Shown piece after piece: positions 1 through 64,000 of a stretch of 64,000 nucleotides of DNA. The notes beneath the pieces were generated by a model. That model worked only from the letters and a program-made list of their open reading frames with translations, was not told where the DNA came from and searched no databases. Every line of letters starts with the position of its first letter. Position 1 is the stretch's first letter. The position numbers and the translations under genes were made by a program. Source of the DNA: Mobula birostris (lineage: Eukaryota). Location: assembly GCF_030028105.1 (NCBI RefSeq), contig NC_092393.1:54880125-54944124 (forward strand), read 5' to 3'.

Positions 1-299
1 CCCTAATCAAATCTGGTTCATTAAACAACACCCAATCCAGAATTGCTTTTACCCTTGTGGGTTCAACCACAAGCTGTTCTAAAAAGTCATCTCATAGGTG
101 CTCTACAAATTCTCTCTCTTGGGTACAGCACCAATCTAATTTTCCCACTCTACCTGCATATTGAAATCCCCCATGACTTTCATAACATTGTCCTTCTTTA
201 TATGCATTTTCTATCTCCCATTGTAATATATATCCCCCATCCTGGCTACTGTTCAGAGGCCTGTATATAATTCCCATCAGGGTCTTTTCACCCTTAAAT

Positions 300-1245
300 A
301 TTAGAAAGCCTGCAGTCGCTAGAAATCCAAAGCAACAAACACAAAATGCTGGAGGAACTCAGCAGGTCAGGCAGCATATGGAAATGAAATGATAGTTGAC
401 GTTTTGGGACAAGACCCTCCTTCGGGACTGAGAAGAAAGAGGGAAGAAGTCAGAATAAAAAGGCGGGGGGAGGGGAAAGAGGGGAAAGGTGATAGGTGGA
501 GCCAGGGGGGTGGGAAAGGTCAAGGGCTGGAAAAGAAGGAATCTGATTGGATAGGAGAGTAGACTGTAGGAGAAAGGGAAAGTGATAGGCAGGTGAGAAG
601 AGATAAAAAGTCAGAGTGGGGAACAGCGGAGAAGGGAGGAAATTTGTTTACTGGCAGGAAAAATCAATACTTATGCAATCAGGTTGGTGACTACTCAGGC
701 AGACTGAATATAAGGTGCTGTTGTTCCACCCTGATGGTGACCTCACCTTGGCACAAGAAGGGGTCTTGGACCAACACAGTTGGAATGGGAATGCAAATCG
801 GAATTAAAATGTTTGGCCACCAGGAAGTCCAGCTTGTGACGGATGGTGTGGAGGTGCTCAACAAAGTGATCCTCCGATTTACAACAGGTCTCACCAATGT
901 AGAGGGGGCTGCATTGGGAGCACCGGACAGAATAGATGATCCCAGTAGGTTCACAGGTGAGATGTTGCCTCACCTGGAAGGACTATGTTGAGCCCTGAGT
1001 GGAGGTGAAGGACGAAGTGTATAGGCAGGTGTTGCACTTAGTCCACTTGTTGGGTTAAGTGCTGGGAGGGATGAATGGACAAGGGAATTGTGGAAGGTGT
1101 GATCCGTGTGGAAAGCGGGGCTGGGGGGGAGGTAAAGATACGTTTAGTGGTAGGATTTTTTTGGAGACGGCGGAAGTTGTGGAGGATAGTGTGTTGGATG
1201 TGGAGGCTGATGGGGTGGTAGGTAAGGACAAGAGGAATTCTATCT
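300..1245 (-). mobile_element. Penelope-like element 3' part (GIY-YIG endonuclease remnant + pLTR), inserted in a CR1
   Basis: ORF 743-973 HLTCEPTGIIYSVRCSQCSPLYIGET...HFVEHL...VAKHFN is a PLE GIY-YIG motif with its Cys linker. Degenerate hammerhead at about 395-430. Degenerate duplication tcttttcaccctt/tctttttatcctt at the ends. Confidence 0.8.
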
Positions 1246-1611
1246 TTTTATCCTTGCCATTTCTTAACTCTACCCACGAGGGTTCTACATGCTAAGGACT
1301 TGTTTTAATTTTTTTACAAACAGAGCCACCCCACCCTCTGTCTACCTGCCTGCCTTTTTGATACAATGTGAATCCTTGGATGTTAACTCCCAACTATGAT
1401 CTTTTTTCAACCATGACTCAGTGATGCCCAGAATGTCACGCCTGCCAATCTCTGGCTGCACTACAAGACCATCTACCTTTTTCCATATACTGCATGCATT
1501 CAAATATTACACCTCCAGTCCCATATTCTTCACCCTTTTTGATTTTGCCCCCATGTTACACCTCAACTCACTCCACTGACTGAAAATTTTCCCTATCATC
1601 AGCCTGCCCTT

Positions 1612-2180
1612 CATAGAAACATAGAAAATAGGTGCAGGAGTAGGTTATTCAGCCCTTCGAGCCTGCACCGCCATTCAGTATGATCATGGCTGATCATCCA
1701 ACTCAGAACCCTGTACCTGCCTTCTCTCCATACCTCCTGATTCCTTTAGCCACAAGGGCCTTATCTAACTCCCTCTTAAATATAGCCAATGACCTGGCCT
1801 CAACTGTTTCCTGTGGCAGAGAATTCCACAGGTTCCCCACTCTCTGTGTGAGGAAGTTTTTCCTAATCTCGGTCCTAAAAGGCTTCCCCTTTATCCTCAA
1901 ACTGTGACCCCTCGTTCTGGACTTCCCCAACATCAGGAACAATCTTCCTGCATCTAGCCTGTCCAATCCCTTTAGAATTTTATACGTTTCTATAAGATCC
2001 TCCCTCAATCTTCTAAATTCCAGAGAGTATAAGCCTAGTCAATCCAGTCTTTCCTCATATGAAAGTCCGGCCATCCCAGGAATCAATCTGGTGAACCTTC
2101 TTTGTACTCCCTCTATGGCAAGAATGTCTTTCCTCAGATTAGGGGACCAAAACTGCACACAATACTCCAGGTGTGGTCTC
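1612..2180 (-). mobile_element. CR1 LINE 3' fragment
   Basis: DLIETYKILKGLDRLD...TRGHSLRI...RKNFLTQRVGNLWNSLP C-terminus, CR1 3'UTR and (CTATGTTT)n tail. Confidence 0.9.
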
Positions 2181-3385
2181 CTCACAGTCTCACTACACAC
2201 TCCATTAAACTGAATGCCAACTGCCTCATCCTCAGCCCTATCACCATGGTTCCCATCCCCCTGTCAAATTAGTTTACTCCCTCCACAACAGTTCTAGCAA
2301 ACCTGCCCACAAGGATAGTGGCCCCCCTCGTGTTTAGGTGTAACCTGAACTTTTTGTGCAGCTCATACCTTTGCCAGAAGTGGTCCCAATGAGCTCTGGG
2401 TAGCACACAGTACTGGGAGTAATCGAGAGATCACCACCATGGATATCCCACTCTTCAGCCTCTTCTCAAACTCCCTATACTCACTGTGCAGGACCTCTTT
2501 GCCTTTTGTACCTTTGTCATTAGTGCCAATGTGCACCATGACCTTTGACTGCTCATCATCCTTCTTGGGAATCTTCTGCAGCCCCTCTGAGTCAACATGG
2601 ACCCTAGCACCAAGGAGGCAATGCACAATCTGACCGCCTCTTTTGTGGATATAGAACCTCCTGTCCATCCCCCTAACTATCGATTCTCCTATCAGTTTCA
2701 CTCTGCCTGACTTTATCCTTCCCTGCTGAGATTTGGGGAAAACAAAGTGTACTGTCTGGCATAATGCCAGTGATCAGGGTTCAATTCCCATGCCATCTGT
2801 AAGGAGTTCGTATGTTCTCCCAGTTACTCTGTGGGTTTCCTCCTGCATTACAAAGATGCATGGTTTAGCATTCAAAACACGAATAAGAGAAAATCTGCAG
2901 ATGCTGGAAATCCGAGCAACACACACAAAATGCTGGAGGAACTCAGCATCTATGGAAAAAAGTGCAGTCGATGTTTTGGGCCGAAGACCTTCGGCAAGAC
3001 TGGAGAAACCAAAAACTGAGGAGTAGATTTTTTTAGGGTTAGTAAGTTGTGGGCTTGCTATGTTGGCACCAGAAACATGGCAACACTTGGGGGCTACTAC
3101 CAGCTCATCATTGGACTGCATTGGTCATTAATGCAAACGATGCATTTCACATTATGTTTCAATATTTCACTGTGCATGTGAAAAATAAACCTAATCTCTC
3201 TCTATCTCTCAATTTTTCTCTCTCTCTGCAAAGGAAAGCAATAACAAAATGCAGAATATGTTGTAATGCTGAGAGTCCTGGAATTTAGACCATACAGAAT
3301 TAGCCCATTCAGCCCATCGAGTCATGGCTGATTTATTTTCCCTCTCAGTGCCATTCTTCTGCCTTTGGCACTCTCACTAATCAAG

Positions 3386-5185
3386 GACAATAGACAATAG
3401 ACAATCGGTGCAGGAGTAGGCCATTCAGCCCTTCGAGTCAGCACCACCACTCACTGTGATCATGGCTGATCATTCACAATCAGTACCCCGTTCCTGCCTT
3501 CTCCCCATATCCCTTCACTCCACTATCTTTAAGAGCTCTATCTAACTCTTTCTTGAAAGCATCCAGAGAATTGGCCTCCACTGCCTTCTGAGGCAGAGCA
3601 TTCCACAGATCCACAACTCTCTGGGCGAAATTCTTTTTTCCTCAACTCCGTTCTAAATGGCCTACCCCTTGTTCTTAAACTTAAACTGCGGCCTCTGGTT
3701 CTGGACTCCCCCAACATCGGGAACATGTTTCCTGCCTCTAGCATGTCCAATCCCTTAATAATCTTATATGTTTCAATCAGATCCCCTCTCATCCTTCTAA
3801 ATTCGAGTGTATACAAGCCCAGTCGCTCCAATCTTTCAACATATGACAGTCCTGCCATCCCGGGAATTAACCTCGTGAACCTACGCTGCACTCCCTCAAT
3901 AGCAAGAATGTCCTTCCTCAAATTTGGAGACCAAAACTGCACATAATACTCCAGGTGTGGTCTCACCAGGGCCCTGTACAACTGCAGAAGGACCTCTTTG
4001 CTCCTATACTCAACTCCCCTTGTTATGAAGGCCAGCATGCCATTAGCTTTCTTCACTGCCTGCTGTACCTGCATGCTTACTTTCAGTGACTGATGAGCAA
4101 GGACACCCAGATTTCATTGTACTTCCCCTTTTCCTAACTTGACACCATTCAGATAGTAATCTGCCTTCCTGTTCTTGCCACCAAAGTGGATAACCTCACA
4201 TTTATTCACATTAACCTGCCCACTCACCCAACCTGTCCAAGTCACCCTGCATTCTCATAACATCCTCCTCACATTTCACACTGCCACCCAGCTTTGTGTC
4301 ATCTGCAAATTTGCTAATGTTACTTTTAATCCCTTCATCTAAATCATTAATGTATATTGTAAATAGTTGTGGTCCCAGCACCGAGCCTTGCAGTACCCCA
4401 CTAGTCACTACCTGCCGTTCTGAAAGGGACCCCTTAATCCCTACTCTTTGTTTCCTGTCCGCCAACCAATTTTCTATCCATGTCAGTACCCTACCCCCAA
4501 TACCATTTGCTCTAATTTTGCACTCTAACCTCCTATGTGGGACCTTATCAAAGGCTTTCTGAAATTCCAGGTACACTACATCCACTGGCTCATAGTTATA
4601 TCCTCAAAAAATTCCAGAAGATTAGTCAAGCATGATTTCTCCTTGGTAAATCCATGCTGACTCGGACCTATCCTGCTATTGCTATCCAAATGTGTCGCTA
4701 TTTCATCTTTTATAATTGACTCCAGCATCTTCCCCACCACTGGTGTCAGGCTAACTGGACTATAATTCCCTGTTTTCTCCCTCCCTCCTTTCTTAAAAAG
4801 TGGGATTACATTAGTTACCCTCCAATCCACAGGAACAGGTCCTGAATCTATAGAACATTGAAAAATGATTACCAATGCGTCCACAATTTCTATAGCCACC
4901 TCCTTAAGTACCCTGGGGTGCAGACTATCAGGACTGGGGATTTATCAGCCTTCAGTCCCATCAGTCTATCCAACACCATTTTCTGCCTAATGTGAATCTC
5001 CTTCAGTTCCTCTGTTACCCTAGGTCCTCCGGCCACTATTACATCTGGGAGATTGTTTGTGTCTTTCCTAGTGAAGACAGATCCAAAGTACCCGTTCAAC
5101 TCGTCTGCCATTTCTTTGTTCCCCATAATAATTTCACCCGTTTCTGTCTTCAAGGGCCCAACTTTGGTCTTAACTAGTTTTTTCC
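3386..5185 (-). mobile_element. CR1 LINE reverse transcriptase fragment, 5'-truncated
   Basis: Consecutive frameshifted ORFs with FQKAFDKVPH, QGSVLGP, KFADDTKL and LVRPHLEY motifs. (TATTGTC)n tail at about 3386-3405. Confidence 0.92.
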
Positions 5186-5204
5186 TCTCCCCATCCTCTG
5201 CTTT

Positions 5205-6127
5205 AAATTCCTGTTCATTGGGACCTGTGCATTTTATCCCAGTTAAGCAGCTGCCACATTTAGCTGAAGTTTCATGGAAAAATATTTTTAAAAAAAATAT
5301 GTGTGTGTGTGTGTGTGTTTAAAAAGGCAGACTCCCACTTAACTGAGCAACAAATTATGTACTTAAATGAAAATACAGAACAAATTAGAACACTATCAAT
5401 TTGACTACAGTCCTGTAAACCTGTGTATTAGTTTTAATTGTTATCGTTAGGGGAATTCATCCAGTGTGCAGGGCATTCTCTTGATTGATTGCAAATGAAC
5501 AAAATCAGTGCAGACACCTGGTGTAGATATTGAACTACGTTCATACAATGCTTTCAATGATTGCATCATCCAAATCTTCATTTTCATTGTCACCTTCAAG
5601 ATGATCGTCGATACCTTCAAACTCTGTAATCGTTCCATTTTCACTCGCAGCCGGTTCCGGCATCTCCAAGGCTGAACGCTTGAAACTACAGAGAACCAAA
5701 CAGCTCTGAATTGTCTTACTGCTTATTTCTCGCCAACTATCAGTGAAAAAAAAACACTGCTTTTTTGGACACGCAATTGACAGTATTTAAAATCTCTAAG
5801 CACATGTAGTGTCTGACGGCCACACAGGCGCACGTGTCTGACACTGATTAGAAACCGTTCCGCAACAATCTCCTGTTCCAACTAACACACACAAAATGCT
5901 GGAGGAACTCAGCAGGCCAGGCAGCATCCATGGGGAAAAAAAAGTACAGTCGACGTTTCGGGCCGAAATCCTTCGGCAGGACTCCTGTTCCAATTAAGCG
6001 GCACAAAACCGCGAATACACTAAAGGAATGCCGGCTGTTTTCTCTGTTAGTTTTTGTCCTTTAAGAGTTGTCCAAAATAAGCAGCTGCCTCGATTTACCC
6101 TGAGCCAATTAACCGGAACCCACAGTA
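5205..6127. mobile_element. Probable Tc1/pogo-type non-autonomous DNA transposon with nested Penelope-derived insert (5882-5981)
   Basis: Right end ccaattaaccggaacccacag-TA resembles a TA-flanked TIR; left end degenerate. The nested insert has the TSD CTCCTGTTCCAA (5870-5881, 5982-5993). Confidence 0.35.
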
Positions 6128-7235
6128 CACTCAAAGACTGGCCCCACAGCCGTCTGTGGTAATCAGTTCCACAGATTCATCGCCCTGGGGTTGAAGAAAT
6201 TCCTCCTCATCTCTGTTCCAAAGCGGCGTCACTCTTTTCTGAGGCTGCGCCGCCCTTGTCATAGACTCTCCCCCCAATTTAGATTTAGTAGAGTTATTGT
6301 TGTTGTTCGTCCATCGTTGACGTCGATGAGGACCTCGACACCATTATTGATGGTGTCAAGACTAGCGCGTGATTTGGATTTAAGTGAGGGAGAGTTGCGC
6401 AGCGTCAGTCTCACTCTCTCTTCCCAATTCTCATCTGGGTCCAGTAGCAAGACAGAGTCTAGACGGCTGAAGATGGGACTAGGCGCAGTGGATGACCAGG
6501 ACGTCTTCTGTGTCTTGTCCTGCTCTACACGTTCCACGACGCTTGCAGAGACCGCCTTCTTGACCGTTGGACCTTCCATAGGTCTCGTCCGCTCAATCCG
6601 CCGGAGTCTGTCTTCACATGCTGGGATAGGCAACTCCCTATCACACCGAGGGTTTGAGACCCGTCGGCTACCCTCACCTGGTTTAGCCGGCCTGTCAAAG
6701 CCGTTGCCCGGGGTGTGGCCGCTGTAGCATGCAAACAGCTACGGGGAGCCACAAGTGAGAGCTGAGTGCCAGGTGGGGACCAAAGGTGGACTAACCGCCT
6801 TGAAAATGTTCCCCCACCAGAGGTGCTACCCTTCACTGACACCCCATACACCCCAGTATTTAGTATTTAGTAGAGTAGAGAGTTTATAATAGAAGTAATT
6901 AATAGGTTAGTAGGCGGTGACTTGCAGAGAGTCGCAACGAACACCCCGGCGTACGTGGAGAGAAAGAGTTGAACAGGATGCGGACCAAACGCAGGAAAAT
7001 GCGGGCAGCCCAGGCAACCGGACAGGGATGGATGGGTTGGGCTGAAAGAGCTGCCCCCTCCCACCCCACCCGCTGATGAACTCTCCCACTCGAAGGTTCT
7101 GCACTATTTTTTGCGTAAAGTTCTTTGGGAACATCTGGGGTGTTTTATAAACGCAAAGAGCTACGGGGTCAGAAGCGGCAGATCCGGTGTCTGTGAGAGA
7201 CGATACTATCGCTGGCTGCTGGTCATCGCCAAAGC

Positions 7236-7364
7236 TGAGAACAATTCACACTCACAACACGCTGGAGGAACTCAGCTGCCCGACCTGCTGAGTTCCTCCA
7301 GCGTGTTGTGAGTGTAGCTTTGATCCCAGCGTCTGCAGAGTATTTTGTGTTGAGAACAATTCAC
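7236..7364. mobile_element. Penelope-derived insert with inverted terminal duplication and 14-bp TSD
   Basis: TSD TGAGAACAATTCAC at 7236-7249 and 7351-7364. Perfect 29-bp inverted repeat at 7248-7276/7287-7315. Confidence 0.8.
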
Positions 7365-9580
7365 GCCCTGCATATTAGGGGAAATATCGCGAGACATAAA
7401 TATCAGAATCACAATCGGGTTTATTCTCACCGGCGCGTGACGTGAAATGTGTTAACTTAGCAGCAGCAGTTCAATGCAATAAATAATCTAACAGAGAGAG
7501 ACACTAATAATAATAATAATAAATAAAATAAGGCAGAGTTTGGAATCTTGAGCTTTCTGCACCCATGTTGTAAGAAGTGGGACATTTCGGCAACTTGGTG
7601 GTGTTTTGCAGCCTTAGTGATCCCTACCACCCACCCCGCCGTCTCTTTGACGCACTACCATCAGGAAGGAGGTACAGGAGCATCAGGACTAGGACTGCCA
7701 GACTGAGTAACAGCTTCTTCCCACCAGGCTGTGGGATTAATGACTATCCTGTCACCACCGGGGTGTCGTCGCTAGGACAACGGGCTGTTTACTGTTTACC
7801 TGTAACAACACACACACAATGCTGGAGGAACTCAGCAGGCCAGGTACCGTCTACCGTCGACTTTTCGGGCCGGGACCCTTCGTCAGGACTCCTGTTTTTG
7901 TTTATCCGGGCTGCGCACTTCACAAGCGTTTTAAATTATATTTTATTAACTTATTTGTGGTAATGCTGTGTGCGATATATGTTTTGTGGGGCTCTGTGGT
8001 TCGCAGGGACGTCGTTTCGTTTGGTTGTATATGTGTACAGCCAGACGACAGTAAACTTGATCTGATGGCAGTTGTTTCTGGTCGAAGTAGAAACACTCGA
8101 CTTAATCAGTTTGCGAGGTAGTTAACTCCCGGCAATTCTGGTTAAGTTCGCTTGGTCTGTGTTACTGATGCAGAGATGTACACTTTTTAAAATCGGTTTG
8201 TGTCGAGAGAGTGTGGACGATAGACAAAATGGAGAGGGTCTGGGCACGGTAAGTCAGTGTTCGGTGCAGCAAGAATGGTCATGATCTGACTCTCCTGTGG
8301 ACACGCTCGGGGTTATTGAGGAACCTTCCAGGAGTACGGTTACCGCTTGTGCTCCTCCGTTAATATTAAACTTCAACCGACACACCTCGTTATCCCCAGT
8401 AGCACCATCGCCGCCACGGCCTCCAGCGCCGGGAGGAACCAAACACCGCCTGGGGAACGGCTATGTGAGGCACCTCGCTCGCTTCCCGTCGCCTGCTGGT
8501 GGAAACCCCCAGCGCAATCCATCCCCCCCTATCTGTCTCCGTTTCCGGCGCCAGGAACAGCGCCTCACTCCCCACCTGAGCACGTTGCGCTGTTCCGACT
8601 CGGTGCGGAACTCTACTGACTTCAGGAAACTCGTCTGTCTTAGATCTGGTCAGTTATCTTCATCCTCCATCTCAAGTCAAGTCAAGTCGCTTTTTATTGT
8701 CATTTCGACCATCAACTGCTGGTACGGTACACAGTAAAAACGAAACAACGTTCCTCCAGGACCATGGTGCTACATGAAACAACACAAAACTACACTAGAC
8801 TAAGTGAGACAACACAAAAACTACACTAGACGACAGACCTACACAGGACTACATAAAGTGCACATAACAGTGCAGGGCAATACAATAAATAATAAACAAG
8901 ACAACAGGCACAGTAGAGGACAAATTACAATGTAATAATAAACGATGTAGATGTCAGTCTAGTCTCTGGCTATTAAGGAGTCTGATGGCTTGCTGCCATT
9001 TGGTTCAGATTAAGTCTCTGTCTCTCTTTCACTCACATTTGCGCAATCACACCCGCGGAAAGAGGACATCGGCTACCTCTACGACCATTCCCACTGTGCC
9101 TTCAAACCCGGGTGCCGAAACTGCGCCCGTGGTACTAGTCTGACTAAATATTAATGATTCGCTTTACTTGCACGTCGAAACATACTGTGGTCTGCGTCGT
9201 TTTCGTCAAATCAAATCACCGAGGATTACGTTGGGCAGCCCGCAAGTACCGCCACGCTTCCGGCGTCGATACAGCAATGTCCACAACTCACTAATCCTAA
9301 CCGTATGACTTTGGAACGCGGGAGGAAACCGGAGCACCCGGGGGAAACCCACGCGGTCACGAGGAGAACGTACAGGCAGCGGCGGGAATCTTGTGGCTGG
9401 GCGCTGTAAAGTGTTGCGCTAAGACATGTCCAGTCGTTTTTCAACTTTTTTTCTCTCAAGTTGATTTGTTTAGGCATGAACTGTCTGGCTGTAACATACC
9501 AAAAAGTTGAAACAGTATCTGTGGGGTTCCGAAAGGATGGAATGCAAATAGTCGGAGACTCGCGTATTTTATGGCTGAAA

Positions 9581-9586
9581 TTTAAT
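9581..9586 (-). other. Candidate NPB polyadenylation signal ATTAAA
   Basis: ATTAAA on the minus strand about 260 nt after the stop codon, in AT-rich non-repeat sequence. Not proven. Confidence 0.35.
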
Positions 9587-9848
9587 AATTTGTTCCATTA
9601 CAGATATTAATACCATTTATACAATGATTCTGCATACATACCGTGGGGTGTTTACTTATGGACAATTAAAAAAAACATTCAGCAACCGCTCAGTCACAAA
9701 CAAGTTTTTTTTTAACTTAAGAGTTTGACTGGACGTCAAGATGGAAATTACGGTGATATCTGGGGTTGGTCGTCTGAATCCTCTGAAAGTAAAAACATTC
9801 GGCGCCGGGTGGGGTTCGGGGAGTTGGTGGCCCTGGTGGAGAGGCGGA

Positions 9849-9977
9849 TCAGACATTTGCACACTCTCGACTGTCCAGCGAAAGGAAAACGTCCGCCTTG
9901 CACTGAAAAGTGTTGAGGCCGTCTGGGAGAAGCTGGCAGGTTTGCAGACTGGGAGAGATGTCTTTCACACACACGGC
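9849..9977 (-). CDS. NPB: Prepro-neuropeptide B, coding exon 2 (C-terminal Cys-containing propeptide)
   Basis: Acceptor gtctctgttgcag|GCC. Reads AVCVKDISPSLQTCQLLPDGLNTFQCKADVFLSLDSRECANV*, matching the 4-Cys C-terminal region of vertebrate NPB precursors. In frame with exon 1 (131 aa total). Not in the ORF track; translated by hand. Confidence 0.94.
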   Translation of the reverse strand, partial: AVCVKDISPSLQTCQLLPDGLNTFQCKADVFLSLDSRECANV

Positions 9978-11681
9978 CTGCAACAGAGACGGAGAAGAGA
10001 TTCAGCCCGGCCGCTACCGGAAGGACAAACTGTACACTCAGTGTGAAGTGCATTTATCTCGTGTACATCGACACTATTACGGCGGACTGTGTGTTTGCAA
10101 CAAACCAACAACACACCCGAGGGTGTGCTGGCGGGCCGCCCGCAGGTGTCGCCAACAAGGCGTGCCCACGCGGGACAAAACATAACTCGAGCAACAAAAC
10201 GCGAGTTTGCCCTCCCACGCACTGTCACGGTCCTCTAGCCCCAGGACAGCCAGTCTGCAAGAGGAGTTGGCGATGAATACCGAATTCCAGAAATAAAATC
10301 GGACCACACTCGAACCGGTCGCCACATCGGGCAGCACCTGTGAGCGTGAAACCATTAACGTTTCAGATCGGCCAGTCTTTCTCAGTCCGCAGGAGAAATT
10401 ACTGAATGCGGGTTATACACGAGAGACCGGCAGGTTATTTATTAAACTAGCGAGTTTAACTAGGAAATTCATTAACTCTTTCCTTCGGATGTTTTGCGAT
10501 ATTTTCAGGGACTGGAATTGCGGAAGATTGTGTCCCCATAGGGGTCACCTCACGGTGGGATGCTCTGCAAACCTGCTCGGAGTCTGCGCGTATCCGAAAC
10601 CCCTCGCCCCCTGCGGCATATCTGGGGCCCTTTCATCCCCGGGAAATTTCTGGAAATCCCTCGCCCCACTGCACTTCAGCGCCTTTTGGTTCGCTCGCAC
10701 CCTCTCCAAACCAGCCATAGAGTCATAGAACACTACATTAAAGAAACAGGCCTTCCGGCCCATCCAGTCCCTTCCGACCTATTATTTTGCCTGGACTGTA
10801 TCCCTCCATAGCCCTCCCGTCCATGCAGTGTGCTTATCCAAGCTTCTCTTGGGTGCTACAGTCGAACCCATATCCGTCACTTCCGCTGGCAGCTCGTTCC
10901 ATCCAATGAGTGAAGAAGTTCCCCCTAAATATTTCACCTTTCATCTTTAACCCATCTGCCTTCTACGCCTCTGCCCTTAACCCCACCCACCCCTCCTCCT
11001 CCCCCTCTGCTCCCTTTCCCTTCCTATCCCTGTGTCGTCCCGGCTCTCGCACCCCAGATCTTTACTCCACGCCAGACGAGAGAACGGCGCCTATGTTGGT
11101 TTGCGTCGCGGGATAGAATGAATATTTTGAGTTCGGTAAGAGTCCAATCACGTTGACCGCCACTTTAAATACAAAATATTTGAGTTAGTTAATGTAAATG
11201 CGTTATAGCTGCATTCCGAACACTCATGTTAACCAGCAAATAAGTTTAGTACTTGCTATCACTGCTCCGAGTCCGATAGCCCCCTTGGCACTGAGGGGCT
11301 CTCGCGTGGTCCTAAAGCCCACTGAATGTGCGGAAAACAAAGGATAGTTTCCCAGATTTTAGACCAAAAAACATGAGCGGACGGCCCAACGCGTCTAGTC
11401 CGCCATTCTATCGTGGCTGATCTATTATCCCTCTCAACCCCATTCACCTGCCTTCTCAGCGTAACCTACAACGACCTTACAATTCAAGAACCTATCAACC
11501 TCCGCTTTAAATATACCCAATGACTTGCCCACCGCAGCCGTCTGTGGCAACAGATTCCATGAATTCACCACCCATTGGCTAAAGAAATCCCTGCTCATCC
11601 CTGTTGTAAAGGACGTCCCTCTGCTGTGCCCTCTGATCCTGGACTCCCCGACTATTGGCAACATCCTCTCTCCGCGTCTAC

Positions 11682-12334
11682 CAAAGTTCTCTTTATTTTT
11701 TTTACAGCTGAGCGGTGTGACCATTGTACTAAGTAGGACATTTTTATATGGCCCGAAAAATGCGTGGCACGCTAAATGCTTTTTTTGTGTAATATGCATA
11801 GTATAAATACTTATTAGGTTATGATTTTTTGACAGATTACTTACCAACAAAGTCAGAATATAGAATTTTTTCACATCAAACAAACACAAAGCATACATCA
11901 CAACACAAGTAAGTCTGTCAGGCAATCAAAGCCACTGACAGGCACAATGGCAAAAATAAAATGTTTTGACTAGACGGCGTCAGCTACCAGCTTCCATTCT
12001 GTTTTTATTGTTATAATTTGTAACAGTATTATAACACATCACTGAAGATGTGTCCAGATGCATCAATAGATGTATGTACACACCTTAACTTGAAACACTG
12101 ACAATGTAAATACATTGAGGCTCTAAAATGTTTCAAAGTAAAGGTTTGTGGTAGGTTTATTATTTAGAAAAATACATAGATTATATTCAGTAATATATAA
12201 TTAATTATGGGGTATTTTGCAATTATATTAACATTATATAAAAGCAAATTCCGGCTGCGTAGTTAAAGGCTATGTGCGCGCGAGCATTTCTGTTACTGTG
12301 CGGTCGCGCACGGCGTAATTTAGAGGGAACAGTG
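11682..12334. mobile_element. hAT-type non-autonomous DNA transposon in the NPB intron
   Basis: Ends CAAAGTTCTCTTTA...TTAGAGGGAACAGTG (degenerate TIR). 8-bp degenerate TSD gcgtctac/acatctgc. Inserted into a CR1 3' fragment (about 11400-11680). Confidence 0.55.
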
Positions 12335-12510
12335 ACATCTGCTCTATTTTATATAGAGATTCAGTTAAAATATTTACTTTGGTGAAAACACCGCCATAGT
12401 CTAGGAATGCCCCTCAAGCTTAGGATAATGTGTCTTTAAAGTAACTGATAAAGTTATTTTGAATTTCTGAGACTCCCGTCTCTCTCTCTCTCTCTCTTTC
12501 TAATCGTTGT

Positions 12511-12670
12511 AAACTCAGATTCTGCAGACGCTGAAAATCCAGAGTAGCACCTACAAAATGCTGGAGGAACACAGCAGGTCAGCTTGCATCTGTGGAAAGG
12601 AGTAAACAGTCGACGTTTCGGACCGAGACCCTTCATCAGGACTGCCGATTCGGTATTTTGCCGGTGTTAC
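12511..12670 (-). mobile_element. Short Penelope-derived non-autonomous insert in the NPB intron
   Basis: Same sequence as the terminal repeat of the GIY-YIG-bearing elements at 300-1245 and 14610-15640. Flanked by a 12-bp direct repeat TCTAATCGTTGT (12499-12510, 12671-12682). Confidence 0.75.
12607..12644 (-). ncRNA. Minimal type I hammerhead ribozyme motif (Penelope pLTR-type), intact core
   Basis: Minus strand CAGTC-CTGATGA-A-GGG-tctcgg-TCC-GAAA-CGTC/GACTG. Helix I CAGUC/GACUG, core CUGAUGA and GAAA, 3-bp helix II, palindromic ACGU helix III, GUC cleavage triplet. Confidence 0.7.
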
Positions 12671-12889
12671 TCTAATCGTTGTGTGTGGTCTGTCTGTGTG
12701 GAAGGGTGGTGGTGGTGGTGGGGGGGTGTTGTTGGAGGTCTGTGAGTGTGGCGTGTGTGGGAGGAATGACCTCCTCGTGTCCGCGCATTGTGGGTGTGTG
12801 CGTGGGTTTGATGTGTGTGGGACATTGACAGCTTTCAGTTTGCCCTCTCGCGTACTTGCATACATTGTCTCCACCTGTTCATCCCCCTC

Positions 12890-13650
12890 ATTCCCCTCCG
12901 ACCCTCGACTGGCCTTCACCCTCTCTGTTGGTTTCCCCCGTTGAGGTCTCTGTCCGTCTCCTTATCCCTCCTTTACTCTCTCCCCCCACCTCTCTCCCCC
13001 CCTCCCTCTGCCCCCTCCCCCCTCTCCCTCTCTCTATGCCTTCGACTTTCTTTGCTCACTCTCCTTATTTCTGTCTTCTCCCGCTCTCCCGGGATCATCC
13101 CAGCTTCCCGTTCATCCGATGAAGAGTGGGCGAGTCTGGACCGTTTCTCGCTCCGCAGATGCCGAACATCTGGTCCGTATATTTATTTTTTCTCCTTTTC
13201 TCTGACCCTCCCATTCACTCCCTGACTCGCGATCTATCGTCCCCCACCTCACCCATTCCCTCTTTCCGTCCCATTCGCTATCTGCCCCGCTCTTTTCCCC
13301 ACTCTCTTCTCTCATTCCCCCTCATCGTCTCACAATCTCTCTCTAACTCTCCCCTATCTCTGCCTCATTATTTTCTCTCTACCTCTTTCTCTCTCTACCT
13401 TCCTTTCTCATTCCTTCTCTACCTCTTGCCATTTTCTCTCTCATTCCATCGCTCTGCCCCAGTCTCTCTGCGTCTCCCCCAGTATTCCTGTCTCTTCTAC
13501 ACAACTCTCTCATCCCCCTCTTTCTCTCTCCCCGTTCCCCCTCCTTTCTTATTATCTCCCATTCTCTACCTCTCCTCTCCCATTCCCTCTCTCTCGATTC
13601 ATTATTACACCTCTCCTGCGTCCCTCGTTCCCCGCCTTTCCCGCTTCTCA
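12890..13650. repeat. Polypyrimidine/polypurine low-complexity tract (about 760 bp) at the 5' end of the NPB intron
   Basis: Strongly C/T-biased on the plus strand. Confidence 0.85.
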
Positions 13651-13651
13651 C

Positions 13652-13918
13652 CATGTTTTTGACGAACATCGTCGCTCTGCCTTGAACAGCCTGCTCCGAC
13701 ATCACGCTGTTCTCCGCCGAGTCTGCCGCTTCGCTTGCCTCCGACCTGCGGACGTAGGGTGAGCGGCGGATCCCGGACAGGAGTCCGGAAGCTCTCCCCA
13801 CCGAGTAGTAACTGGGTCCCGTCGCCTGCTTGTACCACGCCTCTGCCGGGCTGGGCACTAGACTAGAGAGGATCACGCACACCAGGGTCATCTTCAGCGA
13901 TGTCTCGAGTGCAGGCAT
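13652..13918 (-). CDS. NPB: Prepro-neuropeptide B, coding exon 1 (signal peptide + mature NPB)
   Basis: ATG at 13918 (aaaaacATG). Translates [63 protein letters not shown]...FVKNM. Hydrophobic leader, then the NPB signature [24 protein letters not shown] and a dibasic RR. Ends at a phase-0 donor ATG|gtgag. Alternative start at 13891. Confidence 0.96.
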
Positions 13919-14030
13919 GTTTTTTGTCCGAGTCTGCACCGTGTCTGGCCGGCTCGCAGTCTGTGCTCTCCCGCCTGTCCGCCCGCTGTCTGGCAGGAAC
14001 TCAGAGCTGCAAACTTTAAGCCCAGACCCC

Positions 14031-14071
14031 TTAAATAGTCGCGTTTTCTCCTGCTAGTGACGCTGCCGTCA
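14031..14071 (-). promoter_or_regulatory. NPB core promoter: TATA-like TATTTAA plus two inverted CRE half-sites (TGACG-ctgc-CGTCA)
   Basis: TATTTAA on the minus strand at 14037-14031, about 113 nt above the ATG. TGACG at 14058-14062 and CGTCA at 14067-14071. CpG-rich context. Confidence 0.6.
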
Positions 14072-14609
14072 GACGCACGCACCTTTCAATATAAGTTAGT
14101 CACATCCCCTCCCCCCCATACATTGTGGGCGACGACAATTCATCTTGAATCATTCAGGGACTGGGAACCTTTCTCAGCTGGCACTGCCGAGTCCCTGATC
14201 GTATTTACTCCGTACCCGTATTTTAACTTTTTTTTTGCATAATTCTATATAGTTGAATATTTCTGCAAGAAGACGAATCCCAAGGTAGTATGTACTGACA
14301 TGAATTTACATGAATCTGACAATGAATTTACTTTGAACCCAGTGGTAGTAGTGGTACACAGGAGGGCTACCAAAGAGGCGAGGGAGGCTACCGTGGAGAT
14401 TGACCAGCTCCACACTTGACAGAGAAGGGGCATCAAAGTGGTTAGAGACCGTTGCATGTCAGGAGGCTGGCCCGGCAGATGACACCAGGACCATTGCGAA
14501 AAGAACTGGGAGGATTCCAGATTCAAGGCTGTTCGTCGGCATTTTTCAGTACACAAGGGCAGAAGAGAACAAAATGATTGCTGGAAATCAAGCCGGAATT
14601 CTACCACCA

Positions 14610-15640
14610 GGCGCGTCTTTATCTCCCCAACAATCCACACCCCGCCCCCGCTTTCCACAGGGATCGCTCCCTCTGCGATTCCCGTGTCCATTCGTCCCTC
14701 CCCACTAATCTTCCACCCGGCACTTCTCCCTGCCAGCGACAGAAATGCTCCACTGGCCCGTTCACCTCCCCTCTTGCTTCCATTCAGAGCCCCAAGTCGT
14801 CCCTCCGGAGGAGGCAACACTACACCTGCCAATCTGTCGGGATCGGCCTCTGTACCCAGTGCTCCCGGGGCAGGCTCCTCTATGCTGGTGAGACCCGACG
14901 TAAGCTGGGGAGCCACTTTTGTCGATCACCTCTGCTCCGTCTGCAAACAGCGAAATTTCCTGGTGGCCAACCATTTTAATTCCTATCCCCATTCTCGTTC
15001 CAACAGGTCGTTCCATGACTTCCTCCTCTGTCACGTTATGGCGTCTCTCCGGGTGGAGGAACAACACCTCATATTCCGTCTAGGTACCCTCCGATATTAT
15101 GACATGAACATCAATTTCTCCCTCCGGTATTCACCCCCAATCCTCCCCTCCTCCTCTATTTCCCACTCTGGCCTCTCACCTGCCTATCACCTCCCTCTGA
15201 TGCCCCTCGTCCTTCCTTTTCCCCTTCACCCACGGTCCACTCTCCCCTCCCGTCACATTCCTTCTTCTCCAGCCCGTTTCCTTTCCTACCACCTGACTTC
15301 ACCGATCACCATAGATCAGAGGCCACCAACATTTTTAACGCTATGGGCCCCTCCCATTAACCGAGGGGTTCGTGGACCGCAGCCGTAAACGCTGCCTGAG
15401 CTGCCGAGTTCTTCCAGCACTTTGTGCGCATCGCTCTGGATTTCTGGCATCTGCAGAATCTCGTGTTTATAATTCACCATTCACCATCTAACTGGTCCTT
15501 CTTTCCCTCCCCCCACACCGCCTTTTTATTCTGGCGTCTTCCCCCCTCCGTTCCAGTCCTGAAGAAGGGTCTCAGCCCAAAACGTCGGCTATTTATTCAT
15601 CTCCATAGATGCTGCCCGACCCGCTGAGTTTTGTGTGTGT
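14610..15640 (+). mobile_element. Penelope-like element 3' part (GIY-YIG remnant + pLTR) upstream of NPB
   Basis: Frameshifted PAFHRDRSLCDS...PCQRQKC...HYTCQSVG...CSRGRLLYAGETRRKLG...LVANHFN. Degenerate hammerhead at about 15554-15590 (GAAA changed to AAAA). Confidence 0.8.
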
Positions 15641-15989
15641 TAACATGATTCGTTACTCTGGACCCGATGCATCCGATGGTGGGACAAACAGATCTATGAA
15701 GAACACAATAATAAATAAATACATTAGATTAGCTTATATACATAGACTGATGGTATGTACGTATAGTGACGCTATAGCATGTGTTCGTATGGTGACTCTA
15801 ACAGGAATGATAAAGTGGTGGCGGGTGTGTGTGTGTGGTGGGGTCGGTTAATGGGAAGAGGTGATCCGCGCATTATGACGGGCCGAAGGGCCTGTTCCTG
15901 TTCTATGTTCTATGTGTTGATCAGCCTAACAGCTTGGGGGGATAGAACTGTCTTTGTGTCCGGTGGTCCAGGCGTGGATGCAGGGCAGC

Positions 15990-16680
15990 CTCCTCCCCGA
16001 TTGGAGTGGTACAAACAGCCCGTGAGCCGGGTGGGTGGGATTATTCCCCGATGGTGGAACAAACAGTCCGTGAGACGGGTGGGTGGAACTATTCCCCGAT
16101 GGGAGTGGGCCAGACAGTCCGTGAGCCGGGTGGGTGGAATTATTCCCCGATGGGAGTGGGCCAGACAGTCCGTGAGCCGGGTGGGTGGGGTTATTCCCCG
16201 ATGGGAGCGGGACAAACAGTCTGTGAGCCGGGTGGGTGGGATTATTCCCCGGTGGGACAAACAGTCCGTGAGCCGGGTGGGTGGGATCATTCCCCGTTGG
16301 GACAAACAGTCCGTCAGACGGGTGGGTGGAATTATTCCCCGATGGGAGTGGGACAAACAGTCCGTGAGCCGGGTGGGTGGGATTATTCCCCGATGGGAGT
16401 GGGACAAACAGTCCGTGAGCCGGGTGGGTGGGATTATTCCCCGATGGGAGTGGGACAAACAGTCCGTGAGCCGGGTGGGTGGGATTATTTCCCGATGGGA
16501 GTGGGACAAACAGTCCGTGAGCCGGGTGGGTGGGATTATTCCCCGATGGGACAAACAGTCCGTGAGCCGGGTGGGTGGGATTATTTCCCGATGGGAGTGA
16601 GACAAACAGTCCGTGAGCCGGGTGGGTGGGATTATTCCCCGACGGGAGTGGGACAAACAGTCCGTGAGCCGGGTGGGTGG
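15990..16680. repeat. G-rich minisatellite, 51/45-bp unit, about 14 copies
   Basis: Unit gggagtgggacaaacagtccgtgagccgggtgggtgggattattccccgat; short variant lacks gggagt. Confidence 0.95.
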
Positions 16681-17354
16681 TAAGAGAGTGCAGAATAAAG
16701 TGCTACAGCTACTGAGAAAGCGCAGTGCAGGCAGGCAATAAGGTGCAAGATCATAACGAGGGACCTCGTGAGTTTCATGGTTTTACCAAATCTATCGGGT
16801 AAGCTGTTCCTTGAACTCTCCGGCAATGAATAGTGCTGGCAGAGGCGTGCGGCAGTTAGCTCAATCACTTAACAACGCCAGTGACCCCCGATCGGGGTTT
16901 GATCCCCGCCGCTTTTCTCTCAGGGGTTTGTACATTCTCCCTGCAACTACGTGGGTTTCCTCCGGGAGCTCCGGTTTCCCCCACGTTCCAAAGATGTGGC
17001 GGTTTAGGGCTAGTGAGCTGTGCTATGCTGGCGACAGAAATGTGGCGACACTTATGGGCCGCCGGAGCACAATCCTCGGATCGCGCTGGCCGAAGGTGCA
17101 AAGCAACAGCTTTCACTGGGGGGTTCGATATCTCACCGCACATGTGAGAAATAAAGCTAATTCTTAATCGTTGTCTTTGAAAGAGTCGATCATTAGCTAA
17201 AGGTTGCAAACCATCTGGTGGCTTGGGAGAGAACCACCCGAAATCAGTGTGAAGCTTCAGTGAAATGTCCCATGCCGGCATATTGGTTTGTGATTGTCAC
17301 AAACTCCTGCGTGTCATCCTCACAGATTATTCCATCACATCAGTATCTCTCTCT

Positions 17355-17750
17355 CTCTCGAGAAGCTGACAGCGATGCAGGTGGATGCTTCCCTGGTGTC
17401 ATGGATTCTTGATTACCTGACTGGCAGACCACAGTACGTGTGCTTGCAACACTGTGTGTCCGACAAAGTGATCAGCAGCACTGGGGCTCCACAGGGGACT
17501 GTCTTGTCTCCCTTTCTCTTGACCATTTACACCTCAGACTTCAACTACTGCACAGAGTCTTGTCATCTTCAGAAGTTTTCGGATGATTCTGCCATAGTTG
17601 GATGCATCAGCAAGGGAGATGAGGCTGAGTACAAGGCTACGGTAGGAAACTTTGTCACATGGTTTCATTTATGGTTTTATTACTATTTATTATTTATGGT
17701 GCAACTGTAACGAAAACCAATTCCCCCCGGGATCATTAGAGTATGACTAT
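17355..17750 (+). mobile_element. Rex1/Babar-type LINE RT fragment with 3' tail
   Basis: SWILDYLTGRPQYV...TGAPQGTVLSPFL...QKFSDDSAIVG. Confidence 0.85.
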
Positions 17751-20299
17751 GATTTGCCTGTAACGCCGCTGGCATTCAGGGCAGCAATGAAGGGCCCTCC
17801 CCCCTCCCCCCCTCCCCCCCCCCCCCCCATCTCCGGCTGTGCTCAGGGCTTCCTTCATCGTGTCAGGAGCTTCCTCTCGGTGTTCTGTACTGGTAGGTAC
17901 GCAGATCCCGGGTGGACACTCGGGAATACCGTCACACTCAGACGGAGGATTCTCCATTGCTGTCAAGGCAGTACCAATGAAAACAGTAACGGGATGCAGA
18001 ATAGAGCGTTACTGTTCGAGAGGGTGCAATGCAGTCAGGCAACTTCAGAAGGAGGTAGACGGTGAGGGCAAGAGCTCCATCTTACCACGCAAGAGGTCCA
18101 TTCAATAGCCTGTCAGCGGGATGGAAGCTTTTATTAAGCCTGGCGATACGTGTTTTCGGGTTTTTGTATCTTCTTCCCGACGGGACGAGGGGAGCAGAGA
18201 GAATGTCCGGGGTGTTGGCAGCAACGAGAAAAGTGAAGAAACAACGTACAATATTGCAGTGCTGTGTGCTCCTGGTTCTATTGAAACCGCTCCATAACAG
18301 TGTTCTTTCAGTTTTGATCTCAAATCCACATCAACATGGGCTGAAGCCCGCGTTGCTTGGCAACTGTCCGCAGATCTGACACTGGTAAAGTCAGTGTTAT
18401 GGATTGTGAATTGCTGTGCAATCCGCTTTCTAGACACTGACAGAACAGCTGTACGACATCCTGGCCCGAGCTCAAAAAGCAATTCAGTCGGGTTAACTAG
18501 GCACACTTTGCCTTTAGCATTTGTCTCAAAAATCCAATTTCTATTTGATGTTAGATTCTCGATCACTCTTGCTTATGGGAATACACAGAGTTTGTACATG
18601 CCTATTTGATCTGCTCTTGCTTGTTTACTCTCCAGTTTGTTTCCAGCTAACTTCAGGTAATTCAAATCGGATTTTTTTCCCAGTTGTATATGTTTTACAT
18701 TTGGCTTTACGCTGTCCCTAACCGCATGAAATCCAATTATGTTATGATCACTGTTATCTAGATGTTCCCCACACTTCTAAAAGACAGACTGCAATCTCCA
18801 TTATTTCCCTTTTTCGGGGGAATACCTTGCCTTTCTGCCCTTTATTTTGTTTTTTTTTCCCAGCAATTGATGTCCCTTCTGCCGTCAGGTGGATATTGTT
18901 CAGAAGATGTGTTGTAGGGGGTGCCCAGGGAGGGGGCAGCACCTCTGGTGAGAGTTGTCATGTCCATGTTCACTCACCTTTGGTCCCCACCTTACACTCT
19001 GCTCTCACCTGTGGCGCCAAGCTGTTATTCATGTGCGACAGCGGCCGCACCCCAGTAACCACTTCAACGGGTGGACTAAACCAGGTGAGGGTAACCAGCG
19101 GGACATTACCCCGCCGAGAAAGGGACTTGCCTGTCCGGCGAGTTCAGCTCTGCCGGACTGGGCGGATGAGATCAACAGTGAGAACTCAGGGCCAGGAAGG
19201 CGGCTCTGCAATGAAGGGCATGACGAGGCACAGAAAAAAAGTCCTAGTCATCCGCTTTAACCAGTTCTGGACACCACTCGTACCACCGGACCCGGACCTG
19301 CGAGCTCGGGAGAGTGGAACTGCCCCCGTGCCGCGGCTTTCCCACTTTAAAAATAAACTCTCACAAACAGACTTCTCTGTCATTGTATCCGACCGATAAT
19401 CAATCATTCAGACCTTTTCTTCATGCACCTCAACTTCACAATTTTGAAGTCTAAAATAAACCTAAAACAAATTAATAATCTTTTATTAGGTTCACGCTCA
19501 TCAGATTCAGTTTCGGAAATCTCTGTCTGCTCTGGTTAGAACTGCAATACAATACTGTCTTCCATCAGTTCATTTGCTGCCCGGTTCCCCCGCCTTTATA
19601 GCTTCTCTGAAGTTCCTGAATCAGTTCTACGCAAAAACATGTTGCAGGTGAAGGAAATTTTCAGAGAAGGGACCAGCGATAGTGCAGGATTGCAATAAGG
19701 GTCACTTTCAGTAACTCTGCACCGCCTATTCTCAGTATTTTTTTGCACAATTTGTCTTTTGCAAATTGATTGTTTGTCAGCCTTTATGCGTAGTTTTTCA
19801 TAAATTGTGCTGTATATAGGGCAGGATATAGTAACATATCCATAGATAGTCACAGGTTTTTTCCCCAGGGCTGAAATGACTAGCACACGAGGGCACAGTT
19901 TTAAGGTGCTTGGAAGTAGGTACAGAGGAGGTTTTTTACGCAGCGAGTGCTGAGTGTGTGGAATGGGCTGCCGGTGACGGTGGTGAAGGCGGAAACGACA
20001 GGGTTTAAGAGACTCCTGGATAGGTACATGGAGCTTAGAAAAATAGAGGGCTATGGGTAAGCCTGGGTAATTTATACGGTCAGGACGTGTTCGGCACAGC
20101 TTTGTGGGCCGAAGGGCCTGTATTGTGCTGTAGGTTTTCTACGTTTCTATATGATAAATTTACTCTGGCTTTTAACTCTGAATCTGCCTACAACAGACAG
20201 AAAATACACATGTACCAGGAATGTGTGTTAAAGCGTGAAAAAAAGGTGCAAAGACCAAAGAAGAGGCATTTTACCCGAACACAGAATGCCCTCGTTGGG

Positions 20300-23200
20300 G
20301 TGCACCGAGTTGAAGTGATTGAGTCTTTGGCTCTTCGAGGCTTCGGCCAAGAATGAGTAAAGGCAACAAAAAATCCCTGCAGGTAGAGTTTCCCCCTTCT
20401 TTATATCTGCTCAGTTAGGGCAGTAGGGATGTCGGGCGGGATAGTTGAATGCTCCTCTTGCAGGATGTGGGAAGGCAGAGTGTTCCTGGCTACAACACCC
20501 GCGAGAGGTGCATCCAGCTGCAGCTTCTAACACCCCGCGTTACGGAGTTGGAACTGGGTGAATTCCGGATCATCCGAGAGGCCGACGGGAGAGGTAGTTA
20601 CACCCAAGGTGCAGGACACAGGAGACCGGGTGACAGGAAGGGGGAAGGGGCCAGTGCGGAGTACCCCTGTGGCCATCCACCTCAACCACAGGTGTATCAG
20701 TTTGGGTACTGTTGTGGGGATGACCTATCGAGGAAAGCCAGAGCGGTCGCGTCTCTGGCACTGAGTCTGTGTCTGCGATTCAGAAGGGAAGGTGGTGGGG
20801 TGGAAGAGGGTGGTGATAGGGGATTCGTTAGTCAGGTGTACAGAAAGGAGGTTCTGTGGGCGAGAACGAGATTCCCGGATTAGATTAGATTTTGAGGACA
20901 CTCAGTCCTCGTTGATTGTCATTTAGAAATGCATGCATTAAAAAATGATACAACGCCCCTCCAGAATGATATCACAAGAAAAATACAGGACAAACCAAGA
21001 CTAAAACTGACAAAACCACATAATGATAACATATAGTTACAACAGTGCAAAGCAATACCATAATTTGATAACGAGCATGGGCACGGTAAAAAAAAGTCTC
21101 GATAGCCTCATCATCGTTCCACGCAGGCGGTATGTTGGTATGTTGCCTCCCGGGTGCCAGGGTCCGGGACATCTCGGATCGAGTCCTCAGAATTCTCAAA
21201 TGGGAGGTTGAACAGCCAGAGGTCGTGGTCCATGTAGGTACCCATGGCATAGACAGGAAGAGTGAGGAAGTCCTGCAGAGAGAGTTCAGGGAGTTGGGTG
21301 CTCAAAGGGCAGGACCTCCAGAGCTGTGATCTCTGGAATGCCACCCGTGCCAGGTGCAGCTGAGACCAGAAACAGGAAGATTATACAGTTTAATATATGG
21401 CTATGGTGTTGATGTTGGAGGGAGGACGGGAGATTTTTGGATCATTGGGCTCTCTTCCAGGGAAGACCTTAGAAGAGACAGTTTGCACCAGAAGGGAAGG
21501 GGACTGACATCCTAGCGGGGAGGGTTGTTGGTGCTGTACGGCGGCGGTGGCGGGGTGGGGCGTTTAACTAGGTTTACTGGGAGGTGGGAACCAGAGTGTC
21601 AGAAAGTTAGTGGAAAGATTGTGGAGACAGATGTTGGTTATGACCCCAGACAAAGTCAGGAATCAGAAGGTTGAGGTTAGTGCGACTTGTGTCCGGAGCT
21701 GCGAATGATTCAATGGAAGAGTTAGGGTAGGAAAGGCGGGTGAGTTTTGGGCACGGAATTATGATATTACAACCATTAATGAGACTTTGTTGTGGGACGG
21801 GCGGGACTGACAACTCAGTAATCCGGGGTTCCGTTGTATTCGGCGTGACAGAGTGGGAGGGGGGTGGCGTTACTTGTCAGGGAAAAATCACGGCGGTACC
21901 CTGTCAGGACAGACTGGATAACTCGCCTGGTGAGGCGCTATGGGTGGAACTGAGAAGTAAGAAAGGTTTGACCACGTTAATGGGGATCTTTTACAGACCA
22001 CCCAACAGTCCGTGGGACTTAGAGGAACAAATCTGTGGCGAGATCGCAGACTCTTACAAGAAACACAAAGTTTTTTTTTATAGTAAACCACAAACAAGAG
22101 AAAATCTGCAGATGCTGGAAATCGGAGCAACACACACAAAATGCTGGAGAAACTCAGCAGGCCAGGCAGCATGTATGGGAAAGAGTACAGTCGATGTTTC
22201 GGGCCGAAATTCCAGTGATTTTAACTTTCCACATATTGACTGGAATTCCCATTCTGTAAACAGGCTGGATGGGAAAGAGTTTGTCAAATGTATTCACGGA
22301 AGTTTCCTTAATTAGTACATAGAAATATCGACGAGAGAGCGTGTGATACTGGATCTCCCGTTAAGGAATGAGACAGGGCAGGTGACAGAAGCTCGTGTAG
22401 GGGAACACTTTGCATCCAGTGACCAGAATGCCATTTAGTTTCAAAGTAAATATTCAAAAAGATAGTGCTGGTTTGCGGATTCTAAATTGGAGAAAGGCAA
22501 ATTTTGATGGTATCAGAGGTGATCTGGAAACATGGATTGGGACAGGCTGTTTTCTGGCACAGGTGTACTTGGTAAGTGGGAGGTCTTCAAAAGCAACATG
22601 TTGAGAGTACAAAGCTTGTATGTGCCCATCAGAATAAAAGATGAAGATAACAAGGGTAGGGAACCTTGGTTTTCAAGTGACAAGAAACAAAAGGAGCAGC
22701 ATAGCAGGTATAGTCAGGTGGGAACAAATGAGGTGCTTATGGAGAATAGGACATGCAAGGGAACACTTAAGAAAGAAATCAGGAGCACTAAAAGAAGCAT
22801 GAAGTTGCCCTAGTAGACAAGGTGAAGGACAATCGGAAGGAATTCCACAGATATGTTAAGAGCTAAAGGATTGCAAGGGACAAAATTGATCTTCTGGAAG
22901 ATCTTAGTAGGAACCCATGTGTGGAGCCAAAACAGATGGGGGAGATAGAAACATAGAAAACCTACAGCACAATGCAGCCTCTTCGGCCCACAAAGTTGCG
23001 CTGAACATGTCCCTACCTTAGAAATTACTAGGGTTACTCATAGCCCTCTATTTTTCTAAGCTCCATGTACCTATCCAAAAGTTTCTTAAAAGACCCTATC
23101 GTATCCACCTCCACCACCGTTGCTGGCAGCCCATTCCATGCACTCACCACTCTCTGTGTAAAAAACTTACCCCTGACATCTCCTCTGTACCTACTCCCAA

Positions 23201-26200
23201 GCACCTTAAACCTGTGTCCTCTTGTGGCAGCCATTTCAGCTCTGGGAAAAAGCCTCTGACTATCCACATGATCAATGCATCTCATCATCTTACACACCTC
23301 TATCGGGTCACCTCTCATCCTCCGTCGCTCCAAGGAGAAAAGGCCAAGTTCACTCAACCTGTTTTCATAAGGCATGCTCCCCAATCCAGGCAACATCCTT
23401 GTAAATCTCCTCTGCACCCTTTCTGTGGTTTCCACATCCTTCCTGTAGTGAGGACACCAGAACTGAGCACAGTACTCCAGGTGTGGTCTGACCAGGGTCC
23501 TATATAGCTGAACATTACTTCTCGGCTCCGAAATTCAATTCTACGATTGATGAAGGCCAGTACACCGTACGCCTTCTTAACCACAGAGTCAACCTGTGCA
23601 GCTGCTTTGAGTATCCTATGGACTCAGACCCCAAGATCCCACTGATCCTCCACACTGCCAAGATTCTTACCATTAATACTATATTCTGCCATCATATTTG
23701 ACCTACCAAAATGAACCACTTCACACTTATCTGGGTTGAACTCCATCTGCCACTTCTCAGCCCGGTTTTGCATCCTATCAATGTCCCACTGTAACCTCTG
23801 ACAGCCCTCCACACTATCCACAACATCCCCAACCTTTGTGTCATCAAAGATCTTAATTTTTTTTTGCATCTGTTTTACTTGGGAGGTGGATACAGAGTCT
23901 ATAGAAGTGAGGCAAAGCAGCATCAACTTCATGTACTCTGGGCAGCTTACAGAGGAGGAGGTGTTTTCTACCCTGGGGCAAATCAGCGTGGATAAATCCC
24001 CAGGACCTGACAAGGTGTTCCCTCGGACCCTACGGGTGGCAAGTGCAGAAATTGCCGGGGCCCTAGCAGAGATATTTAAACCATCCTTAGTGACAGGAGA
24101 GCCAGTGTTGTTGCGCTGTTTAAGAAAGGCTCTAAACATAAACCAGGAAATTATAGGCTGGTGAGTCTGACGTCAGCAGTGGGAAAGTTATCGGAAGATG
24201 TTCTAAGGGACCGATATATAAGTATTTGGATCGATGTGGACTGATTAAGGATAGTCACCGTGGCTTTGTGCATGGCAGGACATTTCTAAACAATCTTATA
24301 GAGTTTTTTCGAGGAAGCTACCAGGAAAGTGGATGAAAGCAAGGCCATGGATGTTGTCTGCATGGACTTTAGTAAAGGGTTTGACACGGTGCCACGTGGT
24401 AGCTTAGTCAAGAAGGTTCAGTCGCTTGCATTCAAGACGAGGTAGTACATTGGATTAGACATGGATTTGACGGAGAAGCCAGAGAGTAGCAGTAGATGGT
24501 TTCCTCTCTGACTGGAGGCCTGTGACTAGTGGAGTGCTGCAGGGATCGGTGCTGAGTCTTTTGTTGTTTGTCATCTATACCAACGATCTGGTTGATAAAG
24601 TGGTTAACTGGATCAGCTCATTTGCAGATGACACCAAGATCTGGGGAGCAGTGAAGGAAGGAAGACTATCACAGCTTGTGAAATGGAGACATCTCTTTTT
24701 CCCTTATTAGGAAGCGAGAGAGAGAGCCTGTGGTATGCTGAATTACCGGGTGAACGAGTAGTTTTTGGGGTCCTGCAGCTCTGTGTCCTTATTGATGCTT
24801 TGCTGCATGCTTGGGTGCTCGGCGGAGGGCGCTGATGCTTTTTGCTGGTGGGGGAGGGGTGCTGTTGCTTTACTGCTGCTTGTGTGTGGGAGGAGGGAGG
24901 TGGGGGGTCTTTGGGGTTCTACTGTTTTATCTGTTATTCATCCTTTGGGGCACTCCTGTGTTTTCATCGATGTTTGTGAAGAAAAAGAATTTCAGGATGT
25001 ATACTGTATACTTTTCTCTGACATTAAATGTACCTATTGAAATATTGCAAAGGGATCCAGGTCAGCTGGAAAATTGGCAGATGGAATTTAAAAACACAAA
25101 CACGAGGAAATCTGCAGATATATACACACATTCTTTATTTCTCTCTCTCCTTTTTCTCCCTCTGTCCCTCTCACTATACCCCTTGCCCATCCTCTGGGTT
25201 TTTCCCCCTCCCCATTTTCTTTCTCCCTAGGCCTCCTGTCCCATGATCCTCTCATATCCCTTTTGCCAATCACCTGTCCAGCTCTTGGCTCCATCCCTCC
25301 CCCTCCTGTCTTCTCCTATCATTTTGGATCTCCCCCTCCCCCCCCACTTTCAACTCTCTTACTAGCTCTTCTTTCAGTTAGTCCTGACGAAGGGTCTCCA
25401 CCCGAAACATCGACTGTACCTCTTCCTAGAGATGCTGCCTGGCCTGCTGCGTTCACCAGCAACTTTGATGTGTGTTGTTAGATGGAATTGAATGCAGGCA
25501 TGTGCGAGGCGATGCACTTTGGTAGGACCAACAAGGGTAGATCTTACAGTGTGAACGGTAGGGCACTGAGTGTTGTAGAATGAGGAGTGTGGTAGAACAA
25601 AGGGATCTGGGAATACAGGTCCATAATTCGTTGAAAGTGGCGTCACAGGAAGATAGGGTTGTAGAGATATTTTTGACACATTGGCATTCATAAATCAGAT
25701 TACTGAGTACAGGAGATGGGATGTTATGTTGATGCTGTATAAGACGTTGGTGAGATCTAACTTGGAGTATTGTGAGCAGTTTTGGTCACATTCCTGCAGG
25801 AAATTTGTAAATAAGGTTGAAATCGTGAAAATTTACAAGGATGTTGTCGGGTCTGAAGGACCTGGGTTATAAGGGAAGATTGAGAATTGATAGAAGTATA
25901 CAAAACTAAGAGGGGTATAGATAAGGTAAATGCAAGTAGTCTATTTCCACTGAGGTTGGGTGGGACTACAATCATGAGTTAAGGGTGAAAGGTGAGAAGT
26001 TTAAGGGGAACATGAGGGGAAACCTCTTCACTCAGAGGTTCATGAGAGTGTGGAATGAGCTGAGCTGCCAGTGCAAGTGGTGTGTGCGAGCTCGATTTCA
26101 ATGTTTGAGCAAAGTTTGGATAGGTACGTGGATAGTAGGGGTATGGAGAGCTATGTTCTCAGTGCAGTTTGTTGAGAGTAGGCAAATTAACTGTCTTTGG

Positions 26201-26250
26201 CATAGACTAGATGGGCCAAAGGGCCTGTTTCTGTGCTGCACTTTTCTATG
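20300..26250 (+). mobile_element. Near full-length decayed CR1 LINE with several nested insertions
   Basis: Domains in order: Cys-rich ORF1 start (20430-20580), esterase (CCLPGARVRDISDRV...VHVGT), endonuclease (LWVELRSKKG...GIFYRPPNS), RT (QGSVL...FADDTK), C-terminus and 3'UTR. Inserts at about 20881-21130, 22080-22213, 22946-23845 (minus-strand CR1), 24680-25040 and 25089-25479. Confidence 0.85.
25380..25415 (+). ncRNA. Hammerhead ribozyme motif, near-intact (helix III palindrome lost)
   Basis: AGTC-CTGACGA-A-GGG-tctcca-CCC-GAAA-CATC-GACT, inside a Penelope-type insert flanked by the TSD AGATGGAATT (25079-25088, 25480-25489). Confidence 0.5.
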
Positions 26251-28214
26251 ACTATTTGTAACAAGCCAATTTAATTACACAAACGTAAATAAATAGGAAA
26301 GTTCTAATAATCACAGCAGACACATGATTTCAAAATGACCAAGTTTGGGGTTCAAATAACTAACTTCTGGAAAAGCAAAATGGGAGAGAGGTTGGGTGGG
26401 CATAATGGTTCGCACGGTACTTGACCATACCAGCGACCAGAGTTCGATACCCGCCATTGTCTGTAAGCATAGTGGTTGGCATGGCGCTTGACTGTACCAG
26501 TGACCCAGGTTCAATTCCCACCACTGTCTGTAAGTGTAGTGGTTGGCAAAGCGCTTGACAGTACCAGTGACCAGGGTTTGATTCCCTGCATTGTCTGTGA
26601 GGCGTTTGTACGTTTCCCCCGTGATCACGTGGGTTTCGTCCGGGTGCTCCGGTTTCCTCCCACAGTCCAAAGACATGCCAGTTGCCAGGTTAATTGGTCA
26701 CTGTAAATTGCCCTGTGATTAGGCTAGGGTCACACTGGGGGATTGCTGGGAGGTGTGACCTGAAGGGCTGGTAGGGACTGTTCCACATTGTATCTCAATC
26801 AATAAAAATAAAAAATGAATCACCCGATATTACCGGGGTGAATGACTGTACCTCGCCAATCAACAGGTAGAGCTGGTCTGGGTGGAGCAGGCGGGTGAAA
26901 CACAGGTGATAGTTGCACAAAGATTCCTGAACAGGAGTGGTAAGGTACAGCATCAAGCAACTAGAGACCGTTGTAACCAGGGTTATACAGTAATCATGAA
27001 GACTCAGTCTATAGGTAGACCAGTTTAGCAGTAACAGTGCCAGGCAGCAATGCGCGGGATAGGAAAAAGCTGCGTAAGATCACCCTTCTGTCATGGGCAG
27101 CAGCCTCCCCAGCATCGAGGACGTCTTGAAAAGGCATTCCCTCAAAAAGGAGGCATTGATCATTAAAGGCCTCCGTTGCCCAGGACATGCCCTCTTCTCA
27201 TTGTTACAATCACCGAGGAGGTCAGCAACGGGAAGACACCTACTCAACGTTTTAGCCAGAGCTTCTCCTCTCCGCCAGCAGATTCCTGAAAGGACAAGGA
27301 ACCCATGAACACTTCCTCACTATCCTGCTTTCTTCCCGCACTATATTAAAAAAATATTCTTATTGTAAGTTATAGTTTACTTTTTATGTATTGCTGCTAC
27401 TAAACAAATTTCATGACATATGTCGGTGATAATAAAACTGATTCTGACCAGGGGAACAGACCCTTTTTTTCACATCTAGTATTACATAATGAAGAAAGGA
27501 TAATTAATGATCTGCTAGTTAAACCTGCTAACATGTCAGTAGTGGAAACACGTCGTCACGTCAAGACTGAAGGTGACCTGGTTCAATTTGCAGTCGGGTT
27601 CTTGATCTCAGCAAACTTCGAAGGAACGACACATGAACAGTGGACTGGGAACTGACACTGCAGATCTGAAGGTAACTGAGCGATGACTAACATTCAAAGA
27701 ATTAATATGTGGTTACAAGTCTTTCATGTCTCTTCAAAGAAGAGAAATTCATCAGGGAAAATGATCCAGCCCTGGCTAATAAGAGTTAAAGTTTGTATTC
27801 GATCAAAGGAAAAGGCAAACTATTGCAGAGAAAAATAAACAGCAAGCCTGAAGATGGAGAAGAGAATGTAGCGAAGTTAAGACTTTGATAAGGAACATCA
27901 CTCGCTCTCCCACAATGTTCTCTCCTCTCTCCGTGGTGCTGAGGCTATGAAGACTGCCCCGGCTGCTGTGCTCCATGTCCACAAGTATGATGAACTGATA
28001 CCCAGGCTTTGTGCCTACACCAGGGTTCAGATCCAAGGACTCATTTTGGTTCAGAAAGTTGTGGCTCGCTTCTATTGTTTTCATGATTCATGTTTCTTCC
28101 CCCCGCCCCCCCCGCCTTTCTCGTGCGCATCAGGATCCTCTTGGTTTTTGCGTCTTGGTTTTATTTTTTAAAAATTGGGCTCTTTTGGGTTTTTTTGCTT
28201 TGCGACTGCCTGTA

Positions 28215-28890
28215 AGCATGCAAGTACGGCAGGCAGTGAAGAAAGCTAATGGCATGCTGGCCTTCATAACAAGGGGGATTGAGTATAAGAGCAAAGAGGT
28301 CCTTCTGCAGCTGTACAGGGCCCTGGTGAGACCACACCTGGAGTACTGTGTGCAGTTTTGGTCTCCAAATTTGAGGAAGGACATTCTTGCTATTGAGGGA
28401 GTGCAGCGTAGGTTCACGAGGTTAATTCCCGGGATGGCGGGACTGTCATATGTTGAAAGATTGGAGCGACTGGGCTTGTATACGCTGGAATTTAGAAGGC
28501 TGAGAGGGGATCTTATTGAAACATATAAGATTATTAAGGGATTGGACACGCTGGAGGCAGGAAGCATGTTTCCACTGATGGGTGAGTCCAGAACTAGAGG
28601 CCACAGTTTAAGAATGAGGGGTAGACCATTCAGAATGGAGTTGAGGAAAAACTTTTTCACCCAGAGAGTGGTGGATACATGGAATGTTCTGCCCCAGAAG
28701 GCTGTGGAGCCCAAGTCTCTGGATGCTTTCAAAAAAGTGATGGATAGAGCTCTTAAAGATAGCGGAATCAAAGGTTATGGGGATAAGGCAGGAACGGGGT
28801 ACTGATTGTGGATGATCAGCCATGATCACAGTGAATGGTGGTGCTGGCTCAAAGGGCCGAATAGCCTACTCCTGCACCTATTGTCTATCT
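28215..28890 (+). mobile_element. Young CR1 LINE 3' fragment with uninterrupted C-terminal ORF
   Basis: About 195 codons MQVRQAVKKANGMLAFI...KGYGDKAGTGY*, then 3'UTR. Same subfamily as 3386-4080. Confidence 0.92.
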
Positions 28891-31800
28891 CCAGGTTGTA
28901 TAATTTATACATCATTCGGCAATAAACGCACTTAGAAACGTGAAACTTTGAAAGTAGAACATACCAACATAGAAGAGTACGGCACAGTACAGGCCCTTCA
29001 GCCCAAGATGTCGTGCTGACCCCTTAACTTACTCTTAAGATCAATCTAACCTTTCCCTCCTACATAGCCCAACATTTTTCTAACATCCATATACCTATCT
29101 TAATATACTGTATCTGCATCTGCCACCTCCCCTAACAGGGGGTTCCATGCACCCACTACTGTATAAAATGAAAACCTACCTCTGACATTCCCCTGTATTT
29201 TCTTCCAATCACCTTAAAAGTACACCCTCTAGTATTAGCCATTTCTGCCCTGGCTTCCACTCTATCTAAAGTGCTAGTTGTCTATTGCTCCTCCAACCTG
29301 AGCGTGGCAGTAGAGGGGACTGTGGTCCGACATGTCAGAATGGGAGTGGGAAGTTGAATTGGAATGGGAGTGGGAAGTTGAATCGAAATGGGTGGCTATT
29401 TTCCAGTTGCTCAAATCAACAAGATTTAAGCAGCATCTTAAAGGCAGTTTTGACAAGATTTAGGGAGGGAATACCATTGGGAACTGGGGCTAATTGGTCA
29501 ATAGAAGATCTAAGCTGGCTGAGGTCTTGAAGAGAAAAGATCGGGAGGGATCTGATAGAACAAAGGATTTTAAAGGGCAGGGCTGCTGCCAGGGGCAGAT
29601 TAACAAAGTAAATGAGGGGTTCTTGCCCGAGATGTTTCTAACCAAGATGTTCATTTAGGTCATGGCCCAGAATCGGTTGTCTTTTATGTTCATAAGAATG
29701 GTTTTTGTGAACAGCACAGGAGGGTTTAGTGACAGGGATGAGGGGGAGTTAGAGGTCAGGGGTCGGAGTGCTTTGCGGTCAGAAGGCCAGTGATCCCCAA
29801 GTGTGCAGGTTAGGTCAGCAGGCGCTGAGGATGTGGAATAGCTACTGTTACGTACAAGAGAAAATCTGGAGATGCTGGAAATCCAAGGCAACACACAGAA
29901 AGTGCTGGAGGAACTCAGCAGGCCAGGCAGCGTCTATGGAAAATACGAGTACAGGTGCTGTTTCAGGCCGAGACCCTTCGTGTTGTTTTGCTGAACATCA
30001 CTGGCATGTTACGTTGGTGCTGGAAGCACGGCAACACTTGCGGGCTGCCCCCAGCACATCCTCAGATTATGTCGGGTGTTAGAGGGAGAACGGTAAAACA
30101 CCACACATTCAGCACCTCGGGTCGGGATTGAACCCGAAAGTCACCAGTCATTCAGCCCATCGAGTCTGCTCGGCCATTCCAGCAGAACCGGTTTTTCCCC
30201 CAACCCCAGTCTCCAATCTTCTCCCAGTAACCCCTAACCCCCTTACCAGCCTCTACCTTGAATGTACCATGACTTGGCCTCCACAACCCTCTGTGGCAAA
30301 AACTTCCACAGATGCATCACCCTCTGAAGAAATTCCTCCTCGTCCCAGTTTTAAAGGGATATCCCTTTATCCCGAGGCTCCTCGGATCCTAGACTCTCCA
30401 ACAAATGGAAACGTCCTCTCCATGTCCACCTGATCCAGGCCTTTTGGTATCCAATACATTTCAATGAGATGCACCCCTCCCCCCAGCCTTCTGAACTCCA
30501 TTGACATAAGACATAGAATTAAACTATTCAGCCCATCGAGTCTGCTCAGAGACATCAAAAGCCCTCGGATACTGGTGCGGTGAGGTAACATCTCTACTTA
30601 TCACCATTACGTGTTGTGCCATATGACATCAGCATTATGCACCATGTTGTATGACATCATCATCATGTGTCATGTTGTATGACATCATTATGTGCCGTGT
30701 TGTATGACATGGGCAATCACGGTCTTGACCTTGATTGTTCTTGGCAAATTTTTTCTACAGAAGTGGTTTGCCATTGCTTTCCTCTGGGCAACATATTTAC
30801 AAGATGGGTGACCCCAGCCATTATCAATACAGTACTCTTCAGGGATTGTCTGCCTGGCGTCAGTGGTCGCATAACCAGCATTTGCGATATGCACTAGCTA
30901 CTTGTACGACCACCCACCACCTGACCCAGATCGGGGGGGGGGGTGGTGGAGGGGCTAAGCAGGTGCCACACCTTGCCTAAGGGTGACCTGCAGGCTAGCG
31001 GATGGAAGGAGCACCTTACCCCTCATTTGGTAGAGAACTATCTCCACCCCGCCACTCTACCAGCTGTTGCATAGTGCCGCCCAGTCACTCCACACTTCTC
31101 TTTCTCCTGGAATCTTGCTGTGTACAACCTAGTAGGCATGTCTCCCTCAGAGATCAGGCTCCCCCCCTCCCCCATGTTAAAGGTTTAATAGAAATACAGT
31201 CTCACTGTTTAAATGTTGTATCTTTAAAAACGTGCACTCTTTGCAGGTTTTTACTAGTGCAAGCTGGCTTGTTCATTGAAGAAGTTATCTTCCACACACA
31301 GGGAGTGCTATATCTGACTGTGCCTGGCATCAGCTGAGTCCTCTGCATCGTCGGCGTGGCTGTCTGTGTTTGATAAGGTGCTGTTGCTCCCTCTGTCTGT
31401 GGTGATTTAGTACAGCTCCTTCCCATCGCAGCCCGGCTGAGGGCTGCTCTTTCGCTGGGTGGGCACCTCCAATCCCGGGAGCTGTGTGCGCGCACAGCAA
31501 GGCTGCCCGGAACAGATCGCTGCCGGCTGCAGATCGCAGCATGGAGTTCCGGGTGGGGGGGGCCTGTGAGAAGGCCAACTCCGGCCAGCCCAGGCCGCAG
31601 AAGAGGGCGTGCCTCTCCTGGAGGGATCCGGCGAGTTAGCAGGCAGGTAGAGCAAAAGGCTGGGTTCAGATTCATTTACTCATAACCCTTACAGTGAAGC
31701 ACACAGCGAAATGCGTGACTTGTGTTAACAACCAGCACAACCGAAGGATGTGGTAGGGGCAGCGCGCAGGCATTGCCACAGAGTCTGCAGCCACACGGCC

Positions 31801-33042
31801 TCCTTACCAAGTTCAGCAGAATAATGTAAGCAGCAGCTGCTGCAAAACAGGCCCCTCTCCCATCCACTCATACAGACAGGCCTTCCAGCCACAGGGCAGG
31901 CTGCCTCTGGGCCTCTGAGAGTGCCTGGCCCACAACTGCAACTCACAGATCCCTGACCTCAGGACGAGCCAACTCGGGGAGGGGCCTCGGGCCTACGCCT
32001 CTAACACTCGCCAGCTTCGGTCTTTGACCCTGAAGTTTCAGCCTCCAGACCTTGCTGACCTCTGGATACTGACCCCAGGCCTTGCTGATCATGGGATTTT
32101 GACCTCCAAGCCTTGCATGGACCTCCGACCCCAGGACTCGCTGACCTGGGAGGAGAGAAGGACACCGCCCATTGTGCCTCCTGCCCGCATGGACTACTGA
32201 CCCCGGCCTTGCTGACCCTGGGGGGGGATCATCCTCAGGGCCCGCTGACCTCTGTCACCGACCACAGGTCCAGTGGCCTTTATTGCAAGAGGGTTGCGGT
32301 TTACAAAATAGGGAAATGTTTACAGCTGGGGGACTGCGTACAGTTTTGTTCCCTTTATTTAAGAAAGTATTCAGTGGCCTCTGAGGTAGAAGAGACTCTC
32401 TCAATTCCTGGCACGAGCTGGTCATCCAGTCGCAAGCAGCTGAAGAGATTAGATCGATGTTCCTCCGAGTTCAGAAGAATGAGGGAGCGATATTATTGAA
32501 ACATTACGACCTTCAGAAAGCACCTGACAGAGTAGATGTGGATACGCTTCCAGAGGTGGGAGAACTTTGAACAACAGAACAGAGTTATAAAGGCGAGGGG
32601 GTGTTTACTTAACATTGAGATGCTTGGGAAAAAAATTTTCGCAGAGGATGACCTCTGTTTTAAACAAACCCAATAGCTTGGCCTCCAAGCCCCCTGTGGC
32701 AGAAAATTCCACAGATTCACCACCCTCTGGATAAAGAAATTTCTCCTCATCTCCTCATCCACCAGGTTCTAGACTCTCCCACTAACAGCCTCAAAGTAGT
32801 AGGACATCCTTCTACTTTGAGGCTGTGCCACCAGGTTCTAGACTCTCCCACTACCGGAAACGTCCTCTGCACGTCCACTCTATCTAGGCCTTTCAGTATT
32901 AGACAGATTTCAATGCGATCTTCCCCTCGTTCCTCTAAACTCCACCAAGTACAGACCCAGAGTCCTCAAGTGCTCTTCATATGTTAACCATTTCATTCCT
33001 AGAGTCAAATCAGATGGACAACCGCGCCATTGTGCACAGCCT

Positions 33043-33614
33043 TCACAGCTGGTTGTACAGGGGCCTGCACTGAGGGTCCAGCTTGTAGGGGCCCTGGTCT
33101 TCCAGCACGCCTTCGGGAGCACACACCCAGGGGTCGTCAGTCAGCCACTGCCACTTTTTCAGCTGCCCCCTCATGTCCTCCAGCACCTTCTGATACCGGG
33201 GGTCAGAGGCGAGGTTGTGGGTCTCGACCGGGTCTGCTTGCAGATCGAAGAGTTCCCACTGCTCTCGGTAGTAGTACTGGTGCAGGGACTTCTTCCAGTG
33301 GACCGGCAGGCCGGAGGTGGTGCGGTTCAGCAGGTCCTGGAAGGTGGGAGAGAGGTAGAAGTCCTGGTCGATGGGGAAAGGCATCTTGAAGTGAAGGTTG
33401 TGGACCAGGCGGAACTGGAGGTGCTGAAGAGCCCTCATGGGGTAATACATGGTGACCTCGTGGTGACTCTGACTGGCGTAGGCCGTTTGCCAGGGCTGCT
33501 CGGAGTTCAGGGCCGGAAGAATGGACTTGCCGGTTAGATGTACCGTCTTCTTCCCGAAGATACTGTAGGCGGGATAAGGGACAGAGAACCAGTCCAGGAT
33601 AGTCGGAGTTATAT
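33043..33614 (-). CDS. SGSH: SGSH exon 8 (terminal coding exon)
   Basis: ctgcag|AT, 572 nt: [15 protein letters not shown]...[14 protein letters not shown]...[28 protein letters not shown]. The eight exons sum to 1533 nt (510 aa) in one frame. Confidence 0.98.
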
Positions 33615-34150
33615 CTGCAGAAGCAATGATCAAGACGATTTAATTTTTTAATTACGAGATACAGAACGTTAACGGGCCCTTCTGGCCTACAAGCTCGTGC
33701 TGCTCAATTCCACCTACGTGACCAATTAACCTGCTGACCGGTACGTCGTTGGAAAGTGCGAGGAAATCAGGGCGCCCGGGGGTAAACCCACGCGGTCAAG
33801 GGGAGAACGCACAAACTCCCTACGGGGGACGGTGCGATTCCAACCCGGGTCGCGGTCGCCCGTACTGTGAAGCATTGTGCTAAACACTACGTGGCCGTGC
33901 CGCCTCACAGTAGCGCACGCAATGGCGCATCGTACACGTTACCAATTAATCTACCAGCCCGTCCGTCTTTGGAAAGTGGGAGGAAATCAGAGCACCCGGG
34001 GGAAAGCCCAGTCACGGTGAGAATGTACAAACCCCTTACAGGCAGCAACAGGAATCGAACCCCTGTGGCTGGTGTTATAAAGTGTTACACTAACTGCTAC
34101 ACTACCACGCCACTAATATCTCTTTACTTATGACAAAACATCTGTGAATA

Positions 34151-34217
34151 CAGTCCTCTGTAAAAATCTTAGGCACACGTATATAGCTAGGGTGCCTAAG
34201 ACTTTTGCAGAGTACTG
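34151..34217. mobile_element. Tiny Tc1/mariner-type MITE (67 bp)
   Basis: TA-cagtcctctgtaaaaatcttaggcac...gtgcctaagacttttgcagagtactg-TA. About 26-bp imperfect TIRs. Confidence 0.75.
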
Positions 34218-34959
34218 TAGTAATTTTACGTATCGTACTGTACTGCTGCAGCAAAAAAAAACAAATTCAATGACGTTTATGAGTGATGATAAACCTGATT
34301 CTGATCTGGGTCTCTATTGTGGGCTGACAGTGGGAAGAGGCCAGGGAGAGGGGAATCATGGTTGGGAAAAAGGGGAAGGGAGCGGGAAGCACCAGAGAGA
34401 CATTCTGTAACGATCGATAAACCGATTGTTTGGACCTTGCCTGGTGTCTCAGGGCTGGATGTTTCTCCCAGCACCAGCACGCCTCCTCTGCCACCCGTCT
34501 CACACCCTCCCATGGCACTCCACCCTCCCCATCCCCAACGCGCCTTGCTCCCGCCAGATTCACAAACTCGCTCTCCGCACCACGCTGACAAATGCAGAAT
34601 GTACAAAAGTCTAAGTCTAGTTACATGCTGTATATGCGCCTAACACTGTTGCACAGGACCGTACATCTCCGTATAAGCGACAGGAAAGACCTGGGTGCTT
34701 GGTCGAGGGTTGAGAAGAGGGACGGAGCTACGAGGAGACGTTGGAAAAACTTGGGTTGTTTCCTCTGAGAGGGGACTGGACAGACGTTGATAAGGGTACG
34801 AGGGGCACAGATAGAGAAGCAGTCATGTTTTCTCCAGGATCAAAATGTCTAATAATAGACAACATGCATTTAAGGTAGGGGAGGGGTGGGAGGGGGGAAT
34901 AATTCAAAGAAATGTGTGGGCAGGAGTTTACTTTCTTTAAAAACAGTTTTGGAATTCAC

Positions 34960-35325
34960 TGCCAGGGGCGTAGTGGTGGTGAACGCGCCAGGGGTGCAGT
35001 GGTGAACGCGCCAGGGCGTAGCTGTGGTGGTGAACGCGCCGGGGTGTAGCGGTGGTGGTGAACGCGCCGGGGCGTAGCAGTGGTGGTGAACGCGCCGGGG
35101 GTGCAGTGGTGAACGCGCCGGGGCGTAGCGGTGGTGGTGAACGCGCCAGGGGTGCAGTGGTGAACGCGCCGGGGTGTAGCGGTGGTGGTGAATGCGCCGG
35201 GGCGTAGCGGTGGTGGTGAACGCGCTGGGGGTGCAGTGGTGAACGCGCCGGGGCGTAGCGGTGGTGGTGAACGCGCCGGGGCGTAGCGGTGGTGGTGAAC
35301 GCGCCAGGGGTGTGGTGGAGGTGAA
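34960..35325. repeat. GC-rich minisatellite (about 23/28-bp units) inside a CR1 3' fragment, SGSH intron 7
   Basis: Repeated gtggtgaacgcgccggggcgtagcg / ggggtgcagtggtgaacgcgcc. Flanks are CR1 sequence. Confidence 0.92.
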
Positions 35326-36243
35326 CATGATAGGGGTGTTTCGATAGGCACACGAATATGGAGAGAATGATCATACGATATAGGAAAAGAATTAGGCCAT
35401 TCAGCCCATCAAATCTGCTCCACCATTCCATCATGGCTGATTTATTATCCCTCTCAACCCCATTCTCCTGGTAATCTTTGACACCCTGACTTTATCAAGA
35501 AGCATTCAACCTCCACTTTAAACATACCCAATAACTTGGCCTCCGCAGCCACCTGTGGCAAGAATTCCATGGTCTCACTACCCTCTAGTAAAAGAAATCC
35601 CTCCTCACCTCTGTTCTAAATGAACATCTCTCTAGTCTGACATTGTAGCCTCTGGTCCTGGGCTCCCCTTCTGTAGGAAACATTCTCCCCACATCCACTC
35701 TATCTAGGCCTTTCAATATTCAATAGGTTTCAGTGAGATCTCCCCCCCCCCCACCCCCATTCTCCTAAACTCCAGAGAGTACAAGCCCAAAGCCATCAAA
35801 CGCTCCTCGGATATTAACCCTTTCAATCTCATAAACCTCCTCAGGACCCTCTGAATGGAGGCATATTGACATTGGACACTGAGTAGGCAGAAACCATCAG
35901 TTTAGTTAGCCAGTTTTGCAGAATCAGGTGAACGATCACCGCCATATCTTATGAAATTTGTTGTTTTGCAGCAGCTGCACATTGCAATACATAAAGTATA
36001 CTACAAATTACAATAGCAGAAAATGAAATAATGCATAGGACAGCAAAATAGTGGGGTAGAGTTCATGAATGGAAACAGCGTTTTCCCCCAGGCCGTGAGA
36101 GTACTGAGCTCCCTCCCCCCACTCATACCTCATTCCCAATCAAACACCACTGGCGATAAAACATTCACCTTTTAACTTGTGTCGTAAATGCACCTTCTAA
36201 CCTGTTAATTTATTTGTGGTGATATTACTTTATACGTTGTGTC

Positions 36244-36286
<43 letters not shown>

Positions 36287-36409
36287 GCATGCGAGCGGGA
36301 GAGAAAGCTGTATGTACTGTGTTGTGCACCTTGGTCTGAAGGAACATTGTTTCATTTGATCGTGTACACGTGAACGATTGAATGACAATGAACTGAATTT
36401 GAACGTGAA

Positions 36410-37035
36410 AACTCTGGCGGGAGGAGGGAGCAGCGCGCCGCGCGTGCGCAGCCCTCCGGTGAAAAATGATATCGTATCCGTTAAATAGGGGCCGTGGACA
36501 ATTCTGATTTGATGGAGACGGACGTGAAAACACAGAGGAACATCTAGAGAAATTTTTGAAACGCTCGTTCGCTGCTGTCGTTACAGCGTGGTCGGGAATC
36601 TTTTGGAGGGTAGGCCTCAAAATCCCCGGCTTTGCCTGCTGTTGGTGACCGAGATTGAGGTCGAATCGTTCAGACAGAGATGGCGCTCACTACTCGGTGC
36701 CAGAGAACTGATCAGAGCTCGAAGTTTTCGGGTGACTCAGAGTTGGACCATGGTCGGGCATGGCAGGGAGAGTTTTCCTTCCTTCTCCCGTCTGCGTGAG
36801 ATGTGGGACATTTGAGAGACTTTGAACTTTACTGTGCTCATGGACTTCTTCATCAAGTTATGGTATTGTTGCACTGTTGTAACTATATGTTATAATTATG
36901 TGGTTTTGTTAGTTTTTTCAGTCTTGGCCTGTCCTGTGTTTTGTGATATCACACCGGAGGAAATATTGTATCATTTCTTAATGCATGCATTACTAAATGA
37001 CAATAAAAGAGGACTGCGTGTCTTCATAATCTAAG
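36410..37035 (+). mobile_element. Non-autonomous LINE-derived element with AATAAA-AATCT tail; related copy at about 49270-50070
   Basis: Both copies share ctgatttgatggagacggacgtga and the tail aataaa...aggactg.gtgtc.tcataatctaa. Confidence 0.7.
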
Positions 37036-37243
37036 TCCAGCAGCGGAGGGGGAAGAAGAACTAGTTTAATTAGTTTGGCACAACACAGGGGTCCGACTGG
37101 CCTGTCACTAAGCTGTACTGTTCTGTTTTCTATGTAATGATAAATGAAAAGGAGGAACACCCTGCCAGTGGGGAAGGGGAGATGCATTGACAGGGACCGA
37201 GGCTTTAGACCCTGTTATCCCGCTGCCCCGAGCCACCACGTAC

Positions 37244-37447
37244 CCAGCAGGCTGACGAAGGACCGGCTGATCTGACCCCATCGCTCCGGGTGGTCCGGAG
37301 AGTGGACCAACATGGGCTCGGCAACTCCAGGCTGGTACAGGTTGGTCCTCCCATTGGGAAAGGGGATTCCGTTGTCCGAACTGTAGATTACCAGCGTGTC
37401 CTCGGCGTGGCCAGCCCCTGACAGTTCCTCCAGCACCAGCCCAATTC
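37244..37447 (-). CDS. SGSH: SGSH exon 7 (SDNG metal-binding motif)
   Basis: cag|GA...CTG G|gtacg, 204 nt: [68 protein letters not shown]. Confidence 0.96.
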
Positions 37448-38163
37448 CTGCGGAAAGGATGAGCGGATAGGTCAAAGTTCAAAGTAAGCTGATCATCGAT
37501 GCAAGAGATGCTGCGAGGGCTGGAAAAACAGAGTGACACGCACGAAATGCTGGGGAAACTCAGCAGGTTGGGCAGCATCTATGCAGGGGAATAAACAATT
37601 GACACCCTTCATCAGGACTGGAAAGGAAAGGTGGGAACAGCCAGAATAAGAACGGGGCGATAGGTGAAGCCTGGTGAGGGGAGAAGGTGGTTGCGTGGGA
37701 GAGGAGTGATGAAGTAAGAAGCTGGGAGGTGATTGGTGGAAAAGGTAAAGAGTTGAAGAAGGAGGAATCTGATAGGAGAGGAGAGTGGACCATGGGAAAA
37801 AGGAAAGGAGGAGGCGAACCGGAGGGAAGTGTGGGCAGGTGAGGTGAAGAGGAGCAAGAAAGGAAATGGGAATTCATTTCCTTGCAGGCGTTTGCAAGAG
37901 AAAAGAAAAACAGTGGAATTTTATGAAAGGCATACAGAAACAAGGTCAAGATTCGAGTTTACTTATGGTGTGTGCATTGAAACGTAGTGAAATGCACGGT
38001 TTGCGTTCACAACCAACACACTCAAGGATGTGCCAGGGCAGCAGCCCACAAGTGTGGCCGCTCTCTCCGGCACCAACGTAGCAAGCAAGCCCGCAGCGCT
38101 CGGCAGAACAACACAGAACACAAGAAGCAACAAAACTACAGCAGCAAAACCAGTCCTGTTCCC

Positions 38164-38219
<56 letters not shown>

Positions 38220-38424
38220 GTCCTCTAACCCCAGGAAAGGCCGTCTTTCTCGGCTGGAATCGGACTTGCGCAAAGACTGACAAACAACTAAAGTACGAAA
38301 GAAGACAGACTGGGAACATGCGCCGCGACAAGTCCCGGAAAGCGAGCCTGCAGGCTGCAGAGCCAGTCCAGAGCGGTGGTGGTTGAAGTCACCCACGCCG
38401 GTTCGAGAGCTTGCAGTCACTGAC

Positions 38425-38506
38425 CTTGGTCGAGACGGCTGATGGTGGTATACTGCGCAGCCAGGTCAGCACGGGACGCTGGCGTGTCCGGCAGGAAGGG
38501 AGGCAC
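38425..38506 (-). CDS. SGSH: SGSH exon 6
   Basis: cag|GTG...CAA G|gtcag, 82 nt: [27 protein letters not shown]. Confidence 0.95.
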
Positions 38507-39242
38507 CTGGGGAAGGAGGAACAGCAGGAGGGAAAGGTTAAGAATAAAGCCTCACTTCTGTAGTGGATTTACCTCTGCTCCAGGGTCCTGCCCTGTCCAG
38601 GCAGTGCACTGAGTGACCATACCCCCGTACCGCTCCCATAGATTGCCACAGCCAAATCCAAGTTCAGTAAACCAAACGTCCAGCAATTCCTAACACAGAG
38701 TGGCAGACAACAAGCGAGCTGACTCAGGATGGGAGGGTTGTCCTGGGACAGGACACTGAGCGCTCGATCAGTGAGAGGGGACCTCAAAGAAGCAGAGCAC
38801 AGGGCTCAACTGGGCAGATATATGGAAGATATTAAGATATAGGGGCAGAATTCGGCCATCGAGTCTGCTCTGCCATTTTGTCATGGCTTATCCACTTCCC
38901 TCTCAGCCCCAATCTCCTGCCTTCTCCCCGTATCCCTTCAGGTCCTGACTAATCAAGAATCTGTCAGCCTCTGGCTTCAATATCCCCAATGACTAGGCCT
39001 CTACAGCCGCCTGTGGCAACAAATTCCACAGATTCAGATTCTGTTCTAATGGACATATCACTAACCAATCACCCAGGACGTGCACTCATCTCATTGCTAC
39101 CACTGGGAAGGAGATACAGGAGCCTGAAGGTACACACTCAGCGATTCAGGAACAGCTTCTTCCCCTCTGCCATCCCGATTCCTGAATGGGCATTGAACCC
39201 ATCAACATTACCTCACTTTTTATATATCTGTTTTTGCACTAG

Positions 39243-39552
39243 TGTGGGCACGTGGCCAAGTGGTTAAGGCATTGGACTGGCGACCTGAAGGTCGTGAGTT
39301 CGAGCCCCAGCCGAGGGAACGTGTTGTGTCCTTGAGCAAGGCACTTAATCACACATTGCTCTGCGATGACACCAGTGCCAAGCTGTACGGGTCCTAATGC
39401 CCTTCCCTTGGACAACATTGGTGTCGTGGAGAGGGGAGACTTGCAGCATGGGCAACTGCTGGTCTTCCATACAACCTTGCCCAGGCCTGCGCCCTGTAGA
39501 GTGAAGACTTTCCAGGCGCAGATCCATGGTCTCGCAAGACTAACGATGCCTT
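39243..39552 (+). mobile_element. tRNA-derived SINE with RTE-like 3' tail
   Basis: A box TGGCCAAGTGG, B box GTTCGAGCC, CORE-like gtgtccttgagcaaggcactt. Body resembles the reverse strand of 53690-53830. Confidence 0.8.
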
Positions 39553-41154
39553 CTATAATTTTGCACTATTTTTAATTTTATCATTTAATATACATAATTG
39601 AATTTTTTCTCTATATTGCATTGAACTGCTGCTGCTAAGTTAACAAATTTCATGATATATGCTGGTGATAATAAACCTGATTCTCATTCTGAGTCTGGGT
39701 CCTCTGGTCTTAGACTCCCCCAGCAGCAGAAACGTCTACTCTATCTAGGGCTTTCACCATTCGATAGGTTTCAACGAGAACCCCCCCTACCCCGTTCAGC
39801 CCCAGAGCTGTCAAACACTCCTCATATACGCATGGTATCTCTCCTGCCTTGGGGGTGGGGGGGAGGGGGAACAGAACCAGGGATCACTGTCTCAAAATTC
39901 AAGAGGGGGGGCTTTCAGGACAGAATTGGGCAGAACTTCATTCACCAGAGGCTTGGAATTATCTTCCCAGGAGGGGTTTGAGCTACTGCGTTCATTCAGG
40001 AGGGAGATCGATGGGTTTTTGGGTATTAAGGGACATGGGCTTGATGCACGGAAGCTGGAACTGGGTTACTAATCCCACAAGTGCCACGATACAGTGAAAT
40101 GCCTGCCCTGCATCGTTATTTCTTTATTGAGTGAAACAATGCAGAACAGGCCATGAGCTGCTCTGCCCAACCTCCTACTTAACCCTACCCTAACCACGGG
40201 ACAATTTACAATGGCCAACTAACCTGCTAACCGGTACGTCCTTGGACTGTGGGAGGAAACCGGAGCGCCCAGAGGAGACCCCCGTGCATTCTCCTTACAG
40301 ACAGCGCCAGAACCAAACTCCAACATCCGCCACGGCCCAAGCTGCAACTGACCTGCGTCAACGGCGACACCACCACGGTCGAACCGCCACTCCGTGCGTC
40401 GAGCTACAACCGGGTAAGTCAATAACGATGCCCCAAAGGTGGGCGGGCCTTGTTACTGAACGGCAGGCCAGGCACAAGGGGCTGAATAGCCTCCCTGTGT
40501 TTCCACGTACTGTACGGGGGCAGCAGAGTAGTGTGGCAGCTAGCGTAATGCTTTTACAGCACTGGTGCCCGGGTTCAATTCCCACCGCCGTTTGTAAGCG
40601 GTTTGCACGCTCTCCCCCATGCCCGCTTGGGTTTCCCCCGACGTTCCGAAGGCCACACGGGCAGCGTGGGTTCATTGGGCCAGAAAGCCCTGTTTTCATG
40701 CTAGATCTCTAAATGCATAAATAAAATCAGTAAATCCCATGTTCGTTAAAAAGATTACCTTGGATATCCTTCACTCGGGCGTTTCCCGATCTCCATCTCC
40801 TCACATCCTCACCACTGTAATTCCTGAATGAGCAACACCTTCCAGTCCTTGTCTGGACTGGGTCAATCCTCGTTCCTCCCCACCTTTCCCCCTTCAGGAA
40901 CATCCATCCTCCCTTTCCACAACTCACCAAGGCTTGGACTTCCCACAGTTTCTTTGCTTCCTAACCCCTCAGGCTGTCAACCATTAGGTTCTTGAAATGA
41001 CCCGCACATCCCTAATTCTACCTCAGCAATGTAGAACTACTGACCACCTCGAACACTAACATGGACTGGTCTCTAATTGTGCGTTTCATTTCCACCGATT
41101 TCTGGTGGTTTTACAGTTTTGTTTTGTTCTTCATTGTCTTAAATAATTTATGTA

Positions 41155-41714
41155 TACTCAGTGGCCACTTTATTAGGTCCCTCCTGTATCTAATAAAGTG
41201 GCCACTGAGTGTATGTTTGTGGTTTTCTGCTGCTGTAACCCATCCATTTCAAGGTTTGATGTGCTGTGCATTCAGAGATGCTCTACACCACTGTTGTAAC
41301 GTGTGGTTATTTGAGTTACTGTCACCTTCCTGCCAGCTTGAACCAGTCTGGCCATTCTCCTCTGACCTCTCTCATTAACAAGGCACTTTTGCCCACAGAA
41401 CTATCGCTCACTGGATAACTTTGTTTCTTGACCATTCTCTGTAAACTCTACAGATTGCTGTGCGTGAAAATCCCAGGAGGTAAGCAGCTTCTGAAATACT
41501 CAAACCACCCTGTCTGGCACCAACAATCATTCCCCTGTCAAAGTCACTTAGATCACATTTCTTCCCCCATTCTGATGCCTCATCTGATTAACAACTGAAC
41601 CTCTTGACCGGGTCGGCGTGCTCTTATGCACTGAGTTGCTGCAAGATGATTGGCTGCTTCTATACTTGCATTAACGAGGTGTACAGGTGCATCCAATAAA
41701 GTGGCCACCGAGTG
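41155..41714. mobile_element. Tc1-like non-autonomous DNA transposon with an extra internal TIR
   Basis: TA-flanked TIR actcagtggccactttatt...aataaagtggccaccgagtg. A third TIR copy at 41190-41210. Confidence 0.75.
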
Positions 41715-43199
41715 TAGATTTTATTTACAGTTTGCGCTCTGCGTGTCGTCTGTGAAGCTGCTGCTGCCAGCTTTTCATTGTCCCTCACCGTACTTGTCCT
41801 CACAACAAACCCAACCGGACCAGCCTCAGAGACCCGAGAGACTGTCCACGTTGGAATCTGGAGCAGTAGCCAATCTGCCGGTGGAACTCAGCGGGTCGAG
41901 CAGCATCGTGAGGGGAAAGGAACTGTCAATGTTTATATTCAGAAAGGTGCTGGCAAAAGGCCAGTAACAACATGAAGGATCCCACCCACCCTGCTCATAG
42001 ACTCCCATCAGGGAGGAGGCTACGTAGCATCCACAACAGGACCACTAGACCAGGAAACCTCAAGCAGTGAGGCTGATCAACACCTCCACCCACTAACCCA
42101 TCCCTCGACACCCCCAATCACCACTACTTTATCATTTCCTGTCAGTCGCCTTATGTACAGACACTCCTGTGCCTAGTGTCACTTTATGGACACACAATCA
42201 ATCTGTATATACTGTATAAGCTATCCTGTGTATTTACAATAATTGTGTTTTCGTATAATTATTGTGTTCTTTATCTTTTGTGGGTTTTTTTAGGCTGCAT
42301 CAGATCGGAAGTAACAGTTATTTCATTCGCCTTAACACTTGTACAGGAAATTACTTTAAACAATCTTGAATCTCTCTCTCTGTAACCTTTAACGAATTAA
42401 GTGTCTATCAATGTCTGCTATTAATACACCCAAGGGCTTGGCTTCTACAGTCGCCTGTGGCAATGAATTCCACAGATTCAACACCTTCTGGCTAAAGAAA
42501 TTCCTCCTCATCTCCGTTCTAAATGGATATCTCTCTATTCTGAGGCTGTGTCCTCTGGTCTTCGACTCCCCCACCATAGAAAACGTCCCCTCCACACCTC
42601 CACTCTATCTAGGCCTTTCAACATTCAATAGGTTTCAATGAGATCTTGCCTTATTCTTTCAAACTCCAATGAGTACAGGCCCAGAGCCATGAAACACTCC
42701 TGATACGTTAAGCCCTTTCATTCCAAAAGATCATTCTCATAATCCCTGCTCTGGACCCTCTCCAGTGCCAGCACATCCTTTTGTAGATATGGGGCCTAAA
42801 ACTGCTCACAATACTCTAAGTGTTGAGGCCTGCTCCACACCTCAACAGGAACTCGTCCTCACCCCCCCACAAACACCAGAGTCTGGATGAAGACAGAACA
42901 CATTCCAGGGGCCTGGTCAGACGCGGCCTCCCTCACAGGCCTCCCCCTTCTGGTATCTTTCATTTTGGGGGCTTTGGGGGCAGGAGATGCTGCTGAAACC
43001 CCGCTCTCCAGGTAAAGCACCAGCCACAGTGTCCAGCTCACTTGGAATCCAAGTGGACGCAATGATCTGGTGGGAATGTAGACGAGGGACTGTTGTGCTG
43101 TGCGGAAGGGCGTGGAGTAGACAGGCGCGGATCACAGCTCCTGCAAGGCTTCACAGGGGTGAGAGCAGAAGGTCACAGCAGGCGCGGCCTCTTACCTAC

Positions 43200-43356
43200 C
43201 TTCACCTGCTCCGGAGTGTAATACTGCGGCTTCCAGTCCGGAATCCAGCCCATCCCGGGCTCCCCGTTCCCAAACTTCTCACAGAAGACCCCGTACTGGG
43301 GGTGGGAATGTCCACACCGATGCGGATCGTGGAAGGCCACGTACAGAAAGAATGGC
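43200..43356 (-). CDS. SGSH: SGSH exon 5
   Basis: cag|G CCA...AAG|gtagg, 157 nt: [52 protein letters not shown]. Confidence 0.96.
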
Positions 43357-43399
43357 CTGAGGCAAAAAAAACACACGGGGAGGGGGGTATTTAAACAGA

Positions 43400-44490
43400 G
43401 TCCTGAGACGCAGGCCCAGGGAGGTGGACACCCCCCACACTGAGACGCAGGCCCAGGGAGGTGGACACCCCCACACCGAGACACAGGCCCAGGGAGGTGG
43501 ACACCCCCACACCGAGACGCAGGCCCAGGACCGAGACGCAGGCCCAGGGAGGTGGACACTCCCCACACTGAGACGCAGGGCCAGGGAGGTGGACACTCCC
43601 CACACTGAGACGCAGGGCCAGGGAGGTGGACACTCCCCACACTGAGACGCAGGGCCAGGGAGGGAGACACCTCTTCTACAACGAGACGCAGGCCCAGGGA
43701 GGGAGACACCCCCACACCGATTCGCAGGGCCAGGGAGGGAGACACCCCCACACCGAGACGCAGGCCCAGGGAGGGAGACACCCCCACACCGAGACGCAGG
43801 CCCAGGGAGGTGGACACCCCCCACACCGAGACGCAGGCCCAGTGAGGGATACACTTCCACACCGAGACGCAGGTCCAGGGAGGGAGACACACCCCACACA
43901 CCGAGACGCAGGCCCAGGGAGGGAGACACGCCCCCCACACTGAGACGCAGGTCCAGGGAGGTGGACACCCCCACACTGAGACGCAGGCCCAGGGAGGTGG
44001 ACACCCCCCACACCGAGACGCAGGCCCAGGGAGGTGGACACCCCCCACACCGAGACGCAGGCCCAGGGAGGGAGACACCTCCACACCGAGACGCAGGTCC
44101 AGGGAGGGAGACACCTCCACACCGAGACGCAGGTCCAGGGAGGGAGACACCCCCCCCCCCCACACTGAGACGCAGGCCCAGGGAGGGAGACACCCCCCCC
44201 CCACACTGAGACGCAGGTCCAGGGAGGGAGACACCTCCACACCGAGACGCAGGTCCAGGGAGGGAGACACACCCCACACACCGAGACGCAGGTCCAGGGA
44301 GGGAGACACCCCCCCCCCACACTGAGACACAGGCCCAGGGAGGGAGACACCTCCACACCGAGACGCAGGTCCAGGGAGGGAGACACACCCCACACACCGA
44401 GACGCAGGTCCAGGGAGGGAGACACACCCCACACACCGAGACGCAGGCCCAGGGAGGGAGACACACCCCACACTGAGACGCAGGCCCAGG
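43400..44490. repeat. GC-rich minisatellite (about 35-42-bp unit, about 29 copies) in SGSH intron 4
   Basis: Unit gagacgcaggcccagggagggagacacccccacacc with variable C-run. Confidence 0.96.
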
Positions 44491-45225
44491 CAGCAGAGGG
44501 CGAATAGGCCCTGGGAGAGGCCACCCTCATGCCAAGGTGGGTGAATAAGCCCAGGGAGGGAGGGGGGGGAAGCACCCATTTTCGAAAGCACACGCACAAG
44601 GAAGAGTAAAATCTCTCACCAAGACAGTTCAAGACATATCGTTGGCTGACAGTCACAGTTGTACACACGCCCCCCCCCAGTGAGTCAGAATACCCCCCCA
44701 CACCGAAACACACGTCGGGATGCAGAGGAGATTAGTAGGATGCTGCTGGGATTGGACAGCATGTCTTACGAGGACAGGCTGGGCGAGGGCTTTTCTCTTC
44801 AGAGAGCTGCCTTGATAGAAGTGTACAAGATGATGAGAGGCATCGGTCAGGTGGGCAGAGAGACATTTTCCCCGAGCGGGAATTCAGGGGGTATAACCTT
44901 AAGGTGATTGGAGGAAAGTACAAGAGTGGATGACAGAGGTAGTTTTTTTTAAAAAACACAGAGTGTGGTGGGCACATGGAACGAGCTGGGGAGGTGGTAG
45001 AGGCAGATATATTAATCTACGAAGCACTTAGAGAGGCACATGGATGATAGACAAAGTGTTACTCACCTTGGAGCGGGTTAAAGGGCTAGCACAGCATTAT
45101 GGACCGAAGGGGCTGTGTTGCGTTGCACTGCTCAGTGCTCTGTCTCCCCCCAGGGGCGCACTGAGAGTGTGCTGCCCCCACCGTCAGTCGGACAAGCCCA
45201 CCCGGTCTGGGGCCACTGCACCCAC

Positions 45226-45376
45226 CTGCTGCCCGTGTCCCGCAGGAAGGTCCTGACCAGCAGTTTGATCCGGGTGATGTTCCGGCCCACCTGCAGGATG
45301 GAATGGTTCTCCTCGGTCTGCGCGTCGTCGAAGGGGTAGACGGACTCCGGCCCAATGTGCTTCTTCCCGATTATCC
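45226..45376 (-). CDS. SGSH: SGSH exon 4
   Basis: cag|GG...AG|gtggg, 151 nt: [50 protein letters not shown](R). Contains the sulfatase GKKH motif. Confidence 0.96.
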
Positions 45377-46419
45377 CTGAGCGAGCAAAGGGAATGTCAG
45401 GAAGTGCGTCGTCCCGGTGGAGAGGCAGCAACACCGCTGGGTGGGGGCTTGGAATTCGGAAGCCCCCACTCTGCACGGGAGAACTGGCATAGGAGGGGCA
45501 AACACGGTAACACGCAGAGCCTGGCCTCTGCAGCCCAACGTACAAGCCACAGTGCCTTGCATGTAGAACGTGTGTCCAGTATACTAGCATGCAAGCCAGA
45601 ACGCGTTGTGTCAAGGATTATTCCTGAGTTATGACATTAGAGGTACCATAATTGGCCTCCTACCCTGCCTGTCTCCACCCCCCAGTGACCATCCTCCATC
45701 CCTTTCTCCCATGGTCCAGTCTCCCTCTCCTATCAAATTCCTCCTTCTCCACCCGCCTGGCTTCACCCACCACCTTCCAGCTCTCCTCCTTCCCCTCCCC
45801 ACACCGTTTTATTCTGGAACCTTCCTGAAGGAGAGTCTCTGTCACAATGTCGACGGTTCATTCCTCTCCACAGACGCTGCCCGACCTGCTGGGTTCCTAC
45901 TGTTTTTTTTTGAGATACAGCATGGAATAAGCCCCTCCAGCCTTTCGAGGCGTGCCGCCCAGCAATTAACCTCGAATTAACCCCAACCAATTAACTTACC
46001 AACCAGTAGGTCTTTGGACTGTGGGAGGAAACCGGAGCACCAACGCGGTCACGGGGAGAACGTACAAACTCCTTACAGGCAGCGGTGGGAATCGAACCCG
46101 GGTCGCTGGTACCGTGAAGGGTTGTACTAACCGCTTGGCTACTGTGCTGCCCCAACATGGGGCAGATGCTGGAGATCCAGCACAACAGAGCGCACGTGTC
46201 CTGGATTTCCAGACCCTGCACAACCTCTTCAGCTTGTAACTACGGACGAACTAAAATGAGAACCAGTCTTCAGGAGTTAAAACCCGTTCACAAATTCTAA
46301 ATGATACTTTGAGAGCATGACGTTCTACTGTTCCTGCTATCAGCAAATTGTTGAGGGTGTATCCCTGCTATTTAAAGGCACAGTGTAGGAGAGATCTGTT
46401 TTAGCACCTAACCTTCTGA

Positions 46420-47460
46420 TAAATTAATTTTCAATCTCTCACTGCTACAGTTGGAAGTTCCCTCTTGCTTGAAAAGGGCAACAATTATAGTCATGCCCGG
46501 GAAGAGTAATGTGAGCTGCCTTAATGCCTATTGTCCAGTATCAGTCACTTCGACAGTGATGAAGTGCTTTGAGAGGTTGGTCATGTTTAAAATCAACTCC
46601 TGCCCCAGCAAGGACCTGGAGCCACTGCACCTTGCCTCTCGTCACAATCGGTCTATGACGGACGCAATCTCAATGGCTCTTCACACGGCCTTAGATCACC
46701 TGGACAATGCAAACACCTACGTCAGGATGCTGTTTACTGACTGTAGCTCAGAGTTTAACGCCATCATTCCTATAGTCCTGATCGAAAAGCTACAGAACCT
46801 GGGCCTCTGTACCTCCCTCTGCAACTGGATCCCTGGTTTCCTAACCGGAAGTCCACAATCAGTGCAGATTGGCGATAACATCTCCTCCTCGCTGACAATC
46901 AACACTGGCGCACCTCAGGGGTGTGTGCTTAGCCCACTGCTCTACTCTCTATGTACCCATGACTGTGTGGCCAGGCACAGCTCAAATACCATCTATAAAT
47001 TTGCTGATGATACAAACATTATTGGCAGAATCTCAGGTGGTCGTACAGGAGCAAGATACACCAGCTAGTGGAGTGGTGTCACAGCAACAACCATGTACTC
47101 CACATCAGCCAGACCAAAGAGCTGATTGTGGATTTCAGGAAGGGTAAAAAGAGGGGACACGAACCAATCCTTATAGAGGAATCAGAAGTGGAGAGAGTGT
47201 ATAATTTCAAGATCCTGATTGTCAGGATCTCTGAGGATCTAACCTGGTCCCAACATCCCAACATATCGATGCAGTTATAAAGAAGACAGCGGCTATATTT
47301 CATTAGCAGTTTGATTTGTCACATAAAGCACTGAAAGACTTCTCTAGGTGTACCATGGAGAGCTTTCTGACGGGCTGCATCATTGACTCGTATGTGGGGG
47401 TGGGGACGGGGAGGCTACTCCACAGGACTGAAAGAAGCTACAGAAAGTTGTAGAATTCAT
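46420..47460 (+). mobile_element. Rex/Babar-type LINE RT fragment, split by a CR1 (47462-48212, minus); 3' part apparently resumes at 48213-48620
   Basis: ORF 46451-47068 [11 protein letters not shown]...[12 protein letters not shown]...[16 protein letters not shown]...KFADDT. Confidence 0.88.
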
Positions 47461-50094
47461 CATAGAAACATAGAAAACCTACAGCACAATACAGGCCCTT
47501 CGGCCCTCAAAGCTGTGCCGAACATGTCCTTACCTTAGAACCACTTAGGCTTTACCCATAGCCCTCTATTTTTCTAACTCCTTGTGGCCATCCAGGAGTC
47601 TCTTAAAAGACCCTATCGTATCCGCCTCCACCACCGCCGGCAGCCCATTCCACGCACTCACCACTCTCTGCGTAAAAAACTTACCCCGACATCCTCTCTG
47701 TACCTAATTCAAAGCAACTTAAAACTATGTCCTCTTGTGCTAGCAATTTCAGCCCTGGGGAAAAGCCTCTGACTATCCACACGATCAATGCCTCTCATTA
47801 TCTTATACACCTCTATCAAACCATCTCTCATCCTCCGTCGCTCCAAGGAGAAAAGGCTGAGTTCACTCTACCTATTCTCATAAAGCATGCTCCCCAATCC
47901 AGGCAACATCCTTGTAAATCTCCTCTGCACCCTTTCTATGGTTTCCACATCTTTCCTGTAGTGAGGCGACCAGAACTGAGCACAGTACTCCAAGTGGGGT
48001 CTGACCAGGGTTCTAAATAGCTGCAATATTACCTCTTGGCTCTTAAACTCAATCCCATGACTGATGAAGGCCAATGCACCGTATGCTTCCTTAACCACAG
48101 AGTCAACCTGCACAGCAGCTTTGAGTGTCCTATGGACCTGGACCCCAAGATCCCTCTGATCCTCCACATTGCCAAGAGTCTTACCATTAATACAATATTC
48201 CGACATCATATTTGACCAACAAATTGGGTACTAGCCTCCGTAGTGTCCAAGACATCTTCAAGGAACAGTGCCTCAGAAAGGTGGCATCCATTATCAAGGA
48301 CCCCCATCACCCAGGACATGCCCTCTTCTCAATCTTACTGTCAGGGAGGAGGTACGGAAGCCTGAAGGCACACACTCAGCGATTCAGGAACAGCTTCTTT
48401 CCATCTGCCACGCGATTCCTAAATGGACATTGTACCCATGAGCACTACACTGTGTTTATCATTTCTGTTTTTGCACTATTTTTAATTTAACTAATTAACA
48501 TACATATAATCACTGTAACGTACTTACTTATTTCTATATTTATTATGTATTTCATTGTACTGCTGCCGCAAAGTTAACTGATTTCACAACATGTGCCAGT
48601 GATATTAAACCTGACTAATTCTAATTGCATATTCAGGAAGCCATTGCTCAACATGCTTACAAAGAAAAGGGCTATATTTTGGGTGTCTGGTTTTTGGAAC
48701 ATACACTGATATAGAATAGTCAAAGAGATTCTGTTAGTTGGGATGTGGCTCCATTAATTTTCGATAAATTTATCTGACAATACTTACATTGTTAAAGTAG
48801 GTGATTGTAACGATTGAAACTGTAGTTCATTATTGTTTTCTTTGTGTTGATGAAGTATAGAGCATCCTGTCGAGAGAGCGAGATCCTGTTGGGAATCTCC
48901 CGGACTCGCTCTCTTTTGGAGGTTTGCCGCGCAAGTAAAGACTTCCATGTATCCCCGGTTACAAGTTCCACGTGGTTCAGTTATCAGTCACAACACTGCG
49001 TACGGATAGAAAATGGCCAGGAGCCCAACGCAAGCAGGAACGCACACCCACCTGAGCGTGTTGCACGCACAGTAGCCGGTAGGTGACACACGGCACAGCA
49101 CACTGGGTGCCACAGTTAATGTGAAGCTACTACAGCTCGGGCCATTCCGCAGTTCCAATTCCACTCGTCGTTCCGTAAGGAGTCTCTGTACGTCCTCCCC
49201 GTGGAGCGCGTGGGTTTTCCCCGGGTGCTGTGGTTTCCTCCCACAGCCCAAACACGTACTGGGTAGGTTAATGGACGGAGGAGATGATGGCGGCGCGACG
49301 CAGCTCGCAGCGGCCACTCCGGTGGTGATATCTATTATCTGTCAAGTAGGGTGCCGTGCACAATCCTGATTTGATGGAGACGGACGTGACAGCATGGAGG
49401 AACATCTGGAGAAACTTCTGCAATGCCTCCTTCACTGCTGTTGCTACTGTGTGGTCCAGAACCTCCGGAGGGGAAGGCCCCAAGTCCTTGGCTTTGCTTG
49501 TTGCTCGGCGACCAGGGTGGGGTCAAATCGCTCGGCAGAGGATGGTGCTCGGTGTCGGAGAGGCTGGTCGGAGGCTCGAAGTTTTCGGACGGACTCAGAG
49601 TCCCTTGTGGTCGGGTGCTTCCAATGGTGCTGCACTTGGAGGTTCATGGCAGGGAGGGTTTCTCCCTTCTATAGTCATAGTCATACTTTACTGATCCCGG
49701 GGGAAATTGCGTGAGATGTTGGGGCTATTGGGACTTCCAGACTTTTTTTTAACCATGTCCATGGTCTGCTCTTTATCAAATTATGGTATTGTTTTGCACT
49801 GTTGTAACTATATGTTATAATTAAAGCAACACACATAAAAGTTGCTGGTGAACGCAGCAGGACAGGCAGCATCTCTAGGAAGCGGTACAGTCAACATTTC
49901 AGGCCGAGACCTTTCGTCAGAACCCTTCATTATAATTATGTGGTTTTGTCAGTTTTAGTCTTGGTTTGTCCTGTGTTTTCTTGTGATATCTCTCTGGAGG
50001 AACATTGTATCATTTTTTAATGCATGCATCTCTAAACGACAATAAACGAGGACTGAGTGTCCTCATAATCTAAAAAAAAAATTGGTCATTGTAA

Positions 50095-50312
50095 ATTGGG
50101 CCACGGGTGTAATTGGGCACACGGGTGTAATTGGGCACACGGGTGTAATTGGGCACACGGGTGTAATTGGGCCACGGGTGTAATTGGGCACACGGGTGTA
50201 ATTGGGCACACGGGTGTAATTGGGCACACGGGTGTAATTGGGCCACGGGTGTAATTGGGCCACGGGTGTAATTGGGCACACGGGTGTAATTGGGCACACG
50301 GGTGTAATTGGG
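50095..50312. repeat. 17/18-bp tandem repeat (gggtgtaattgggcacac), about 12 copies
   Basis: Direct tandem array about 80 bp beyond the SGSH exon 3 donor. Unit resembles SINE-internal sequence. Confidence 0.95.
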
Positions 50313-50393
50313 CGGCGCGGGGTCATTGGGTCAAAGGGGACTGCTACAGCACGGTCTCCCCAAGTAAAAATAGATAACGTTCAAGACCCTCAC

Positions 50394-50499
50394 CGGTTCT
50401 GATCCCAGCCTGACTGAGCAGCATTGGTAAACTCCGGACACCATCGAAGGAATTGAAGTGGTGAACGCCTTGGTGCAGTCCATACATTCCATTCTGATG
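50394..50499 (-). CDS. SGSH: SGSH exon 3
   Basis: tag|CAT...ACC G|gtgag, 106 nt: [35 protein letters not shown]. Confidence 0.96.
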
Positions 50500-50502
50500 C
50501 TA

Positions 50503-51400
50503 TCAAAGTTCAAAGTAACTTTTATTATCAGAGTACAGTCCGTCACCACATACAACCCCTGAGATTCTCTTCCTGCAGACATACTTAACAGATCTATAGA
50601 ACAGTAACTGTAAACAGGATGAACAACAAGCTGTGCAAATGCAGATATAAATAAATAGCAATAAATAACGAGCATGAAATAACAAGATAAAAAAAGTCCT
50701 TGAATGAGTCTTTTGCTCAAGAGCCTGATGGTTGAAGTGTAGTAATTGTTCTTGAACCTGGTGGTGAGAGTCCTGAGGCACTTATCCCTCAATGGCAGCA
50801 GCGAGAAAGGAGCATGGCCTGAGTGGTGAGGATCTTTGACAATGGACGCTGCTTTCCTATGGCAGCATTTCATGTAGATGTGCTCAATGGTTGGGAGGGC
50901 TTCACCTGTGATGTACTGGGCCGAATCCACTACCTTTTGTAGGATTCTCTGCTCAAAGGCACTGGCATCCCCACACCCAGCCCCACTGGCGTTCCCACAA
51001 CCGACCCCCACTGGCGTTCCCACACCCGGCCACATTGAAGTTCCCAGTTTCCCACGCCAGGCCCCACTGGCGTTCACATGTCCGGCCCCACTGGCGCCCC
51101 CACACCTGCCCCCCACTGGCGTCCCCACACCTGCCCCCCACTGGCGTTCCCACACTCGGCCCCCACTGGCGTTCCCTCGCCCGCCCCCACTGGCGTTCCC
51201 AGTTTCCCACGTCCAGCCCCACTGGCATTCCCATGCCTGGCTCCATTGGCGTTCCCACGCCCGGCCCCAATGGCACTCAACCACTCAGCAACTTTCCACC
51301 ACACACCTATATAGAAGTTTGCCAGAGTTTTTGACAACATACTGCATCTCAGCAGACTCCTGAGGAAGTTGAGGCGTGACTGAGCGCTGAGTACAGGAAG
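50503..51400 (-). mobile_element. Rex/Babar-type LINE 3' end containing a roughly 28-bp minisatellite (50960-51270)
   Basis: LQKVVDSAQYITG...IVKDPHHSGHAPFSLLP...TTRFKNNYY C-terminus and (CTTTGAA)n tail ending 3 nt before SGSH exon 3. Internal repeat ccccactggcgttcccacac. Confidence 0.85.
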
Positions 51401-51639
51401 TACTGAGCACAAAACAAACATTCAGATCCCTGCAGTGTTATCTCTTTGTCCCCGTCACATGGGTCTGCGTGAGCACCGACCCACCCACAACCCACCACAA
51501 GGGCCTGTGCAATGCTCTGTGACCTGAGCTTGTGTGCGCGAGCGTGTCCCCTTCACACCGGCCTGCGTGCACGAGAGGCACTCCCCCCATCACGGGATCC
51601 TGCGTGCGCTTGAGACCCCCAGCCCGCGTGTTAGCGTAC

Positions 51640-51800
51640 CTGCGGCAGCCCGGTGAGAATGGCAGAGCGGCTGGGCGAGCAGCTGCTGACGGACGAGAAG
51701 GCGTTGTTGAAGATGACGCTGCGTTCTGCCAGCCGGTTCAGGTTGGGCGTCCTGATGGCCGTGTTGTTGTACACCTCGCTCTCGAACCCGGCGTCGTCAG
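51640..51800 (-). CDS. SGSH: SGSH exon 2 (metal-binding DD and CSPSR formylglycine motif)
   Basis: cag|CT GAC GAC...CAG|gtacg, 161 nt: (A)[53 protein letters not shown]. Confidence 0.97.
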
Positions 51801-51809
51801 CTGTGGGAA

Positions 51810-52450
51810 TGTGGGAATGACGGTATTAAATACTGAGCTATGGTCAATGAACAGCATCCTAACATAGGCGTTTATGTTGACCAGGTGGTCTAAAGCCGTG
51901 TGGAGAGCTATTGAGATTGCGTCTGTCATTGACCTATTGTGGCGATAGGTAAATTGCAATGGGTCCAGGTCCTTGCTGAGGCTGGAGTTCAGTCTAATCA
52001 TGACCAACCTCTCAAAGCATTTCATCACTGTAGATGTGAGTGCTACTGGGTGATAGTCCTTCAGGCAGCTCACATTATTCTTCTTAGGCACTGATATAAT
52101 TGTTGCCTTTTTGAAGCAAGTGGGAACTTTCATCCATAGCAGTGAGAGGTTGAAAATGTCCTTGAATACTCCCGCTAGTTGGTTGGCACAGGTTTTCAGT
52201 GTACTCCATCGGGACCTCCTGCCTTGTGAGGGTTCACTCTCTTTAAAGACAGTCTAACATCGGCCTCTGAGACAGAGATCACAGGGTCATCAGGGATCTT
52301 CACAGCTGTAGTTATATTCTCCCTCTCAAAGAGGGCATAGAAGGCATTGAGTTTATCTGGTAGTGAAGCATCGCTGCCATTCATGCTATTGGGTTTCGCT
52401 TTGTAGGAAGTGATGTCTTGCAGACCCTGCCAAATTTGCCGTGCACCCAC
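51810..52450 (-). mobile_element. Rex/Babar-type LINE internal RT fragment abutting SGSH exon 2
   Basis: WQGLQDITSYK...LNAFYA...[16 protein letters not shown]...[17 protein letters not shown]. Confidence 0.88.
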
Positions 52451-53674
52451 CTCATAAAAACTCCCCTCACCTTGCCGACCTTGATTTTGTTAGTGTTTCC
52501 CAGTGCACGTGTCCGATGCCAGTCAGAAAATGTTCGGCAACAGTCTCCTGCCCCAGTGAAGTGGCAGAATGTCCCAAATGCACAAAGGGAATCCTGGCAA
52601 CTTTCTCCATGAGTTTTTGTTCGTTAAGATTTGCCCCAAATAACCAGCTGCCCTCATTAACCAGACTCCACTGTAATACGCGGATCTGCGAGACCTCAGT
52701 GGTGAAGCTGGGGGAAGATGACGACACATCACAACCGTGAAAGGGATCGACAAGATGGAGGCAGGAAAGTTGTTTCCACTGGTAGGTGAGACTAGACCTA
52801 GGGGACACAGCCCCAAGATTCGGGGGAGTAGATTTAGGACGGAGACTGCTCTTCCCAGAGTGGTGAATCTGTGGAATTCTCTGTCAAATGAAGCAGTGGA
52901 GGCTGCCTCAGTAAATATATTTAAGACAAGGTTGGATAGATTTTTGCACAGCAGGGGAATTAAGGGTTATGGGGAAAAGGCAGGTAGGTGGAGATGAGTC
53001 CATGGTCAGATCAGCCATGATCTTATTGAATGTCGGAGCAGGCTCGACGGGCCAGATGGCCGACTCCTGCTCCTATTTCTTATGTTCTTACAACGGCAGT
53101 GAAGTCGTAGTCCCAGTCGTCTGTCATTCCGATCTGTCAAGGCCCGTGTGGTGGCTGACCACACACATGCTCCCCATGTTTAACAAAGTCATGCACAGGC
53201 GTTCTCCATCCACAACCCACAGCCCCTGAGAACATCACACTTGACTAGAGTAATCACACTTCTAGGTCTCCAGAAGGCAACTGGCAAAGGGTCACCTCAC
53301 TCTAACACCACCCCGTTGGTTTGTGTCTTTCAGGGTCGAACGGAGGCAGAATCTTTTGTGGCTGCTGTACTTTATGCTCCCAGTTTCCTCAGGTCAGCCA
53401 GTTAATCTAGGCTTGCGGTCTCCCTGTCATCGTTGCCCTCCCAGAAACATTTCCTTCCTGGTGTTCATCTTCACTTGCCCCATTATTTGCCCACCCTGGC
53501 AGCTTGTTGCCTGCTCCACTGTTTCTGTGCAATGAGCTGGGCATGCTACGTTGGTGGCAGATGCATGGCATCACTTGCGGGCTTCCCCCCAGTGTAATTT
53601 CTGGGCCGTGTTGGTCATTGGCACAAACGACGCATCTCACGCCTTGCTGTAGACGTGACAAGTAAATCTGTATC

Positions 53675-54240
53675 TGTTATTGAGGCCTCCGTCGGTCAGG
53701 GTCGACCATGGACGTTGTGTCCTACCTGTCTGGATACACAAGCCTGGGCAGTACGATATGGAGGGCAAGCTCCCCCTCTCCTCACATCTGATGAACCCAA
53801 AGGAACAGCAGAGACCGATGCAGTTTGGCGCCGGGGTGTCGCAGGAGTTGCCAGTCAGCGCCAAACTCAACGTTGGACTCCTCCGGATTTTTCCCTTGGG
53901 GTTCACTCCCGAAGCCTTCCCCATGAGTGGGTGCAGCCACAAGGCAGCGGAGGTTTGAGATCAGAGTTTTCCTTCTCCTAGGTGAGCTGCCAACCACGGC
54001 TGGCGAGCTGCATCTGCCTAAAGCAACTGGTTTTAAGATGCCAGTCGCCCGCCTTTGGCCCTTCGCCTGTCAGTAGAAACAGTTCCGCTGGGCTTAGTAG
54101 CTAAGCCACCCGTGAAGGCCAGGAGCTGGACTGGGTTGTCAGAGGCTATTTGAGGTGCACACCATTGGGAGTATTTAATAGGCAGTGCGAGCTTGTCCCC
54201 ATTAGCACCCCGGCTGTATATGTTAACCATGGCTGTCAAA
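53675..54240 (-). mobile_element. Probable RTE-derived non-autonomous retroposon in SGSH intron 1
   Basis: Ends in a ccatggtcgac...gacggaggc tail typical of RTE-type elements. Shares a segment with the SINE at 39243. Confidence 0.5.
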
Positions 54241-54666
54241 GGCGCAGAGGTGCCTGGTGGTAACCATCAAGACAGAGTCGAACTACCTGCCCTTGGCTTG
54301 CAATGGCATTGGCACCACTGACCCCCTCAACCCCGCCACTGTCGACATCCTGGGGTGGAACAGCATGAGATGGGACTCCTGCGGTGAACGACTCATCTCC
54401 TACACCCCAGATCCTTTCTGGCACCTCACCTCAGCTCCCCAGTCCAGGGTCCCCTCTTGCAGTGAGTGAGGGCAGCTCCAACGCCATCCAGAAGAAAGCG
54501 GAGCTTTGGTTGGCACCCATCAGCCGCTCTAAACTTTCGTCCCCTTCATCCCCAGAGAAGGCACGCTGCACCATTTTTATAATACACGGGGGAAGGGGCG
54601 GCACGGGATGGGGGTGTTGGGGGGAAGGTCAGTCAGGTGAGGAGATACAGGTGCTGAGGTCCTCAC

Positions 54667-54766
54667 CTATGATGAGAAGCACATTCCTCCTCTTCTGCTG
54701 CGCCCTCGAACTACCGATCCCCACGAGCAGCCAGACCCAGAAGATGTCACCAAACGGCGACATCAT
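54667..54766 (-). CDS. SGSH: SGSH coding exon 1 (signal peptide + first beta strand)
   Basis: MMSPFGDIFWVWLLVGIGSSRAQQKRRNVLLII + G|gtgag donor (phase 1). RNVLLII matches the sulfatase N-terminal motif (human RNALLLL-ADDGG). Confidence 0.9.
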
Positions 54767-54849
54767 TGTGCACCGGAGTTCTTGCAACTCTAATGATCAG
54801 CGTGCCTGCTCCTCGATCCGCTTGCAATCAGATGGACTGCGCACTAAAC

Positions 54850-55040
54850 AGCCATGACCAATCTGCGAACTCACTGAACAAATTCAATCAAGTAATTAAA
54901 CCCCAGCAGCGGCTCTTCCCAGAGCCGGTCGGCCTCCCGGAAGTGAACGCGATACATTGTTGGGAGCGGTCACATGACGGTGTGATCATGTGACCGGCTC
55001 CCAACCTGTCCCGGAGACCGGCTCTGCGATGTTGTGGGTG
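54850..55040. promoter_or_regulatory. SGSH/SLC26A11 bidirectional promoter: CCAAT, ETS site and paired CLEAR/M-box-like E-boxes
   Basis: CCAAT 54858-54862, CCGGAAGTG 54937-54945, GTCACATGAC 54969-54978, ATCATGTGAC 54985-54994. CpG-rich. A plus-strand donor TGG|gtgagt at 55037/55038 suggests a non-coding SLC26A11 first exon. Confidence 0.7.
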
Positions 55041-55900
55041 AGTGGGGACGGTGGGGAAGAGTCGGGTGGCTGAGGTGTGAGGGTGAGGGTAGTGATTGAG
55101 TTGGGGTGGCCGCCCGGTAATTATGGACGCTTCCTTCCCTCTGTGCCCTGCCTGTTACACCCTCCACCTCAACGCCACCGGGAGGGGGACGGACTCGGTA
55201 CAGTACTCTGAAATCGTTTCAAAATACTTCTGCCGGTTCGCCCCAGCGTTTTGATTATTTCTTTGCAAATACGTTCGAGCTTTTGAAGTGATTTGATTTG
55301 GCGCAAACGGCGCACTTCCCGGTAGGTTTGAATGTGGATGGGATCTAACGCTAACCTTTCTAATGGAGGAACACACACAAAATACTGTCGGATCCCGGCA
55401 GGTCGGGCAGCATTTGTGGAAGTGGATAAACTCGAAGTTTAGGGGGCGAGACCCTCCTTCAGAACTGGGCATCAGCTGCGGAATCTCTAGTGTTTTATGA
55501 TCTTTCCAATGAGGTTGCCAAGTTTGATGGTGTTGGTATCGCTGCTTCTGGTCACACTTTGTGTGTGTGTGTTTTTATCTTTCTTTACATCTCTCTCTTC
55601 GGTCTCTTTGCACCCCGATCTTATCCTGTAACTTCCTGTTAGGGTTTATCAACAAGCATATTTGTGGTCGGTCAGTGGTTCCTTTACTGAGACTATGTAA
55701 TTTGAAATCAGCCCAGCGGACGTTGCATAAATGCTGATTGTTTCAAAATAGTGTGAGGCTGTTCAAACCGTTCTGGGTCTGTTTTATTTGCTGTGTGTGG
55801 GTTACTAGCAAGGTTAGCGGTGATTTTTCAGACCAACAACTTCCCCTCCCTGTCGCCCTTAAAATGGCGGTGAACTGCGCCCGCCCCCTCCCCTTGTACA

Positions 55901-56957
55901 CAGACATCCCACCCTGCAAAAACTCATTTCAGAGAGGTAGCACCATCACCCCCGCCCCGGCCGACCTCCAAGGGTGTATGTATACAGGACATTTGATTAT
56001 GAAAGAACACAACGATTTATTTGATCACATATTGAAACTATTTACTTACACTCTCTCACACGTATACATTCCTTGTTGAGTATTTTGTTGGTAGTCTCAA
56101 TGCTAAATGCTAATGTAAATAGCTTTTCTATTTCCTTTGTAAACTTTCCTTGTACTGTGATATGGCTTGCTTGGCAGATTTGAGCATTTTGCCGGAAATC
56201 TCAACCTCATAGCAGTCTATGTCAATGAATTTGTTAATTTTGCAAGACATCAGATTCACAAGATTCACTATTATATTATCACGGAGTTTTTTATTTATTC
56301 TATTACAACTTTAAGCAAGTCTACAGGGAGTTTGGCCTCATCACGTAGGACATCAATAGCAGAGCCCCTTAGCAGTCAGCCAGCTAGTTTAAATAACATT
56401 AGCTATACTGTAATGACACCTGTTAAACTCATAGAGTAACTCCTTAGCAGTCAGCCAGCTAGTTTAAATAACGTTAGCTATGCTAATGAACGAATGACAC
56501 TTGTTAAACTCACCTCAACATGTCTTTTACATTTTAACCTACCATGGGCAATAGAAAAGTCACTGTTGCAAACAGCGCAGCGAGCAACACTGTCATTATT
56601 TTTGACCCCTATTAGGCAGGGGTACACTTTAGTGTAGTCTGGGGTGAAGTACGTTTTATATTTTCTTTTTTTGGAACACTCTGCCATGGCGCTGCAGGAC
56701 ACTAAACTGAACTGATGGACAATGTAAGAGAGAAAGAGGTCGACTGTAAAGCCCGCCCACAGAGAAAACTGATAGGTCTACTTAGCACAAAGAGAGACCA
56801 ATCAGGACGCTCTCTCTGTCACTCTCGCTACTTCTGTCATCCCCTCCCCCTCCCCAAAAATCGATTTCCGGGATATTGTGTATAATTTGCGGGCATCAGG
56901 GAGATGCTATTAATATGCGGGAGATTCCCGGAACTTCCAGGAGAGGTGGGATGTCTG
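55901..56957 (-). mobile_element. hAT-type DNA transposon deletion derivative retaining the N-terminal zinc finger
   Basis: TIR CAGACATCCCACC...GGTGGGATGTCTG. Minus-strand MAECSKKRKYKTYF...ARCAVCNSDFSIAHG...CKRHVE|gtgag is a BED/TTF-type finger of hAT transposases. Confidence 0.8.
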
Positions 56958-59329
56958 TGTACTCATCCTGGTGAAGGTGTTCCCGGTGTTGAAGGGTAGG
57001 GTGTCTGGAATGTGCTGCCCAGGGTGGTGGCAGAGGCTGATAAACTGAGGTCTTGAAGGGACCCTTAGATGGTAGAAAAAATGGAGGGCGATGGAGGAGG
57101 GAAGGGCTAGGTTGATCTTGGAGCAGGTTGGTGGGCTGAATGGCCTGCACTGATTCAGATCCGTGTGTTTATCACCTCTACACGTGAAATGCGTCGTTTG
57201 AGGTAACAGCAAGCGTTGCCAGAATAACACACAACACAGCAACCGCAAAATCACAACAGCAAGGCAAGTCCCTCTCCGCCCTCCCACACTGCGGATAGTT
57301 CTCCATCCACAGGAGAGGCCTCCGGGCTTTCAGCCATCGAGCTTTAACGTTCAGACTTCTGATGAACCTTCAGGCTTTGATTTTTGATATTGACCCCTGG
57401 ACCATCGGATGGTGGAGTCTGGAGACTCCGAACTCGCCAGTTCTCCTGCTGTGGTCTGTATAGGTCAGTACAACATTGTGGGCCGAAGGGCCCGTAATGA
57501 GCTGAACTGGCCTGTGTTCTAGGCTCCCAGCCTCTATGAGTGTGTGCCCAAGTTGCCAATAATCTTCTAAAGAAAATTCTTGTACGCCATGATAATTTGG
57601 ACAGAGATTGTCATTAATAAATGATTATTAACAATAATTATGGACTTTTTGAAGGGGGGAAAAGGAAGGGTCTAGTTGCTCATGAGGCAAATACAATAGG
57701 GTCTTTTCAGAGACTCTTGGACAGGTACATGGAACTTTGAAAAACAGAGGGCGATGCGGAAGGGAAACTCGAGGCAGTTTCTAGAGTAGGATACATGGTC
57801 AGCACAATGTTGTGGGCCAAAGGGCCTGTAATATGCTGTACATTTGTATGTTACATGTATTCAACATTTTACTGCTTCATTTGGCAGTAACGATTATCAT
57901 TATGTATCCTTTAATTATGGGTGAGATTTGAGAATCAGAGGATGGCACTGAAGTGGCAAGACGCGTAACTGTGTTAGTGTGCAGGGGGTCCTGGGGTCCG
58001 CATCGGTTGCTCCCCAAAAGTGGCTGAACAGGTTGATAGGCTGGTGAAGACGGTGTATCCATGATTGCCTTTGTTGAAGTGTTCAGTTCAAGTGTCGGAA
58101 GGTTACATTGCAGCTTTATTAAACTCTGGTTAGGCTGCATCTACGGTATTGCGTTCAATTTTGGTTGCCCATTATAGGAAGATTGTGGAGGCTTTGGTTT
58201 ACAAGGCTGCCAGCTGATCAGAGGGCATGTGTTATATCGAGAGGTTGGGACAAATCTGGGTTGCTTTCTCGGGGGTGGTGGAGATTCAGAGAAGATCTGA
58301 GAGAAGATTATGAAATGCTGGGTAGAGTGGACAGCTGGTATCTTCTTTTCCCTTTTCGGGGGTTGAAATGCCTGGCACCAGAGGGCACGCACTCGAGGCG
58401 AGAGAAGGCAAGTTGAAACACAACGTGCGGGACAAATACAGAGCGGTGGGTGCCTGGAATGGGGGCAAATACAAGCATTTAAGAGGCTCTTAGGGAGGGA
58501 TGTGAATGTGCAAAGAATGGAGGATATGGAGATTGTATGGGCAAAAAGGATTAGCTTACTTGGGCATTTAATTCCAAGTTTAATTTGTTTGGTACGCACT
58601 CTGGACTGAAGAGTTGATTCCTGTGCTGTCCTATCCCAGGGTGGTGAACCCATGACAGGTGCAGACATTTTGTTAGCAAGCGGCGAGTGGAACTGCCTTC
58701 GATTCTTTAAACCACACCTGTGATAAAAAAGTACATAACGATTATCTTTACTGCCAAATGAAGTGGCCAGTAAGTTTTGCATTCTGAGAGCAGTAAGAGG
58801 TTATCACAGGAAACGTCTCGTGCTGGCTTACTGCCAACTGGTTGGTTGCAAACACACGTGATGTTGCATGGTGCATTTTAAAATCCTCACAGACCTGGTA
58901 TTTGTACAGTGTTTGAATTGTAAATGGTGACAATAGCAATGCAATTTGGAAGTATTATTTTCCAATTGCCATTTAAAAAGATTAGTATCAATTTTTGAAC
59001 AGATTTTCTAAAATACTCATTTAACTCAATCTGTCTCTGTTGTATTTTAACAGTAAAAGACAAGTAGACATAAATAACAAACAAGACTCGTTCCTCTTCC
59101 TTAAATTCCACAAATGTTGTTACTAATTCATTAGTCATTGATCTCCATTCAAAATTCTTATGAAGACTTTTGCCAATTTGGCCACGCTCTCAAAAAGATC
59201 CCTCACCCCTGTAATCTAAATGTTTACGGATGCACCTAAATCTAGACTCGAGTCAGGTAAAGGTCCCAGTAGTAACTACCCTCTCAGAACTGACTAAAGC
59301 AGGATATCATCTATTGAACATCATTCCAA

Positions 59330-60195
59330 ATCAGAATCGGGTTTAATATCATCAGCACACGTCATGAAACTTGTTAACTTTGCAGCAGCAGTAGAATGCA
59401 GTACATGATAAATATAGAAAGAAAACTGAATTACAGTAAATATATGTTTATGTCTAGTACAAAAACAGAAATTTTAAAAAAAGTATTGAGGTAGTGTTCA
59501 TGGATTCAATGTCCATTCAGAAATCAGATGGCAGAGGGGAAGAAGCTGTTCCTGAATCGCTGACTGTCTGCCTTCAGGCTTCTGTACCTCCTCCCTGATG
59601 GTAGCAATGAGAAGAGGGCATGTCCTGGGTGATGGGGGTCCTTAATGATCAACACCGCCTTTCTGAGGCACTACTCCTTGAAGATGTCCTGGATACTAAG
59701 GAGGCTAGTCCCATGATGGAGCTGACTAATTTTACAACTTTCTGCAGCTTACTTTGATCCTGTGCAGTAGCCCCCCAATACTGGGCGGTGATGCAGCCTG
59801 TCAGAATGCTCTCCACAGTACATCTATAAATCTCTTCAGACTCCTAATGAAATATAGCCGCAGTCTTGTCTTCCACTGATGCATTGGATCCAGGCTAGGT
59901 CCTCTGGGAACTTGAAATTGCTCACTTTCTCCACATCTGATCCCTGTATGAGGATTGGTGTGTGTTCCCTCGTCTTGCCCTTCCTGAAGTCCAGAGTCAG
60001 CTCTTTGGTCGTACTGATGCGTGGAGTGCAAGGTTGTTGCTGCAGCACCACCCAACCAGCTGGTATATCTTGCTCTTGTACGTCCTCTTGTCACTGTCTG
60101 AAATTCTGCCGACAATGGTTGTATCATCGGCAAATCTATAGGTGGCATTTAAGCTATGCCTAGCCACACAGTCAGTGGATGTAGAGAGAGAGTAG
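59330..60195 (-). mobile_element. Rex/Babar-type LINE 3' portion
   Basis: DCVARHSLNATYRFADDTTIVGRIS, TKELTLDFRK, then 3' tail gattctgatt. Confidence 0.85.
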
Positions 60196-60780
60196 AGAAG
60201 CACAGCAGGAGAAACAAGCCCTTTGGGCCGTCGAGACCATTCTGACCTGTTATTCTGTCTAGTGCCATCGTCCTGCGCCTGGACCATAGCCCTCCTATCT
60301 CCTATCCAAACTTCACGTAAATGAAATCAAATCCACACCACTTCTGCAAGCAGCTCGTTCTACACTCACACCACTCTCTGAGTGAAGAAGCTCCCCCCTT
60401 AGTTTCTCCTCATTTCACCTTTCACCCTTAACCTATGAACTAGTGTAGTCTCATCCAATCAGAGTTTTACCTTAGCTATACCCTTCATAATTTTGGATAC
60501 AGTACCTCTGTCAAATCTCCCCTCATTCTCCGTGCTCTAGGGAGTAAGCTCCTAACCTGTTGAACCTTTCCCTATAACTCGGGCCCTCGAGTCCTTGCGA
60601 AAACTGATTTTTACACCTCTATGTCCTTCAGGGATCCCGGGACGATGAGCGGAGGCCAGGCCGTTTCTGAAACCATCGGCAGACTGAAGAGTGATGTCAT
60701 CGCACGATCCCCAGGCTGCTCCGGTGCGAATCGCTTGGCGAGACCTGCCCTCGGGCGGCAGGAGAGGCTCTTAAGGCAAG

Positions 60781-60966
60781 ATGGCGTCCGCGCTGAGGAG
60801 CGCGTGCTCCCGGCGCACCTTGCAGAGATGCTTCCCGATCCTGGTGTGGCTGCCCCGCTACTCGGCTGGGTGGCTGCGGATGGACGTCCTGGCCGGAGTG
60901 ACCGTGGGGCTGACCGTGGTCCCTCAGGCCCTGGCCTACGCCGAGATCGCTGGTCTTCCTATTCAG
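60781..60966 (+). CDS. SLC26A11: SLC26A11 (sodium-independent sulfate anion transporter), first coding exon; gene continues beyond the window
   Basis: caagATGG, then MASALRSACSRRTLQRCFPILVWLPRYSAGWLRMDVLAGVTVGLTVVPQALAYAEIAGLPIQ|gtagt. SLC26 signature D..AG.TVGLT..PQALAYAE.AGL. Head-to-head with SGSH as in mammals. Probable acceptor ccttcag| at 60631. Confidence 0.93.
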
Positions 60967-62219
60967 GTAGTCCTGTGGCTGGTCTTTGTCCTAGTGAATG
61001 ACCTCAGGTTTATCACCTCTGACACGCATTGTGACGCTTGTTGTTCTGGGCAACAGTACAATCCCTTAAAAATTACTGTAGGATCACCTACCTAAACTTA
61101 AAAATAATGCAAGAAGAGTGCAAAATGGTGAGGTAGTACTCCTGGGTTTATGGACCATTCAGAAATCCGATGGCAGAGGGGGGGAATGTTACTCCTAAAT
61201 CATAGAGTGTGTGTGTCTTCAGGCTGCTGTACCTCATCCATGATGGTAGCAATCAGAAGAGGGCGTGTCCTGGATAGTGAGGATCCTGCATGTGGCTGCT
61301 GCCTGTTTGATAGCAGATAGACTAGTTTCCATGATCAGAGCGGCAGCCAGTTCCAATTGGAACTGATGCTGGAAACACTCAGCAGGTCAGGCAGCCTCTG
61401 TGGAGAGAGAAGCAGTTTCAATTCCCCCCTCCCTGAGAGCTTGCTGCTAACTGTAGTTTGGCGAGCAGCTCTGGGCTGCGGGGTTGCTTCAGCGACTGGT
61501 GCTCCAGCGCAGAGACGTGCTGTCGCAGATGCCGTCCATCGGGCGTGAGCCCCTGTCTGAAAACCCAAGATACTGCAGACGTTGCAAGTCTGAGATTTAA
61601 AGCGGAGATAATCCTGGAGAGAGGAACAGAGCTGACGATCACTGACCTGAAACGTTCGCTCTTCCCCTCTCTCCGGACGCTGTCTAACCGGCTGAGTTCT
61701 CTCAGTTCCTGTCACCTCCAGTTGGAGGTGGAAATTCTCTCTGATGGCCAGTGGGAAAAGTATAGGATCTTGCTGATTTTGCCCTTCCACTGCCTCAGCA
61801 ACCTTGCCTTTGGCCGGAATGTTTTGAAAAGGTGGACAATCGGGCATGGCCTTCTGTTAGAGTCATGGGGCAATGCAGCTCAGAAATAAACAATGGGCAC
61901 CACAGTAGGGTGGCGGTAGTGTGAAGCTGTTACGGCTCGGGGCATCGGAGTGTGCAGTTCGATTCTGGCACTGGTGGTAAGGAATTTATACGTTCTCCTC
62001 GTGACTGCACGGGTCTCCAGATGTCTTGGTTTCTTCCCACAGTCCAAATACGTACGAGTTGGTATGTTAATTGGTCATTGTAAGTTGTCCTGTGATTAGG
62101 CTGGGAGTTAATGGGTGGGTTGGTGTGTAGTGCGGCCATTCCGCAGTCTCCAGTGTTCCAGGAAATACAGTTTAGTTTGGAGATACAGCTCTGTAGCAGG
62201 TTCTCCCAGCCCACGAGTC

Positions 62220-62570
62220 CACACTGCCCATTAAACTATTAACTCATACGGCTTTGGAATGTGCCCACTACCCATTAAACGATTAACCCGACAGCTTTGG
62301 AATGTGCCCACTGCCCATTAAACGATTAACCCGTACTGCTTTGGAATGTGCCCACTGCCCATTAAACGATTAACCCGTACGGCTTTGGAATGTGCCCACT
62401 GCCCATTAAACGATTAACCCGTACTGCTTTGGAATGTGCCCACTGCCCATTAAACTATTAACCCATACGGCTTTGGAATGTGCCCACTGCCCATTAAACG
62501 ATTAACCCATACGGCTTTGGAATGTGCCCACTGCCCATTAAACGATTAACCCATACGGCTTTGGAATGCG
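62220..62570. repeat. 44-bp tandem repeat, about 8 copies, seeded from a SINE end
   Basis: Unit ccactgcccattaaacgattaacccgtacggctttggaatgtgc; continues directly into a SINE body at 62570. Confidence 0.95.
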
Positions 62571-63299
62571 CGTGGATACCGGAGCACCTGGAGGAAGCCC
62601 ATGAGGTCACGGGGAGAACCTGCAAACTCTTCGCGGACAGCGGTGGGAATTGGCGCTGTTATGGTGTTACGTTAGCTTCCACGCTATGGTGCTGCCCCCG
62701 TCCTTGGGATTATTCCGAATCCAGGTTTCAGTTTATTCCAGTCCGAGCAACGTGACTTGTTTCACTTCATTAAATGTTAGGAAGAGCCAGAGGGTGGTGA
62801 CTCATTTCCACAGGCAGCTGTGGAGGCTGAGTCATTGAGTGTATTTAAAGCAGAAGTTGATAGGTTCTTGATTAATAGGGTGTCAAAGGTTAAGGGGAGA
62901 AGGCAGGAGAATGGAGTTGAGAGGGAAAATAAATCAGCAATGATGGAATGGTGGAGCAGACTCAAAGGGCCGAATGGCCTATTTCTGTTCCTATGTCCTA
63001 TTGACTTAAGGAAAATTCTCTGCCTCAGAATACAGGGACAGAGATGAGGAATTTCTTTATCCAGATGGTGGTGAATCTGTGGAGCTTACTGCGACAGACA
63101 GCTGTGGAGGCTACGTCACTGGGTATATTTAAAGCAGAAGTTAATAGATTTTTGATTAGTAAGAACATCAAAGGTTATGGGGAGATGGCAGGAGAATGGG
63201 GTTGAGAGGGGTAATAAATCAGCAATTATGGAATGGTGGAGCAGATTTGATGGGCTGACTATCCTAATTTTACTATGTCGTATGGTCTCAAGTACTTGC

Positions 63300-64000
63300 T
63301 GTGTGTTGCGACCTTTGGTTTCCATTTCAGTACGATGTCTGTGTGTTGAGGACTTTTGTCTGGTTTTCATTTCAGTACGATGTCTGTGTGTTGGGACCTT
63401 GTTTGATTTCCATTTCTGTACAATATCTGTGTGTTGGGATACTTGCCTGGTTTCCATTTCTGTACAATGTCTGTGTGTTGGGACATTTGCCTGGTTTCCA
63501 TTTCTGTACAATGTCTGTGTGTTGAGGACTTTAGTCTGGTTTTCATTTCAGTATGATGTCTGTGTGTTGGGACCTTGTTTGATTTCCATTTCAGTACTAT
63601 GTCTGTGTGTTGGGACCTTTGGTTTCCATTTCAATACGATGTCTGTGTGTTGAGGATCTTTGTCTGGTTTCCATTTCAATACGATGTCTGTGTGTTGAGG
63701 ATCTTTGTCTGGTTTCCATTTCAATACGATGTCTGTGTGTTGGAACCTTTGGTTTCCATTTCAATACGATGTCTGTGTGTTGAGGATCTTTGCCTGGTTT
63801 CCATTTCAATACGATGTCTGTGTGTTGAGGATCTTTGTCTGGTTTTCATTTCAGTACGATGTCTGTGTGTTGGGACCTTGTTTGATTTCCATTTCAGTAC
63901 TATGTCTGTGTGTTGGGACCTTTGGTTTCCATTTCAATACGATGTCTGTGTGTTGAGGATCTTTGTCTGGTTTCCATTTCAGTACGATGTCTGTGTGTTG
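63300..64000. repeat. 40-45-bp satellite-like tandem array running off the window end
   Basis: Unit tgtctgtgtgttgaggatctttgtctggtttccatttcaatacga, with 40-, 44- and 45-bp variants. Confidence 0.95.

Follow-up and report, generated by a model that had tools for sequence, protein, structure and literature searches.

The hammerhead motif in the intron of the NPB gene is most probably the extreme 3' end of an abundant Neptune-type Penelope-like retroelement, and likely an inert relic, with cutting of the NPB pre-mRNA rare or absent. The motif belongs to a family of very high copy number in which it is linked to RT and GIY-YIG coding sequence; the copy in NPB is truncated at its 5' side, ends in an inverted remnant and lies within a target-site duplication, and NPB contigs are spliced. 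The window analyzed is the whole 64,000-nt stretch of Mobula birostris DNA (NC_092393.1, positions 54,880,125 to 54,944,124), to which all simple coordinates refer.

Hammerhead motif and structure of the insert

The insert and its borders comprise the following features:

12499-12510, plus strand: target-site duplication, left copy, adjoining a (CT)n run at about 12480-12498
12511-12606, minus strand: tail of the Penelope-like element, 3' of the hammerhead, of an old subfamily (10/86 to 13/77 differences from the subfamily majority)
12644-12607, minus strand: type I minimal hammerhead, from sequence reading and a descriptor match, with the predicted cut at 12612^12611
12645-12673, no strand: 5' junction, a 10-nt spacer and a 19-nt inverted tail remnant (shuffle test)
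12671-12682, plus strand: target-site duplication, right copy, 12/12 identical to the left copy

An intact minimal hammerhead had been claimed here from the letters alone, and the minus strand from 12644 to 12607 reads as described. The core CUGAUGA (12639-12633) is followed by a single extra A at 12632, GAAA occupies 12619-12616, and the GUC triplet stands at the predicted cut, 12612^12611 in the minus-strand reading. Helix I has five Watson-Crick pairs, or seven counting G-U, and helix II is made of two G-C pairs and a G-U (plus a U-G) between 12631-12628 and 12623-12620; the palindrome ACGU (positions 15.2-16.2, at 12616-12613) can form helix III only in a dimer. Within the motif a single position, 12622, departs from the family majority; the change replaces a G-C pair of helix II by G-U. 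The published core of minimal hammerheads from Penelope-like elements, CUGANGA ... GAAA ... UH, is present, with A12632 as the extra base between 9 and 10.1 and G12631-C12620 as the G10.1-C11.1 pair. Judged by its letters, the copy thus has all sequence features of the published class: like the hammerheads described in the available text of Cervera and de la Pena (2014; PMC4209133), it is of type I with a helix I of 4-5 bp, an extra base after position 9, a G10.1-C11.1 pair, a palindromic 15.2-16.2 and no helix III loop. Its helix II (3-4 bp, two wobbles) differs from the 7-8 bp given there for Schistosoma. A hammerhead search, proposed as a check, was divided in its outcome: a descriptor search matches the motif, and with helix I of at least 5 and helix II of at least 3 the descriptor found a match in one out of 200 dinucleotide-shuffled versions of the window, but the Rfam hammerhead covariance models gave no match either at the gathering score or at E<=10.

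The original prediction placed the motif in a 160-bp insert with a 12-bp duplication. There are indeed 160 bp between 12-bp direct repeats, but not all of the insert is family sequence in one orientation, the stretch 12655-12673 being inverted. This remnant pairs with 12541-12559 at 84% (0/2000 shuffles), and its last three nucleotides are common to the duplication, which we take as microhomology. The sequence 12645-12670 has no second occurrence in the genome at up to two mismatches; its capture as foreign DNA was considered and dropped, since the inverted tail remnant fits instead (pairing with the tail, shuffles). The NPB insert is the only one of 34 solo-like family copies to be flanked by a repeat of at least 10 nt; a clean duplication is unusual for this Penelope-like family. 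Inverted pieces adjoin 21 of 82 solo-like copies, and the NPB insert represents the shortest type of product, consisting of tail, hammerhead, 10-nt spacer and 19-nt inverted remnant.

In a related organism one contig runs across the left insert junction (11 differences in 462 nt, about 2.4% diverged), so the insertion is older than that split; contigs of a further organism covered neither insert junction. One contig of depth below 5, from a run that bears the organism label of the window, differs from it at 12660 and at 12813, reflecting alleles or errors. In all four runs the loose ends of family contigs cluster at 12641-12644, where helix I starts on its 5' side, indicating that many copies diverge there rather than at the cut site.

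The insert most likely arose as follows. A protein of the element would have nicked a site beside the (CT)n run and started target-primed reverse transcription on RNA that was still uncut, at a point some 100 nt downstream from the cut site, as has been reported for the Poseidon element of the anole; synthesis would have halted where helix I begins on its 5' side, the place at which many contigs of the family part ways, and the junction would have been sealed through a short fold-back and the 3-nt microhomology. The insert does end about 100 nt past the cut site and spans it uncut, as described for the green anole Poseidon element PAc (Frangieh et al. 2024; PMC11167929, available text), which fits internal initiation on unprocessed RNA. 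PAc belongs to another clade, and its frame starts at stem II, whereas no hammerhead was found at the frame start, upstream of RT/GIY-YIG, in the family copies studied here.

The Penelope-like family

Throughout the 4.0-Gb genome there are 1,032 matches to an exact 34-nt pattern and 13,564 to a relaxed intact pattern, with no matches to reversed-pattern controls. The latter count exceeds the 4,000-9,000 given for coelacanth and Xenopus in the available text of PMC4209133, although counting methods differ. In 1.38 Mb of control DNA we found 318 family matches, of which 215 cover the motif and 7 are strictly intact. The notion that the NPB copy is special is not supported, given these 13,564 intact-pattern copies and at least one further sense copy, likewise strictly intact, within an intron of a long CUB-domain gene (L107). 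The locus itself is thus of small weight, being one among thousands of similar stubs.

At 30 loci with the exact motif, homology reaches about 65-100 nt past the motif on its downstream side and between 3 and more than 1,490 nt on its upstream side. In other copies the upstream sequence carries RT (Pfam RVT_1, E 4.2e-5) and then a C-terminal GIY-YIG (E 6e-4, 8.6e-4 and 6.5e-3), with all RT and GIY-YIG scores below the curated cut-offs; two element fragments had no Pfam match, and a PDB sequence search with a 665-aa frame gave no meaningful match. YIDD and YIGET motifs are present in the element reading frame. A CX4CXXC linker (CKRNKCYTC) lies between RT and EN in one locus (L068) and is absent from the frame of another (L052). 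In both family copies measured, the RT/GIY-YIG frame stops 302-303 nt before the hammerhead core. Family coverage declines steadily with distance from the 3' end, and the longest stretch common to family copies, about 2.8 kb, yielded no upstream pLTR; metazoan minimal hammerheads are reported to sit in the pLTRs of Penelope-like elements (PMC4209133, in part). At one further locus (L060:5400-10000) all six frames are open for about 1,500 codons, probably because of a long simple tandem repeat.

The RT/GIY-YIG frame, linker, stop position and 3'-weighted coverage together point to a canonical Penelope-like element of Neptune/Nematis type, the clade being assigned by motifs. As in the EN+ elements Neptune and Nematis described by Craig et al. 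(2021; PMC8557442, available text), RT is followed by GIY-YIG with a CX2-5CxxC linker, the hammerhead lies near the 3' end, an inverted 5'-truncated piece is present and insertion is beside a microsatellite; unlike the full elements, the NPB copy consists of motif and tail only and is without coding sequence. The Penelope origin and dimer-type minimal hammerhead that had been proposed are thus supported, by the linked RT/GIY-YIG frames, the distance to the core and the features in PMC4209133. The same source, as far as available, describes such hammerheads as mostly single truncated copies, thousands per vertebrate genome, as here.

We also considered a non-LTR retrozyme, which shares a type I hammerhead and Penelope origin (bioRxiv 10.64898/2026.07.22.740005, available text). 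These carry tandem repeats with at least two hammerheads, and 42-44% of the Xenopus copies are intronic according to the same text; the NPB copy is a solo stub, and retrozyme identity was ruled out by the single hammerhead in insert and intron, with no tandem. Within an incomplete literature coverage, we found no publication on the NPB-intron hammerhead or on this family in cartilaginous fish; the available text of PMC4209133 names no cartilaginous fishes, and its supplementary list has more species.

The NPB gene and neighboring copies

Pfam identifies the host gene as NPB (NPBW, E 2.5e-27); the exon 2 stretch as framed gave no Pfam match. The gene and the nearby family copies are laid out as follows:

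13652-14014, minus strand: NPB exon 1, with the likely start ATG at 13918 and contig 5' ends at 13925-14014
9978-13651, minus strand: single NPB intron of 3,674 nt, GT..AG, with a contig joint of 9976 to 13651 in 4/4 runs
9575-9977, minus strand: NPB exon 2, with the stop at 9851-9849, ATTAAA at 9586-9581 and contig 3' ends at 9575-9681
7854-7891, minus strand: family copy that retains the invariant core in full but has the non-palindromic AAGU and 3 bp in helix I, past the NPB poly(A) signal
5946-5983, minus strand: family copy with a broken core, past the NPB poly(A) signal

The gene and the motif are both on the minus strand, so the sense orientation claimed for the hammerhead was confirmed; it lies about 1.0 kb from the donor and about 2.6 kb from the acceptor. 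All four runs (three studies, three organism labels) contain NPB contigs that are spliced; three of the runs are guessed to be RNA and the fourth is of unstated kind, and contigs of this sort cannot report RNA ends or splicing efficiency. Other high-copy repeats inside the intron, at about 11298-11605 and 12036-12200, have high contig depth in the runs.

Among 19 family profile matches in the window, 12 cover the motif; one of these is strictly intact and three more (7856-7889, 25379-25416 and 49889-49924) have the invariant core complete and are mainly missing the palindrome. The view of the NPB copy as the only fully intact one accordingly holds in the strict sense (1/12), but not for the invariant core. 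Likewise, of the two neighbors that had been called damaged, 5946-5983 does have a broken core, but 7856-7889 is less damaged than stated, being mainly without the palindrome. These copies had been suggested as partners reached by read-through; they lie 1.7 and 3.6 kb past the NPB poly(A) signal, and this suggestion was not borne out.

The copy at 25379-25416 (plus strand) is of the young subfamily, with an intact core, an AUC triplet and a non-palindromic helix III word, and its predicted lowest-energy fold is the hammerhead shape, unlike that of the NPB copy; the copy at 49889-49924 (minus strand) has all invariant core bases, a GUU triplet and again a non-palindromic helix III word. Further family pieces form a small fold-back at about 7254-7341 and a same-strand pair 94 nt apart within 15385-15639.

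Age of the copy and intactness of the motif

The intact motif sits on an old tail. Relative to the subfamily majority, the motif has 1/38 changes and the tail 13/77 (binomial p 0.008), and the NPB copy is an outlier among old copies: none of 68 same-subfamily copies has at most one motif change, and none of 69 control copies of similar tail age is strictly intact. Such a contrast could suggest that selection maintains a co-opted hammerhead that tunes NPB mRNA in cis, like the intronic CPEB3 ribozyme in mouse neurons (PMC10919898, in part), and the presence of the insert's left junction in a related organism is in keeping with this. If the NPB copy did adjust splicing, a neuropeptide gene would have recruited a ribozyme from a transposon, a case comparable to CPEB3. 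However, against the 19 nearest relatives the contrast drops to 1/38 versus 10/86 (Fisher p 0.17), three of the tail changes are adjacent, and the copy was chosen for its intactness; its sole motif change weakens helix II, broken neighbors keep their CpGs too, the NPB pre-mRNA holds no partner, and misfolding is predicted in context. We consider co-option very improbable.

The CpG-rich surroundings account for much of the intactness. Eight of the 38 motif positions are CpG positions, and when only non-CpG positions are counted, 3 of 68 same-subfamily old copies have at most one motif change. The CpG observed/expected ratio is 0.78 at 5001-15000, compared with a mean of 0.28 and a maximum of 0.55 in 138 control stretches, and three old copies at 5.9-12.6 kb, one of them with a broken core, keep 11/12 motif CpGs versus 69/250 for old copies in the control stretches. 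These values suggest low methylation around NPB; the whole NPB gene sits within the CpG-rich domain. We thus ascribe the intactness of the NPB copy mainly to slow decay in a CpG-rich region, together with chance and the choice of the best copy. Given that the best copy was selected for attention, chance would be enough, although weak selection or gene conversion may contribute.

The disagreement between the ages of motif and tail could alternatively mean that the motif was refreshed by gene conversion from young copies, near-identical donors being plentiful; this would account for an old tail joined to an intact motif with no need for a function. Yet no diagnostic young-subfamily bases were found beside the motif, the tail is of the old subfamily with private changes, and slow CpG decay already accounts for 8/38 positions, so we hold gene conversion to be the least probable of the explanations weighed. 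A young subfamily bearing the NPB tail was also rejected: of two tail patterns, one occurs nowhere else and the second finds 35 matches at up to one mismatch, and the 22 relatives examined are old, mostly decayed copies.

Folding and cleavage

Intronic hammerheads of amniotes are ultraconserved and active as monomers. Like them (PMC6765202, in part) and like the HDV-like ribozyme of CPEB3 (PMC10919898, in part), the NPB copy is sense-oriented and sits in a neural gene's intron. Those are conserved, self-folding and confined to a single locus, whereas the NPB copy is a transposon stub among many thousands, and it lacks helix III and, according to prediction, would not fold by itself.

In models that leave out tertiary contacts and proteins, the 38-mer monomer is predicted to misfold: its fold is no better than that of shuffles (z 0.03), the target hammerhead fold has a probability of 0.0005, and with flanks the pairing probability of helices I and II is at most 0.02. 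The dimer hammerhead is disfavored as well: a non-catalytic dimer is predicted at -25.0 kcal/mol, the double-hammerhead homodimer at -8.7 and each monomer at -8.5. A lone copy would be unable to form helix III and would need a second copy or the element protein, neither of which is supplied in cis.

Cutting in trans, through ACGU and helix I pairing with family RNAs or with the aid of protein, might nonetheless happen occasionally, with little effect because the exons would stay tethered and be spliced. The core and palindrome are intact, and the summed family contig depth at 12530-12683 is 17,670-28,639 in the three presumed RNA runs, although this is a poor measure of expression. For the anole element, the available text of PMC11167929 reports that the hammerhead required protein for cleavage and was itself dispensable for insertion in vitro; the same text reports that no anole RNA-seq reads end at the hammerhead cut site. 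The dimer energies above speak against cutting in trans, and in the available text of PMC4209133 the metazoan minimal hammerhead monomer showed no cleavage and even dimers in cis were only weakly active in vitro. We therefore regard occasional trans cutting as unlikely, if less so than co-option. Even a cut of the NPB intron might be tolerated, as introns cut by a hammerhead still splice, while the faster HDV ribozyme blocks splicing (PMC2995048, in part).

Strand distribution in introns

The family carries more weight than the locus, as its more than 13,000 intact-pattern copies could provide a powerful strand-count test of Penelope hammerhead cutting in the cell. If intact hammerheads cut host pre-mRNAs in trans with family RNA or element protein, one would expect them to be depleted in sense orientation in introns genome-wide, with the NPB copy an exception selected for tuning neuropeptide B output and the first domesticated Penelope hammerhead, a proposition to which we give very little credence. 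For the count, five same-strand clusters of CUB-domain matches were taken as long genes of known direction (inferred, unannotated), and 138 stretches of 10 kb were sampled inside them (L072-L209). Motif-covering copies in these genes were 102 sense and 113 antisense (p 0.50), core-intact copies 14 and 17, and the youngest copies 23 and 22. As every copy was presumably intact at insertion, this lack of sense depletion argues against selection on sense insertions. An effect of the NPB hammerhead on splicing or output, raised in the original prediction, is thus not supported, given also the spliced contigs in 4/4 runs and the 13,564 copies.

Among intronic copies that are strictly intact there is a tilt toward antisense (1:6 sense to antisense, p 0.125, or 2:7, p 0.18), in counts that are underpowered, and across one 1.9-Mb long gene (C1:17.55-19.48 Mb) intact-pattern copies were 3 sense and 9 antisense. 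The pooled count is 3:12 (p 0.035; Fisher versus 102:113, p 0.058), a figure drawn up after the data had been seen and combining two definitions of intact; by the relaxed intact pattern alone it is 3:11. This weak antisense lean of strictly intact copies is a lead only, as is the better preservation of the motif relative to its own tail. Dense CUB-domain exons on both strands at C25:52.92-53.17 Mb likely represent a tandem gene cluster.
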